Shown here piece by piece: positions 1 to 64,000 of a stretch of DNA of 64,000 nt (positions are counted from its first letter, which is position 1; every line of letters begins with the position of its first letter). Position numbers and translations under genes: made by a program. The notes beneath the pieces are model-generated. The model worked only from the letters and a program-made list of their open reading frames with translations, was not told the DNA's origin and did no database searches. The stretch covers positions 1-64,000 of the forward strand of contig JAUCBJ010001093.1 in NCBI GenBank assembly GCA_032718475.1. Direction: 5' to 3'. Source of the DNA: Nemertoderma westbladi. Its lineage: Eukaryota; Animalia; Xenacoelomorpha.

Positions 1-607
1 CTAGAAGACATTCTAATTTGGCGGGTTAAACTGCCAAAGGTCTGAAAGCGCGAACAGGGGGGGGGGGGGGGGGGGGGGTGCACCGATTTATTAATTCACT
101 AGGTGCTTCAGTCAGCAAACGTTAAAAGTGATATTAGTTATGTTGAGAGATCAGACCGATATTTGGAAGTAAACAACAAAAAGTTCCAATTTGAGAATAA
201 AATTACGTATTACACGGTGAGAGAAAAACGTACAATATATTTTTTCAATTTATAAACCTATATTAACCTCGCTGGCGTTCGGTAAATTAAATTCCACGAG
301 AACATGAGACATAGTATAGATATACACCATGAACCGTAATATAATGTCTCTCTGACGACCTCTCTGAGCATGGTTAGAGTGGTAGTTCCCGTAAATAACA
401 TACAGTACGGGACTATGTTGGTGGTGGTGTTAAAATATATACTAGTAAGAAAACTTACTGCATTAGCTTGATTAGGTCGTTGGACACAGATATGTCCGGT
501 GCTGTACAAAGGCAGTACAGCAGTAATCAGACATAACTACTAGTCTCAATAAAATAACAGATATTTTATTATTTTGTTATCTTGGGTTATTATCATATAA
601 CCACACA

Positions 608-619
608 TGGCGCTGCGAG
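608..619 (+). promoter_or_regulatory. Primer binding site (TGGCGCTGCGAG)
   Basis: TGG directly follows the LTR-terminal CA. It resembles the tRNA-Ser-type PBS of Mag-clade elements; the tRNA identity is inference. Confidence 0.7.
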
Positions 620-860
620 TTACCGGTATACTGCCTACCTGCGACCCTCGCACACGCGTTTAACCGCGGCTATCTGTCGGAACGTGGAGTAAACCGACTA
701 CGACTTTTTCCGTCTACGAGCTCACTGCCTGACGCAGTACATGCTCCAGCAATCTCAAAAAAGGGGGGTATTGCTGACGGTTACTTACACACAGTCGTCA
801 GTCAGACGACAGTCAGTCCTGTGTTGTCACGGTTCTACTTTCCACACTATCTCCGGTACG

Positions 861-2682
861 ATGGCCGAGGTTCAACCCACCGCTGGAACTCCTCCAGTTT
901 TAGATTGGACGCAACTCTTTCCTGAGGATAAGGAACAACTCAACCGGCAAGATCTGATCGGGTTTTGCATCTCTGCGGGTATTCCAACCAAGGGGAGACC
1001 ATCGGTCCTGCGTCACTTCGGAAAAAACTCCAGGCTCGGATCGCCGAAATGGAGGAAGATTCGGATACGAACGAAGAAACCTTTCGCGAACAGCCTACTG
1101 AGGCTCAACCTAGCCTCGCTAAACTTATGCAGTTTATGACGCAGCAACAGGAGGCGGCTAAACGCCGCCTAGAAAATCAACAACGAGAATTCCGGGAACA
1201 GCAACGGCGTTCAGAAGAAAACGCTCAACGCCGCCTGGGCGCGCAACAAGCCGCAGCAGATGCACGATTCCAGGCCCTTCTCGTTCAGTTTGGTCAACCT
1301 CAACCAAACCTCGCGGTACCGGGAACTCCCCAACCACCTGCGATCCCCATCCGACAGCGAACAATCGACATCGGCAACCTAGATAAACTCGATACCTCGA
1401 TCGAACTTCCCACCTTCCGTCGCTGGCGGGAGACATGGGACAGTAACCTTCACCGTCAGAGCGTGGAGAATTGTCCGCATGGTGAACTCGTACATACTCT
1501 TATTACTGCATTGGGTCCTGGACTTACAGATGTTGTCAAGCGCACTCTGGAACTCGATCCAAACGACGATGCAGTCGATATAACCGCCATCCTCGATAAA
1601 CTGCAACAGCACCTCCGCGCCAAGAGGAGTATTTCGCTCGATTGTATGCAGTTTCACAAACGCCGTCTGGGCGCCAATGAAAACTTTGACAATTTTTACC
1701 GGGCCCTCAGATATCTCGCCGAACTCGCTGAACTGTGTACTGAATGCTGCGATAATCAAATTGTCACACAAATTCTGGTCGGTATATATGATACCGAAAC
1801 CCAGCAAGATCTGCTGAAAATACTCCCCAGACCCACTCTGGAGGAAACTCGAACTCTATGTCAGAAATACGAGTCCAGTGCAAAGAATACGCAAGTACTG
1901 GGTAGCTGCCGCTCCGTTGGGAAGATCTCTCAGTACAGGCAGTGGGGGGGCCGCTCTCCAATGTCGCGCCCAAATGCCGGAAACCAACATCCCGGAAGGT
2001 CTTCCGGCCAACCCTCTACCCCGGTACCAGCTCCTAGATTTAATACATCCAAAGGGGATCGGGATCGTGCCCGCAATTGCGGAAACTGTGGGCACGAACA
2101 ACATCTAGGAGCAACCTGCCCCGCCCGAGGGGTAATATGCGATGGTTGTGGTAAAACTGGCCACTACAAAAAGATGTGCAGATCTGGTGGTTCAGCAAAG
2201 AAACCCGCCAGGTCTTCTGCCAACACAGTTCTTTCTCGTACTTCAATCAACCGCTTGGAGTACAGAGATGCTGTATGTAAACTCGATTACCTTGCAGTGT
2301 CTCTCGCAAACCCCTATACTGGTAAACTATTGGGGCAAATCCAACGTGCGCTTCCCGACAGCGGCGCGGCGGCAACTCTTCTAAATGAAGACCTTTTTCC
2401 ACGATTTGGGGGGAAACAAAAAGGATCTACTCCTATCCTCTAACATGGATTTGATCACCGCCTATGGTCTACCAATAGAAACTAACGGTCGCTTACCCGC
2501 AAGTATTTCCGCCGGAAATAATACCGCGAGAACTGAAATTGTGATTTCACCAGAAATCCAGGGGCTGATCCTTTCGAAATCGGTTTGTCAGGATCTGGGG
2601 ATCCTCCCCGCAGGTTTTCCCCAGCCCGCCTCGGTCTCCACGGTAACCATGTCCCCGTTGTCCATATCCCACGTAGATGCAT
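861..2682 (+). pseudogene. gag: Gypsy gag-protease, frameshifted
   Basis: ORF 965-2443 has CGNCGHEQHLGATC and CDGCGKTGHYKKMC knuckles and LPDSGAAATLL. The protease continues in ORF 2385-2684 (ILSKSVCQDLGIL). The likely N-terminus (ATG 861) lies in another frame. Confidence 0.85.
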
Positions 2683-3524
2683 AAACCTCTACGTACCAAA
2701 ATAAATAAATTTGTCCGCTGCGTAACTTTTTCACACTCTCAATCCTCCTCACTACCTCTATATAAATCTCTATCTATTTTGCCCCTTGAATTATTATATA
2801 AACATCAAGCAGCCCTATTCATGCACGATATCCATTATAGTAATATTATATCTAATACTAGCCATATAGGCAAATTATTCATAAAAACTGCTTCCACCCA
2901 CAGATATTTCACGCGTTCTGTAGCACATGGAAACTATCATGTGCCATCAGTCCGGCTAGACTCCTCGAAACGGTCCCTGAGATATCAAGGTCCCTTGATT
3001 TGGAACGACATTCCGCTAGCTGCTCGTGAATCAAAAAACAAAAATACATTTTCGCGTAAATTTAAGGAAATATTGTTTGCCTCTACTTAAATTTAAATAT
3101 CTAATTTTGTATGTCGATTTATTGCATAATCCACATAATTAAAACATAAATCAATACAATGCAGTAAATTTTCACGGTGCCATGTTATTATAGTAGCCAC
3201 CAAGGCCCTCAACTAAATTCGCAAAATTAGCTGAATAAGGTATACCCACGGACATTGTCACTGATTACCCCCCCCCCCCCCCCCCTCCCCCAACCATAGC
3301 CTCACCCCCCCCCCCACCCTACCCCCCCCACCCTACCCCCCTCCCCCCACCCTACCCCCCATGCTTTCCCCAACCCCTGGTTTCTCTAGCTGCTGTAGTT
3401 GGACTTTACTAGCTCTGCTATTGTCCGGCTACAGCAGCGCACTTTCATTCTTCCACTAAATTGTTAATGTAATCGTTAAAAGGTGCAGTTTGAGATATCA
3501 GAAGGAAATATACCTGATTTGATT
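2683..3524 (+). mobile_element. 5'-truncated LINE 3' end (CR1/L2-like) inserted into gypsy pol
   Basis: ORF 2677-3090 resembles a LINE ORF2 C-terminus (LPLYKSLSILPL...HRYFTR...SLRYQGPLIWNDIP...FSRKFK). The 3' end is TGATTTGATT. TGCAT flanks the insert at 2678-2682 and 3525-3529. Confidence 0.85.
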
Positions 3525-3529
3525 TGCAT

Positions 3530-5120
3530 CTTCGGCAACGGTTCTCCTCAACCGTTACGGGGATTGTTTTGACGATGAGGCCGCCCTTCTATCAATAATC
3601 CCGGGGCCGCCCATGCACATAAAACTCAAAGAGGGGGCGACACCTTATCATGTTAAGGGCGCAAGGCCAATCACTATGGCCCTACGGGAGGAGGTAAAAA
3701 CCCTCCTCGACAGTTTAGTGCGCCGCAATATTATACAGCGAGTAGAGGAACCCACAGACTGGGCCCATCCACTAACTGTCACCCGCAAGCCCAATGGCAA
3801 ACTCCGACTTTGCGTGGACTTGCGCGGACTAAATTCTCAAGTCGAGCGACCCTATTACCCAACACCGCATCCTCGCCTCAAAATCGCGGAGATTTCACGA
3901 ACTGCGAAGTTCTTTTCTGTGTTTGACGCCGCCCATGGCTACTGGCAAGTCCCCCTAGATCCTGAATCCCAGTTATTAACTACCTTTGTCACACCATGGG
4001 GGTGGTACAAGCACACACAGAGCGTGATGGGTTTAATCTCATCTGGAGATGAGTTTAATCGCCGGGGCGACATACGCTGGAAGGTATTCCCAGGATGTTT
4101 AAAATCGTTGATGATGTACTACTGTATGACGACACCCTGGAGGAACATCTGGCATCAATCCAACGCTTCTTGGAGCGCTGCCACTCCAAGGGGATCTGCT
4201 TACACCCAGATAAGGTCCAGCTCGCCAAATCCCAAGTTAATTTTGGGGGCTACCTCGTGGGAGCAGATGGAATCCGTGCTGATCCCACCAAACTGTCTGC
4301 CATCGCCTCCTTCCCCCCTTCCCCCCTTCATTGGACTGGTGGAGCAATTAGCTCCATTCTCCGCCGAGATATCGCAGATGCTCCTGCCTCTGCGCCCGCT
4401 ATTGTCAGCGAAATCTCCATATATCTGGAACTCAGACCACTCACGAGCCTTTGAGGCCACAAAGGTTGCACTCACTTCGCCCCCAGTACTCGCCCCTTTC
4501 GATATTTCCCTCGAAACAAAACTAGTAACCGACACCTCCAGGCTCAAAGGGCTTGGCTATGCCCTTTTACAACGCCACGGAACAGACTGGCGCCTCATTG
4601 AGTGCGGGTCTAGGTTCATTTCTCAGACAGAGTCCCGGTATGCGACCGTCGAGCTGGAGCTGCTCGCTGTCGCATGGGCAATCAAAAAGTGCCACAACTA
4701 CCTCCAAGGACTCCCCATCTTCACTTTGGTGATGGATCACCAGCCTCTGGTGACAATCCTCGACCGGAAAAACTTTTCCGAGGTGGAGAATGCCAGGATT
4801 CAACGGCTGAAATCTCGGCTGGCCCCATACAACTTCCAGACCAGCTGGGTTAAAGGGAAATCTCACTCCATCCCCGACGCGCTATCACGATCCCCCGTCG
4901 ATCAGCCGACACCCGCCGATCTCATCGATGACGGCGAGACATCCTTCTGCCTCCACTCCATCACTCTCTCTACAGTTTCCGCCATCTCCGGGTCCGACCA
5001 TCTCGAAGACCCAATCCTCCAGGATCTCGCCACAATCGCTCGTGCTGATCCTGCATACATGGCCCTCCATGCTGCAGTACATGATGGATTCCCCCTCCAT
5101 ACACGCAACGACCCTGCAGG
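3530..5120 (+). pseudogene. pol: Gypsy pol fragment (RT + RNase H), frameshifted
   Basis: RT motifs WAHPLTVTRKPNGKLRLCVDLRGLN and FDAAHGYWQVPL; IVDD is in the shifted frame 4095-4454. RNase H motifs TDTS..GLGYALL, ELELLAVAW and DHQPL. Confidence 0.9.
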
Positions 5121-5307
5121 CGTTCACACTACCGAGTCAAAGTCAAAATAAAATAAATATAGTTATAGCTAGCGATAATAAATAATAATACATTATATAG
5201 GCCTAATAAAATACATAAGGGGATTCTAGAAAAAATTAAATTTCAAGTTTTGTGATTTACATTTTTTCTTTTGACTTTGACTTTGACTCGGTAGTGTGGA
5301 CGTGGCC
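5121..5307. mobile_element. PIF/Harbinger-like MITE
   Basis: About 27-bp inverted repeats: CGTTCACACTACCGAGTCAAAGTCAAA and TTTGACTTTGACTCGGTAGTGTGGACG. The right end is GTGGCC followed by TAA; the left outer end is damaged. Confidence 0.65.
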
Positions 5308-5413
5308 TAAGTCAGCGTATGAGTTAAAAAGTACAATTATAGGAATTGCTGTAACTATGGAAGAAATAGTAAAATACTGCAGTTCAACTTATTCTGTTAT
5401 AATTTGGCTAGAG

Positions 5414-6007
5414 TTCCGTATAACACTACATTTTTAAAACATTTATCATTGTTACTATGGGAATGTTGAAGAGTTCTAGAACAATAGAAAAGTATTCTAT
5501 ACTATTCTAGAACATAAATAAAATAAAACATAATGTTCTAGAAAATATAGCTAGATTTTTTTATTTTAAAATAGCTAGTAAATTTAAAAAAAAATTTATT
5601 TAATTACTAATTTCTGAATAAATAATACTGATGTAACTAATTTGTTTATTTTCCATTGGATATTGGCTTTTGTTGGCCTTTGAAATCTCATGGAATCCGT
5701 TTATTTTTCCTTTTTTTATGTGTCACCTCCACATGTATTCTGTCAGTTTTTCTAAGAATTTATCTTAGTAGTTTAATACACAGCTCTGGCTTCGTATATT
5801 TTTCTTATTTTTCTCCGTACCTGTCTTTTAATTGCCATAATTTGACTTTTGGGTATTTCAAACTTCAAAGATGTTTTGAATATTTTTTTTAATAGCTAAC
5901 TAGCTATATTTTCTAGAACATTATGTTTTTTACTTTATTTATGTTCTAGAATAATGTGTAATATAGATATTTTGTTCTAGAACTCTACAATGTAGTGCCA
6001 TACGGAA
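5414..6007. mobile_element. AT-rich MITE, family copy 1
   Basis: TIRs TTCCGTATAACACTACATT and AATGTAGTGCCATACGGAA, with internal GTTCTAGAAC palindromes. A related copy lies at 7958-8334. Confidence 0.7.
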
Positions 6008-6056
6008 TTGTTATATATAATTTTCGTTGGGCACAGCTGCGCATATTCGGCAATGA

Positions 6057-6125
6057 CATCCAGGTGGGATCGAACTGATGACCTCCAAGTTGTAAGTCTG
6101 GCGTTCTAACCATTCCTATAGCGGT
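6057..6125 (-). pseudogene. Degenerate tRNA-like sequence (Val-TAC-like loop), probably a SINE head
   Basis: The minus strand has TGGTTAGAACG (A-box/D-arm-like), a CTTACAA anticodon-like loop and GTTCGATCC (B-box/T-loop). The acceptor stem does not pair cleanly. Confidence 0.5.
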
Positions 6126-6171
6126 ATTGGTAAAAAGTCGCAAAGTCGCCTTTGTTGTTTTTAATAACTAT

Positions 6172-6315
6172 TTACATCATTGTGTACAAAGTACCACTTT
6201 ACAGCGTTATGACCCGAGTTTATTTATGTAACGAGCGAGCGCAGCGAGGAAGGTTAACATAAATAAACAAGGGTCTATAACGCTGAAAAGTGACCTTTGC
6301 AAGCAATGATGTAAG
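6172..6315. repeat. Long imperfect palindrome centred on CGAGCGAGCGCAGCGAG
   Basis: Arms TTACATCATTG..AGCGTTAT..GTTTATTTATG and CATAAATAAAC..ATAACGCT..CAATGATGTAA. A related copy with the core inverted lies at 11862-11990. Confidence 0.75.
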
Positions 6316-6318
6316 TAA

Positions 6319-6716
6319 TTTTGTTACATTATGTCAACTTATAAGCGTTCGGTATGTGATGAAAGGATTTTATGGATACTTATTTATACATTTTAATTAC
6401 GTACTACTTCGAATATAAGTGAAATAAGTAAAAACACAGTATTAATTATACATTTAAATCTAATTAAAGTCTATTGGAAGTTATCTCCAGCATGGATGTG
6501 ATAAATCATCAACACATCTTGACTGTAGTCGACTGAAGCAATCTTAGTCACCGTTTGTGTCCGTTCAGTAGCTAGTCCCGTCACTGCAAACTGGATAATA
6601 AAGTAGCACTCATTAACATAAATGGAAATAATACATTCTGGAATTGGTGGTTGTTTCCATGTCATTGATTACTTTGCACCGTTACGAGTAATTCACATTG
6701 ACATAATGTAACAAAA
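6319..6716. mobile_element. Segment bounded by 19-bp inverted repeats (MITE-like)
   Basis: TTTTGTTACATTATGTCAA ... TTGACATAATGTAACAAAA. Confidence 0.55.
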
Positions 6717-6885
6717 AAAGTTTTTTACCGAATCGCGACTGTATTGTATGTTTGCAATGGCACTAGCGAGGCCTGATAGCTTATTTTTCATTTCTAGAAA
6801 TGACTATATATTTTCATGCATTTTCCAATAGTTTTTATCAATAATTGATAATGCTTTTAGTACTAATTTAGTAAATGTTACTACA

Positions 6886-7695
6886 GGTACTACTGTGTTT
6901 TCGGCATACCCGAACCAAATTTTTAAAACTAGCTACACATTATTTGTTGCCTCTTTTTTCAATGTTCTAGAACGTATTGTCTATTCATTTAATTTAAAAA
7001 TTTTGTTTTAAACATTTCATAAAAAAAACAAGATTATTTGTTAATTTTTTAAATTTCATTTTTATTTTTTCTTTGTTCTTCGTTTCCTTATCTTCCGTAT
7101 CTTTGTTTCCTTAAAATTAAATGTGTTCTAGAATAGTCAATCAATTTTGCTAGCTCATCCAATTGAAAACACCATTTTGTGACATGATATTTTCTGGGCG
7201 TAAAATAAAAATATTTGATGTTAGCTTATAACACATGGCTGATATTATTCTTTAAAATATATGTATAAAATATTTAACCTAAAATATTTTTACTGGCTGA
7301 TAAATCTACTAGCGCGCAATTAAAATTACAAGCTATCATGAGAATTTGTGGTTGTTAGGAATTGTTTTTAACACAAAAAAAAAGTAAAAAAACACACTAA
7401 AAACACATTTTTTAAAGTGTTTTTTTTTTATTTATTCCTGAACATTATTTTTTTAAAAATGATTAGACAATATTAAGTTCTACAACATTTTTCGAAAAAG
7501 TAACAAAAATTAGCTCGGAAAACAATTAAAAAACCGAATTAATTTAAAATGTTCTAAAACAACAATTATTTGTTCTATAGAAAATTACAAAAAAATGAAT
7601 GGACAATATGTTCTAGAACTTTTAAAAATAAAAAAGTAACAAAAACTAGCAAGCATAAAAAATTTGGTGGGCTGTGCCCAAAACACGGTAGTACC
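6886..7695. mobile_element. AT-rich MITE
   Basis: Imperfect TIRs GGTACTACTGTGTTTTCGGCA and TGCCCAAAACACGGTAGTACC. Another right-end copy lies near 11582-11613. Confidence 0.6.
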
Positions 7696-7957
7696 CATTT
7701 CGGATCATTCTTGTAACAATGGATTCAGACTCGTTTGAAGGAAGGAGGCCTTTAGTTTGTTTAGCTAGTGGCATCCATTTGGACGTGCAGACGCACCATC
7801 ACCGCCTACCATCGACAATAAATGGACATGGTTCTGTTTTTATATACAATCTAACTCAAACAACAGTTTAGCTACTAATCTAAAGTACACTAACAGCTAA
7901 GCTTATGTCATGTCAAAATGTTCTAGAATATAGATAAATCTAGCCTATAAGGTAACG

Positions 7958-8334
7958 GTTCCGTATAGCACTACATATTTATAACATAAATCATTGTTAC
8001 CATGGCAACAATGATGAGTTCTAGAACAAAATATAAACAATATACACTATTCTAGAACATAAATATAATAGAAAATATAATGTTCTAGAAAAAATATAGG
8101 TAGTTATTTTTCAAATTTAAAATAGCTAGTAATTAAAAAAATTATTAAAATTTTTTTTGTAATTATTATGTTTGGTAGCAAAGCGAGTGATAGAAATATA
8201 ACCTAGTCTTCTGGAGTATTGGAAAAAACTTGTTCTAGAACATTCTATTTTATTTATGTTCTAGAATAGTATATAATTATTTTATTTTGTTCTAAAACTC
8301 TACGTTTTTTAAAAAATGTAGTGCCTTATGGAAC
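7958..8334. mobile_element. AT-rich MITE, family copy 2
   Basis: TIRs GTTCCGTATAGCACTACAT and ATGTAGTGCCTTATGGAAC, the same family as 5414-6007. Confidence 0.7.
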
Positions 8335-8589
8335 TTTTTTTTACCCCCTCCTTCTAATTTTCCGTAACCTCATTTATGAACAGCCCCTTAGGCAACAATC
8401 GTCACGTTGATATCAAAATTGTGGGCAAATTTCCAGAATCATGTACAAATGAGGTGGAGGTTTAATTAAATATTCGTTGGATTCACTTGTTTAGTGACAA
8501 ATAAATAGTTCGTTAGTAAGAAACAGTTAGACGGTACGTATAGAGAAGCACCGATATCCGTTGATGTGCATTATTATTATTATCATTAT

Positions 8590-9398
8590 GAGAGGTAGAT
8601 TATCACGTAATGATGTTCTAGAATACAACGGCCAATCAATTGAATTCCAGAATACTTTCCAATGCCTGGGGGTTATTCTATCTACTAAAAATGGCGCACG
8701 TGGCAACTTCGATCATTTATATTCAAAAGGAGTCTCCAATTGTTTAATGATCGCTACCAAGGTGAATATGCGTATAATATCGATCGAATCAGCAAAACGT
8801 ATATGGCAAGATATCATACTGCCATCAACATCCTATGGCTGTAGCATATTCGCACACCACAGTGAAATCACACAACTGGACCATATTCGCCGCGTTCGGG
8901 CTTTTTACTGGAAGTTGTGGTGTGGAATTAGCAAGTTCTCATCATCAACAGCGATCCTCAATGCAATTGATAACCCCCTGGATTCTGGAATATACCTGAC
9001 TGGACTAACCGGATTTCGGCGTCGCTCTGCCGCGCTGCTTATATCGAACGGCTGCCACCACCGAATATGTACAAAAACAAACTGCTGGTGACCCCCAGAT
9101 GAATGCGTGTGTTGGATGTGCGGTTCCCCTGCAACTGCTAAGGAACACTACCGCGAGTGTACACGTATACCGCAGTGCACATCGGAGCTGAGGACAGCCC
9201 TATGGCTAACGACAACAGACAAACCATGTATATAGCCACCACCCCCCCCCCCCCCCCCCTCCCCGGACTGTCCGTATTTTTACCATTTAGTATTGTATTT
9301 TATTTACTTATTTTGTTGCATTCAGTTTTTATAGAGTCTAATCAAATATGTTCCATATGTTGGATTAAATATACAAACAATCATTATTATTATTATTA
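8590..9398 (+). mobile_element. 5'-truncated LINE 3' fragment
   Basis: YNGQSIEFQNTFQCLGVIL matches the LINE RT thumb pattern (usually FKYLG). A Cys/His-rich C-terminus is broken by a stop at 9091, and the fragment ends in an (ATT)n tail. Confidence 0.7.
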
Positions 9399-9538
9399 AC
9401 TTAAAAATAATACTAAATTGCAAATAAAACAATAGGTGTAGTCGCGTATTGAACTTTGACATTTTAAATAACATTCCGTTTCCGTTTCCTCCTTTTCAGT
9501 ATATCTCGAATTGGCACCACCAACATAGATCGTCACTG

Positions 9539-10045
9539 TCATCGACCTCTGGACGACGAGAGTTTTGTTCTCCTTCCTCCGACCCGCGTGTTTCCTCGGT
9601 TCTTCGTTGATTTCCTCGCCGTTCCGGTCCGACTTCGGGATTTCTTTCCACGGCACCGACAATGCGTTGGACAGCAGCATTTCCGCGACGGTTTGCACTC
9701 CGACCTGCTACGGGAACCGATTTTCTTTTTGATAGAATGTTTTTTCGAAGGAACAACTTTATCGGGGTAAAACTTTCTGGGGCATAGATTGGGAACTTTT
9801 TTTCCTTCATTACATTCCTGTACAAGATATTTGTAGATGGTAGCATAGCGTTCTTCCTGCATAGTTTTTCCGCATATTCCCAGCAACCATTTTGCAAATT
9901 TGGTGTAACTGCATCTGTTCAATTTAAACTGATAGATTAATTTGTCCTTTGTTCTGATCCCTTTGGCTTTAAGTTTCCCACCGTAACCATCACCAATTCC
10001 AGGAACACCACATACACTACTGCTGCACTCACTAGATTTCCCCAT
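9539..10045 (-). CDS. Intronless barrier-to-autointegration factor (BAF/BANF)-like protein with a basic, Cys-containing C-terminal extension
   Basis: VCGVPGIGDGYGGKLKAKG..QF..FAKWLLGICG aligns without gaps to the BAF core V..LAGIG..LGKKL..RG..QF..F.EWL..TCG (recalled sequence). The ORF runs ATG to stop, 168 aa. Confidence 0.75.
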   Translation of the reverse strand: MGKSSECSSSVCGVPGIGDGYGGKLKAKGIRTKDKLIYQFKLNRCSYTKFAKWLLGICGKTMQEERYATIYKYLVQECNEGKKVPNLCPRKFYPDKVVPSKKHSIKKKIGSRSRSECKPSRKCCCPTHCRCRGKKSRSRTGTARKSTKNRGNTRVGGRRTKLSSSRGR

Positions 10046-10395
10046 TTCCCTGTTAACTTTTTTACTATTTAACTTCCCCTATTCGTTGTCATCCAGCCCT
10101 ATTTTAACCAAACATTTAACATCCGCGCGGTACTAACATGTTTTTTAGAGAAACACAATTGCTGTAAAATTTAGGTAAAATTAAATGGTATTTAAATAGT
10201 TATTTAATTATCATGTAACAAATAAAATGTTGGAAACCAAAATGATTCACGTTATTATTATAGAATTGGCATTTATTTATATTTTGTTATGCAGTTTTGT
10301 TAGGGTAGAGGTGGGGTTCGTGGCACACTGCTGATGAGGAGAACCACGAATCCCAGGATTCAGTGTTTAAATCTCCGAAACCCTTTTATTTTTAT

Positions 10396-10690
10396 AAAAT
10401 TTATTACTTAGACTTACCTTTTTCGGCGGACAAAATGTCCTATATTTTTCGTAATTTATGGGATAGCCTATTTCGTGCAATACTTACCGGAACCTGTAGT
10501 TACTGTATGGTTTGGTGCAATTTTTCTTGTGGTAGTTGGGTTGGGTTTATGTAGCACTAAAATCGATTTGGTATTTTGTTTTGTGTTTTTTGATGGGCCT
10601 AGTGCCTGAGTACTAACAGTGGCCCAAGTGGCCCTAAATGCTAGGTAGTATCTGAGGGAATAGACCCCATGTCCTATTTTATTGTTTTAA
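10396..10690 (+). repeat. Dispersed repeat of about 290 bp; second copy at 21928-22206
   Basis: Near-identical TTTTCGGCGGACAAAATGTC...GTGGCCCAAGTGGCCCTAAATGCTAGGTAGTATCTGAGG at both sites. Confidence 0.85.
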
Positions 10691-12245
10691 TATGAATATT
10701 ACAATCCCTCTAAAGTCGTAGTTGTCAACATCTGATGACATTTATTTCTATGACACTTTTATCTATTGATATTTTATAGTATTTTTTGTGCTGATATTAT
10801 TAGTACGAACTTTTATAAAGTATAATGGGGTGAAAGTTATAAAAAATATAACAAAAAATATTCGCTTGTGAACAATAAAAAAACATATATTTAAAATTTA
10901 TACACATATATATTTAAAATTTCATAATATTTAAATTAAATGTTTTGTTTTAAAAAATATGTTAGGTAGTAAAATATAGGTACTGGTGAGTTATACCCCC
11001 CCCCCCCCCCCCCCCCCCTTCAAAACGTTTATTATTATTAATTTTTGCCAACATTTTTGGAAATGTTCTAGAATATGTCATATATGAAAAAAATAATAAA
11101 ATGTTCTAGAACAAATATTCTTTATATTACATACCGGTACTTGAAAATATGAGAAGAAACAAATTTTAAAAAAATTTAAAAAATATATTATTTTAAGAAC
11201 TTTTTACTAGAACAAAAACTATTTGCTGTAAAACTTTTTTGCAGTTAGGAATAGCTAAGATGTTCTAGAACATTAGATTGGAATCTTCATTCCAATTTTA
11301 AATTTTATTTAAATTATCTAACATGATCTAGGACATGTCCATAAAGTAAATAGCAAAAACTAACAATAATAAAAATGTTGAGGGGGTTTGTACCAAACAC
11401 ACCATCATAAACCAAATAGCTAACATGTTGTGGAATATTTTGAAAAAACTATAAATATGAATATTTTTTTGATGTACTAGAACAAAATATATTTGTTCGA
11501 GAACATATTTAATTTTAAATAAAATAGATAACACGTTTTAAAGATTATTAGATTAAATAGAAACTTAAAGAAGCTAATGTAAAAAATTTGGATGCCCAAA
11601 ACACAGTAGTACTTTATTACATATTATTACATTCCTGCAGTGATTTAGAGGGAGAGCAATACTTACTTACAGCCGATAGCTACTCTATATAATTGCTACA
11701 TATCTACGACATATTCGTAGTACTCAAAATAATGTTGTATTCCAGAAACTAATGCTCGGTTACTAGGGGTGCAAAAGTGAGAAACGGGGGGGCGGCCGCT
11801 AAAAATACCATATTTAAATTTCTCACATACCAATCCATCCATTTACTGTAACAAAATGTGGTACATCATTGTATGTAAAGGGCAATCATTGTATGTAAAG
11901 GGCACTATTCCGAGTTAATGACTCTCGTTTATTTATATCGCCCATCGCTGCGCTCGCTCGGTAAATAAATCAACTCGGATCATACCGATAAAAAAAACCT
12001 TTTTATAATAATATATAATCGTCCTCGGACGTGTTATAACATTCCTTGGACGAAATAATAGTTACTAGTACAAAATATCCGTACAAAATAACAAATAACA
12101 GTTCAATAAAGATAGTTGTTACACAACAAATCCCGGAAAAAATAACACCGAACTAATGTTGGTCTGTAGGGTTGTTATTTTTGTCCGCTATTTTGTTTTG
12201 TTATTTTTCCGCAAACCAACTGGTGTTGCTGAGGCCGAATCCCGC

Positions 12246-12306
12246 GGAAAATTAACTGTTTAAAATCCGAGGCCAAAGGCCGAGGATTTTAAATAGTTAA
12301 TTTTCC
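12246..12306. repeat. Hairpin upstream of the tyrosine recombinase
   Basis: 23-bp arms GGAAAATTAACTGTTTAAAATCC and GGATTTTAAATAGTTAATTTTCC (1 mismatch) around a CCGAGGCCAAAGGCCGAGG core. Confidence 0.85.
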
Positions 12307-12759
12307 AAGGGGTGTAGGCCGAAGTGAATTAATTGATAACCTACACTACTGGTTGCAAACTGACTGATTGGAAACTGCAACCTGTAGGCGCTACAACGGT
12401 ACATTCTGCTTTTTATTTTGGGTGTTTACTTTCTGTTTGACGATTTGAGTTTAGAGAACATACTGGCCGTCCGGTACCTACCGGTAGCTTCTGCATTTTG
12501 ATTTCACTTTCTCTTTGACGATTTTAGTTTGTGCAGCGTAACACGGTAGGCATCTTCCCGGTAGCCTACCACGGTACATTTCTGTACTTATTTAGGATTT
12601 TACTTTCTGTTTGAGGTTTGACGAGAGCAAAAAATGGTAGGTTACATTTAAATTAGTAGGTGCGAGTAACGGTACATAGATTTCACATTCTGTTTACCTA
12701 AATATTTTAGCTGTGGTCTATTGTATTGCAAACCAGTACTGCAGTATAACCGATTAGAC

Positions 12760-14157
12760 ATGGATGACTTAGATTTAGCTGATCTGGTGTGTTTAGAAAA
12801 TCTCTTCTACGCCAATAATGATCATTTAATTTCTGTGGATTCCACATTGGGAAATGATGAACCTATACCACCAGCTAAACGATTCAGGGATGAGTCATCT
12901 CTTCGATTATCGCAAAACGACAAAACTGATGACGAGTACATATTAACGAACAGAAACGTCCATACCGCTGATTCTACCACTGTTGCTGTCGCAGCATTTC
13001 GAAAATATCTCGACATAAACAATGTCAGCGAAACAATCGAAGAACTGAGCGAGGAATCAAAAAGAGGGGAATTAGCAAAACATTTCAACGGATTTATCCG
13101 TAAGTATAAGAAAAAAACGGGAGAAAAAGTTGAAACGACGACTTTGCGCAGCTATTTTTATGGAGTCCTTCGCAAATTGAAAGATCTAGGGTTAGGAAAT
13201 GCGCTAGAACTTCCTGAGTTTCGTCTTAGTAGAGACATCCTAAAAACTAGATTAGCGGAAACGAAAAGTGCTGGTAAGGGAAATCTTGAAAGAGCCAGTA
13301 ACCCGATGGAGGAAGGCGATTTCAAGGCTATGAGGGAAAAGGGGCTTCTTGGTATGGAGAATCCAAAAATGCTACTCGAAACGTTGTATATCGTACTTAC
13401 AACCCAGTTTGGAGCTCGTCCAGGCGAGGAGATGCGAAAAATACTTGTAGGCGATATAACAAAGCACTATAACACTGAAGAAGGTGTATACTACCTAAAA
13501 CTAAAGGAACGTAGTACAAAGACGCGACACGGCGATTCGGCTCCCAGGGAATTTTCACCAAGTGTTTATGAGTATAAAGCGGATCGAAGTCTGTGTGCAG
13601 TTACACTTCATGATTTCTACATGATGAAACGTTTCCCCGATGGAAAGGTAGATGGTATGCAGCCATATTTCATACGCCCAAAGCATAACACAAAGCCAAA
13701 TGAAAAATGGTTTTGTGATCAACCGGTAGGAAAGCATCAATTCGCTAAAATGTTTAGGAATCTAATAACGAAAGCTGGGTTACAAGGAGGAAAGAAGCTT
13801 ACCCCTATTAGCTGTCGTAAAACGGCAGCCCAAGCATTGGTTGATGGTGGCCAACCAGTTAACCTAGCACAGAAACAGCTAGGGCACAAAAATCTATCCA
13901 CAACGACTTCCTATCTTCGACCATCTACTTCAAAGAAATTTGAAATGAGTCGTCAGTTGAGCCTTTACATGTCGGGATCATCGGCAACTAGTGATGTTAC
14001 ACCATCTACGAGCTTGGGATCGGAATCAGGATCGGTTTCATCGACTTTCATCAGCAATAGTGTGGAGAGTGAGACAGATAGCATCCGGGCAGTGTTTAAG
14101 GATTCGAAGATATTCGGGAATGTCACTGTATACATGAATAAAAAAAATGATGATTAA
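12760..14157 (+). CDS. Crypton-type tyrosine recombinase (DUF3504/CryptonA-like)
   Basis: Open ORF with first ATG at 12760. Motifs are FGARPGEE (R), RSTKTRHG (K), LCAV, WFCDQPVGK, LTPISCRKT (HxxR position), LGHKN (H) and TTSYL (Y). No gag or RT is adjacent. Confidence 0.85.
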   Translation: MDDLDLADLVCLENLFYANNDHLISVDSTLGNDEPIPPAKRFRDESSLRLSQNDKTDDEYILTNRNVHTADSTTVAVAAFRKYLDINNVSETIEELSEESKRGELAKHFNGFIRKYKKKTGEKVETTTLRSYFYGVLRKLKDLGLGNALELPEFRLSRDILKTRLAETKSAGKGNLERASNPMEEGDFKAMREKGLLGMENPKMLLETLYIVLTTQFGARPGEEMRKILVGDITKHYNTEEGVYYLKLKERSTKTRHGDSAPREFSPSVYEYKADRSLCAVTLHDFYMMKRFPDGKVDGMQPYFIRPKHNTKPNEKWFCDQPVGKHQFAKMFRNLITKAGLQGGKKLTPISCRKTAAQALVDGGQPVNLAQKQLGHKNLSTTTSYLRPSTSKKFEMSRQLSLYMSGSSATSDVTPSTSLGSESGSVSSTFISNSVESETDSIRAVFKDSKIFGNVTVYMNKKNDD

Positions 14158-14465
14158 AAGAGACTAACGTTGCTAAATGGAACTTGAATTGTACAGAAAT
14201 TGCAAATTGTAAATTTTAATTTTAAATGAAAAAATAAGTTAATTTTAAAAGGAAATTAATTTCAAAAACTTTTAAAGTAAACCCCGCAAGAAAATATAGT
14301 AAAATAAGTAAACTTATTTTAAAGTAAATTTTAAATTAGCGTGTAAGTTTCGGCGTTATGTTGCCTTTCTTGGTAATTTTTTGCAAATATAAATATCTTA
14401 TTACCACAATTAAATTTTTATATGTAATCAAGGGTTTAGTGTCACGGAGTGAAAGAATAAGTTTG

Positions 14466-15093
14466 GGCATCGGTACACCTTGTGCACACCCCCCACAATT
14501 TTTTTAATAGCTATCTTTTAAAACAATATTTTGTTGAATTATGCTCTAGAACATAATTGACATACAAAAAGTATATTTGACGTTCTGTGGTAGCTAGTAC
14601 TTTTGGACTAGCTAGTGTTTCAAAAATTTCTTTTTTAATATTTCCTAGTCGATGATAGGCCTTATATGCTGCAGAAATTGGCAAAAAAGTAAAATTAAGA
14701 TCAAAGTAGCTAGTATTCTCGAATACTGTTAATATATTGCAACAGAGAGGATAATAATAAAATTTATTTTAATCTATTTTTACAAAATAGCTACTATTTA
14801 AAAAAATACTAGCTACCATGAAAAAAATAAATTTTTCCACAATGTAGATTGCGTTCTGGAACATTATTTCATATAAAAAATCTGAAAGTTTTTACCTATT
14901 TTTACAAAAACACTAGCTAGTTAAAAATATACTAGCTATCATAATAATTCAATATATTTTCTTTGAAATATATATATTTTCAATATATTTTCTAGAACAT
15001 TAATAATTTCTAGAACATTAATAAAGGCAAAAACCTGCTTAAACATAGCTAGTAAAGAAATTGAGGGGGGTGTGCACAAGGTGTACCGATGCC
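14466..15093. mobile_element. MITE with long TIRs and 8-bp TSD
   Basis: TIR GGCATCGGTACACCTTGTGCACACCCCCC and its reverse complement. TAAGTTTG flanks both ends (14458-14465 and 15094-15101). Superfamily (Merlin, hAT or P) is uncertain. Confidence 0.9.
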
Positions 15094-16040
15094 TAAGTTT
15101 GGTTGGCCAGGGCTATACATTGCGTTATTTCGACCTCGCTGTGTTTTTATTTTGTTGAGCACCGGTGGGAGCCCTGGGTTGGACTTTGGACAGGTAATAG
15201 CAAGGCTAGAAACGCTAACTACCGGGGAGATAAATACTGTAGGGGCAGGGGGGGGGGGGGGGGGGGGGGGGGTTCTCTAATCGATTGATTCAAATAGTAA
15301 CTATGGAACTAATCTTGTCAATTTACTGTTATAATAAATATGATAAGATTCAAATGAGGGTGAGTAAAAGGTTGGTCATGTTAAAATATTACAATTTAAA
15401 TAATCGGCATTCGTGGAAGCAACTTAAAATGGACGAATTAAATAATTTGAAATAAGACAGGATTTGAGATCGGATTAAAGCTTTCGAGATTAGGTAAAAT
15501 TCGTACCGGTAGTGCGGTAGTTTTGGAGAATATAGTTTTTATCACTTTTGCGGATGTAAACTGTACTCCCCGGTGGACTGGCCTTTTGAAAAGCATGGAC
15601 CTCTGAAAAGAGGTCAAACGAAGCCAGCGGTCAGTAAAAGTTTACTAATAATTATGAAATTATTACTAAGTTCAGTTTTTCTTTCTGAATTTCATATTGC
15701 ATGTTTCCAAGCCACTCACCTAAATCGGTAAAAATAAATAATATTATTTGTTTTTATTTTTCCCCCAAAAATACCATGCCCCTTTTTTATATCCTCTCCC
15801 CAAAACTATGCCCTTTTAGAAATGTTATAGTATTGGGCATGGGCACAGCCAACAGTGGTGCAGTTTTATATTAGAAAAATTTTGTTTGAAATAATTTATA
15901 CATTGCTTAATATTATAATAATCAACCTTGAAAAGTTTATAATAATGCAATTATTATAAAATAGTTGTGTAATTAGTAAATATTTAATTCAATAGGTTAT
16001 GTAACAACTTAATTATTTACCTGTTATTTTGTTGTTTTTC

Positions 16041-16118
16041 CGGTTGTTTTAACCCAAGGAGTAGGAACTAGCCGAGGCGCAGCCGAGGCTTTCCTACTCC
16101 GAGGGTTTAAAACAACCG
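16041..16118. repeat. Hairpin downstream of the tyrosine recombinase
   Basis: Arms CGGTTGTTTTAA..GGAGTAGGAA and TTCCTACTCC..TTAAAACAACCG around GCCGAGGCGCAGCCGAGGC. Confidence 0.85.
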
Positions 16119-16727
16119 TAAATAATTAATTAATAATAATGACCGTAAATAATTATAGATATTTTCTTTCACACACGATTTTTGTGGCGTTTTTTTGGGT
16201 CAGTGATTCCTTCTGGGGCGAAAAAGTGGGATTACGTCAATAAAAACATCCCAATATAGTGCCAAGGCGGTCAACCGAAACCGATACGTTTGTTTATAAT
16301 TCACGTGGGTTCACCAATACTGATTTTAAATGTTAGCATTCGTGACGGCTGATGGGCGTCCCCCATTAGCTAGAGATGTAAACTCTATATTAAACTAAAT
16401 AATCTTAGTTTTAATACAATATTAATTAAATTACAATAATCAGGTAAATTTACCCACACAGCGATACTAATTACAATAATTACTAATCCGAATAGATGAG
16501 TGAGAATCCGTAATGTGGTTGTGATAGATGGATAGGTCTACATGAGTTACATTAAAGCAAAACTAAATTACAAGAAACCGGTTAACTACATAATGTACAA
16601 AGTTCGTATATAGAGGGGCTAAAATTCGTAAAACATCAAATTCTCTCTCAGAGTAAGAAATACTCTAATACGAACAGACGGTCAATCATCCATCTATTGT
16701 TATAAAAGTAATCTCAAGTCTCCAGGG

Positions 16728-16916
16728 TTACAGTTTTGTACTATCGAGTGTGCTATGCCTCGTCATTTCCGAATTGTAATTGACAGTTCTTTGATTGACA
16801 AAAGCCAAGCGTTGTTGGTTACCCCGGCAACAAACGCGACGAAAGTCCCGACGAAATTGTTGTGACATAATATTATATAATATTGGGTTCACTGCTGAGT
16901 TGAGATAAATTAACAC
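16728..16916 (-). CDS. TRH-receptor-like GPCR, last coding exon (TM7, helix 8, C-tail)
   Basis: Acceptor ctcatag|GTG, phase 0. [30 protein letters not shown] contains NPxxY. Stop at 16728. Confidence 0.92.
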
Positions 16917-17559
16917 CTATGAGAATTATAAATAAATTAGAAAATAATTTAAGCAAGAGAAAATCCGCCGAAAAATACAAGTTTGAGAACTCTTAAGCAA
17001 CTTTTACTTATTCCATTGAATTCAGAACCCTCACAAACACGCTCACAAACACGTATAACGCAAGTAACAAGATGATTCAGCAATTTATATATGTGATGGG
17101 TTGGTGCTGGCATGAAAATTTGGCACCCACCGAAAACAATTCGTAAAATTCTAGCTTATTTTATATCAATTCCATCTAATAGGAAACATAAAAAAAACCG
17201 GTGTAACTCAAAATATAAATGTTAGAAATCGTATTTCATGAAATGTAATTTTCAAAAAAATGGTGCTATAACTCGAGAAGTTCCCAACATTATGAAAAAC
17301 CGTTTTCACTATTAGAAAGACAATAGATTTTTAGAAAAAGTTGTAAGAATTCAGCATGGGCCACAAGTCTACAATTGTTCATTCTAATAAAGGTGTCAAT
17401 TTTAGGAATGTTTAGTATATTTCCCATTATAACCTTGTCCATGTAATTCCCCATCCGTAATGACACACTCATTGCTTTGTTGCAAGATCTAGTAACTCCC
17501 ACCTCATTATTCATTTCTCATTTAGCAGTGACTATGTATACAGTGTACTATGTACATGT

Positions 17560-20500
17560 ACATGTACACTGCGGTACCGGCACATTGGTGCTGAACGGGA
17601 CTCCGCAGCCCTAACGGTCTACCGGTCTACAGTAAGTAAACCTACTGTAGGGCTATATTGTGGTTTGTGGGGGTGCCAGACCCCGTTTCATTTGTGTGAT
17701 CGATAGGCTACCGGCCTAAAGTATTGTAGCCTACGGAATACCGCCAATTTGGGTGGAATATACCAGTATACCGTGTGTGTACCCACTTCACAGGCACCAT
17801 TCCTTTACTGTATGTGTTAAACGGCATTGGCAGTGTCAGAATGATGCTGAATTCATCGCCACCGGTTCTACGCATTAGACAACCCAAAACAACACACCAA
17901 ACCTATAGTAAAAACAAGCAAACCTCAAGTACCGGTGCCGGTACTTCTTGTTCCGGAACAAAGTGCAAACCTCCTGTGAAACAAAAATTAAACATCGCGA
18001 CAACCCAAACAAACCAGAGGAATTCTTTACATACGGGTAGCAGTAACAGTCCAATCAGTTCTGCAAAGAGAGTCTCCACTGGGACCTTTTCCACCTCACC
18101 ACCGAAATATTCAACAGAGCAGAGACAAACAAACATTAGCTCCAGTACCGGTGCCGGTACAAACACAATGTCTGCTAGTACCGGTAATGAAAATGATGAT
18201 GGCTTCAACATCCACAGTCCAACACCACTAGATTTATCCTATCCCATCAACTGCACACATTTCCCAAGAACAAGCATACCCCTGATAAACTTGGATACCC
18301 CTATACTTCCATACATCCAACTCACCCCTGTAGGCCTCCCACTCCGTTAAACACACCATATCCAGGTAGATACATCCCAGGTACCAACTACATCTCAAAT
18401 AGAAGTATGGTCTAAATCTTTTTCCAGATAACAATACAAATTACTTAAATACTGATGATGTTGTCAGGGCCGTTACGAAACCATGTAACAATATCGACAG
18501 AATATACTTTCCCCCACTGGAGAAAGATCTTCTGACACTTGCCCCAGAAACGTTAGTCACTGACTGTATTATTGACAGCTTTTTGGTAATTCTACAGCGC
18601 CAATTTGACAACATAATATGCATCCCCAACGAATTATACAAAAAACTCCACCAACAAACTTTTGATATAGCATCTGCTATACGATATATCACGAATAACA
18701 GCGATGTCAACAAACTGACAATGCGCCAGAAACAAGGAACTTTAATGCTGTTCCCTAACATTCACAACGGCCACTATATGCTTCACATAGCAACTTTCAG
18801 TTCGAAGAAGGTTTACACCTACTGTTCTATGGTACAAAGGCAAATCACAACTACCACTAACAGTATATGTTCTCTATTGAACATAATAGACAGGGTTGCA
18901 GCTAAGGCAAGCTGCTCAAACATATGTCAATCTGAGTGGAGTGCTGTTTCTCATCCTCGTCCATTCCCCGGCCAAGGCAACACTTTTGATTGTGGCATTT
19001 TCGTGTGTATGTATGCGTTGGCCACTGCCAACCGCACAAACTATATAATTCATGAATTTGATAGAAGCAAGAATCAATATAAGCAATACAGCAAAAAACA
19101 AGGCTATGGCTTAAATCTGGCATTGATGATGTCCTGTGACTTCTCTAGTTCCACCCAACACAATGGGAGTAGAAGCTCAGTACAAACATCCCATATCCAG
19201 AAACCAAAGCGCTCAGTATCGTTGAACAATAGTCTGCCACTGCCACAGACTTATGGAAGAACAGATATATGCAAAATGGGTAACACAGTCACTCCAGCAG
19301 GAAATATCACAGAGTACTTCAAGGAAGTAGGCACTTCCAGTGATTTCATTTCTGCAGCTCGCCAAAGCCACATCATGCAAAACCCAAAAGATTACTTTGC
19401 AAGATCACTTGTACCGCTTGGCTTAAACCTACTCACCCAGTATCAAAATATGCTATTTAAAGATATACAGGATAATATTATTGGCAATTCATCAGGATTG
19501 AGGATATCTCTAATCAACAGAAGGTCCTTAGATGAACTCACACTTGATATCGTCGAGTTTGCCCTAGTCTTAGAAGACAAGTGCCTTACACCTGGTTTCA
19601 AAAAGAGGGTAAATGTGGCGAATGTAGATACATTCAGCATTTTCCAGTTGACTGATTTAGTAACAAATCTACAACTTGAAATTAAATCCCTCACAAAAGA
19701 TTGTAAGGACAAGAGTACATTGATTGAAACCATTCAGACTACTGTTACAGAAATGAAACTAGAACTGGATGAACTCAAAGCACATAACACTTCTCCACCT
19801 CAGCACAAATTGCCTAATATAAAATACAAAAAGAAATCTAGAAAAATACAGGGAAAAGCAGCCACTAACATGTCGAGCAAGAAAACCAAAAAAGACTTCA
19901 CCACTCCAGATGGTAGTACTGGTTCAGACACAAAACTAAATGATGTTCACAACTCTACAAGCTCCAGCTCCTCTATCACTTCTGAAGATGACAATAATAA
20001 AAACCTGCTAAATAATATAAATCCAACTTCCTCAACTCTGTGCGATCCTGGGAATGAGCCATCCATATATGATACAAAGCATAATCGTATAATTTCTAAT
20101 CCAGAGATGAAGTCATTCAACACATTAACTCCTGGAAAATACCACGAAATCCAGCATGCGCTTCTCAGGGAAAACAACAGAGTGCCAAATGCAATCTAAA
20201 AATACCTATCTCAAACAGATTCAGTGAGCTTGGTATTGACACTAAAATATCAACTTTAATAAAACAACAAAACGACTTTCTCAGTAACCTCAATCAGATA
20301 AACTCCAGAGCACAAACTCTAAGATGCAATTCCCAACATTCTCAAGCCTCATGGGTAAACATCAGAAACCATCATAAACTGGACTCCCAAGCAACTGCAA
20401 CTCTCTATCTCTATCTAACTTCTGTCATGGGCAAACTGGAACATTCCCTGCCGATATCAAGGTGAATGATTCACAAGGCACCCAAGGCAGGGTAGCTTTG

Positions 20501-21925
20501 GTCACTGTCCGGCGCCATGAGTTATCTACTTATATCCAAGAATCATTCTGGCCTGGGTCCAATATAAAAATTTATCTTAATCCACCGACAAACAAACAAA
20601 CTCCACACAGCATTTCCCTAACCTTTTCCAATTCGACTGGTACTGCCTCTGGTAATCACCAACATGATTGTCTTGGTAAAGCCTGGACTCAACCCAACCG
20701 TAGGACTACAACCACCGGGAACATGAATATTTCTTCCTCAAAACAGAACCATTACAGCCGTAAAACCCTTCTCCCAACACCTCTCCTGAGACAATCTAGC
20801 AAGTGCCAAATGATCAACCCCTATGTAGCAGTGCAGTCTCTCTGCACCAGCCTCTACAGATCTAACCAACACCGTTGTTAAAATACCACATGCTTGGTCA
20901 ATTTTAATTAAAGACAATCCAGACATTCTCGTTTTGCAAGAACACTTTCTTAGTGCTAGACAAGCTATATTCCACTTTCATCCCCAAAGAATACCACAAG
21001 GGTATAAATGTATATTCTCTGTATCAAATCAAATGTATGTTCCGAAATTAAGGATTCGGGTAGAAGGTGGGGTGGCCATATTCATAAGAGAAACCATATT
21101 CCCATACTGCTCTAGAATAGAAACTGACTCTGACAGGGCAGTTGGTATCTCAGTTAAAGGTTGCTTTAGTGAGAATGTTGTCATTATTGGTGTATATATG
21201 CCGAGTGACTGTGGACTCAATGGCAATCGTGCAGATTATCTGAAAGAATGTGCTCTACTATCTAATATAATAGAAGATTCATCATGCCAGCAAATTATAA
21301 TAGCGGGGGATATTAATGGAACACTCCCCAAAAACAATATGGGGAATATACACTCATCTAATTTTGGAAATATCTTTGAAGACAGTATAAAAAACCACTT
21401 CAACCTGCATATATCCGCTGCAGCAGATATCAGTATATCCCCGCAGATCAAGGAGATATAGACCACACATCAATACGACATCCAATAAGAATGCTTGGAG
21501 AAAACTACACCAAGTGAAGTCACAAATAAAATCCAAAGCAGCAAAAGAACTGTCCAATGGCAACATTGATACAAGCATGCAACACAAGTTAAAGTGTACA
21601 ACAATTCTACAATTGCAAGAAAAGCGTCTCACACACTTTCTAGAGAATCACACTTACTATGAACATATCCAACGGTTGGCCAGTAGTTGTACATCAAATC
21701 ATACCAAATTGTGGAGGATACTAAAATCAGAAAACAAGAAAACGACACCTGACATTAATGCAGACAACCTTCACGCAAGATATACTCAGTTTTTCAGCCA
21801 GGGAGAGGGAGATATAAAACCAATCCTACAACAAGACCAATCTGATAACACTGAGCCTACAGAACTAGTGACTCCCGACATGGTAGCTGAGGCCATCAAA
21901 TCTATGCATAAGGGAATGGCAAAGG
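17560..21925 (+). mobile_element. APE-type LINE, copy A (5' part, 3'-truncated)
   Basis: Long ORF1 region (17775-20199, with stops and frameshifts), then APE motifs ILVLQEH, EGGVAIFI, IIGVYMPS and IIAGDIN. The copy is cut at about 21925 by the dispersed repeat. The 5' boundary is approximate. Confidence 0.75.
18583..20199 (+). CDS. LINE ORF1-region protein with a Ulp1/SENP (C48)-like protease domain and a coiled coil
   Basis: In-frame upstream DLLTLAPETLVTDCIIDSFL, then LFPNIHNGHYML (His), VYTYCSM (Asp position) and PGQGNTFDCGIFVCMYA (Gln/Cys). A heptad-rich stretch LVTNLQLEIKSL..MKLELDELK follows. There is no ATG start, so the ORF is probably broken upstream. Confidence 0.7.
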   Translation: MVILQRQFDNIICIPNELYKKLHQQTFDIASAIRYITNNSDVNKLTMRQKQGTLMLFPNIHNGHYMLHIATFSSKKVYTYCSMVQRQITTTTNSICSLLNIIDRVAAKASCSNICQSEWSAVSHPRPFPGQGNTFDCGIFVCMYALATANRTNYIIHEFDRSKNQYKQYSKKQGYGLNLALMMSCDFSSSTQHNGSRSSVQTSHIQKPKRSVSLNNSLPLPQTYGRTDICKMGNTVTPAGNITEYFKEVGTSSDFISAARQSHIMQNPKDYFARSLVPLGLNLLTQYQNMLFKDIQDNIIGNSSGLRISLINRRSLDELTLDIVEFALVLEDKCLTPGFKKRVNVANVDTFSIFQLTDLVTNLQLEIKSLTKDCKDKSTLIETIQTTVTEMKLELDELKAHNTSPPQHKLPNIKYKKKSRKIQGKAATNMSSKKTKKDFTTPDGSTGSDTKLNDVHNSTSSSSSITSEDDNNKNLLNNINPTSSTLCDPGNEPSIYDTKHNRIISNPEMKSFNTLTPGKYHEIQHALLRENNRVPNAI

Positions 21926-22364
21926 CTAAAAATTTATTACTTAGACGTACATTTTCGGCGGACAAAATGTCATATATTTTTCTTAATTTATGGGATAGCC
22001 TATTCGTGCAATACTTACTGGTACCTGTAGTTACTGTATGGTTTGGTGCAGTTTTCCTTGTGGTAGTTGGGTTGGGAGCACTAAAATCGATTGGTATTTC
22101 ATTTTTTAATAGGCCTTAGTGCCTGAGTACTAACAGTGGCCCAAGTGGCCCTAAATGCTAGGTAGTATCTGAGGCAATAAGACCCCTTTCCTATTTTATT
22201 GTTTTCAATTTTCTTGGCATTCCTGTTCCTTTGATCTCTGATCTATCCCTGAAAAATAAGTCTAAGATTGACTATGGATACCAGAGGCCTATGTGTGGAC
22301 AAAGTCGGTCTCTTGGTTATTAGGACAGTTGTTGTATGTGATTAATATCCTTCTGCACTGTATT

Positions 22365-25300
22365 TTTTCATTTCATTTCATTCCCGGTTTACGCCCCGGT
22401 GGTTATATTCAGTTAAACACAAAGTAAAATTGTCATGCACTGATTAAAATATAAAATGTGACAGAGGGTAGTTAGTATATGAATTAACACTATATTATAT
22501 ACCTATATATATATGGTGGAGTAAGTTTGTATTGTTGCATAAGTAAAATTTTTGATATGTAAAAAATCATTATGGAGTGTAAGTAATATGCACAAAACTC
22601 GGAAATGCTCATAGTACATATATATGGTGGAGTAAGTTTGTATAGTTGAACAAGTAAAATTTTTACATTGTAAAAAATCATTATGCAGTGTAAGTAATAT
22701 GCACAAAACTCGGAAATGCTCGTAGTACTGTAGAAAAATTTTACTGTTGTCGGGATGATTTATCAAATCTGACATATAAAAGGCAAAAGCACAAAGGAGA
22801 TTAAAATATTATTAAATACATATTGCCCCCCCCCCATCCCCTCCCCAAATGAAATATTCACGAGGCATATGGTTACAGAATGTGAATATTTGTCCAACCA
22901 TAGTATACTTTATTTTCCCAAAAGCCCAAAATAAACGATGTATTGTCAGGCGATTTGTCCATCCATCTGCCATATAGTATAAACATAGATAACCCCCATG
23001 CCATGACTATTTATTACCCCCCCCCCCCCCCCTCCCCCCCTCTTATTGAGTTAATAACAAATATGCAAGCTTTAGCAAAGATTTTTCATGTAGACTCATA
23101 AGGTATACCATAGTACTCGTAAATACATTCTTTCTTGTTAGTAAAAGTGTGATGGATGTTATTCAGGAGTGACCACAAATATACATAGTTACATTGATCC
23201 CTAAATCGTACAATTTCGCTTGTGTTACTGGTATCTTTAAAACATCGCTGTAACGAGTACTGATGCGAGCACAATGACTGCAGACTTGGCAGACCGGATC
23301 TCCATGACTCGATTTGGTAGTCTTCAAAAAGGTCGTCATTCTGCAGACCACACAAGTGCCGTAATGAATATGGCTGAAAAAGTAAACCATCTTGTCATTT
23401 CCGCTGTTAAATGCCCCATATATGTCCCTGCATTTAGATTTCGTAATGAAAGTGGTTAAGCTGTGTGTAGAGAAAAGAGCGTATAGAACATCATCTGAAA
23501 TGTAGTTCCCCAATCTGAAAATTGACCGCATTGCTTTTCGGAAGATGGTATTAATAATATCTATAAGGGATGAATTTATTAACGCTGCACCATACATTGC
23601 TGACGATGAATTTATTAACGCTGCACCATACATTGCTGACGGAATACCAAAAGACCTCCATATCATGGCTGTGACCTGTAGTGGAACTGTATCAACAGCT
23701 AACCCGCGTGTGTTTACCTTAGAGACATTTACCCATAGCTTCTGAGTGAAGTGATCAGACAAATTTTCCTTTGTAGCTGGCAAGGGTAGACCCAGAAAGT
23801 CACATTTATTTTTAGGGTTGACAGTTAAACCATTGATTTGTAAGAGGGATTGTTCCTTTGTATATCCTCGCTTAGGGTTGCAGATCACGTAGTGGGTTTT
23901 TTTTTACATTCAAGACAAGATTATGACTTATAAAGTATTTCTGACATATTTCCAGCATAGCCTCTAAAACTGATAGTAGATTGGCGAGTAAAAGTATATC
24001 ATCGGCATAGCTTAGTGATGGATAGGACTGATGATTTATGTGTAGTCCTCTGTGTGATGCGCTAAGTTCTCTAAATAAATCAGATAAATAAATGTTAAAG
24101 AGAAGTGGTGAAAGAACCCCGCCTTGTCGGACACCACATTTGAGCTGAATAGGATCTTGTGAGGTATATTGGTAAATACTTAAGATGGCTTGCGATTGAG
24201 AATAATCTGAGTAGAGTGGATAGGGTAGATATGGTGGACTTATTCAAGGATGTTTTGTCTAGTTTCTCAAATAGTTTGGAGTAGCTGACAGTATCGAAAG
24301 CACTTGAAAGATCTAAGGACAGCAGATGAACAGGGGAGCCGCCACCTTGGTTCAAATAATTTATAATTTTGCTAGCCAGGAGGTGTGGAAGTTCTGTATT
24401 TAGTTTTGGTTTATATCCAAATTGGAGGTCGCCTTTATTTGATTGCCTTTATTTCCACCGATATTAGCATCTCCCATACTTTAGTGACTATAGATATGAC
24501 AGAAATTACTCGATAACTCCCTGTGTTGTGTATATCTCTGCCACTACCTTTTACAATGGGAATTAACAGGCTAGTTGTTATAGAGGAAGGGAAGTTTTTT
24601 GTTGCTTTTATGGTGTTATAGACATATGCTAGTACCTCGCATATTTCACCTGTTGGAGCATAAATAAGGTATTCAGCACTGAGTGATTTGGAGTCAGCTG
24701 CCTTTCCCTTATGCAGAGATTTGATGGCATCAGCTACCATGTCGGGAGTCACTAGTTCTGTAGGCTCAGTGTTATCAGATTGGTCTTGTTGTAGGATTGG
24801 TTCTCCTCTCCCTGTCTGAAAAACTGAGTATATCTTGCGTGAAGGTTGTCTGCATTGATGTCAGGTGTCGTTTTCTTGTTTTATGATTTTAGTATCCTCC
24901 ACAATTTGGTATGATTTGATGTACTACTGACCAACCGTTGGATATGTTCATAGTAAGCGTGATTCTCTAGAAAGCTTGTGAGACGCTATTCTTGCAATTG
25001 TAGAATTGATGTACACTTTAACTTGTGTTGCATGCTTGTATCAATGTTGCCATTGGACAGTTCTTTTGCTGCTTTGGATTTTATTTGTGACTTCACTTGG
25101 TGTAGTTTTCTCCAAGCATTCTTATTGGATGTCGTATTGATGTGTGGTCTATATCTCCTTGATCTGCGGGGATATACTGATCTGATATCTGCTGCAGCGG
25201 AAATATGCAGGTTGAAGTGGTTTTTTATACTGTCTTCAAAGATATTTCCAAAATTAGATGAGTGTATATTCCCCATATTGTTTTTGGGGAGTGTTCCATT

Positions 25301-25712
25301 AATATCCCCCGCTATTATAATTTGCTGGCATGATGAATCTTCTATTATATTAGATAGTAGAGCACATTCTTTCAGATAATCTGCACGATTGCCATTGAGT
25401 CCACAGTCACTCGGCATATATACACCAATAATGACAACATTCTCACTAAAGCAACCTTTAACTGAGGTACCAACTGCCCTGTCAGAGTCAGTTTCTATTC
25501 TAGAGCAGTATGGGAATATGGTTTCTCTTATGAATATGGCCACCCCACCTTCTACCCGAATCCTTAATTTCGGAACATAAATTTGATTTGATACAGAGTA
25601 TATACATTTATACCCTTGTGGTATTCTTTGGGGATGAAAGTGAAATATAGCTTGTCTAGCACTAAGAAAGTGTTCTTGCAAAACGAGAATGTCTGGATTG
25701 TCTTTAATTAAA
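22365..25712 (-). mobile_element. Same LINE family, copy B (5'-truncated; APE, RT, 3' UTR), inverted relative to copy A
   Basis: The APE region is nearly identical to 20903-21920. RT motifs GSYRVISVISIVTKVWE, LDLSSAFDTV, SYADDILL (near 23995-24013) and CDFLG are present with several frameshifts. A probable (TGAAA)n tail lies near 22365-22383. Confidence 0.85.
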
Positions 25713-25717
25713 ATTCG

Positions 25718-25870
25718 GTCTCTGGGCTGGGGGTGGAGGTCTCTGAGCCGGGGGTGGAGGTCTCTGGGCCGGGGGTGGAGGTCTCTGGGCCGTGGGTGGA
25801 GGTCTCTGACCAGGGGGTGCAGGTCTCTGGACAGGGGGTGGAGGTCTCTGGACAGGGGGGTGGAGGTCTC
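25718..25870. repeat. 21-bp G-rich minisatellite (about 7 copies)
   Basis: Unit GGGGGTGGAGGTCTCTGGGCC. Confidence 0.9.
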
Positions 25871-26060
25871 AAGAAGTGGCCCCGGTCCATTAGGTCGCGA
25901 TACTTTGCATTTTTAGTTTGCTCTGTCCCCTCTGCAGTGCGTCGTCCCCCAATGACGATTGTCTGTGGAATGCGGCTGGGGGCCAGCGGATCTACCCATG
26001 CTAGAGTTCGGCCCTGTGACCACGGGGCCATGGTGACGCCGTCCACCCGCCTCCCGTTGT
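25871..26060 (-). mobile_element. Fragment of a restriction-like endonuclease (CRE-type) non-LTR retrotransposon
   Basis: RVDGVTMAPWSQGRTLAW..DPLAPS..AEGTEQTKNAKYRDL matches the RPDG..PW..G..L.W..D..A.S..E..K..KY pattern. Confidence 0.6.
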
Positions 26061-26195
26061 TCCGACATAATTTTTTTTAATTTGAAAATGTAGGAAAAAA
26101 AATATTTTTTGTTTCAATTTACGGGATTTTAACAACTTTCTATAGCTGGATCTCAGTTCTGAAATTTTTTTATTAAGCCGTTTAAAAGGGCCAGC

Positions 26196-28940
26196 ATACC
26201 CTTGTACACATAGTAGTGAAATTTACATGGACAGAGACATACCCTTGTGGCCTGTACACATAGTGTAACTTACAGGGACAGAGACATACCCTTGTACACA
26301 TAGTGCAACTTACATGGACAGAGACATACCCTTGTACACATAGTGTAACTTACATGGACAGAGAGATACCCTTATACACATATTGTAACTTACACGGACA
26401 GAGACATACCCTTGTACACATAGTGCAACTTACACGGACAGAGATATACCCTAGTACACATAGTGTAACTTACATGGACAGAGAGATACCCTTATACACA
26501 TAGTGTAACTTACACGGACATAGACATACCCTTGTACACATAGTGCAACTTACACGGACAGAGACATACCCTTGTACACATAGTGTAACTTACACTGACA
26601 GAGACATACCCTTGTACACATAGTGTAACTTACATGGACAGAGAAATACCCCTGTGGCCTGTACACATAGTGTAACTTACAGGGACAGAGACATACCCTT
26701 GTAGACATAGTGCAACTTACATGGACAGAGAAATACCCATGTGGCCTGTACACATAGTGTAACTTGCAGGGACAGAGACATACCCTTGTAGACATAGTGC
26801 AACTTACATGGACAGAGAGATACCCTTATACACATAGTGCAACTTACACGGACAGAGACATACCCTTGTACACATAGTGCAACTTACACGGACAGAGACA
26901 TACCCTTGTACACATAGTGTAACTTACACTGACAGAGACATACCCTTGTACACATAGTGAACTTACATGGACAGAGACATACCCTTGTACACATAGTGTA
27001 ACTTACATGGACAGAGACATACCTTTGTACACATAGTGTAACTTACATGGACAGAGAAATACCCCTGTGGCCTGTACACATAGTATAACTTACAGGGACA
27101 GAGACATACCCTTGTAGACATAGTGCAACTTACATGGACAGAGACATACCCTTGTACACATAGTGTAACTTACATGGACAGAGAAATACCCCTGTGGCCT
27201 ATACACATAGTGTAACTTACAGGGACAGAGACATAACCTTGTAGACATAGTGCAACTTACATGGACAGAGACATACCCTTGTACACATAGTGTAACTTAC
27301 ATGGACAGAGAAATACCCCTGTGGCCTATACACATAGTGTAACTTACACGGACAGAGACATACCCTTGTACACATAGTGCAACTTACACGGACAGAGACA
27401 TACCCTTGTACACATTGTGTAACTTACATGGACAGACACATACCCTTGTACACATAGTGCAACTTACACTGACAGAGACATACCCTTGTACACATAGTGA
27501 ACTTACATGGACAGAGACATACCTTTGTACACATAGTGTAACTTACATGGACAGAGAAATACCCCTGTGGCCTGTACACATAGTGTAACTTACAGGGACA
27601 GAGACATACCCTTGTAGACATAGTGCAACTTACATGGACAGAGACATACCCTTGTACACATAGTGTAACTTACATGGACAGAGAAATACCCCTGTGGCCT
27701 ATACACATAGTGTAACTTACAGGGACAGAGACATACCCTTGTACACATAGTGTAACTTACATGGACAGAGAAATACCCCTGTGGCCTATACACATAGTGT
27801 AACTTACAGGGACAGAGACATACCCTTGTACACATAGTGCAACTTACACGGAGAGAGACATACCGTTGTACACATAGTGTAACTTACACGGACAGAGACA
27901 TACCCTTGTACACATAGTTTAACTTACATGGACAGAGAATTACCCCTGTGGCCTATACACATAGTGTAACTTACAGGGACAGAGACATACCCTTGTACAC
28001 ATAGTGCAACTTACATGGACAGAGACATACCCTTGTACACATAGTGTAACTTACATGGACAGAGAGATACCCTTATACACATTGTGTAACTTACATGGAT
28101 AGAGACATACCCTTGTACACATAGTGTAACTTACATGGACCGAGACATACCCTTGTACAAATAGTGTAACTTACACGGCCAGAGACATACCCTTGTACAC
28201 ATAGTGTAACTTGCATGGACAGACACATACCCTTGTACACATTGTGTAACTTACATGGACAGAGAGATACCCTTGTACACATAGTGTAACTTACATGGAC
28301 AGAGACATGCCCTTGTACACATAGTGTAACTTACATCGACAGAGACATGCCCTTGTACACATAGTGTAACTTACATGGACAGAGACATACCCTTGTACAC
28401 ATAGTGTAACTTGCATGGACAGACACATACCCTTGTACACATAGTGTAACTTGCATGGACAGACACATACCCTTGTACACATTGTGTAACTTACACGGAC
28501 AGAGACATACCCTTGTACACATAGTGTAACTTACATGGACAGAGACATACCTTTGTACACATAGTGCAACTTACAAGGAGAGAGACATACCCTTATACAC
28601 ATTGTGTAACTTACATGGATAGAGACATACCCTTGTACACATAGTGTAACTTACATGGACCGAGACATACCCTTGTACAAATAGTGTAACTTACACGGAC
28701 AGAGACATACCCTTGTACACATAGTGCAACTTACACTGACAGAGACATACCCTTATACACATAGTGTAACTAACATGAACAGAGACATACCCTTGTACAC
28801 ATAGTGTAACTTACATGGACAGACACATACCCTTGTACACATTGTGTAACTTACATGGCTAGAGCCATAACCTTGTACAAATAGTGTAACTTACATGGAC
28901 AGAGACATACCCTTGTACACATAGTGTAACTTACATGGAC
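26196..28940. repeat. 40-bp tandem satellite (about 67 units, some longer variants carrying GTGGCC) starting at a GPCR splice donor
   Basis: Consensus ATACCCTTGTACACATAGTGTAACTTACATGGACAGAGAC. The minus strand carries CAT|GTAAGT in most units. Confidence 0.95.
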
Positions 28941-29060
28941 AAATATTTTGAGAGTATTGGGGAGCTCTATCCCAGTAACAGTTTGATACATATCCACGAA
29001 TCGTTGAGGCATGCAGAAGATTGCGAACAGACCAACAACGAGAATTAACATCTTAACAAC
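28935..29060 (-). CDS. TRH-receptor-like GPCR exon (TM6, ECL3)
   Basis: taccag|GTT GTT AAG ATG; VVKMLILVVGLFAIFCMPQRFVDMYQ..LKIFVH|gtaagt. Phase 0 joins the 16916 exon to give [14 protein letters not shown]. Confidence 0.9.
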
Positions 29061-29423
29061 CTGGTAACATAATTTGAGATTTTTAAATTAAATTATATTA
29101 CTGTAATACAAAATGCAGCTAATACTAATAATACAAGTGTACATACAGTTAGGTAAGTGCATACAAGTTAATGTTACAATGAGTGCTTTTTTAACTGGTT
29201 AATTCCACAATAATGGAAAAAAATTTCAACTTTTTAAGATTTATATTCAATCTCATAAAACGGTGATGATTCACAAAATCTTCGGGTAAAAGTCCCGCTT
29301 TTATATATTATAAGTCCCTCATAGGAACAATTATATTTTAGTATTTATTTATTAATACATTTGTTATTTTCATAAGGAACGATCACCAGTTTTATTTTCA
29401 TGTGATTAAAATAAAATAATTAC

Positions 29424-29582
29424 CCTCACTTTTCCCTCTGTTGCCTTGGTGCTGGTTTGTTTACGTGGTCCATCACTTGCAAATAATGAACAACCAATCA
29501 GCGTATAGAGAATAAAACATAGCATCAGTGGCAGAATAAAAAACAATGCGAAATCCGCAATCATCCATGAAATCCGCGACGT
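29424..29582 (-). CDS. TRH-receptor-like GPCR exon (TM5, ICL3)
   Basis: ttgcag|ACG; TSRISWMIADFALFFILPLMLCFILYTLIG. Two in-frame donors are possible (exon end at 29430 or 29424). Confidence 0.85.
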
Positions 29583-30419
29583 CTGCAATAGTGACAACGA
29601 ATTTCAACAATAATGTGCATCAAATAAAGTTATTTACATTTATATTCCACTCTTTTGTTTTACCTTTTGTTTGTTAGCAAAATTGACTCTGTGTAATGTT
29701 AATGGAACGGTAGCAGCTAGGCTAACGGACTTCGCATCTAGAGTCAGTGCAAAGAGCTTAAACCGTTACCACAGTCGGACAATAGACTTATTGTGTCACA
29801 TTATGAGTCAATGGCGCAAAATGACAGCAAAAAATTGAAAAAAATTAGTTTAGTTTAATTAAAAACATTAAGAAAAAGGAGCAGGTTACAGTGGCGGTGT
29901 TTTCTAACCAAAACAATAAACGATTCTTTATTTCCCTTGCGGTAAATTTGAGCTGAAGATCACAATTTTCACTTGCGGTAAATGTGCGCCACTATATGCA
30001 TATTACAATAAATAATATGCATTATATTAAAACATGATAATAGATAACTAGTGCGACCTCAACTGTTTACGATAGAAATTGCAGACTCTCTCAAAACAAA
30101 ACAATTTATCTATCTGCCATTGTAATATATTTCGCTTAAACTTACATCTTCAGTTATTGAGCAGATCGTAATTTCAAATTTCTCGACAGGAAATACATAA
30201 CTGTAAATCCTAACCAACGACCAAGTCCTGAAATACAAAAATATCCCTTCCAGATTAGGAAACATAAAAATTCCCAAAATAATTATTTAACACAAGTATC
30301 CCATTCTCCATTTTTTGTGTGACCAAATTATGTCCCACATCGTCAACCAGGACAATTATGTCCCAAATAATTATATCATAGATAATTCATTACAAGTACA
30401 AGACAAATTTATAATTATA

Positions 30420-32310
30420 AGTTGTGTGGACAATTTTCTAAGTTATGCACACAAGATACTAAGTTGTGCACAGACGATACTGAGTTGTGCACACACGATA
30501 CTGAGTTGTGCACACAAGATACTGAGTTGTGCGCACAAGATACTAAGTTGTGCACACAAGATACTGAGTTGTGCGCACAAGATACTGAGTTGTGCGCACA
30601 AGATACAAAGTTGTGCATATAAGATACTGAGTTGTGCACACAAGATACTAAGTTGTGCATACAAGATACTGAGTTGTGCACACAAGATACTAAGTTGTGC
30701 ATACAAGATACTGAGTTTTGTACACAAGATACTGAGTTGTGCACACACGATACTAAGTTGTGCACACAAGATACGCACACAAGATACTAAGTTGTGCACA
30801 CACGATACTGAGTTGTGCACACACGATACTGAGTTGTGCATACAAGGTACTGAGTTGTGCGCACAAGATACTACGTTGTGCATATAAGATACTGAGTTGT
30901 GCACACAAGATACTAAGTTGTGCATACAAGATACTGAGTTGTGCACACAAGATACTAAGTTGTGCATACAAGATACTGAGTTGTGTACACAAGATACTGA
31001 GTTGTGCACACACGATACTAAGTTGTGCACACAAGATACTGAGTTGTGCACACACGATACTAAGTTGTGCATATAAGATACTGAGTTGTGCACACACGAT
31101 ACTGAGTTGAGCACACAAGATACTGAGTTGTGCACACACGATACTGAGTTGTGAACACAAGATACTAAGTTGTGCATACAAGATACTGAGTTGTGCATAC
31201 AAGATACTAAGTTGTGCATACAAGATACTGAGTTGTGTACACAAGATACTAAGTTGTGCATACAAGATACTGAGTTGTGCACACAAGATACTAAGTTGTG
31301 CATACAAGATACTGAGTTGTGCACACAAGATACTAAGTTGTGCATACAGGATACTGAGTTGTGCATATAAGATACCGAGTTGTTGTGAACACAAGATACT
31401 GAGTTGTTGTGCACACACGATACTGAGTTGTGCGCATAAGATACTGAGTAGTTATGAACTCAAGATACTGAGTTGTTGTGCACACAAGATACTGAGTTGT
31501 TGTGAACACAAGATACTAAGTTGTGCATACAAAATACTGAGTTGTGCATACAATATACTAAGTTGTCCATACAAGATACTGAATTGTGCACACACGATAC
31601 TGAGTTGCGCAAACACGATACTGAGTTGTGCACACAAGTTACTGAGTTGTGCACACACGATACTGAGTTGTGCACACAAGATACTGAGTTGTGCACACAA
31701 GATACTGAGTTGTTGTGAACACAAGATACTGAGTTGTTGTGCACACAAGATACTGAGTTGTTGTGAACACAAGATACTAAGTTGTGCATACAAAATACTG
31801 AGTTGTGCATACAATATACTAAGTTGTCCATACAAGATACTGAATTGTGCACACACGATACTGAGTTGCGCAAACACGATACTGAGTTGTGCACACAAGT
31901 TACTGAGTTGTGCACACACGATACTGAGTTGTGCACACAAGATACTGAGTTGTGCACACACGATACTGAGTTGTGCGCACAAGATACTGAGTTGTTGTGA
32001 ACACAAGATACTGAGTTGTTGTGCACACAAGATACTGAGTTGTTGTGAACACAAGATACTGAGTTGTTGTGCACACACGATACTGAGTTGTGCGCACAAG
32101 ATACTGAGTTGTTGTGAACACAAGATACTGAGTTGTTGTGCACACAAGATACTGAGTTGTGCACACACGATACTGAGTTGTGCGCACAAGATACTGAGTT
32201 GTTGTGCACACAAGATACTGAGTTGTTGTGCACACAAGATACTGAGTTGTTGTGCACACAATATACTAAGTTGTGATATAAGATATGAAGTTGTGCGTAC
32301 AAGATATTAA
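30420..32310. repeat. 21-bp tandem satellite, with 24-bp variants in the right half
   Basis: Unit CACAAGATACTGAGTTGTGCA, roughly 85-90 copies. It produces the spurious repetitive ORFs in the track. Confidence 0.95.
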
Positions 32311-33189
32311 GTAAGAATGAATTTCAGGCCCAAAAAATATTCAGATCCTTTAAAAAAATAAAAAATTGAAATTTTCATTACGTTTTGTCGTCATGCAGTG
32401 ACGTAGCCGTATGTACTATGTTTAATTCCTCATAACTTTTCAGCCGACAAAGATATGAAACAAAGGTTTCGATATTCAGAAAGCCCAGGTATTCTGTATC
32501 TCATAGATACTACCTAAAAATCGAGAATTCTGCAACAGGTCCCTTTTCTTGCAAATAGTCACAAATATTATTTGGAAATAAAATGCGAAAAATATTGAAT
32601 TTTTGTTATTATTGGTCAATCAATCTTTTAAGATTAATTTACTGAAAACTTATTAACTGTTGTTTCGATTGGATTGCAGTATTCCAAAATGTAGATTTTT
32701 ATGGTGAATTCAAAAATAAATACAAAAATAGCCATAAAGGATACCAAAGTATCAAAGTAGCCCCAATTCGGGGGGGGGGGGGGCGAGTTAGATACGAATT
32801 GTGGTGAATATTTCAGAATTACATAATAACCTCGATGATTCCTTAAATGTGAAAGAAAAACTATAGCTAATTAGCCATTTGGCAATCCTATGGCAATTCC
32901 AAGGTGTTAATGTTAATTCAATGCATTTAAAATTACAAAAGACCTCAAAAAACCATCAGAGTCACCCCGCTTGATAGTAAGAAAAAAACTGCAAATGTAA
33001 AAGCGAACAGTCAAGTCGTACTAAGTTCTGTACAGTGTTATAGACTAGAATGGCCACCATAAATGATTTTATGAGTTCCGCTTTAATTCTGATTTGAGTG
33101 AGTTTCTTCTGAAACAGTCGGCGATAAAGTGGTTGCTCTATCCCTTTACCATTCAGTGTTGTAAATCCTTCATTTAGACGCCGTAGATC

Positions 33190-34790
33190 GGGTACGTTCT
33201 AGTTATTGCTGAGATGGGAGAAAATTGAAGAAAGGTTAAAAGAGTTACAGGATTTTTGATGAGCACCACTACACCCAGGGTTTGTCACTTTTGTGTTTAT
33301 TGTCAGTAGAGTCCTCATTATTGTCTGTAGATGAGTTTTGGGCAGGTTTTGATATGTTAGTAGAGTAAGCCGATCAGACTTCTCTGATCTCTGATGAGAT
33401 GTCTGTTTAAAGCTATTGTCCAATGAAAAGTGTATGTACTACTGCATTGTTTAAGAAGTTTCCCATATATAATGGGTCCCTTTGGACTTTTCTATAAAAC
33501 AAGTCGATCGTAGATATCGACACCTCAGAGAGGCCTGCAAGGTAGGAACTTCATACGGTATTTTCTAAAGGGCAAAGCAATGTGAAAAAGGAATATTGTT
33601 TTACAGTACAGTCCATTTGGTGGAAGGCTGCGGCTTATATATTCATTGTCCATAGCTTCGAATTGCTGTTAAAGAAGTTGTATCCAAGGAATAGAAGATG
33701 ATTTGAAGATGTTGTTATGACCAGTCCATGGATGATATTGTTCTGGCTAGGCGGTTGACCCTTCACATTTCAAACGAGAGTACCATGCCAGTTTATATAA
33801 CTGATTCCCAAGTTTATTTTCGAAATTGAATCATCGGCGTAGTTGATGAGTCCTGCATAAAAACCTTTAATAAAATATACCAACCCCTGATTCTTATAGG
33901 GTAGATAGTGAAGCTTTGATATAGAAGTAAACGATTATACGAGATAACATCGATACCTTTTTGAATCCAAGGTTCGTTTTTTGAAAAGATGTATTTCAAA
34001 AAATTCCAAAATTCCAAACTTAAATATACAGAGACTGGTCTGTATGATTTGGCATCCTCCTTTTCCTTTCCATGTCTCTTATGTACAATCGTAACAATGG
34101 AATGAACTGTTAAAGACTGTGTTAATGTGCTTGGAAATCACTTCTGGTAAAAAGTAGATGAGGTTCTAAACAATTAGAGAGCTGTTATCAGGCTCTTTTC
34201 CTTTCAATAGTGCCGGTATAGCTATCCAGACCTCGACATATCGCTAAGTTCTATGGAACTTCAATTGTAGATCTCTTCTTAGGTAAATCTTCAATGATGT
34301 CTGAAAGGTGAACAGAAGAGAGGTTTGAAATTTCGATGCCAGGTATGACTGCAGCTCGTACTTAATTCAATCTGACAAGTTATCTTCCATTGACCTATTT
34401 TTCAGACTATAGTGATTCTAGAAGACACTGGATAACCCATTGTTCCATATGATGATAGTGCCTTATCGACATTCTTCGACTTCTCTTATTTTATTTATAT
34501 TTATATTTATTGATTATTGGTTATATATATATATTATTGATTATATTTATTTACATTGTCATGATTATTGTTTGTTCCTTAATCTCAAGTTTCTGGTTTC
34601 ATGTTTTCTTTTATTTAGAGGAAGACTTTGGCTGTGATGTGGGTTTAGCTCTTTCAAATTCGGGTGAAGTGAGAAGTATATTACTCCATCACGAATATCT
34701 GCTTTAGCATAAAGTATAATGTAGGGAGTTGATGAGATGTAAGCATTGTATCTAGGCATCCCTGAAAGTCAAGGAATTTTTCAGGATTTT
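33190..34790 (-). mobile_element. Heavily decayed LINE ORF2 fragment
   Basis: The minus strand encodes EDAKSYRPVS near 34031-34060 (SYRPISL motif) and CRGLDS near 34220-34240 (PGPDG-like). Many stops; boundaries are approximate. Confidence 0.55.
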
Positions 34791-36729
34791 GATGGTCAGC
34801 AGCCGGTTGCACCAAGCTCCACTAACTACTTAGTGCCACTAACCGCTTAGGGTGGTGTTAGTGGTACAAACTTAAGTGCGACTTTCTTAGTACCGTTGCA
34901 CCAAGTTCACTAATGCTAACACTTAAGTTAGTGCCAGTTTACCCATCCTAATCACCTCGCTAAGCATTCCCACTAACAAACCGCACTAAGCGGAATTATA
35001 GTAGGCCTACTAAATTAATGGTCCCGTGTTCGTTTTAAATACAGTATATAGTATGAATATGAATAATCCGCCGACGGCAAAATTTAAGCAAGAGGATGAC
35101 ACCCAAAAGAAGATGGATTGAAGAAGGATATGCAAGTAAAGACTGCTTGTTCAATATAAGTGGATTAGATGGGAGAGTAAGGGTTACGGGCAAGTGGCTG
35201 AACTGGTTTAGCACTCCTGATAGACTGAAACGGTACCGTACAAATCTACAACAATGGTTGAAAAACTGACGTTGTGACGTTGATCCACATGTTTTCTACT
35301 TATGAAGAAAACCCCATTGTCCCTTTAACGCAGCTCTAACAACTAAATACTATTTATTCGGATATTTATAGCAAGTAGGTATTAATTAAATATATATGTT
35401 TAGGGTGGTAGTTAGGGAGGTATGGTATGGAGGTCCATAAGCATCCAGCACTAACTAGTTAGTGACACTTACTGGTATATACTGCCCCCATTGATTAAGA
35501 GTAAATAAGCATTTTTGTATTATTAAGAACAGTAATTGCCATGATAATGATGTATCCAGAGTCTATATTTTCCATTACATTTAGTTTATTGGTGTTAACA
35601 AAGATTGCATGAGAAGACCAACAGTGTAGATTGTCCATTGTCTTACCTATTGTGTGAAAACATTTGTGACAGTTGCTTAGTTTGTCTAAAAATCACATCG
35701 GCCTTCTTGTGATCCTACCAGTTTTCCTGAAGGGCTAAGAATCAAGAATACCAAAAATACTCAAACAATAATCTATATGTTTTGGAATGGATATATGGAC
35801 TTCCAACTGTCAGAACTCGTCTTCCGAACGTCCAACTTCCGCCTGCATGTTCAGCACGGTCTTGATAAACCGCTAGAATCTGATAAGGGTGGTAAGAAGT
35901 GAAATAACTATGCATTTTCGTATTCACTACCAGTTATGTTTTCATAATTAAATTTTTATTTTTATTGGGGAGACCCGTTCACAGAGAACGCCAGGTTGGT
36001 ATCCATCACTGGATCGAAACTCAAGAAGTTATTAACTCACACTACCTTGTTATACCTGTTATATCGGTATAGGAAACTGTTTGACCAATAATGTGGTGTA
36101 ACTGATCAATTGTAATTACTGTCAGAACGAGTATGTGGGTGAAACTGGGAGGGAGACCTATTAGAGAAAGAATCAGGTCGCACCGCACCGCAGTGTAGGA
36201 ATATCTAATCTAGACACAACGAGACTGCGATGGCCGCTCACTTTAAGGAGCACCACCCGGACCAGACCAAAAGCCCGACAACTTTCACATCGAAGGTTTT
36301 GAGAAGATGTAAGGATTAGGCCAATTGAAAGATAACTGAGGTGGTTTTTATAAGAGAACGAAGTCCCCGGATTAACATACAACATCCAGAGTTCGATAGA
36401 GGCTGGTAGAGGAACTTTCATGTACAGTAGATTTGTAAGGAGTGTGGTCTTTTAACTCGCCCTGATTGTTTGTTTTCAATTTATTTAAATTGCTGCGCTG
36501 TTTTGGCATATATTTTTATTAGGTTTTTTTAAACAATTATTTTGTATTTTTGTGCTAATATTTGATCTTATGCTTCCTTCTGCCCCCCCCCCCCCCCCCC
36601 CCACCTTATACTATTAGTCCTACTACTATGATCGGCATGCTGCATTTTTAAGAGTGCTGTGTCTGCTTGTCGACAAAATTGCACCGCCACAACTCCCTAT
36701 CACCCATGACATTTGCTAAATCAACCACA

Positions 36730-37260
36730 TATTCAATTTAAGATGCGTCTCAAGAAAGTCATGGGCTGTGCACCATGCTTACTCACTCCATGAGGCTGCC
36801 AAAGCACAAGACTATGTATGCACTGGCTGTTCCCCACGGTGAAAGCAATGTCCTGCAAAGCGGAAGCGACTTTGTTCTAGTGTTAAGCTTGGGGGAACCA
36901 ATGAGACACCTCCAATGTTATATAGTGTCTCGTTGGAGATGTGTGCATTGTACTTGACACAATGAACCCGGCGTATCATTCTTGTGAATGTGCCATCCAG
37001 AGATTTGGTGTCCTCGGCAGTTAGAGCCCAGCATGTACTCCCATAGAGGAGTACTGGAACTACTGCTGCTCTAAATAATCGGACCTTAAGTTTCCGATTA
37101 ATTCTCGGTGACTTCCAAATCCTGAAAAGCCTATTCAAGGCTGCCCATGCCTTTCCCTTACGTATTCAAAGGTCGTCACCTGACTTCCGGATTCATGATC
37201 CCAGGTAACAGAAGTCGTCCACATGCTCACAGCATACAATCCTTTGAGCTTATGCTCATC
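36730..37260 (-). mobile_element. RTE-clade LINE 3' fragment
   Basis: RLFRIWKS..LKVRLFRAAVVPVLLYGSTCWALT..LDGTFTRMIRRV..RFRFAGHC is typical of the RTE ORF2 C-terminal region. Confidence 0.8.
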
Positions 37261-38854
37261 CGGTCAGACTTGCTGAGGACTTTCAAAGTTAACTGCCAAT
37301 GTTATTTCTGTTATTGTTGTTACCATAACTGGTCTTCAGGAATTTCCGGGATCATAGTGATACTAACGGTAACCACGGCCAACCAGTTAATTAAAGATTA
37401 TCTGCACCTTTTTGGTTGTATCTTCTGGTTACTCCCTTCGCTAGAAATAAATGCGTTTCTGTCAACCAATTGTGGAGAAATGAATCGAAACTCTGATAAC
37501 AACACAAAAACCATGATGGTAGGTCTGCCTTCTAGTGTGATACGGTAGTACGGTCTGATTGTCTGTGACTAATAATATTATGTTAATGTAGTGTGCATAA
37601 GATACTAGGTTGAGTGCACAACTTACATGTAAATGTCCCTTTAGGACAGGACCTTTTACACATTCAACGAACTGTTATTAAAATACTATTAGTATCCCCT
37701 CTTCAAATTTTAATACAATTATAATATAATATAATGTCAATTAATATAATATAATAAGAAAAAATTTAAAAACTCCATAAATGTGTAAGAAGGTTGATTT
37801 CATATGTTTACAATCTAATTCTGTTTGAAATTCCTCAGCTAATTAAGGGCCTCAGGCCCTGCCTAGCATTTACAACACTTGGAGGCTATTAGTGTTACTA
37901 ATGAGTAAAATTCCAATTGCTGTGAGATCTTTATTTCGATAAGAGAATCTGTTCTAATCGAAGTTAACTAGCTACTATGGTAAGCCCTGTACACTGTACC
38001 ACGCTTCCTAGGCTATACTGCCCTGTACACTGTACCACGCTTCATACCCTATTAGCCACTCGCTGTGATATCTGATATACCCCAGTAAGATACCGAAAAA
38101 TATGTTCCATCAGATCTTCTCAACTGAAATTGGTACATTTAAACAAATCAGCATGATGGCAGTGTATTAATACCCCAGAGATGACCTGGTAATTTACGCC
38201 ATTAAACAACAAAAATATTCAACAAATCTTAATGAGATTACATGAAATTTGATATAGAGATAGTTTCACTCAACTCCTCCTAACTGGGTGAGTCATAATT
38301 TTTATTTTTGCTTTCATTCTATAACTACAAGCGTTTAAAAAAATGTATCTCCGTTAATATTACACCAGTTACACTGCAGTTATTCTTATACCTTATAGTG
38401 ATTTTTTGCTATTGTTAGAAAGATGGCAATGCAAATTGCAAAGATTCCAAATAATTAACACAATCTTAATTTCGTTGAAAAATAGCTGAGATATGAGCGT
38501 TCGAAATGTACATGTTAAGTTATTTTATTAAAAAATAGCTGAGATATGAGCGTTCAAATGTACATGGTTAAGTTATTTTATTACAGTACTGTGAACTATC
38601 ATTACATTTGGTCTCGTATTAATACCGTATATCTATTCACCCATTTATTTATTTTGAAACTTTTCATTTATATGTAAGTATGAAACGATCGCCTTTATTC
38701 AATATAGATGATCATGGAACATTGTCGACTATCAAAAAAAATATATATTACAATTTAATTAATGAGATGTAACTTCTTCGAATACACACGGTTAAATTGG
38801 TACACATGGTCGAAACGCTTTTATGGTTAAATAGTGAATACCACCGGTGTTCAC

Positions 38855-38971
38855 CAGTAGTGGTGGTGGCGGCCAGTGGTGGTGGCGGCCAGTGGTGGTG
38901 GCGGCCAGTGGTGGTGGCGGCCAGTGGTGGTGGCGGCCAGTGGTGGTGGCGGCCAGTGGTGGTGGCGGCCA
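38855..38971. repeat. 16-bp GC-rich minisatellite (about 7 copies)
   Basis: Unit GGCCAGTGGTGGTGGC. Confidence 0.9.
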
Positions 38972-39374
38972 CCTCCAGGCATTGACAATAGTTCAGTCTC
39001 CAGTCAATAGTGACAGAGGAATTGTTATTAATGTGAAGATTGTATTGATGTGATCGTACTGCATCAGTCAATAAATCTATCTGAGTCAGCATAGCCTCGA
39101 ACTAGCTTCACAATAACTTGCAGTGTTTCACAATATTCCTATTTCACAACACAATTATATTTTACTACAACGAACTTATAAAAATAAAAATAAACTAGTT
39201 ATGTTGTGGTGTACTGTAATCCATTTTGATAATTAAATGCAACGCCACCTATTTACATAGTTAACTTAACTGTTATTCTGTAAACATTGTTTGTTGTTAG
39301 TTTGTAATAGTGAAATATTACTAACTTAAATTACATTACTTAATTATGAAATAAATCAGTTTTCAAGTTGTTAC

Positions 39375-39568
39375 CTGGAGCCACAATAGAGAACAGAAAA
39401 TACCCATATGGTAGCAATGGCGATCTTAGCCCTGGTTACAGTACAGAATCGTTGAGCTTTCATTGTGTGACATATAGCAATGTACCTCTCCACGGTAAAG
39501 CATGTGATTGTCAAAGCACTCGCACTAGCTCCCATGTAGGTAATACAGGTGATGGTGTAACATCCAAC
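39375..39568 (-). CDS. TRH-receptor-like GPCR exon (TM3, ICL2, TM4)
   Basis: ttgcag|GTT [54 protein letters not shown] has the ERY motif and closely resembles TRHR [25 protein letters not shown]. Donor AG|gtaac, phase 2. Confidence 0.93.
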
Positions 39569-40667
39569 CTGCAATGAAATTAAGTTATTATACTAAAATA
39601 AAATTATATATTAATAAATATTTTTCTCATTTTATTTCCCTCCAGAACTGGAGAAGTTGGAAGAATATTATTGATCCACTAACTGGACTTGACACGAAAT
39701 AGGGCCTTCGCGCAGCACGTGACATAAACTTATGTTAAGTGTCAACTCGAAAGAATTGTAAGCAAAATCTAAGCAAATGTCAACTGATCACTTTTACCAC
39801 CTAGATTCAGACTCGGTGACTCCAGTCATTTAAGACCTCACTCAAAAAACTCAGAATATATATGCCAGGTTTCAATTAGAGAGGATTATAAACAAAAATG
39901 CGAAATGGCTGAAATTTTACATTTTAGACATTCAGACAGATTTCAGAAGACATTTCTAAAATGTTTTAATTTCAGCCCACTGGCGGTAGACTGGAGAACT
40001 GCCGAGAAATAACAGTCCCAACAAAGACGCAGCTTATGTATGGTCTACGGTCTAGCACATATATTTACCAAGTTTCAGCTTAAACGGATAACGAATAACT
40101 AAATAGGAGAGAAGGTTTTCACTTTTGGATATTTCGCCTTCTAGCGGCAAACTTTAGAAGTGTAGATGGAGTACCGTCCACATAGACGCAGCCAGTTTTC
40201 TAGTACATACATCCCATGTTTCAACTTAAAAAGATTAAAATCAAGGAAAAAGTGGAAGGTTTTCACGAAAATGACTGAAATTGTCTAACACATCTTAACT
40301 TTAGGTCTTATTGATTATTATACATATTTTTAACTTAACATACTAAATTTGTAACGCAGACGACGACAACGACGACAATTATTTGTAAAAAGAAACCCAC
40401 GCCCAAACATTGCCATTCGCTAAGGCTCCACCAACTTCGTGACTCGCCCCACATTCCTATTACTATTCGTAATCTGTCAGAAGTAATTGATATTGATAAA
40501 TTAAAGGTCATTGAACCTAATGGACCATACCATATCCCACAGGTAATATAAAGGCCCTGTTAATCAACAGGCTACCTGGTGGGGTGGGGGGTGCTTGACT
40601 TAAATCGGCAATGTTAATTATCAATTAAGGTTAAAGGATCAGGTTACAGAGACATATCATTATCGTC

Positions 40668-41040
40668 ATTTATTATTATTATTCAACTTTTATTCCAAAA
40701 ATGAACTGCCATATATAAAACAATAACATGGGACAAATAATACAACCCTTTTACAAGTAATGTACGTGCATAACACCGGTATATTTAACCGCATATATTC
40801 AGCCACATGGACAGACACACCCACGTCCCCCCCATACCGCCGCCGAACCAGACATACAGTATCTATGGACCTTCCTAACAACAAGCGAGTTGACATTACA
40901 CCACACAATAGATAAGGGAATTACCCTCCTCACACTAGGCTCTCTATTACTCAGACCAACACACATATTAAACCTAAATTTCCCTCCTAAACACAACTTC
41001 CTAACGTAACTTCCTATTCTCTAGCATATAACTATTATAT
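40668..41040 (-). mobile_element. Probable LINE/SINE 3' end
   Basis: The minus strand ends GGAATAAAAGTTG(AAT)n, a polyA signal followed by a short tandem tail. The far boundary is approximate. Confidence 0.4.
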
Positions 41041-41982
41041 TAAAATGCAACATAAACAACTTTCCCAATTCGAAGAATATATTCTAACCAAAACAATAAA
41101 CGAAAAACAATAGAACAGGTTGCAGTTTCAGTATTTTTTCTTGTAATCATCCAGCAGTTGTTATCAGGGTTCCATTTTGATCGCAAATGACTTATTAAAG
41201 ATACGACCCTCCAAGCTGCTGCAAAACCCCTAAATTTAGTGGGCCAGTTAATTCTCTTAGATAGAATCCCTGAAACAATGTGTCTAACGCGTCGAAAGTA
41301 CTTGGGCCTGATAGTAAGTCTTGGATCGCATCAAGAGGCACCCTACCCTATGTGGGCTCCTGTGGCAATTAACTCTAATCTACACATTTATCATTCATCA
41401 TGAATTATGATGAATTAGACTATTAGACTCAGGCTGTACTTATTTGATTTAACATATATAATGTACGATAATAATAATAATAATGCAGCATGCCTATAGT
41501 CGTAGTAGTATTCGTTACACAGGGCCTCGGAGCATGTCAGACAGCTTCATCACATTCACAAACACCAAACTAATAATTATGTATTCAATTGAGAAAATAA
41601 AACTCATTCGAAAAAACACACACCCCCTTTTCACCGGACCTATAGGCATGACTATCTGCACCTCGCATCTGAATGTTCAAGATATGGTTGAATGTAGGTA
41701 ATGTGTAAAGGAAAGAGGTATAAAAGGTCACTGTTATTGTAAATTTGTGCCCAACGACGTTACAGAATCAAATGCGAAACCTTCCAATTGAATCGCTTGC
41801 GGCTCGACAAATCCAAACTCCATTTATGGAGATTCAAATAATTCTAAGCTTAGAATTCTAAATAATTCTTTGCGGAAACTATAATAATTACTGGTAGATT
41901 TTTATATTGTGATGAAACTGAAACAGTAGTAATATAATTACTGGTCTAACCCTATCATTGTCATAGATAGATGTAAACTTAC

Positions 41983-42109
41983 CACACCATATAACCATTG
42001 GTCTATTGGAACAAATGTACTTGGTAGATTTACGAGGTTGGAGGAGAACAGAAACAATATATCAGCAATCGCCAGGCTCACCAGGTAACAATTGGTTGTT
42101 GTTTGCATT
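41983..42109 (-). CDS. TRH-receptor-like GPCR exon (ICL1, TM2, ECL1)
   Basis: gcttag|A ATG CAA; MQTTTNCYLVSLAIADILFL..QWLYGV|gtaagt (LAxAD motif). Phases match both neighbouring exons. Confidence 0.93.
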
Positions 42110-42476
42110 CTAAGCAATAAAATGTTAAACATTCAACATCTTAATATTAAATCAATAATTTATTTATAAATTGACAAAAAATATGACAAACGTACAGCTT
42201 TATTAATTGTTATCTTGAATTCAAATATTAAATTCTATATTATAAATTTCTAATATATTATTGCAATTATTTGTATTAACGATAATAAGAAAACTGAAGT
42301 AAAGTAAATAAATACCTGACTCTTCTTCCTCAATTAGTTCAACACAATCGAACAGAGATAGCCTTAAGTTTCATTTCAAATCGCTACCAGCAGACCTACC
42401 AGCCTCCAGTATGCTAGCATAGCAGCATCGCCACAACCGTAATTAATTCAACCTATTATTATAGAAAACCACCCAC

Positions 42477-42596
42477 CTTCGACTTTTACAAACAACTATT
42501 ATCACAAGTAAGTTGCCAATGATACCAATGATAACAATGATCACATAAATGATGGTGAGTACAATGGCTCCAGATGTTGTATCATATTCAGGGTGC
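42477..42596 (-). CDS. TRH-receptor-like GPCR exon (TM1); not in the ORF track
   Basis: ttctag|G CAC CCT; HPEYDTTSGAIVLTIIYVIIVIIGIIGNLLVIIVVCKSR. Donor AG|gtgggt, phase 2, joins the 42109 exon. The start-codon exon must lie further upstream. Confidence 0.88.
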
Positions 42597-42781
42597 CTAG
42601 AACAATTACAATACAATTTATGTGTTGTTATACAGACAATACGTTGTCTCTACGGAATTGGGATCGACCGAATTATTCGGTTCGACTGTATATCAGCTGT
42701 CAGACTGTATAGTATCTTAACCTTGCAGTAGCCTACCAGGCCTAAAGAAAGAAAAAGTAACGAACGACTGAACTATCAACA

Positions 42782-44101
42782 ATGGGTTCGGCTTCACAGC
42801 CAATGCCAACCAGCATGGAGGAAGACCAGGTTGATAGATGCGATATAACGTTTGTAGATAGCACGCTCTCTCTCCTAATGCAGGGATTATCGTCGAATCT
42901 GTCAGGTATGGTACAGGAATCTTGCCTCGCAAGATTTAGTCCTGCAGAAATTGCGTTCGCTAAAGATAAACTGTTTACAGCATGTGGCTTTGACCCTATT
43001 GAAAGAAAGGACTCAGCTACTCGTACAGCAGTGAAGGCGAATGTTGCTGATATTTATGACAAACTGCATTCTATGGACAAAACCGGAAGCCTTCCATTTA
43101 TTGTGGTTGGCGTACTGGAGGCGCTCTCGCTCCCAAATCTATCCAAATCTCCTAGTTCTCTTGGGTACTCGGAAGCTCGTGTTAAGTTAGGTCTAATGGA
43201 GGACAAGTTCGACAAGTCCATTCGCGCAATGAGTGACAAATTAATTAAACGACATATTTCCCTCGAGTCTACAGTCCAAAGTTTGATGCTTTCAGAAAAA
43301 TCCGAGAATAATCTCACTGCACCCCCTGAGGTAGGGTGGAGTGTCAATGGTGCCTTAGCAGGTGTCCAATCATACCAATCCTGTCCCAGTTTCCCGTATC
43401 ATGAAGCCCTAACAGCTGCTGTTCATAATCGTTCCGACAGTCCAGGTACTCGCTGTTCACCCGGCAGTCAGGGTGCTCGACCGAAGGTTAGTGCTCAGAG
43501 ATCTTATTCGCCTGCTCCGGATTTGCGTAAACCAACTGCACCTTCAGCTGCCCTTCGTTCAAACCCATATAATCCGCTTTCTGATTCAACACGGGGCAGC
43601 GCCAATCACCCTAGAGCCGCATCCATAGGAGATGATGGGAAGGCAACTAACGTTCAACCAGACGTCCAGGAAATCCCTGTGGACGAGGGCGGTCCATTTT
43701 ATTTTCAGCATAAACAGAGGCATAAACATGTGATTGGCACTGGTGGTAAGGGCGGAGCCGGATCGGTAGGAGTTTCCACTCATAAAACTCGAACAGCTCC
43801 TGCTAACACATTTGTCTTCCGCATTCACAAGTCTGTAACTCCTGCAGATTTAGTTTCTGATCTCGGAGAGTGTGGAATCACGATCCTAGAATCGGACATA
43901 GAAAAGAAATCTCACAGCGAGACGAGATCTAATAGTTTTATGATTTCAATTCCTCGTGATAACTACGAGAAAGCTCTTTCTCCAGATACTTGGGAAGATG
44001 GCATTTGTGTTCGCCCTTGGCACTACTATAGTCGTAACTCGAAAGGAGTTCAAGATTCGCATGATCGCAATAATAGGAGAGGTGCTAGTATTGTAGGTTG
44101 A
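42782..44101 (+). CDS. LINE ORF1 (CR1-group nucleic-acid-binding protein)
   Basis: Open 439-aa ORF with N-terminal FSPAEIAFAKDKLF..DIYDKL..LP and C-terminal RRM-like FVFRIH..SFMISI..PDTWEDGICVRPW, directly upstream of the APE-RT ORF2. Confidence 0.8.
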   Translation: MGSASQPMPTSMEEDQVDRCDITFVDSTLSLLMQGLSSNLSGMVQESCLARFSPAEIAFAKDKLFTACGFDPIERKDSATRTAVKANVADIYDKLHSMDKTGSLPFIVVGVLEALSLPNLSKSPSSLGYSEARVKLGLMEDKFDKSIRAMSDKLIKRHISLESTVQSLMLSEKSENNLTAPPEVGWSVNGALAGVQSYQSCPSFPYHEALTAAVHNRSDSPGTRCSPGSQGARPKVSAQRSYSPAPDLRKPTAPSAALRSNPYNPLSDSTRGSANHPRAASIGDDGKATNVQPDVQEIPVDEGGPFYFQHKQRHKHVIGTGGKGGAGSVGVSTHKTRTAPANTFVFRIHKSVTPADLVSDLGECGITILESDIEKKSHSETRSNSFMISIPRDNYEKALSPDTWEDGICVRPWHYYSRNSKGVQDSHDRNNRRGASIVG

Positions 44102-44584
44102 TATACTTTTATTCAGGTTATTTATTTTTATTAATTTCTTTTTTTTTTAATTACAATGGCTAACCTCAAATCCAACTGTTGTAAATAATAATTTTTGTGT
44201 TTCATCATACAATAGTACTGGTCTATCACCTGATAAACTTGTTTTTATAAATGCGCTATTAGCAGGCAGTGATATTGTTTGTTTACAAGAACACTTTGTG
44301 CTAAGTGACAATAGTCACAGAATAAAGTCGGCCTTTGCTGACTATCAATGTATTATACAACCTGCTACATATCCAGTTAACGAAATCAGATCAGGCAGGC
44401 CTTTAGGTGGTTTATGGTTTACTTTTAGGAAGGCTTTATCGAAATATGTTTCTAGAATAAATGTGACTAATCTGCGACTGCAAGCATTGCAATTACGTTT
44501 GCCTAATGTAAAACCGTAAGTCATAATCAACTTATATTTTCCAGTTGATTCACATGATAATAATATATCTGATGATCTTCTTAC

Positions 44585-45124
44585 TGTTAGCTTATTCAAT
44601 CCCGCTAACACCCCATAAAGTTATAAGCCGATAAGCAATATTGGGAGCCACGAGATTGGGTAATTAACCAACTCGTGCCATCCCAATAAGAATGGGAAGG
44701 AGAAGCACACAATGAGGGTCAGGGGCCAAACCCCTAACCCAGAGAGAATAGGTGGAGTGAACGGGAACACTCCAAAGGGCGCCAACAAGGGTATCAACCA
44801 ATCAGAGGGGGGAAAGGCATCGATTAGGTAGAGTAACAAGGCCAACCGTGCAATATAGCCACTTGGCAGTAATAATACCAATTCAGTTATCTCAGTGCAA
44901 TACCGGTGCTAGATTAGGTTACATAGTTTTAGATAGGGAAGGACCGGGACTTTAGTTACCGTATCCCGTCTTCCATGTACGACAATATTATATCTATATC
45001 TATATCTATATCTGCATATCATATTATATACAACAAACAGCACAAACTCATTTACTCTTTATGCACGGCGGGGACGCGTGAACTAAAACCGGATAAACCG
45101 GGATCCCTCTTGGATCCCGTCACA
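44585..45124 (+). repeat. 5' LTR (540 bp)
   Basis: TGTTAGCTT...CCCGTCACA; direct repeat of 55846-56385 with two substitutions seen by eye. Confidence 0.97.
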
Positions 45125-45192
45125 GTAACTAAACCAGCTGCCGCCCTAGATAAACTCTGTAACCACCAGCCACCAAAATCTGCAGGGGAAAG

Positions 45193-48100
45193 ATGAGTCA
45201 GTCGGGTGAGATAACACCGACGCGGACCCCGGACGAAGAGCTAACGATCCGCGAGGCCGCAACCAGGCGATATAGGCCCACGACGCCGGACCCATCGGTA
45301 ACGGGTCATCCGGCAGTTCAGGACGAGGGGGGCCTGGAACCCGAGGTCCAGCCGAGAGGAAGAGAGAGCGAGACGGAGGGAAAAGGAGACGAGTCGACAC
45401 GGGACGGGGGTCGACGCACCGGTGTCGCCGGCCAGCCACAGGCCGAGGGCGACGAGCGGCCCACCGAAACGGCGACGGTGGGGCCGACGGTGCGGCCCCA
45501 GACGCAGAGAGACAAAGGAGATATCGGTACCGATGTCGCCGGCCAGCTACAGGCCGAGGGCGACGAACGGCCCACCGGAACGGCGACGGTGGGGCCGCCG
45601 GTACGACGTCGAACCCGGAGAGACGGACGAGGGGTCGGTGACGAGGACGTCGGGGTTTCTGAGCGACTTCGACGGGCCTACAACGCGACCCGGAGACTAC
45701 TAGAGGAGGCCAGAAAGGGGAAAACGATAGACGAGGTAAAACTGAAGTCAGGACTATGTAAGTCGGACAGACATTTATACTATCTAATGCGTTTCGGGCA
45801 GAGAGAATTGGCCGAGGAGAGAGCGAGAAAGGTTGCCGAGGAACTGTATGACTCATGGCGGCATGGGGGTATACAACCTAGTGTAGTGTACATAGGGCCA
45901 TATTTAATCGATGCCCGGGGTATAAAATTAATGGGTTGGAACAGACCTGAAGGGGGCGAATCCGAGGTTAACCCCGAGGATTCGGCCTCGTCGGTCGGAG
46001 GGAGTTCCGGGAGGAGGGGGAAAGTTAGTAGGTCGGGAAGGTGGAGGGAGTCCGTCGTAACCGATAAGTCTGCTACATCCTCCGCGAAAGAAAGACTGGT
46101 GAGAGAGGCAGGTGCCGCGTACCGTCTCGAGCTGATAGAGCAAGGTCAGAGGGAAATTGATAAACGGCTAGAGGAGGGGAGAATGCGGCTAGAGAGGGAA
46201 GCGGCATTGATTAGAGAAACCGGAGAGAGGGCCGAAAGGGCTTTGAGAGGCCTTAGGGAGTGTGAGGAAATAGAGGAAAAGGAGTGTAGGGAACGTGAGG
46301 CGAGAGAGGAAAGGGAACGCAAAGAGCGCGAGGCGGAACGCAAGGAGCATGAGGCGAGAGAGGAAAGGGAACGCAAAGAGCGCGAGGCGGAACGCAAGGA
46401 ACATGAGGCGAGAGAAGAAAGGGCACGCAAGGAGCGTGAGGCAAGGGAGGAAAAGGAACGCAAAGAGCGTGAGGCGGAACGCAAGGAGCATGAGGCGAGA
46501 AAGGAAAGTGAACGTAAGGAGCGTGAAGCGAGGCGAAGGGAGAGTGCTAGGAAAGTAGTAGAGTTGGCTGAGCGGGACACGCGGGAGTGTGAGAGGAGAA
46601 TGGCAGGAGCCGAGCGAGACCATGAGGAATTAAAGAGACGCCAAAGTGAGCTTGGGGAACATAGGGTTAGACGCGCGCACGAGCTGCAACTGGTGCGGGC
46701 GGGGGCGTCTGAGAGCGAGACAGGCTCGAGTATTTTAGAGGAGCCAGGGGCCGTGGATACATTTATTAATACCCCACTTACAGGGACCGCACGACAGGCC
46801 CAAAACTGGTGTGACCGTACGGGCGGGCGGGGGGGGGGGGGGTAATAATGATAATGGTACAGTAGACGTGGTTAATATTAATAGTACCGTATGGGATAAT
46901 TCTAATCAAACCTTTATTGCAGGAAATACTTTGCCTAGTGGTAGTAATTTAAATTTAAATCAGAACAATCTTAATATTAATGTAGAAAATAATCCTAATA
47001 TTAATGTAGCTACGCAAATTAATCAAAATAATCAAAATAATAATAATTCAAATAATTTAATTAATGAGCCAAGCCCGAATTTACAAGATAATTCAAATGA
47101 TTTTATTTCGAACGAACAAATTAATTCTGTATCCGATATGGGTGCTATTAACGTAAACACGTCGGGCGTGTACAGCCAGGCAAACGGGGACCTGGCAGGC
47201 CACACAGTTGGTGGGCCAGAAGTAGCTGGGTTAGGTAGACCCAGCGAGGGCCTGGTAGGCCACGTAGTTGGTAGACCCAGCGAGGGCCTGGTAGGCCACG
47301 TAGTTGGTAGACAGGGAGCAGAGGGCCTGGTAGGCCACGTAGTTGGTAGACAGGGAGCAGAGGGCCTGGTAGGCCACGTAGTTGGTAGGCAGGGAGTGGC
47401 TGGGTTGAATAGACCCAGCGAGGGCCTGGTAGGCCACGCAATAGCAGAGGGAGAGGCGGGGGTGAATAGACCCGACCGCGATAGGGTCGATGTGTCGACT
47501 AGAGAGGGATATAGTAGCGTAGTGAGGGATAGCGAAGTTAGATGTGGCGAGTGGGGGGGGGGGGGGGGGCTACAGGGGCCCCACAACAGCGAGTTAGCGG
47601 CGAAAGGGGGGGGGGGGCAGAGAGTGTCCCACAGCCGTCAGCGGATAATGCGAGGGCCAAAATAGGTAAACCGCAACAACCGGCGACGGAAAGTAATAGG
47701 GGGATTGCGAGTATCCCCAGCAGCGTGCGACCGAGCAGAGAGAGACAGGTTGACGTCGTAAGAGGGCGGACGAAGCGTCGAGCCCGATCAGAAGAGGGAA
47801 GAAGAACAGTGGGGTTTAACCGGGAGGTCGACGAGAGATCTCACGAGCGGGAATACTCCACTGAAAGGAGAAGAAGAGAAGACAGTAGTAGAAGTATCGC
47901 CGCGAACGATAGAAGAGCGAAGACGGATAGCGAGCCGTCGGTAGTCGAGATGAGAACAGAGAGTCAGTGGGGTCGGACTCCGGGAGATTGCCGTCGCCCC
48001 GGAGAGATGCAACCCGGCGAGGCGCACTACGCGCCGAGAGAGGGGTACGCGATGTACCGGTGCGAAGATGAGAACAGTAGAGAGGGGGGTCGAAGAGAAA

Positions 48101-51100
48101 CTTTCCGACGGAATATACCTACCGATCGAGAATACGGTAGCCGCGGGTTGGATTATTCGAGAAGAATAAACTTCGATCCCGAACAACACATGCAGACTGT
48201 AGGACATACTGTAGGCCTTACTGCACATACCGTAGGCCATACTGAGAGAGGCAATGTAGGCGATAGGATAGCGTGGACAACGGGATTAAACCCGGAAGTC
48301 GCGGAATACATACCGGCGGGTAGGCCAGAAGCTGATAGGCCTATACCGGTACCAGTACAGCAGTATGACTACAGCATGCAGGGACATAACATATACCCAG
48401 GGGAGGGGGGAATTATTGCGGATAGGTGCATGGGCCCCAACATATTAACATCAACCCCAGTACCAAACATACCGGTGGGGGGGGGGGGGGGGGCGACAGG
48501 GTGACATTCCCCCATCACAATATCAACAATATACCCCGATAGGAGCAAGAACAACGAGACCCTTGGATGAGAATAGGTCGTGTGATACAGACATATGGAG
48601 GGGGCCGCTACCCCCGATGACATACCCAAGTCAGAGGAAGTCAAGAAATAGGACAGACGGAACGCACCAGACAGGAGAAACTATACAGCATCCGTCGAAC
48701 CCATTGGAAGCGCAGGCGATGGGGATGGCCACGTTGATCGATGCGTTGAAAACGAGGATCGAGCTACCACCCGTGGAACCATTCAAATTCGATGGGAGTA
48801 GGCCGGAAGAATATCTACAGTTTCGGCGCATGTATAGTAACGAAATACTAACAAAAAACTTGACGCAGGCGGAGTGCCTAAAGTATCTGCAAGTGTACAC
48901 GGGAGGCCCAGCATACGATATCGTGAGGCAGTATCAAGGAATAGAGGGCGGCTTCACGACAGCATGGCGGGCACTGGATAGGGAATACGGGCACCCGGCC
49001 AAGATCATCAGGCAGACGCTGAGAGGCATAACATCGGGTGGCCTACAGGATAATCCCGTTAGCATTAAGACGTTCGCTAACAAAGTCGAAAAGGCGCTAA
49101 TCGTGCTGAAGACGCTAGACGCGCCGTACGAGCTCAATGCGTCCAACAACATCACCACGATAGCGCAGGCACTACCAAACTGGCTGCGCAACAAGTGGAG
49201 GAAAATCGCCTTCTCCACTCGAGATAAGAAGGGTGCGGAACCGGGTTTAGAAGAAATGTCAAAGTTCTTAAACTACGAGGCTGAGCTAATAACTGACCCA
49301 GTCTATAGCGAAGACAGCCTGGGAAAGGGACCGAAGACAGACTACCATAGACCGAAACCAGAGCACAACACATCAAACGCATTACCGAGACTCAGGCAAT
49401 CATTGCCATATGCAGCGACGCAGGGGACTGCAAGTCCACAGCTAGCCGAGGATAAGACAACACCATGGAATGGACAGGGAAACAATAACAACACGAATAA
49501 ACATAACCCCAGTACGTCCAGTAGGCTAAATCCAAACAATAAGAATAGTAGGGACTTTGGTACAAACGCAGCTGCGATACGCAATGCACTGTATAAAGAG
49601 GGCTACGACCCAAAGAGCAAATGCCAGCTACACGCAAATGCGCTTCATCAAACCATGAACTGCAGGTACTGGCAGGCGCTACCTAGGCAGGATCAGATAG
49701 ATTATGCGTTCAGCAATAAAATCTGCTCGCGATGTGTAATGAGTGGATATAGAGCAAGGGAGTGCAAGGAGAAGCCAATAAAATTTGGTCAAAGGAGAGG
49801 CCAAACGATGGCGACCAGCACAGTAGGGGCGAAGAAGAGGGGAACGGTGTTACTTGGAGTAGTACCAGTGCGAGTGATCGGGGAAGGCAATCGATCAGTA
49901 ACAACACTAATGCTGGTTGATAGTGGAGCTGCCTTCACATTAGTCGAGGAATGGGTGGCCGAGGAGATAGGATTGAGAACGAGGCCAAGCAGGATGGCGG
50001 TAACAACCATCTCTAGCAAAGATGAGATCCTGGAGATGAGAACAGGACGGTGCGCAATTGCAGCAATGACACCAGGATGCAACTATGGGGCAACCATCGA
50101 CCCCATCCAGGTGATAGAGTCAATTAATATTAATGCCAGGCGACCAACCAACATCGAGGTCGAGCAGTATAAATTCCTGGACGACATTGACTTCTCAATC
50201 CCAGACGTGGACGTTAGGAAGGTGTCCATCATAGTAGGCATGGACTGCCCAACGGCCCACGAAAGAATGCAAACGGTCTTCGGCGAAGACAAGCAGAGTG
50301 ACCCGGTGGCCATATTAACACCATTCGGGTGGACACTGACAGGCCCAATTAAGAGCAATATACCATTCCATGTGTCCGAGAGTTCAGGATGCATGGTGCC
50401 AGGAACTGACGAGATAGAGGAGAGGCCAGAGATGGGCAATAGTGGTAGACAGCTAGAAGTAGAAGCAACACCAAGAGAGTGGGCGGAGGAGAATGGTATG
50501 GATACAGAAGATCTAGAGACGATGGGTTGGAATAAGGGTCCCAGCAAGTATCGGTATGGAGATGGAGAGGAGCGGACGGTGGAGTGTCGGGAGGACAAAC
50601 CGGAGAAGTGTCCGGTGGAGTGTCCAGAGGAGCGTCCGGAAGAGACGCCGGTCCGGTTGAGAGGCATACCGACAAGGGGGAAGCCGAGTAAGAATACAAG
50701 ATGGAAAGGGAGAAGATGTGAGACGATCAGACCAGGGGCAGAGAAGCCCATGAATAAACATATGGTGGACAAAGGAGCCGGGAGAGTAGGAGGCGTGCTG
50801 CGTACGCACGCGGAACTGACAGAGTGCGAGGGGGCATTACATAGGCAGACATCGTGTATACCGAAGGACGAACGGGGGTCGTTGAAGCCTTTAATGCCAG
50901 CACACATATTAAGGGGGAGGCCAGCAGAGGTGGCATCTAAGATTAAGGAGAAGAACAGGGGCGGCATTATACCGCCGGGTGACACGTTGAAGGGTGGCAC
51001 TTTGCCGCCAAGGGACGACCACGAGATCAGAAACATAAATAACAGACAGCATTTGCAAAAACAGGAGAAAAGACCACCTATCGAATTGACAAGGAGAGCG

Positions 51101-51220
51101 GAGCGAAGAATTAGAGAACCTATAAGGGGGCAGTGGGAGAGTTGCCTGCTGGAGGAATCACCCCTTGGGTCGCTGAGTTGTCCAACAGGTTGGACTGGGA
51201 TGGAAGAGTTACATCCGTAA
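45193..51220 (+). CDS. gag: BEL/Pao Gag-protease polyprotein (about 2000 aa if three G-run frameshifts are corrected)
   Basis: Four ORFs switch frame at G homopolymers. Motifs: ELPPVEPFKFDG (DUF1759-like gag), CQLHANALHQTMNC and CSRCVMSGYRAREC knuckle-like motifs, protease MLVDSGA..IIVGMD, and the BEL-typical PVAILTPFGWTLTGP. Confidence 0.8.
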
Positions 51221-51399
51221 AAGGTGCGGGCAGAGGTGTTACCTGTCTGTTAGAAGGGGCACCTTAGTAGAGTTACAGAAAAGTTTAGTCGTCCAAGTTT
51301 TGGACTGAGGGGGGTGGGATTGAGGGCGAGACGCCCTTCCCACAAACAAAATAATAAAATAAAATAAAAAAAATAGTACATGGTAGGTACGCAGTCAGT

Positions 51400-52100
51400 A
51401 GGCAGAGAGTTAGTTAGAAGGTACGTAGTACCTAGTTAGTTAGTTAGTTAGGAGGTACGTAGTACCACCAGTTAGAGAGTTAGTTAGAGGGTACGTAAGT
51501 ACCGTTAGTTAGTTAGTTAGTTAGGAGGTACGTAGTACCGCCAGTTAGAGAGTTGGTTAGAGGGTACGTAAGTACCGTTAGTTAGTTAGTTAGCTAGGAG
51601 GTACGTAGTACCGCCAGTTAGAGAGTTAGTTAGAGGGTACGTAAGTACCGTTAGTTAGTCAGAGAGTTAGAGGGTACGTAGTACCGCTAGTTAGTTAGAG
51701 TTAGAGGGTATGTAGTACCGATAGTTAGTTAGAGAGTTAGAGGGTACGTAAGTACCGATAGTTAGTTAGAGAGTTAGAAGGTACGTAGTACCGATAGTCA
51801 GTTAGAGAGTTAGAGGGTACGTAAGTACCGCTAGTTAGTTAGAGAGTTAGAGGGTACGTAGTACCGATAGTTAGTTAGAGAGTTAGAGGGTACGTAAGTA
51901 CCGCTAGTTAGTTAGAGAGTTAGAGGGTACGTAGTACCGATAGTTAGTTAGAGAGTTAGATGGTACGTAGTACCGCTAGTTAGTTAGAGAGTTAGAGGGT
52001 ACGTAAGTACCACTAGTTAGTTAGAGAGTTAGAGGGTACGTAAGTACCGTTAGTTAGAAGAGTTAGAGTTAGAGGGTATGTAGTACCGTTAGTTAGAAGA
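51400..52100 (+). repeat. Internal tandem array (about 19 units of about 36-37 bp), each with a GGTAC-GTA(A)-GTACC hairpin
   Basis: Unit approximately GTTAGTTAGAGAGTTAGAGGGTACGTAAGTACCGCTA, between gag-pro and ORF3. Confidence 0.9.
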
Positions 52101-52582
52101 GAGAGAGTAAGAGGTAAAAGGGGATATAGATATAGATATTAGTTAGCAGTTAGTAGAGAGAGGGGGGCATATGAGTACAGCTGGGTAAGTCGTGTGGCCA
52201 CACGACCCATACTGCTGCACTGCCATACCCACAGAGTAGGCCAGAATGTGGATTAGAGAATAGAATAATCCATAGGCAGTAGTAAGTAGTAGGACAGCAG
52301 AATCAAATTAAATAGATAAATAAATAGAATAGGGCTGAAAGTTGTAAAATAGTGGCAACACAAGGGAAGTTATTCTAGAACATAATAAAAGTAACGGACA
52401 GAAATTGTAAATTACGCTCATTTACTAGCTTCAAAATTAATTAGGAATAATTTAGGTTAAAAGGCGCAGTTAAGTAGGAAATAGGCCATTATCGAACCGT
52501 ACAGAACATCTTAGATACATCACTCATCTGTATTGCGCCTTGGTAAGGCACCACCTTGCAGGTGAGCGAGTGAACGTTCAGA

Positions 52583-55135
52583 ATGGCGAGTAAGTTGATC
52601 AGAAAGAGAAAAGCGGAGTCAGGAGGAAAGGAGATACTGGTGGATTTCACCGAGAGACATCCGGAAGAGAAGACGAGAGGATACTACGAGAGGTTGGAAA
52701 GGGGTCACGCGGCGCGAGCGCTGCAGGATCACTTCAGGGAGATGCACGAACAGCGGCTGGTCGGGACCTATGGGACGCCGTCGCTGGACAACGCGATCTT
52801 CCAACACTTCCACTACGTGGTGAAAGGGGACGAGGCGAAGTTCGGGATTCCGAAGTACCCGAAGGAATCACCGAGGAAGGACTGGAAGAGATTCATAGAG
52901 TCCGTCAACAGAGGAGGATATATGATCCTAGACGACGAGGGAACCGTGGAAGACGAGGCGGGTTCGAGACGAGGAACGGCGGGGTCGGCCAGGACCATAC
53001 TCCTACATTTGGCCGCGCCAAATGGGGACATCTTCTTATTCGATCTAGGAACGTATGGGAAGAAGGACGGGCTGAAATTAAACCGGTTACCGAAAGCGGT
53101 ACAAGTCTTAGTAAGAGAGAAGTCGACGACGAAAGTGGGATCGGCGATTCGCGAGGACGCGGAGAGGATCATCGGTCCGGACGCCACCAACCTCCTGGAT
53201 ATGCAGAAAGTCTTTATGGCTATGACGGCACCGGATGGGTTGGGGGTAGTCGAAAACACAGGCCAATGCGGGGCGGTGGCGATGGGCCAATTATTGGGGC
53301 TCGTATGCCACAAACCGATGGACTGGGGGAAGTTTAGGGAAGAATACGGAGCAGAACTAGCGAACTCGCTAAAGTGGGGAGCGAGACCGGGAAAGCAGGA
53401 GGTATATCAGTTCCGCAGGGGAGCGATAAAGGTATATCAGAAGCGATATATCCTGCAGGAGGACTGGATGATGATAAGTTTGCTCAACTTATTCATGACC
53501 GTGGTTATCGAGAGGGAACCAGGGGCATTTCTGTTATCGGGATCACCCCTAAGCTACAGGAGAGCCTTTAAGACGGCCTTTGACGGTCTGGTAGACCACC
53601 CGGGGCTGAAGGGCGAGTCGGTGTACTACAACAGCCGACATCTGGTAGACGGGGAGACAGATACACCGTATCAGAGATGGGAGCAGCTAGAGACGGATAG
53701 ACGAGAAGCAAAGCGACTGGAAGAAGTCACTAGACGGGAGAGGATAGAAGCAGAGGAGAGGGAAGAGGAGGCCAGGACACAGAGTTACGGCTTCGAGGAA
53801 CAGGCAGGCCTAGACGAACTTCATTGGACTTCATCAGGGAGTTCGGGGGAGTCTCTAGGGCGAGAATTGGGATGGACGGTGGGATCGCCGAAACAGTCGA
53901 CGTCGGGGTTGCAAACGATGCCCATACCAGCGGGCGCCGAGGGCGACCAACCGCCAAGGAAGTTAAGGGAGCTGGAGGGATGGAGAGCTACGGGCGAGAG
54001 CCAAGGCGGGAAGGGACATAGTGGATCCATCGGGATACCGGGGTTGGAGACACTGCCAGAAGAAGAGGAGGACGACGACGACGAGTTCGGAGAGATGCCG
54101 CCCATCGAGAGGATAGGCCACTCGGACACGGACTGGGTTGGCGGAAGGGTGGTGACGGCCAGTGGGGCGAGGGCCTTCTGGAACAGATCCGGCAAGCGGA
54201 CCTGGGTGCACGAGGACCCGGCGATGGATTTCGCGGGGAGCACCATCAGGTTGGGCGAACAACCGGGGACGGCACCACGGGTAGTATTCGGGGAGACGAT
54301 GCCCGAGAGGGGCGGAGAGATCGACGTAGATAGAGAGACCAACGTAGAGAAGTTCGCCTACCAGCGACTCCACAGACCGCGGAGATCGCTTGGGACGAAA
54401 GACGAGGTGGGACGGGAGACATTGGTACTCGGCTGCGACTACTGTGGGAGACAGACCCATCGGGAAAGCAGCTGCCTATACCGGTTCCAAAAGGGAACCT
54501 TTTGTCTCTACTGCAGAGAACCAAGCCACAGGATGGGGGCGTGTCCACGGTTGCATAACCGATGTCCAAAGTGCCACTTTCGGGGACACTACGGACGCGA
54601 GTGCGACTGGATGAACGACGATGAGAAGTTCACAAGATTCGAGGAGTGGGCCGACGTCGGGGCCATGACGCGCCAGCGCATGAAGGCCCAGGAGTTCAAG
54701 TGGGGTTTCTTCCTTATCAATCAGGAGACTCACATGGAAATCATAAAGCGGAGGCTACCGTTTACCTACCAAGAGGTAGCAACGGCGGCGTCATACACTG
54801 GAGTGATGAACACGCAAAGGTATTTGGACAGGTGGACGCCTGAGAACCGAAGGGAGTTTAGGGATTTCTTGGCAGAGCACGTACCAAAGGCAATGAAAAT
54901 GATCCTATGGGACGCCACCAGAGGGAGACAACCGGGCCACTCTGAGGGGCCACCGGCGAAGCGATATCGGGCACTAATAACACCAGCGCCCAAAGAGCCA
55001 ACGACCGGGATCAGCAGGGAGGTGGCGGCGAAGGTCCAAAAGCAGAAAGCGGATGATGCCAGAGGAACGGTGATAACCAAGAAACGACCCAGGGAAGAGG
55101 ACGCCAGGGGGAACTATCCCCAGAGGAACAGATAG
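52583..55135 (+). CDS. ORF3: DEDDy (DnaQ/RNase D/WRN/mut-7-like) 3'-5' exonuclease domain plus three CCHC zinc knuckles
   Basis: Open 850-aa ORF. ExoI-like ILDDEG, LLHLA..IFLFDL, LP..V..LV, ExoII-like KVGSAIRED, LLDMQ and ExoIII-like YQKRYILQED. Knuckles are CDYCGRQTHRESSC, CLYCREPSHRMGAC and CPKCHFRGHYGREC. Confidence 0.75.
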   Translation: MASKLIRKRKAESGGKEILVDFTERHPEEKTRGYYERLERGHAARALQDHFREMHEQRLVGTYGTPSLDNAIFQHFHYVVKGDEAKFGIPKYPKESPRKDWKRFIESVNRGGYMILDDEGTVEDEAGSRRGTAGSARTILLHLAAPNGDIFLFDLGTYGKKDGLKLNRLPKAVQVLVREKSTTKVGSAIREDAERIIGPDATNLLDMQKVFMAMTAPDGLGVVENTGQCGAVAMGQLLGLVCHKPMDWGKFREEYGAELANSLKWGARPGKQEVYQFRRGAIKVYQKRYILQEDWMMISLLNLFMTVVIEREPGAFLLSGSPLSYRRAFKTAFDGLVDHPGLKGESVYYNSRHLVDGETDTPYQRWEQLETDRREAKRLEEVTRRERIEAEEREEEARTQSYGFEEQAGLDELHWTSSGSSGESLGRELGWTVGSPKQSTSGLQTMPIPAGAEGDQPPRKLRELEGWRATGESQGGKGHSGSIGIPGLETLPEEEEDDDDEFGEMPPIERIGHSDTDWVGGRVVTASGARAFWNRSGKRTWVHEDPAMDFAGSTIRLGEQPGTAPRVVFGETMPERGGEIDVDRETNVEKFAYQRLHRPRRSLGTKDEVGRETLVLGCDYCGRQTHRESSCLYRFQKGTFCLYCREPSHRMGACPRLHNRCPKCHFRGHYGRECDWMNDDEKFTRFEEWADVGAMTRQRMKAQEFKWGFFLINQETHMEIIKRRLPFTYQEVATAASYTGVMNTQRYLDRWTPENRREFRDFLAEHVPKAMKMILWDATRGRQPGHSEGPPAKRYRALITPAPKEPTTGISREVAAKVQKQKADDARGTVITKKRPREEDARGNYPQRNR

Positions 55136-55807
55136 GTTCCCAGAGTCGAGGGAGAGAGACTGGGACTTGGACGTGGTACGCCTGAAAGGCGCCGCGTGGG
55201 ACGTACGAACTATTAAGTACAAAATTTAATTAATGCAAATAATCATATAAGTGCAATTTGTATGTACGTATGTAGCAATTAGTAATCTACGAATATATAC
55301 GCTGGGAGTAAGTACTATAGTCATACAACCTTTCTCAATTAGCTACTGGGACTGGGGGATAACTGACTATGGCACTATGGACGAGACACCAGACAATTTC
55401 ACACTTCTTGAGTGCGACGGCACAAGAGGGGGGGGAGATTCGTCAGAAGGGATGAGGCAGTCGAAGTGAGGTTGAGGGACAGAGTAGTAAGTGCGGAGTG
55501 CGGAGAGAGTGCGGACGCAATTCTAGTGTGGGGGGGGAGAATAAGAGGCTGAGTGAGGGACGAGGAGGTCCGGGTGTATGGGAGAGTCAGGATGAGAGTG
55601 AAGAAGAGATAGGGCGGAAGTGTTGGGGAAACAAAAGTTGCGTGAGAGGTGAACGCGATCGGCCCGACATGAGACGCCAGGCACACAGGGTAGCATTATC
55701 ATACCCATAGGGAGCGGCCTGGAAAGCCGGCTCCGAGAGAAAAGAATTCCACCCCACACCCGATACTAGATCGGGATCCAGCGGGATTGTAGCGCACTTT
55801 TTGGTTG

Positions 55808-55845
55808 ATGCTATCTTCTTACCGGGAAGATAGCATGGGGGGGAG
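55808..55845 (+). promoter_or_regulatory. Polypurine tract preceded by an 11-bp-stem hairpin
   Basis: ATGCTATCTTC-TTACCGG-GAAGATAGCAT, then GGGGGGGAG directly abutting the 3' LTR TGTT. Confidence 0.85.
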
Positions 55846-56385
55846 TGTTAGCTTATTCAATCCCGCTAACACCCCATAAAGTTATAAGCCGATAAGCAAT
55901 ATTGGGAGCCACGAGATTGGGTAATTAACCAACTCGTGCCATCCCAATAAGAATGGGAAGGAGAAGCACACAATGAGGGTCAGGGGCCAAACCCCTAACC
56001 CAGAGAGAATAGGTGGAGTGAACGGGAACACTCCAAAGGGCGCCAACAAGGGTATCAACCAATCAGAGGGGGGAAAGGCATCGATTAGGTAGAGTAACAA
56101 GGCCAACCGTGCAATATAGCCACTTGGCAGTAATAATACCAATTCAGTTATCTCAGTGCAATACCGGTGCTAGATTAGGTTACATAGTTTTAGATAGGGA
56201 AGGACTGGGACTTTAGTTACCGTATCCCGTCTTCCATGTACGACAATATTATATCTATATCTATATCTATATCTGCATATCCTATTATATACAACAAACA
56301 GCACAAACTCATTTACTCTTTATGCACGGCGGGGACGCGTGAACTAAAACCGGATAAACCGGGATCCCTCTTGGATCCCGTCACA
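55846..56385 (+). repeat. 3' LTR (540 bp)
   Basis: Direct repeat of 44585-45124, followed by the TSD CTTAC. Confidence 0.97.
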
Positions 56386-56390
56386 CTTAC

Positions 56391-59300
56391 AGTTAGTTAT
56401 TAATGATAATAAAGATATTATTTTATCAGTTAATCCGTGTAATATTTTAATCACAGGTGACTTTAATGCCGATTTTACTCGCGCTAGGGCGCATTGTAGT
56501 TTAATTAATAAATTGTTACAGGAATTTCAATTAGAGCGCCTCTGTGATTTAAACCCTGTTGATTATACATACACTTGTTTCAGAGAAAATTTAGTTTTCC
56601 AGTCTACGTTAGATCACTTTTTTAGTAATTTTATATTTTTTGATTTTTTTTTTTTTTTTTGCAAGATAACGGTGAGCTGATTCATGATCATACTCTAGTT
56701 AGTAATTTATTTAATAATTATTTTACTAATGTTGCCTCTAATTTAGTTAAGAAGTTACCGTTATCAAGTAATAAATATTTATAGTAATATATATTCGAGC
56801 AAATTCAAGACAATTAGCATAGCACAAATAGTAAGGGGTAATTTCTTTATATTTCTTAAATTTCTTTGTTCTTCGTCTCTATAAGGGAAAATAATTTTAT
56901 ATTTTTTGATAGTATTTTAGAGTCCAGTGTAATACTAATCTATCATCCCACTGTCCAATATTCCTCAAGGTAGATTTAGACTACTCCAGTGCACAACAGG
57001 AAAACTGTGTTAATTCCGCCAATAATACTCAAAAAACTAATGTTAAATATAATCAAGCAACCAGTGCTCAGCAAGACGAGTATAGAAACCATTTATTTTC
57101 CAATTTAAGTGTTATAGCCGAAACGGTGCCTATTTGTGTTTCATGTAGTGATATTTTCTGTACTGATAGTGAACATAGATTATCTATTTAAAAATACACT
57201 TTAGATATTCTAGATTGTATAGATAATAGTAGTAAATGTTTAGTAAATAATAGTGGTAATGGGGGGTCTCCTTTTAATCATCCCATTCTCGCCGGCTGGA
57301 CTGAGCATGTGAAGCCATTTAGGGATGAGTCTATGTTCTGACATTCCCTGTGGGTGTCCTCGGGTTGTCCTAATGCTTCCGTAAACAGTCATTTATTTCA
57401 CATGCGATGGATCTCTCGGGCTCAATACAAGTATGTCATTCAAAGGTTGAAACGCTCAGTTGATAATGTGCGTCGCGATAAGTTGATTGATGCTTGCCTG
57501 AGAAATAATACCAATATTTTTAAGGAGATTAAGATACTCCGTTTTACTCCAAGTATCATGAGCTCAACCATTGATGGTTGTACTGATCCACAGTCAATTG
57601 CTAACCGGTTTGCTGGTATTTGTACAATCAACCCTATGGATCTGATGTAGAGTCACTCATGAAAGAAATCTCAGCTAAGTTAGCGGATTGTCCACCGGAC
57701 GTCATTCCCCATGTCTTTCCGGAATTGGTCACAGAGGGTCTTCATAGAATCAAAAGTTGTAAATCGGATGTAATCTTTGGTTTTGATTAGGACTGTCTGA
57801 TCCATGGTCCTCCAGAGTTGTGTTTACAACTTAGTGATTTGTTTAATACTTTTCTCACGCACGATTTTGTCCCTCAATTTCTATCGAGTTGCGTAATAAT
57901 TCCTTTGATCAAGGATAAGCTTGGAGACGATGCTGTCTCCAGCAATTACCGCACCATCGCGTTGTCATCAATCTTGATTAAATTGTTCGAATGGGTGATG
58001 CTTCTTTCACAAGCGGATCATTTGAAGTTAGACGAACTTCAGTTCAGATTTCAGAAAGGATCTAGTACAACTCATTGTACCTGGGCAGCTACTGAGGTAA
58101 TCAGTTTCTATTCTAGAAATTCTACTCCTGTAGTTGGCTATATGCTTGGAATGGTGTAAGTTGTTTCTTGAACTACTCGAGAAAGGGTTTTCCCTATTTT
58201 TCCTTCGGACCTTGTTATGGGTATATAGTAATCAATCATGCGTTGTTCGCTGGAACAATGCGAATTCTGAGTCAATTAAATTGTCTAACGGGGTTCGTCA
58301 GGGTTCAGTGGCATCACCAATTCTCTTCTGTATACTACTTGATAAACTGATTCATAAATTAAGGAACTCAAAAATAGGTTGTTACATTGGTTTAGTCTAT
58401 TTGTGGAATTCTCGTTTATGCAGATGATCTGTTATTGATCGATTATATTGATATTGATTGATTGATTGTTGTGTCCATCCATCGTAAGACTACAGTACAT
58501 GGTGAAGCTATGCGAAGAGTTCGCTGCCAAGCATAAGCTAATATTTAGTACGAATTCAAATCCTGACAAGTCAAAGTCAAAGTGTGTGGCCTTTGACAAG
58601 GTATGGCAGGAGCCTTTGGTCTCCATCGTATTGAATGGGACGTCCCTTCCATGGCTGAAAGAAGCTCTGCAACTTGGTAACCTTCTTGACTTCAAAAATT
58701 CAATGGAGCCTGATATTTTGTTAAATGGTGGGAAGTTTTTGGGCAAATTTAATTCATTAAGGGGGGGGTAGCGCATTTTCTGACCAAAAAGACGAATTTT
58801 TGAAACATGTCCTATCTGATGCAGAATTTCATGCTGAATCCAAATATGGAAACCGTTTTCCGATATCTTGCTTAGTTTTCGAGATATCTTGGATAGAAGA
58901 TACTAGCTCCGATATATCGCGATATCGGTAAAGGCGATGAAGTTCGGGGTTTTCATTCAATTCAAATTTCTGTAAATTTCTGTGCCCAGTGGTGCCAATT
59001 GGATGTCTCCACGAGAAAGAGCACAAAATTTTAATTGAGAAGGTATTTTTTTATGATTATTGGACCTACTGATCAGTTTATAAGACAACTTCAAGTCTCC
59101 GGAATGAAGACTGGACTCGAATAAGTGACTCTGCAGTCTTTGCGCGATTACACGGAATAGACTTATTGGTCATTGGAGATCTTAAAAATGTATAATCTCC
59201 AGTTCTAGTGGTCGTACGAAGTTCGTTTTAGGCTCATTCGAAAGCTATTTTCTTAGAGAACAAAGTTACCATTTGATTTAAGACAAAATGGTTGTACAGC

Positions 59301-60090
59301 AACATAACATGAATTTGGGTAAAATATGCCTTGCAAATTTTGTTCAAGTTATGATTGCTCAGGCAGCTTTCAAGAGTTTGCCAAACCAAATGGTAACTTT
59401 GGTCTCTGAGAAAAGAGCTTTCGAATGAGCCTAAAACGAACTTCGTACGACCACTAGATTATACATTTTGTAGATCTCCGATTACCGATAAGTCTATTCC
59501 GTGTAATCCCGCAAAGACCGCAGAGTTGCTTATTCGAGTCCCGTCTTCATTCCGGAGACTTGAAGTTGTATTATAAACTGATCAGTAGGTCCAATAATCA
59601 TAAAAAAATACCTTCTCATTTAAAATTTTGTGCTCTTTCTCATGGAGACATCCAATTAGCACCACTGAGCACAGAAATATGCAGAAATTGAATGCAAACC
59701 CCAAACTTCATCGCCTTTACCGATATCGCGATATATCGGAGCCAGTATCTTCTATCCCAGATACCTCGAAAACTAAGCAAGATATGGGAAAACGGTTTCC
59801 ATATTTGGATTCAGCATGAAATTCTGCATCAGATAGGATATGTTTAAAAAATTCGACTTTTTGGTCAGAAAATGCGCTACCCCCCCCCCCCCCCTTAACA
59901 CAAGAATTTTATTATTCAGATCCGTTTGTGCTTTGTAACATTCAGCGCACTTACTGTACGTACATCCTTCTATGGTAGTAATCTTTGGGACCTCTTTTCC
60001 TCATCTTGTTCTAGAATTTTTAGTACTTGGAATATTAATGTTAGGATAATATTAGGGTTACTGTATAATTCACACAGGATTATTGTTGAA
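56391..60090 (+). pseudogene. Remainder of the LINE ORF2 (APE C-terminal part and RT), with many stops and frameshifts
   Basis: ITGDFNAD, YTYT..STLDHF, IIPLIKDK..SNYRTIAL, QFRFQKGSSTTHC, GVRQGSVASP, FSTN..KSKCV and FYGSNLWDL. Confidence 0.85.
58761..59894. mobile_element. Foldback MITE, Kolobok-like (TTAA TSD, GG...CC ends)
   Basis: TTAA at 58757-58760 and 59895-59898. About 500-bp inverted arms start GGGGGGGGTAGCGCATTTTCTGACCAAAAAG. The element is inserted in the LINE RT region. Confidence 0.88.
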
Positions 60091-60290
60091 AATGTTTACT
60101 GTTTACTGTTTATTGACATTATTTATTTACTTATTTTTGGAATTATATTTTTTTACTATAGCCATAATGTATTTATTATTATATCTTTTGGTTTTACTGT
60201 TGTGCTTTTGTGTACCCTAATGAAAATCTGGTGTACGAAATTAAATTAAATTAAATTAAATATAAATCTTTCTGGAATTCTATGTGATGA

Positions 60291-60920
60291 TTAGTAGCTG
60301 TTTAAGGTTTCGTATAGATCTCTTGCCGGTGAGTTAAGGAGTATAGGCCCAACTTCTTTAGCCGTAATATTGTCAAGGGCGGCTACAACGTGATGGAATT
60401 TCGTAGAATCAGTCGTTATATTGCGGGTGGCAAATTGGGATTCAATATGAACAAACCAGATTTCTGGGTTTTCCGTCCAGAACGAGGGCAGTTTTAATCC
60501 GACGGCCTGAACTGCGTTACCAGTAGTGTCGTTAATGGCAGAGTTAGCAGCTGTGGGAAGGAAACCTTGTAGGGCCGCAGCCAAGGCTGTTATATCCTCG
60601 GCGGAGAGAGGCATTGTGGCACGAATAGGCCCTAGCTGGTTTTATAGATAAAACATTGAGTTCACAATATTCTATTGCCGGGTCACCAATTTGGCGAACA
60701 AGCTAATATAATGCAATTATTATTTATAAGATAAAGGAATATGTGATTAACAACAATATGAGACAATTTAATATAATATTCGATATATAGTCCTACAGTG
60801 TGCAGTGCGACAGCAGTGCTGGTGTGTGCTGTACGGTATCTGATAGTGGAAACTGGGCGAGAGTTGTTGTTGTCTCTGTTGCCTAGCAACATTATATATG
60901 GTTGTGTTCTGTATGCCACA
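60291..60920 (-). mobile_element. Ty3/Gypsy 5' fragment: LTR (about 60692-60920), PBS and start of gag
   Basis: The minus strand reads TGTGGC...GTTCGCCA, then AAT and TGGTGACCCGG (PBS). Gag sequence: AVGLKLPSFWTENPEIWFVHIESQF..ITTDSTKFHHVVAALD. Confidence 0.8.
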
Positions 60921-62938
60921 GTACAACTGCTGTATCTTGATAATTACTGTAATGTATTACATTATTTCCTAACACATAACAAAACATGCGGAATTAACAT
61001 TAATGGCTAGGAATTAAGTTTAATGCTAAGGATTAATTTCCTTGATTACCCTTAATGACTGCAACATATACAAAGTAAATTACGAAAAGTATACGGTGCA
61101 TGAGAATAGGTAGCTGAAATATTTAAACAGAACAAAATGCTAATTTTTATTATTGGAAATCCATCCACATCGTCATGCTTTCTAATCATATCGATTAAAA
61201 ATTGATGATAATAATTTTGAATAACCATGTGAACAGTGTCAGAGTATATAATTTAATTCGATGTTCGTCGGTGTTTCAAATACCAACAGCTGGTTTATTG
61301 GGTTTGTTAAGAACTCGGTATTTCGAATCTTAATTAACAATCTCTGCGATCTAAGGAAATTCAATTCTTAGTTATTTTAAGCGTTTCAATTCACTTATCT
61401 CTACCAGCAAATTCCTATGAACGCAATTAAATGTTAAATGTTGAACATGGGACGTGACATTTTCTGCGTTTTTTCGATAAATTATACCTTAAATATAACG
61501 ATGCATGGTACTGTATCATTAAAATTATTTTTAATTATTATATAAGATATATTTCATATATTCATTAAAAGGGATATATGGGGAGGGGGGAGGGACTGGA
61601 AGCTAATCCCATCTCGGAGAATTAATATCTCGCCTCTGTGTTAAATATTATTAAATATTATATTCAATTTTTAAGGAAAGGAGCAGGTTAAAGTGGCACG
61701 TTATTCGACCAAAACAATAAACTAATGTCAACAGAACAGGTTACATATTTATTTTTTGGGAGTAATCAGCTATTTGCATCGATTTTCCTCTGGAAAGGGA
61801 TACATTTTCTTTGAAACGAAGGTCCCTACACCCCCCCCCCCCCCCCCCCCCCCCTCCCTCCTCCTTTAACTGTTCAATTTTTACAATAATTGAGTTCAAA
61901 TGTAATTAAATATAATTAAGTTTCTAAAATATCCAATAAAATTATAATTGATATCCTATGAATATTTCTTAGTAATCAATGAATTGAATATATCATATCG
62001 AATGAAAGTAGAAATATATTTTAGAGGACGCTCGCAAGAACATATCTAATTGATTTTAATCAACCAAATTATTTCAAGTCAAATTTATAACATTTCCACG
62101 AAGAAACTTGAGCACATCCGATCTGTTGTAAATGCCATTGAAGTTTTGAGTTTTCTTGTGATAATTAGATGGCATTGAAAATATGTCAGAGATTAACACG
62201 AAGCCCTTCCATGGGATACTTTCTCAAGAAGGTCACATTCACTATCTTGCCATTTTTTGTTGGAAATAGCAAAGCGTTTTTCTGATAGTCAATCAGTGAC
62301 ATTCGAAACCAATAAGTGACACTGATTATTTTGCGCGGATGTATTTAATTACATTACCCTATCAAGGCCTTGTCACACCTAACGTATGACTTCAAAAGAA
62401 TGAAATTACCCGTATTACCCAGTTTGATAACTAAACCTCAGTTACCGTCTCCCATTTATACTGTAGTGTATCATCAAATGTGCTTCAAATCGAGTTGCCA
62501 GTTAGATGATCAACGTTTTATTTGTTGTTTTGTAATCAGCACTACTACCCCCCCCCCCCCCCCCCCCCCCCCGCAGATGTTGCGCTGTTAAACTGAAATG
62601 GTTTGAGGGTTTGGCTGATACCTACAGAAACAGCTCAGTAAGTTACATGAAACTTCTGGTCCAATGAAATTACGGTCCCCAAATTTTGTTGAGATTGTGA
62701 ATTGGCGTCAGACATTCCTGTCATTGTTAATAAATTGTCATTAAATTCTGATCTAGATGCAATAAAAAACAATTCTAAAATTTGTGATTATTATATGCGA
62801 ACACCCCCCCTAAAAATTTAAGGGGCCCCCAAATTTATATTAGCCGGTTAGCCCCGGGCCCCGATATAGCTTAATCCGGCCCTGTGTAAATTTCCCAGCC
62901 CTCACAGTCAGAAAGGTACTGGTGGTAAGTAAAGTTAA

Positions 62939-64000
62939 CCCTCTACCACATTTACATACATATATGATACAAACCATTTATGAGGCTATAAAACCATCCC
63001 ATTGGCCACTCACTCACTATTGTTTCTTGTAGAGGACTCTCTGATAATTGGACAATCCATTTTTATACAGTAAAACATAGCTCCATCTAGTGATCACATC
63101 AGGAAAGTGTTTGAGTTACTCATATTCCAAAACTCATACAACTTGAAAATCAGCTGTGTTTGATTAAACTCATTTAGTGTTCATGTAATGCACAGTAATA
63201 GAAAAAATATGATTTATGTGCCAAAATTAACAAGGAAGAGTCTGGTGACACCAAAAACGTGTAAAATTATAATTTTCATAATCAAATTGTTAATAATATG
63301 AATGTATCATATATGATACACTGCGTGTAGGAACTGCGTATCATATATGGTACACTGCGTTTATAGTGATCTTATCTGAATGTCAGATATATATTTAAGG
63401 ATAAAACTACCGGTTCCTTTTACATTTTTGTGTACCTTCATCGTAAAACTTTTATTATACTGCTCTTTGTGTCAAACTCCACCCACAATGGAAATATCAA
63501 CCAAAAAATTCTATCAGATATCTCGCCGGAACTTACCCTCGGATTCAAGCGACAGCGAACTTGAGTCGGGGGAGGAAGATGAAGATTTTGGAATCGATGA
63601 CAGTGTAAACTCTGAAGACAACATCAGTAATCCTGAAATGTTGGTTGATGATGAGGACAGTACCGGTAGGCCTATCGGAACCACTGAACAGCCCCAGCCT
63701 AAAATTGTTCATACTGACGAAGAAATCATTTCCGTACTAGAGTCTGCAGGCCTTATAACTGTAGATTTCGTAGATTATGCAGATAGTGAACCTGAGATAC
63801 CACAATCTAGACCAATTGTTCCTGCTCCAGAATCGCCACGCCCATTGATTAAAGCTTATCCTAAACGTACTCGATGTCCAAGAATTTCATTATCAGCTTC
63901 AACATCGCACAATAAGCATATACATGTTGAAAAAACAAGGTCAAAATCGAAGACAAATGCGCATCCATCTGCCGTCTTACAGGACGACCAATCGGTGTCA
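62939..64000 (+). mobile_element. Left part of a probable piggyBac transposon
   Basis: TTAA then CCCTCTACCACAT, with subterminal GTATCATATATGATAC-type palindromes near 63304 and 63338. An ORF follows at 63488. Confidence 0.6.
63488..64000 (+). CDS. Acidic N-terminus of a putative piggyBac transposase (runs off the window)
   Basis: MEISTKKFYQISRRNLPSDSSDSELESGEEDEDF..., open to the window end. No catalytic domain is visible here. Confidence 0.5.
   Translation, partial: MEISTKKFYQISRRNLPSDSSDSELESGEEDEDFGIDDSVNSEDNISNPEMLVDDEDSTGRPIGTTEQPQPKIVHTDEEIISVLESAGLITVDFVDYADSEPEIPQSRPIVPAPESPRPLIKAYPKRTRCPRISLSASTSHNKHIHVEKTRSKSKTNAHPSAVLQDDQSVS

Follow-up and report, generated by a model that had tools for sequence, protein, structure and literature searches.

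Why would an LTR retrotransposon that has lost its pol genes still carry an uninterrupted 850-codon gene between its LTRs, and what might that gene do? The question is raised by an element in the window, the 64,000-nucleotide stretch of Nemertoderma westbladi contig JAUCBJ010001093.1 analysed here. We propose, tentatively, that the gene (ORF3) is an inherited accessory gene of a BEL/Pao lineage whose protein binds the RNA of its own element and, by prediction, holds or trims RNA 3' ends.

The window element

The element is 11.8 kb long, derives from BEL/Pao and has kept gag-protease. Its features around ORF3 are as follows (+, forward strand).

44580..44584, +, left target-site duplication, CTTAC
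44585..45124, +, 5' LTR, 540 bp, TG..CA
45193..48504, +, long low-complexity N-terminal gag extension in three reading-frame pieces
48449..51220, +, gag-protease ORF, with DUF1759 and aspartyl protease by Pfam
50864..50947, +, faint BEL integrase-tail remnant, 4 bits only
51404..52103, no strand, tandem array of a 73-bp unit, 9.6 copies, in the spacer preceding ORF3
52550..52561, +, candidate 3' splice site, found by eye, 21 nt ahead of the ORF3 start
55837..55845, +, polypurine tract, preceding the 3' LTR
55846..56385, +, 3' LTR, 540 bp, TG..CA
56386..56390, +, right target-site duplication, CTTAC

The 5-bp duplication is as expected for an LTR retrotransposon, the LTR length lies within the 0.2-1.2 kb range of BEL/Pao, and the LTR pair is 99.6% identical (2 mismatches in 540 sites), so the element's present structure was inserted recently. 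The insertion site is the endonuclease region of a LINE-like ORF, whose motifs were recognised by eye.

The pieces of the gag extension, which has no Pfam match, join at poly-G runs near 46820-46845, 47550 and 48480, where the frame breaks may be genuine or errors of assembly. Within the gag-protease ORF, Pfam places DUF1759 at about 48788-49204 (E 6e-11) and Asp_protease_2 at about 49865-50017 (E 2.5e-5); no canonical gag knuckle is left, and the tail after the protease is open but unrecognisable. This gag-protease groups among those of BEL elements on a long branch. The element thus shares its LTRs, 5-bp duplication, DUF1759 gag and protease with BEL/Pao (Belpaoviridae), but differs in what is missing: a profile of 24 related pol proteins, run in six frames, finds no reverse transcriptase (RT), RNase H or integrase core, and no TGG tRNA-type primer site follows the 5' LTR (past 45124). 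About 50 stops per frame fill the spacer upstream of ORF3. The BEL/Pao context and the loss of pol given in the preliminary description therefore stand, and since pol is missing we file the window copy as a non-autonomous BEL/Pao derivative, which would move by pol supplied in trans.

Could the missing primer site explain the gene? Positions 45125-45133 are complementary to 44951-44959, and a nuclease might trim back to this 9-nt duplex, formed by the stretch just past the 5' LTR and one inside the LTR, to make a Tf1-type self-primer. We consider this highly improbable, and reject it as the family's reason for a nuclease: ordinary TGG-type tRNA primer sites occur in five relatives with an intact nuclease (L005, L044, L062, L063 and L072) and also in relatives with a dead one, and L072 has an 8-nt self-match beside its normal primer site.

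ORF3 and its predicted nuclease domain

52583..55135, +, ORF3, 850 aa, no internal stop
52772..53638, +, predicted DEDDy-type 3'-5' exonuclease domain, aa 64-352, by profile, predicted model and fold search
52931-52933 (D117), 52937-52939 (E119), 53156-53158 (D192), 53447-53449 (Y289) and 53459-53461 (E293), +, predicted active site
54434..54922, +, triple-knuckle domain

From its N-terminus, ORF3 consists of the exonuclease domain, a coiled, acidic and disordered linker, and the triple-knuckle domain, with basic ends (clusters at aa 7, 793 and 834). The exonuclease motifs are DxE from 52931 (D117-D-E119), KVGSAIRED at 53132-53158 and YILQED at 53447-53464. The three CX2CX4HX4C knuckles begin at 54434, 54503 and 54563 and span 54434-54604; an LH that separates the second from the third is conserved, and so is the helical part that follows the knuckles, which has a WGF motif at 54701-54709. 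Since its highest 19-residue hydropathy is 1.3, ORF3 has no membrane segment; the hydropathy profile gives no env-type signal peptide or membrane anchor, and the strong fold matches are all exonucleases. What had first been read from the letters (the open 850-codon frame between the LTRs, the motif positions, three CCHC knuckles, basic termini and no transmembrane segment) was confirmed throughout.

The window protein alone matches no Pfam family. A profile built from 12 homologues, with the window protein excluded, scores 99 bits on its N-terminal domain, a sequence match that exceeds chance; PF01612 is matched by 3 of 41 family members (best E 8e-7), and 24 of 30 matches by Atlas features, up to 0.94, are to clusters with PF01612 in 34%. 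Single-sequence fold prediction of the window protein gave a pLDDT of 31; in the predicted model, block pLDDT over aa 70-310 is mostly 76-95, with three dips to 56-61. Foldseek's leading matches to this model are T. brucei RNase D (E 1.5e-5), Nibbler, Egalitarian, Rrp6 and EXD2. The nearest cellular domain is that of Nibbler by structure (Z 13.8, rmsd 3.3, 203 residues aligned) and that of EXD2 by sequence profile (E 2e-15), where ExoI-III align, D117, E119 and D192 fall on the EXD2 ExoI/ExoII motifs and the ExoIII part is weak on its own (2 bits). The DnaQ/DEDDy fold that had been suggested is thus supported, and aa 64-352 are predicted to belong to the RNase D/WRN/EXD2/Nibbler group of DEDDy domains and may have two-metal 3'-5' exonuclease activity. 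The ExoIII spacing, at first left between YxxxE and YxxxxD, is best read as YxxxE: E293 sits in the column of the fourth acid, occupied by D in 43 and E in 22 of 79 rows, while D294 is not conserved among relatives. Glu at ExoIII is common to five other relatives whose sites are otherwise intact.

The fold does not give RNA specificity, because DNA exonucleases of the WRN and Pol I type score close to Nibbler. Indeed, WRN, apicoplast polymerase and the Pol I exonuclease tie with it or closely trail it (Z 13.0, 13.0 and 11.7). CCHC knuckles, for their part, bind single-stranded DNA too, as in retroviral nucleocapsid. The nuclease might then act on DNA in the particle, as a proofreading add-on to RT or a trimmer of cDNA ends. 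However, the window element does not encode an RT, and neither a 270-aa linker nor a knuckle domain would presumably be required by a polymerase-type exonuclease; we think a DNA substrate improbable.

Distribution and divergence of ORF3

Relatives of ORF3 were absent from word-indexed protein searches (0 of 3,342, 0 of 7,989 and 0 of 17 candidates) and, by protein or by pattern, from viral contigs, and when the knuckle domain was searched against the Atlas, every lead (DUF8363, zf-CCHC) scored below 0.9. Among flanked metagenome loci, 79 of 80 have the same knuckle domain, a near-universality that is partly built in because the loci, and most proteins, were found through that domain. BEL/Pao pol lies directly upstream of ORF3 at 47 loci; pol is complete (RT, RNase H and integrase) in 28 of 79 related loci, and every classifiable neighbouring pol is BEL/Pao, the order of domains in the related elements being that of BEL (RT, Peptidase_A17/RNase H, integrase, DUF5641). 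The ORF3 and pol trees agree. As judged from these sequences, ORF3 belongs to the regular gene set of a broad BEL/Pao lineage whose pol is intact. Our search of research papers, as distinct from the Repbase and GyDB catalogues, returned no report of an exonuclease in BEL/Pao and none with this knuckle domain. Two texts on BEL/Pao (PMC8742986; PMC3118150, by word search) name an env-like gene as the sole third gene, and the word "exonuclease" does not occur in them.

Within the family, every knuckle cysteine and histidine is kept in all 35 of the aligned proteins. The nuclease domain is present at 44 of the 47 pol-bearing loci, the other three (L042, L050 and L067), which have the knuckle domain only, being one pol clade. 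All 17 rows of the pol tree that have lost ExoI also fall in one clade (SH-aLRT 100). Outside this dead clade the four acidic residues are kept in 40 of 52 rows, and the Tyr too in 37, so catalysis matters in most lineages, although its target could differ. Of the 27 relatives scored for gag knuckles, 25 have an intact set of two or three; we therefore reject the idea that the ORF3 knuckles stand in for those of gag across the family, and ORF3 is no general nucleocapsid substitute.

At 14 of 36 loci, against about 2 expected, an open frame continues past the pol stop into ORF3. The stop codon is TGA in each of the 14 and is followed by C (TGA-C) in 12, a context for which a literature search on read-through motifs found nothing; the cases comprise 12 rows of one clade and one sister pair, and are not 14 independent events. 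An in-frame TGA junction would tether ORF3 to Pol, as might suit a nuclease that acts on DNA, but the clade with 12 of the 14 cases is the catalytically dead one.

Selection on ORF3

In family copies, the nuclease domain has 29 synonymous and 11 replacement variants, scored from short contigs in which pol-less and autonomous source copies are not separable. Outside ORF3, 16 variants (3 synonymous, 13 replacement) provide a control, but a weak one, many being sites where the window copy differs from nearly all others. In the dead clade, dN/dS of the nuclease domain is 0.035-0.39 in the 7 pairs, out of 8, whose dS was unsaturated, so a non-catalytic job is selected. The purifying selection on ORF3 that had been anticipated is thus seen in both data sets; for the pol-less lineage itself it is inferred, because the scored variants may include autonomous relatives.

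This leaves room for ORF3 to work only in autonomous relatives and to be a passenger in the pol-less copy, recently recombined in or not yet decayed. Internally deleted copies with ORF3 do exist (L017), and the window copy has its gag in pieces and no recognisable primer site. Against this, its pol region is no longer recognisable (4 bits at best), yet 850 codons are open with all five active-site positions kept, the near-identical LTRs indicate recent insertion of this very structure, and the decayed tail and spacer themselves have a high summed depth and many variants. We regard a passenger as improbable. L017 itself is unsupported as an independent, propagating pol-less lineage, its LTRs being 79-92% alike and the end of its 5' LTR deleted.

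In its host the family reaches great abundance and diversity, with 37,813 contigs of run X1 matching the element. Such success might be expected of a suppressor of small-RNA silencing, which would bind and degrade or over-trim piRNAs, siRNAs or their precursors, dead versions sequestering them or poisoning trimmers such as Nibbler. The nearest folds do include the small-RNA 3'-end factors Nibbler and Exd1. The 2'-O-methyl ends of piRNAs, however, resist Nibbler-type trimmers. Overexpression of T. brucei RNase D shrinks the guide-RNA pool (PMC7797062, partial text), and arenaviruses use a DEDD nuclease against host defence (PMC7968707), but rotifer DEDDy ORF3s have no clear link to copy number in the available part of PMC5408684. 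A diffusible product would serve all copies, giving a pol-less parasite weak reason to keep the gene, and a read-through fusion to Pol would yield little free protein. Because one clade does without catalysis and another without the nuclease domain itself, nuclease-driven anti-silencing is disfavoured as a general reason for keeping ORF3, and we judge suppression unlikely, if worth weighing. A bolder version, to which we give slightly less credence, is that env was exchanged, in a BEL/Pao lineage both old and widespread, for a Nibbler/EXD2-like nuclease with RNA-gripping knuckles that is used against piRNA/siRNA, one clade having a dead decoy. If true, transposons would encode a small-RNA nuclease of their own, of such value that even a highly amplified parasite without pol has held on to it.

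Comparison with known systems

The exonuclease domains of EXD2, WRN, Nibbler (mut-7), Exd1 and Egalitarian share the fold and ExoI-III layout of ORF3, but belong to cellular genes without its knuckle domain, and ORF3 has Glu at ExoIII. The Egalitarian domain is inactive, a precedent for a dead domain serving RNA binding.

The closest precedent among transposable elements, named in the preliminary description and confirmed in the literature, is in bdelloid rotifers, where Juno and Vesta LTR retrotransposons and Athena/Terminon elements carry a DEDDy ORF3 (Rodriguez, Kenefick and Arkhipova 2017, PMC5408684). As far as the available part of that paper goes, and comparing by description only, the rotifer ORF3 shares with ours an RNase D-like DEDDy domain in the ORF3/env position and the absence of membrane env features (coiled-coil env features are also absent there), but it differs in its hosts (Juno/Vesta, not BEL/Pao), in its motif (DEED rather than D-E-D-E), in having no knuckle domain described, and in its repeated and recent acquisition, whereas here ORF3 tracks pol through deep branches. 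A DEDDy ORF3 is therefore already published; the BEL/Pao host and the knuckle domain are what we found without report.

In overall plan, ORF3 resembles T. brucei RNase D (TbRND; PDB 7C42-7C4C), a DEDDy exonuclease followed by several CCHC knuckles (PMC7797062, partial text), and each of the two TbRND domains is matched by the family profile. TbRND is, however, a cellular protein that trims guide RNAs in the mitochondrion and has four knuckles, joined by a short linker (same partial text), whereas the three of the window ORF3 lie some 270 aa from the nuclease, within a conserved domain of larger size. Identity is 14-16%, and the common plan may be convergent.

A possible role for ORF3

In light of these comparisons, what might ORF3 do? 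RNA binding rather than cutting is likely its core job, because one clade is catalytically dead yet selected and another has no nuclease. In our preferred reading, the three zinc knuckles would grip the element's own RNA and the RNase D-like domain would hold or trim RNA 3' ends, helping that RNA to survive, leave the nucleus or enter particles; that the substrate is RNA, and the target the element's own transcript, we infer. The catalytic residues kept in most lineages, and a fold nearly as close to DNA exonucleases, speak against this reading. The protein would be made from a spliced message in some lineages, the window copy included; in others, ribosomes would read through the pol stop, and passage through the in-frame TGA would place it in the particle.

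Two known proteins illustrate how such a role could work. In TbRND, the CCHC domain boosts both RNA binding and cleavage, according to the available part of PMC7797062. CERV of the C. elegans element Cer1 is likewise a non-env protein of the ORF3 region, with a basic NLS-like motif, a Cys-rich module and an enzyme-derived domain that need not be active; its enzyme fold is dead, and a Cys loop is needed to export its own RNA (PMC10309623, partial text). It differs in its Gypsy-class host and in having G-protein-like and ring-forming domains and no exonuclease (same partial text), so that a CERV/Rev-like export role for ORF3 is an analogy of role only.

Because Pfam misses nearly all members, genes of the ORF3 type are probably mislabelled as env or left unannotated.

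Significance

To our knowledge, few accessory genes of animal LTR retrotransposons have an assigned role, and BEL/Pao replication is poorly studied. ORF3 adds a conserved, alignable accessory gene with natural variants (active site intact, active site dead and nuclease-less) that separate catalysis from binding. These variants make the question posed by the rotifer DEDDy ORF3s, whether such proteins process element RNA or interfere with silencing, directly testable.

The element that carries ORF3

The 850 stop-free codons of ORF3 and its motifs (ExoI DxE at D117 and E119, ExoII at D192, ExoIII at Y289 and E293, and three CCHC knuckles) lie where the preliminary description placed them, within an LTR element of 11,801 bp. 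This element has a purine tract, is flanked by the target-site duplication CTTAC, and interrupts a LINE-like ORF within its endonuclease region (motifs read by eye).

Features of the window (forward-strand coordinates)
932-5151, disrupted gag and pol frames of gypsy-like type (by eye)
12670-14157, 495-aa ORF resembling a Crypton-type tyrosine recombinase (by eye)
18403-20199, 598-aa ORF, followed by LINE-like frames, with motifs resembling those of Ulp1 proteases (by eye)
20900-25715, large palindrome, nearly perfect (97-99% complementarity between the arms), LINE endonuclease-like frames inside
from 26135 and 30313-32300, long satellite arrays of 40-bp and 21/24-bp units
42761-44584 and 56391 onward, LINE-like element receiving the insertion; 446-aa ORF1, ORF2 split and decayed
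44585-45124, 5' LTR, 540 bp
45193-48504, about 1,100 codons ahead of gag; repetitive, coiled-coil, Asn-rich, in three frames joining at poly-G runs
48449-51220, gag-protease ORF; Pfam matches to DUF1759 (E 6e-11) and Asp_protease_2
52561, candidate splice acceptor for ORF3 (by eye)
52583-55135, ORF3
55846-56385, 3' LTR, 540 bp, two mismatches to the 5' LTR
58761-59887, palindrome of about 1.1 kb within a decayed LINE RT region

The loss of pol, previously proposed, is borne out: a profile built on 24 related pol proteins has no significant match in six frames of the element, and an integrase-tail sub-profile reaches only 4 bits at about 50864-50947, so that RT, RNase H and the integrase core are gone and the residue is badly decayed. 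The canonical zinc knuckle just before the protease is also gone from the window gag, with 2-3 knuckles in 25 of 27 relatives scored. A related metagenome locus, L017, holds an older copy (about 5200-11000, element orientation) that has ORF3, gag-protease and the remnant of an integrase tail; RT and RNase H are missing from it, and its 5' LTR end is deleted.

Nine nucleotides directly after the 5' LTR (45125-45133) are complementary to 44951-44959 within it, a Tf1-like self-priming signature, and no tRNA-type primer site was found there; an 8-nt self-match of comparable kind arises by chance in the related locus L072. That the ORF3 nuclease trims a self-primer is very improbable, being contradicted by the TGG-type primer sites present in relatives wherever the LTR-gag junction is visible.

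Predicted fold and active site

The window protein had no match by Pfam or word-indexed protein searches. Exhaustive phmmer with a cut-off of E <= 0.001 matched 72 proteins, almost all of them via aa 610-750, and 31 of the 38 matched proteins of at least 440 aa also have the N-terminal domain; a profile from 12 homologues, window protein excluded, gives aa 93-314 a score of 99 bits. Family profiles match EXD2 (E 2e-15) and also WRN and Egalitarian; T. brucei RNase D is matched in both of its domains. The AlphaFold2 model (35-sequence alignment; mean pLDDT 64, pTM 0.48) has two confident domains, at about aa 70-310 and 620-780, joined by a disordered linker. The DnaQ/DEDDy fold expected for aa 100-310 is supported by this model, whose top Foldseek matches are T. 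brucei RNase D, Nibbler, Egalitarian, Rrp6 and EXD2; matches in a viral library are likewise DEDDy exonucleases. In a wide structural search, Nibbler (Z 13.8, rmsd 3.3, 203 aligned) is tied with WRN and a polymerase exonuclease (both 13.0). Beside the Nibbler match stands the reading of ORF3 as a small-RNA suppressor, which we consider unlikely, and beside the WRN and polymerase matches that of a DNA-end or proofreading enzyme, which is less probable still.

Among 79 non-redundant ORF3 rows, the window residue is shared at D117 in 46, E119 in 49, D192 in 41 and Y289 in 52. The E293 column holds D in 43 rows and E in 22, and D294 is not conserved; hence, of the two ExoIII spacings first suggested, YxxxE stands and YxxxxD falls. 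YxxxE is common to window ORF3 and five other proteins with otherwise intact sites, and we regard the domain as a predicted DEDDy exonuclease of this variant. The three knuckles belong to a larger conserved domain with LH and WGF motifs, in which Cys/His are invariant in 35 of 35 rows and which resembles no named family above lead level. In one homologous protein (P0002) the knuckle/WGF domain is duplicated and ExoI is degenerate.

Variation in the host

In the host, the family is large and diverse. Contigs matching the element number 37,813 (X1) and 17,885 (X3), with identity from >99% to <90%, and ORF3 occurs, whole or in part, in six listed runs, three of which contain at least half of its words. 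Summed depth, which is not a copy number, is 8,000-140,000 for the internal region and 4,400-115,000 for LTR bins; that of a single flanking contig is 26. The 40 nuclease-domain variants listed, out of 52, comprise 29 synonymous and 11 replacement changes and no indel; the resulting pN/pS of 0.11-0.16 (p < 1e-7) comes from contigs that are not assignable to pol-less or autonomous copies. At active-site codons two changes are listed, one in D117 and one in D192, both silent; of 11 variants listed in the C-terminal part, 6 are synonymous. For the pol-less lineage, selection on ORF3 is argued from sequence, by the contrast, within one copy of recent insertion, between pol, which has decayed, and ORF3, which is intact; that ORF3 is a mere passenger in the window copy is correspondingly improbable, about as much so as a DNA-end function.

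Inheritance with BEL/Pao pol

A degenerate knuckle pattern matched at least 120 stretches in metagenome contigs (about 250 estimated), many with common accession prefixes and no taxon label, and none in viral contigs; 79 of 80 flanked loci score with the knuckle profile. A BEL pol domain lies upstream in 47 of these (RT, RNase H and integrase together in 28), and in most of the remaining 32 the contig ends too near upstream. Pfam, run on 53 of 59 large neighbouring ORFs (the six left out being ORF3 pieces or alternative frames), matched Peptidase_A17, DUF5641, DUF1759, RVT_1 and integrase, and no gypsy- or copia-specific family. Distances in ORF3 correlate with those in pol across 31 loci (Spearman 0.87, a value reached in 0 of 2,000 permutations), and 12 of the 16 pol splits with strong support reappear in the ORF3 tree, the single conflict uniting long branches (quick LG+G4 trees, without outgroup). 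Thus, on these comparisons, ORF3 is co-inherited with pol. Window gag-protease and window ORF3 form long, unplaced branches. In L004, L037 and L044, ORF3 is very long (1,400-1,600 aa), its large N-terminal part having no recognised identity.

The nuclease domain exists in three states. Outside the dead clade (relatives without the ExoI acids), the four acidic residues are kept in 40 of 52 ungapped rows, and the Tyr too in 37; inside it, DxE is kept in 0 of 21 rows (six gapped rows set aside), and the 17 ExoI-less rows of the pol tree all fall in one clade there (SH-aLRT 100). Dead domains have dN/dS of 0.035-0.39 in seven of eight pairs (one saturated) and intact domains are alike (0.04-0.49, eight pairs). 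In a third clade (L042, L050, L067), with intact BEL pol and full ORF3 with knuckles, no nuclease domain is detectable. Since loci were found via their knuckles, nuclease-only versions would escape detection.

Expression signals

In the window, the spacer 5' of ORF3 contains a tandem array of a 73-bp unit and about 50 stops in each frame, which means that ORF3 must be started separately; acceptor-like sequence also lies just 5' of the ORF3 ATG in L009, L038, L065 and L070 (by eye). In 14 of the 36 loci that could be scored (L006, L016, L024, L026, L029, L033, L056, L057, L059, L063, L066, L068, L075, L077), an open frame in phase with pol runs from the pol stop into ORF3, where shuffled spacers predict about two such loci; these are 12 dead-clade rows and one sister pair. 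All 14 stops are TGA, followed by C in 12 and forming TGA-CAATTA in three, which we take to be read-through contexts; a literature search on the motif found nothing. In L050 and L070 an in-frame TGA-CTA separates gag from pol.

Known precedents and proposed role

DEDDy ORF3s have been published for Juno/Vesta LTR elements and for Athena elements of rotifers, where they are described as previously unreported in retrotransposons (PMC5408684; repeated in PMC5718144), so that the precedent mentioned in the preliminary description is confirmed. The ICTV profile names env-like genes as the sole kind of third gene (PMC8742986), the word "exonuclease" is absent from PMC3118150, PMC12440569, PMC8556966 and PMC6238403, and PMC3985635 and PMC7968707 give background only. 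The observation is real and its class already known in rotifers; a BEL/Pao exonuclease ORF was not found in full-text literature searches, although Repbase/GyDB, older nematode Cer papers or supplements may record such ORFs.

What might the role of ORF3 be? The best supported option, which we favour tentatively, is an RNA-binding accessory protein whose target is the RNA of the element itself. In domain plan ORF3 resembles T. brucei RNase D, whose CCHC domain raises RNA binding and cleavage (PMC7797062), and it is perhaps like CERV in role (PMC10309623). The knuckle domain would be the core of RNA binding, and the nuclease may act as a trimmer or, when dead, as a binding scaffold.
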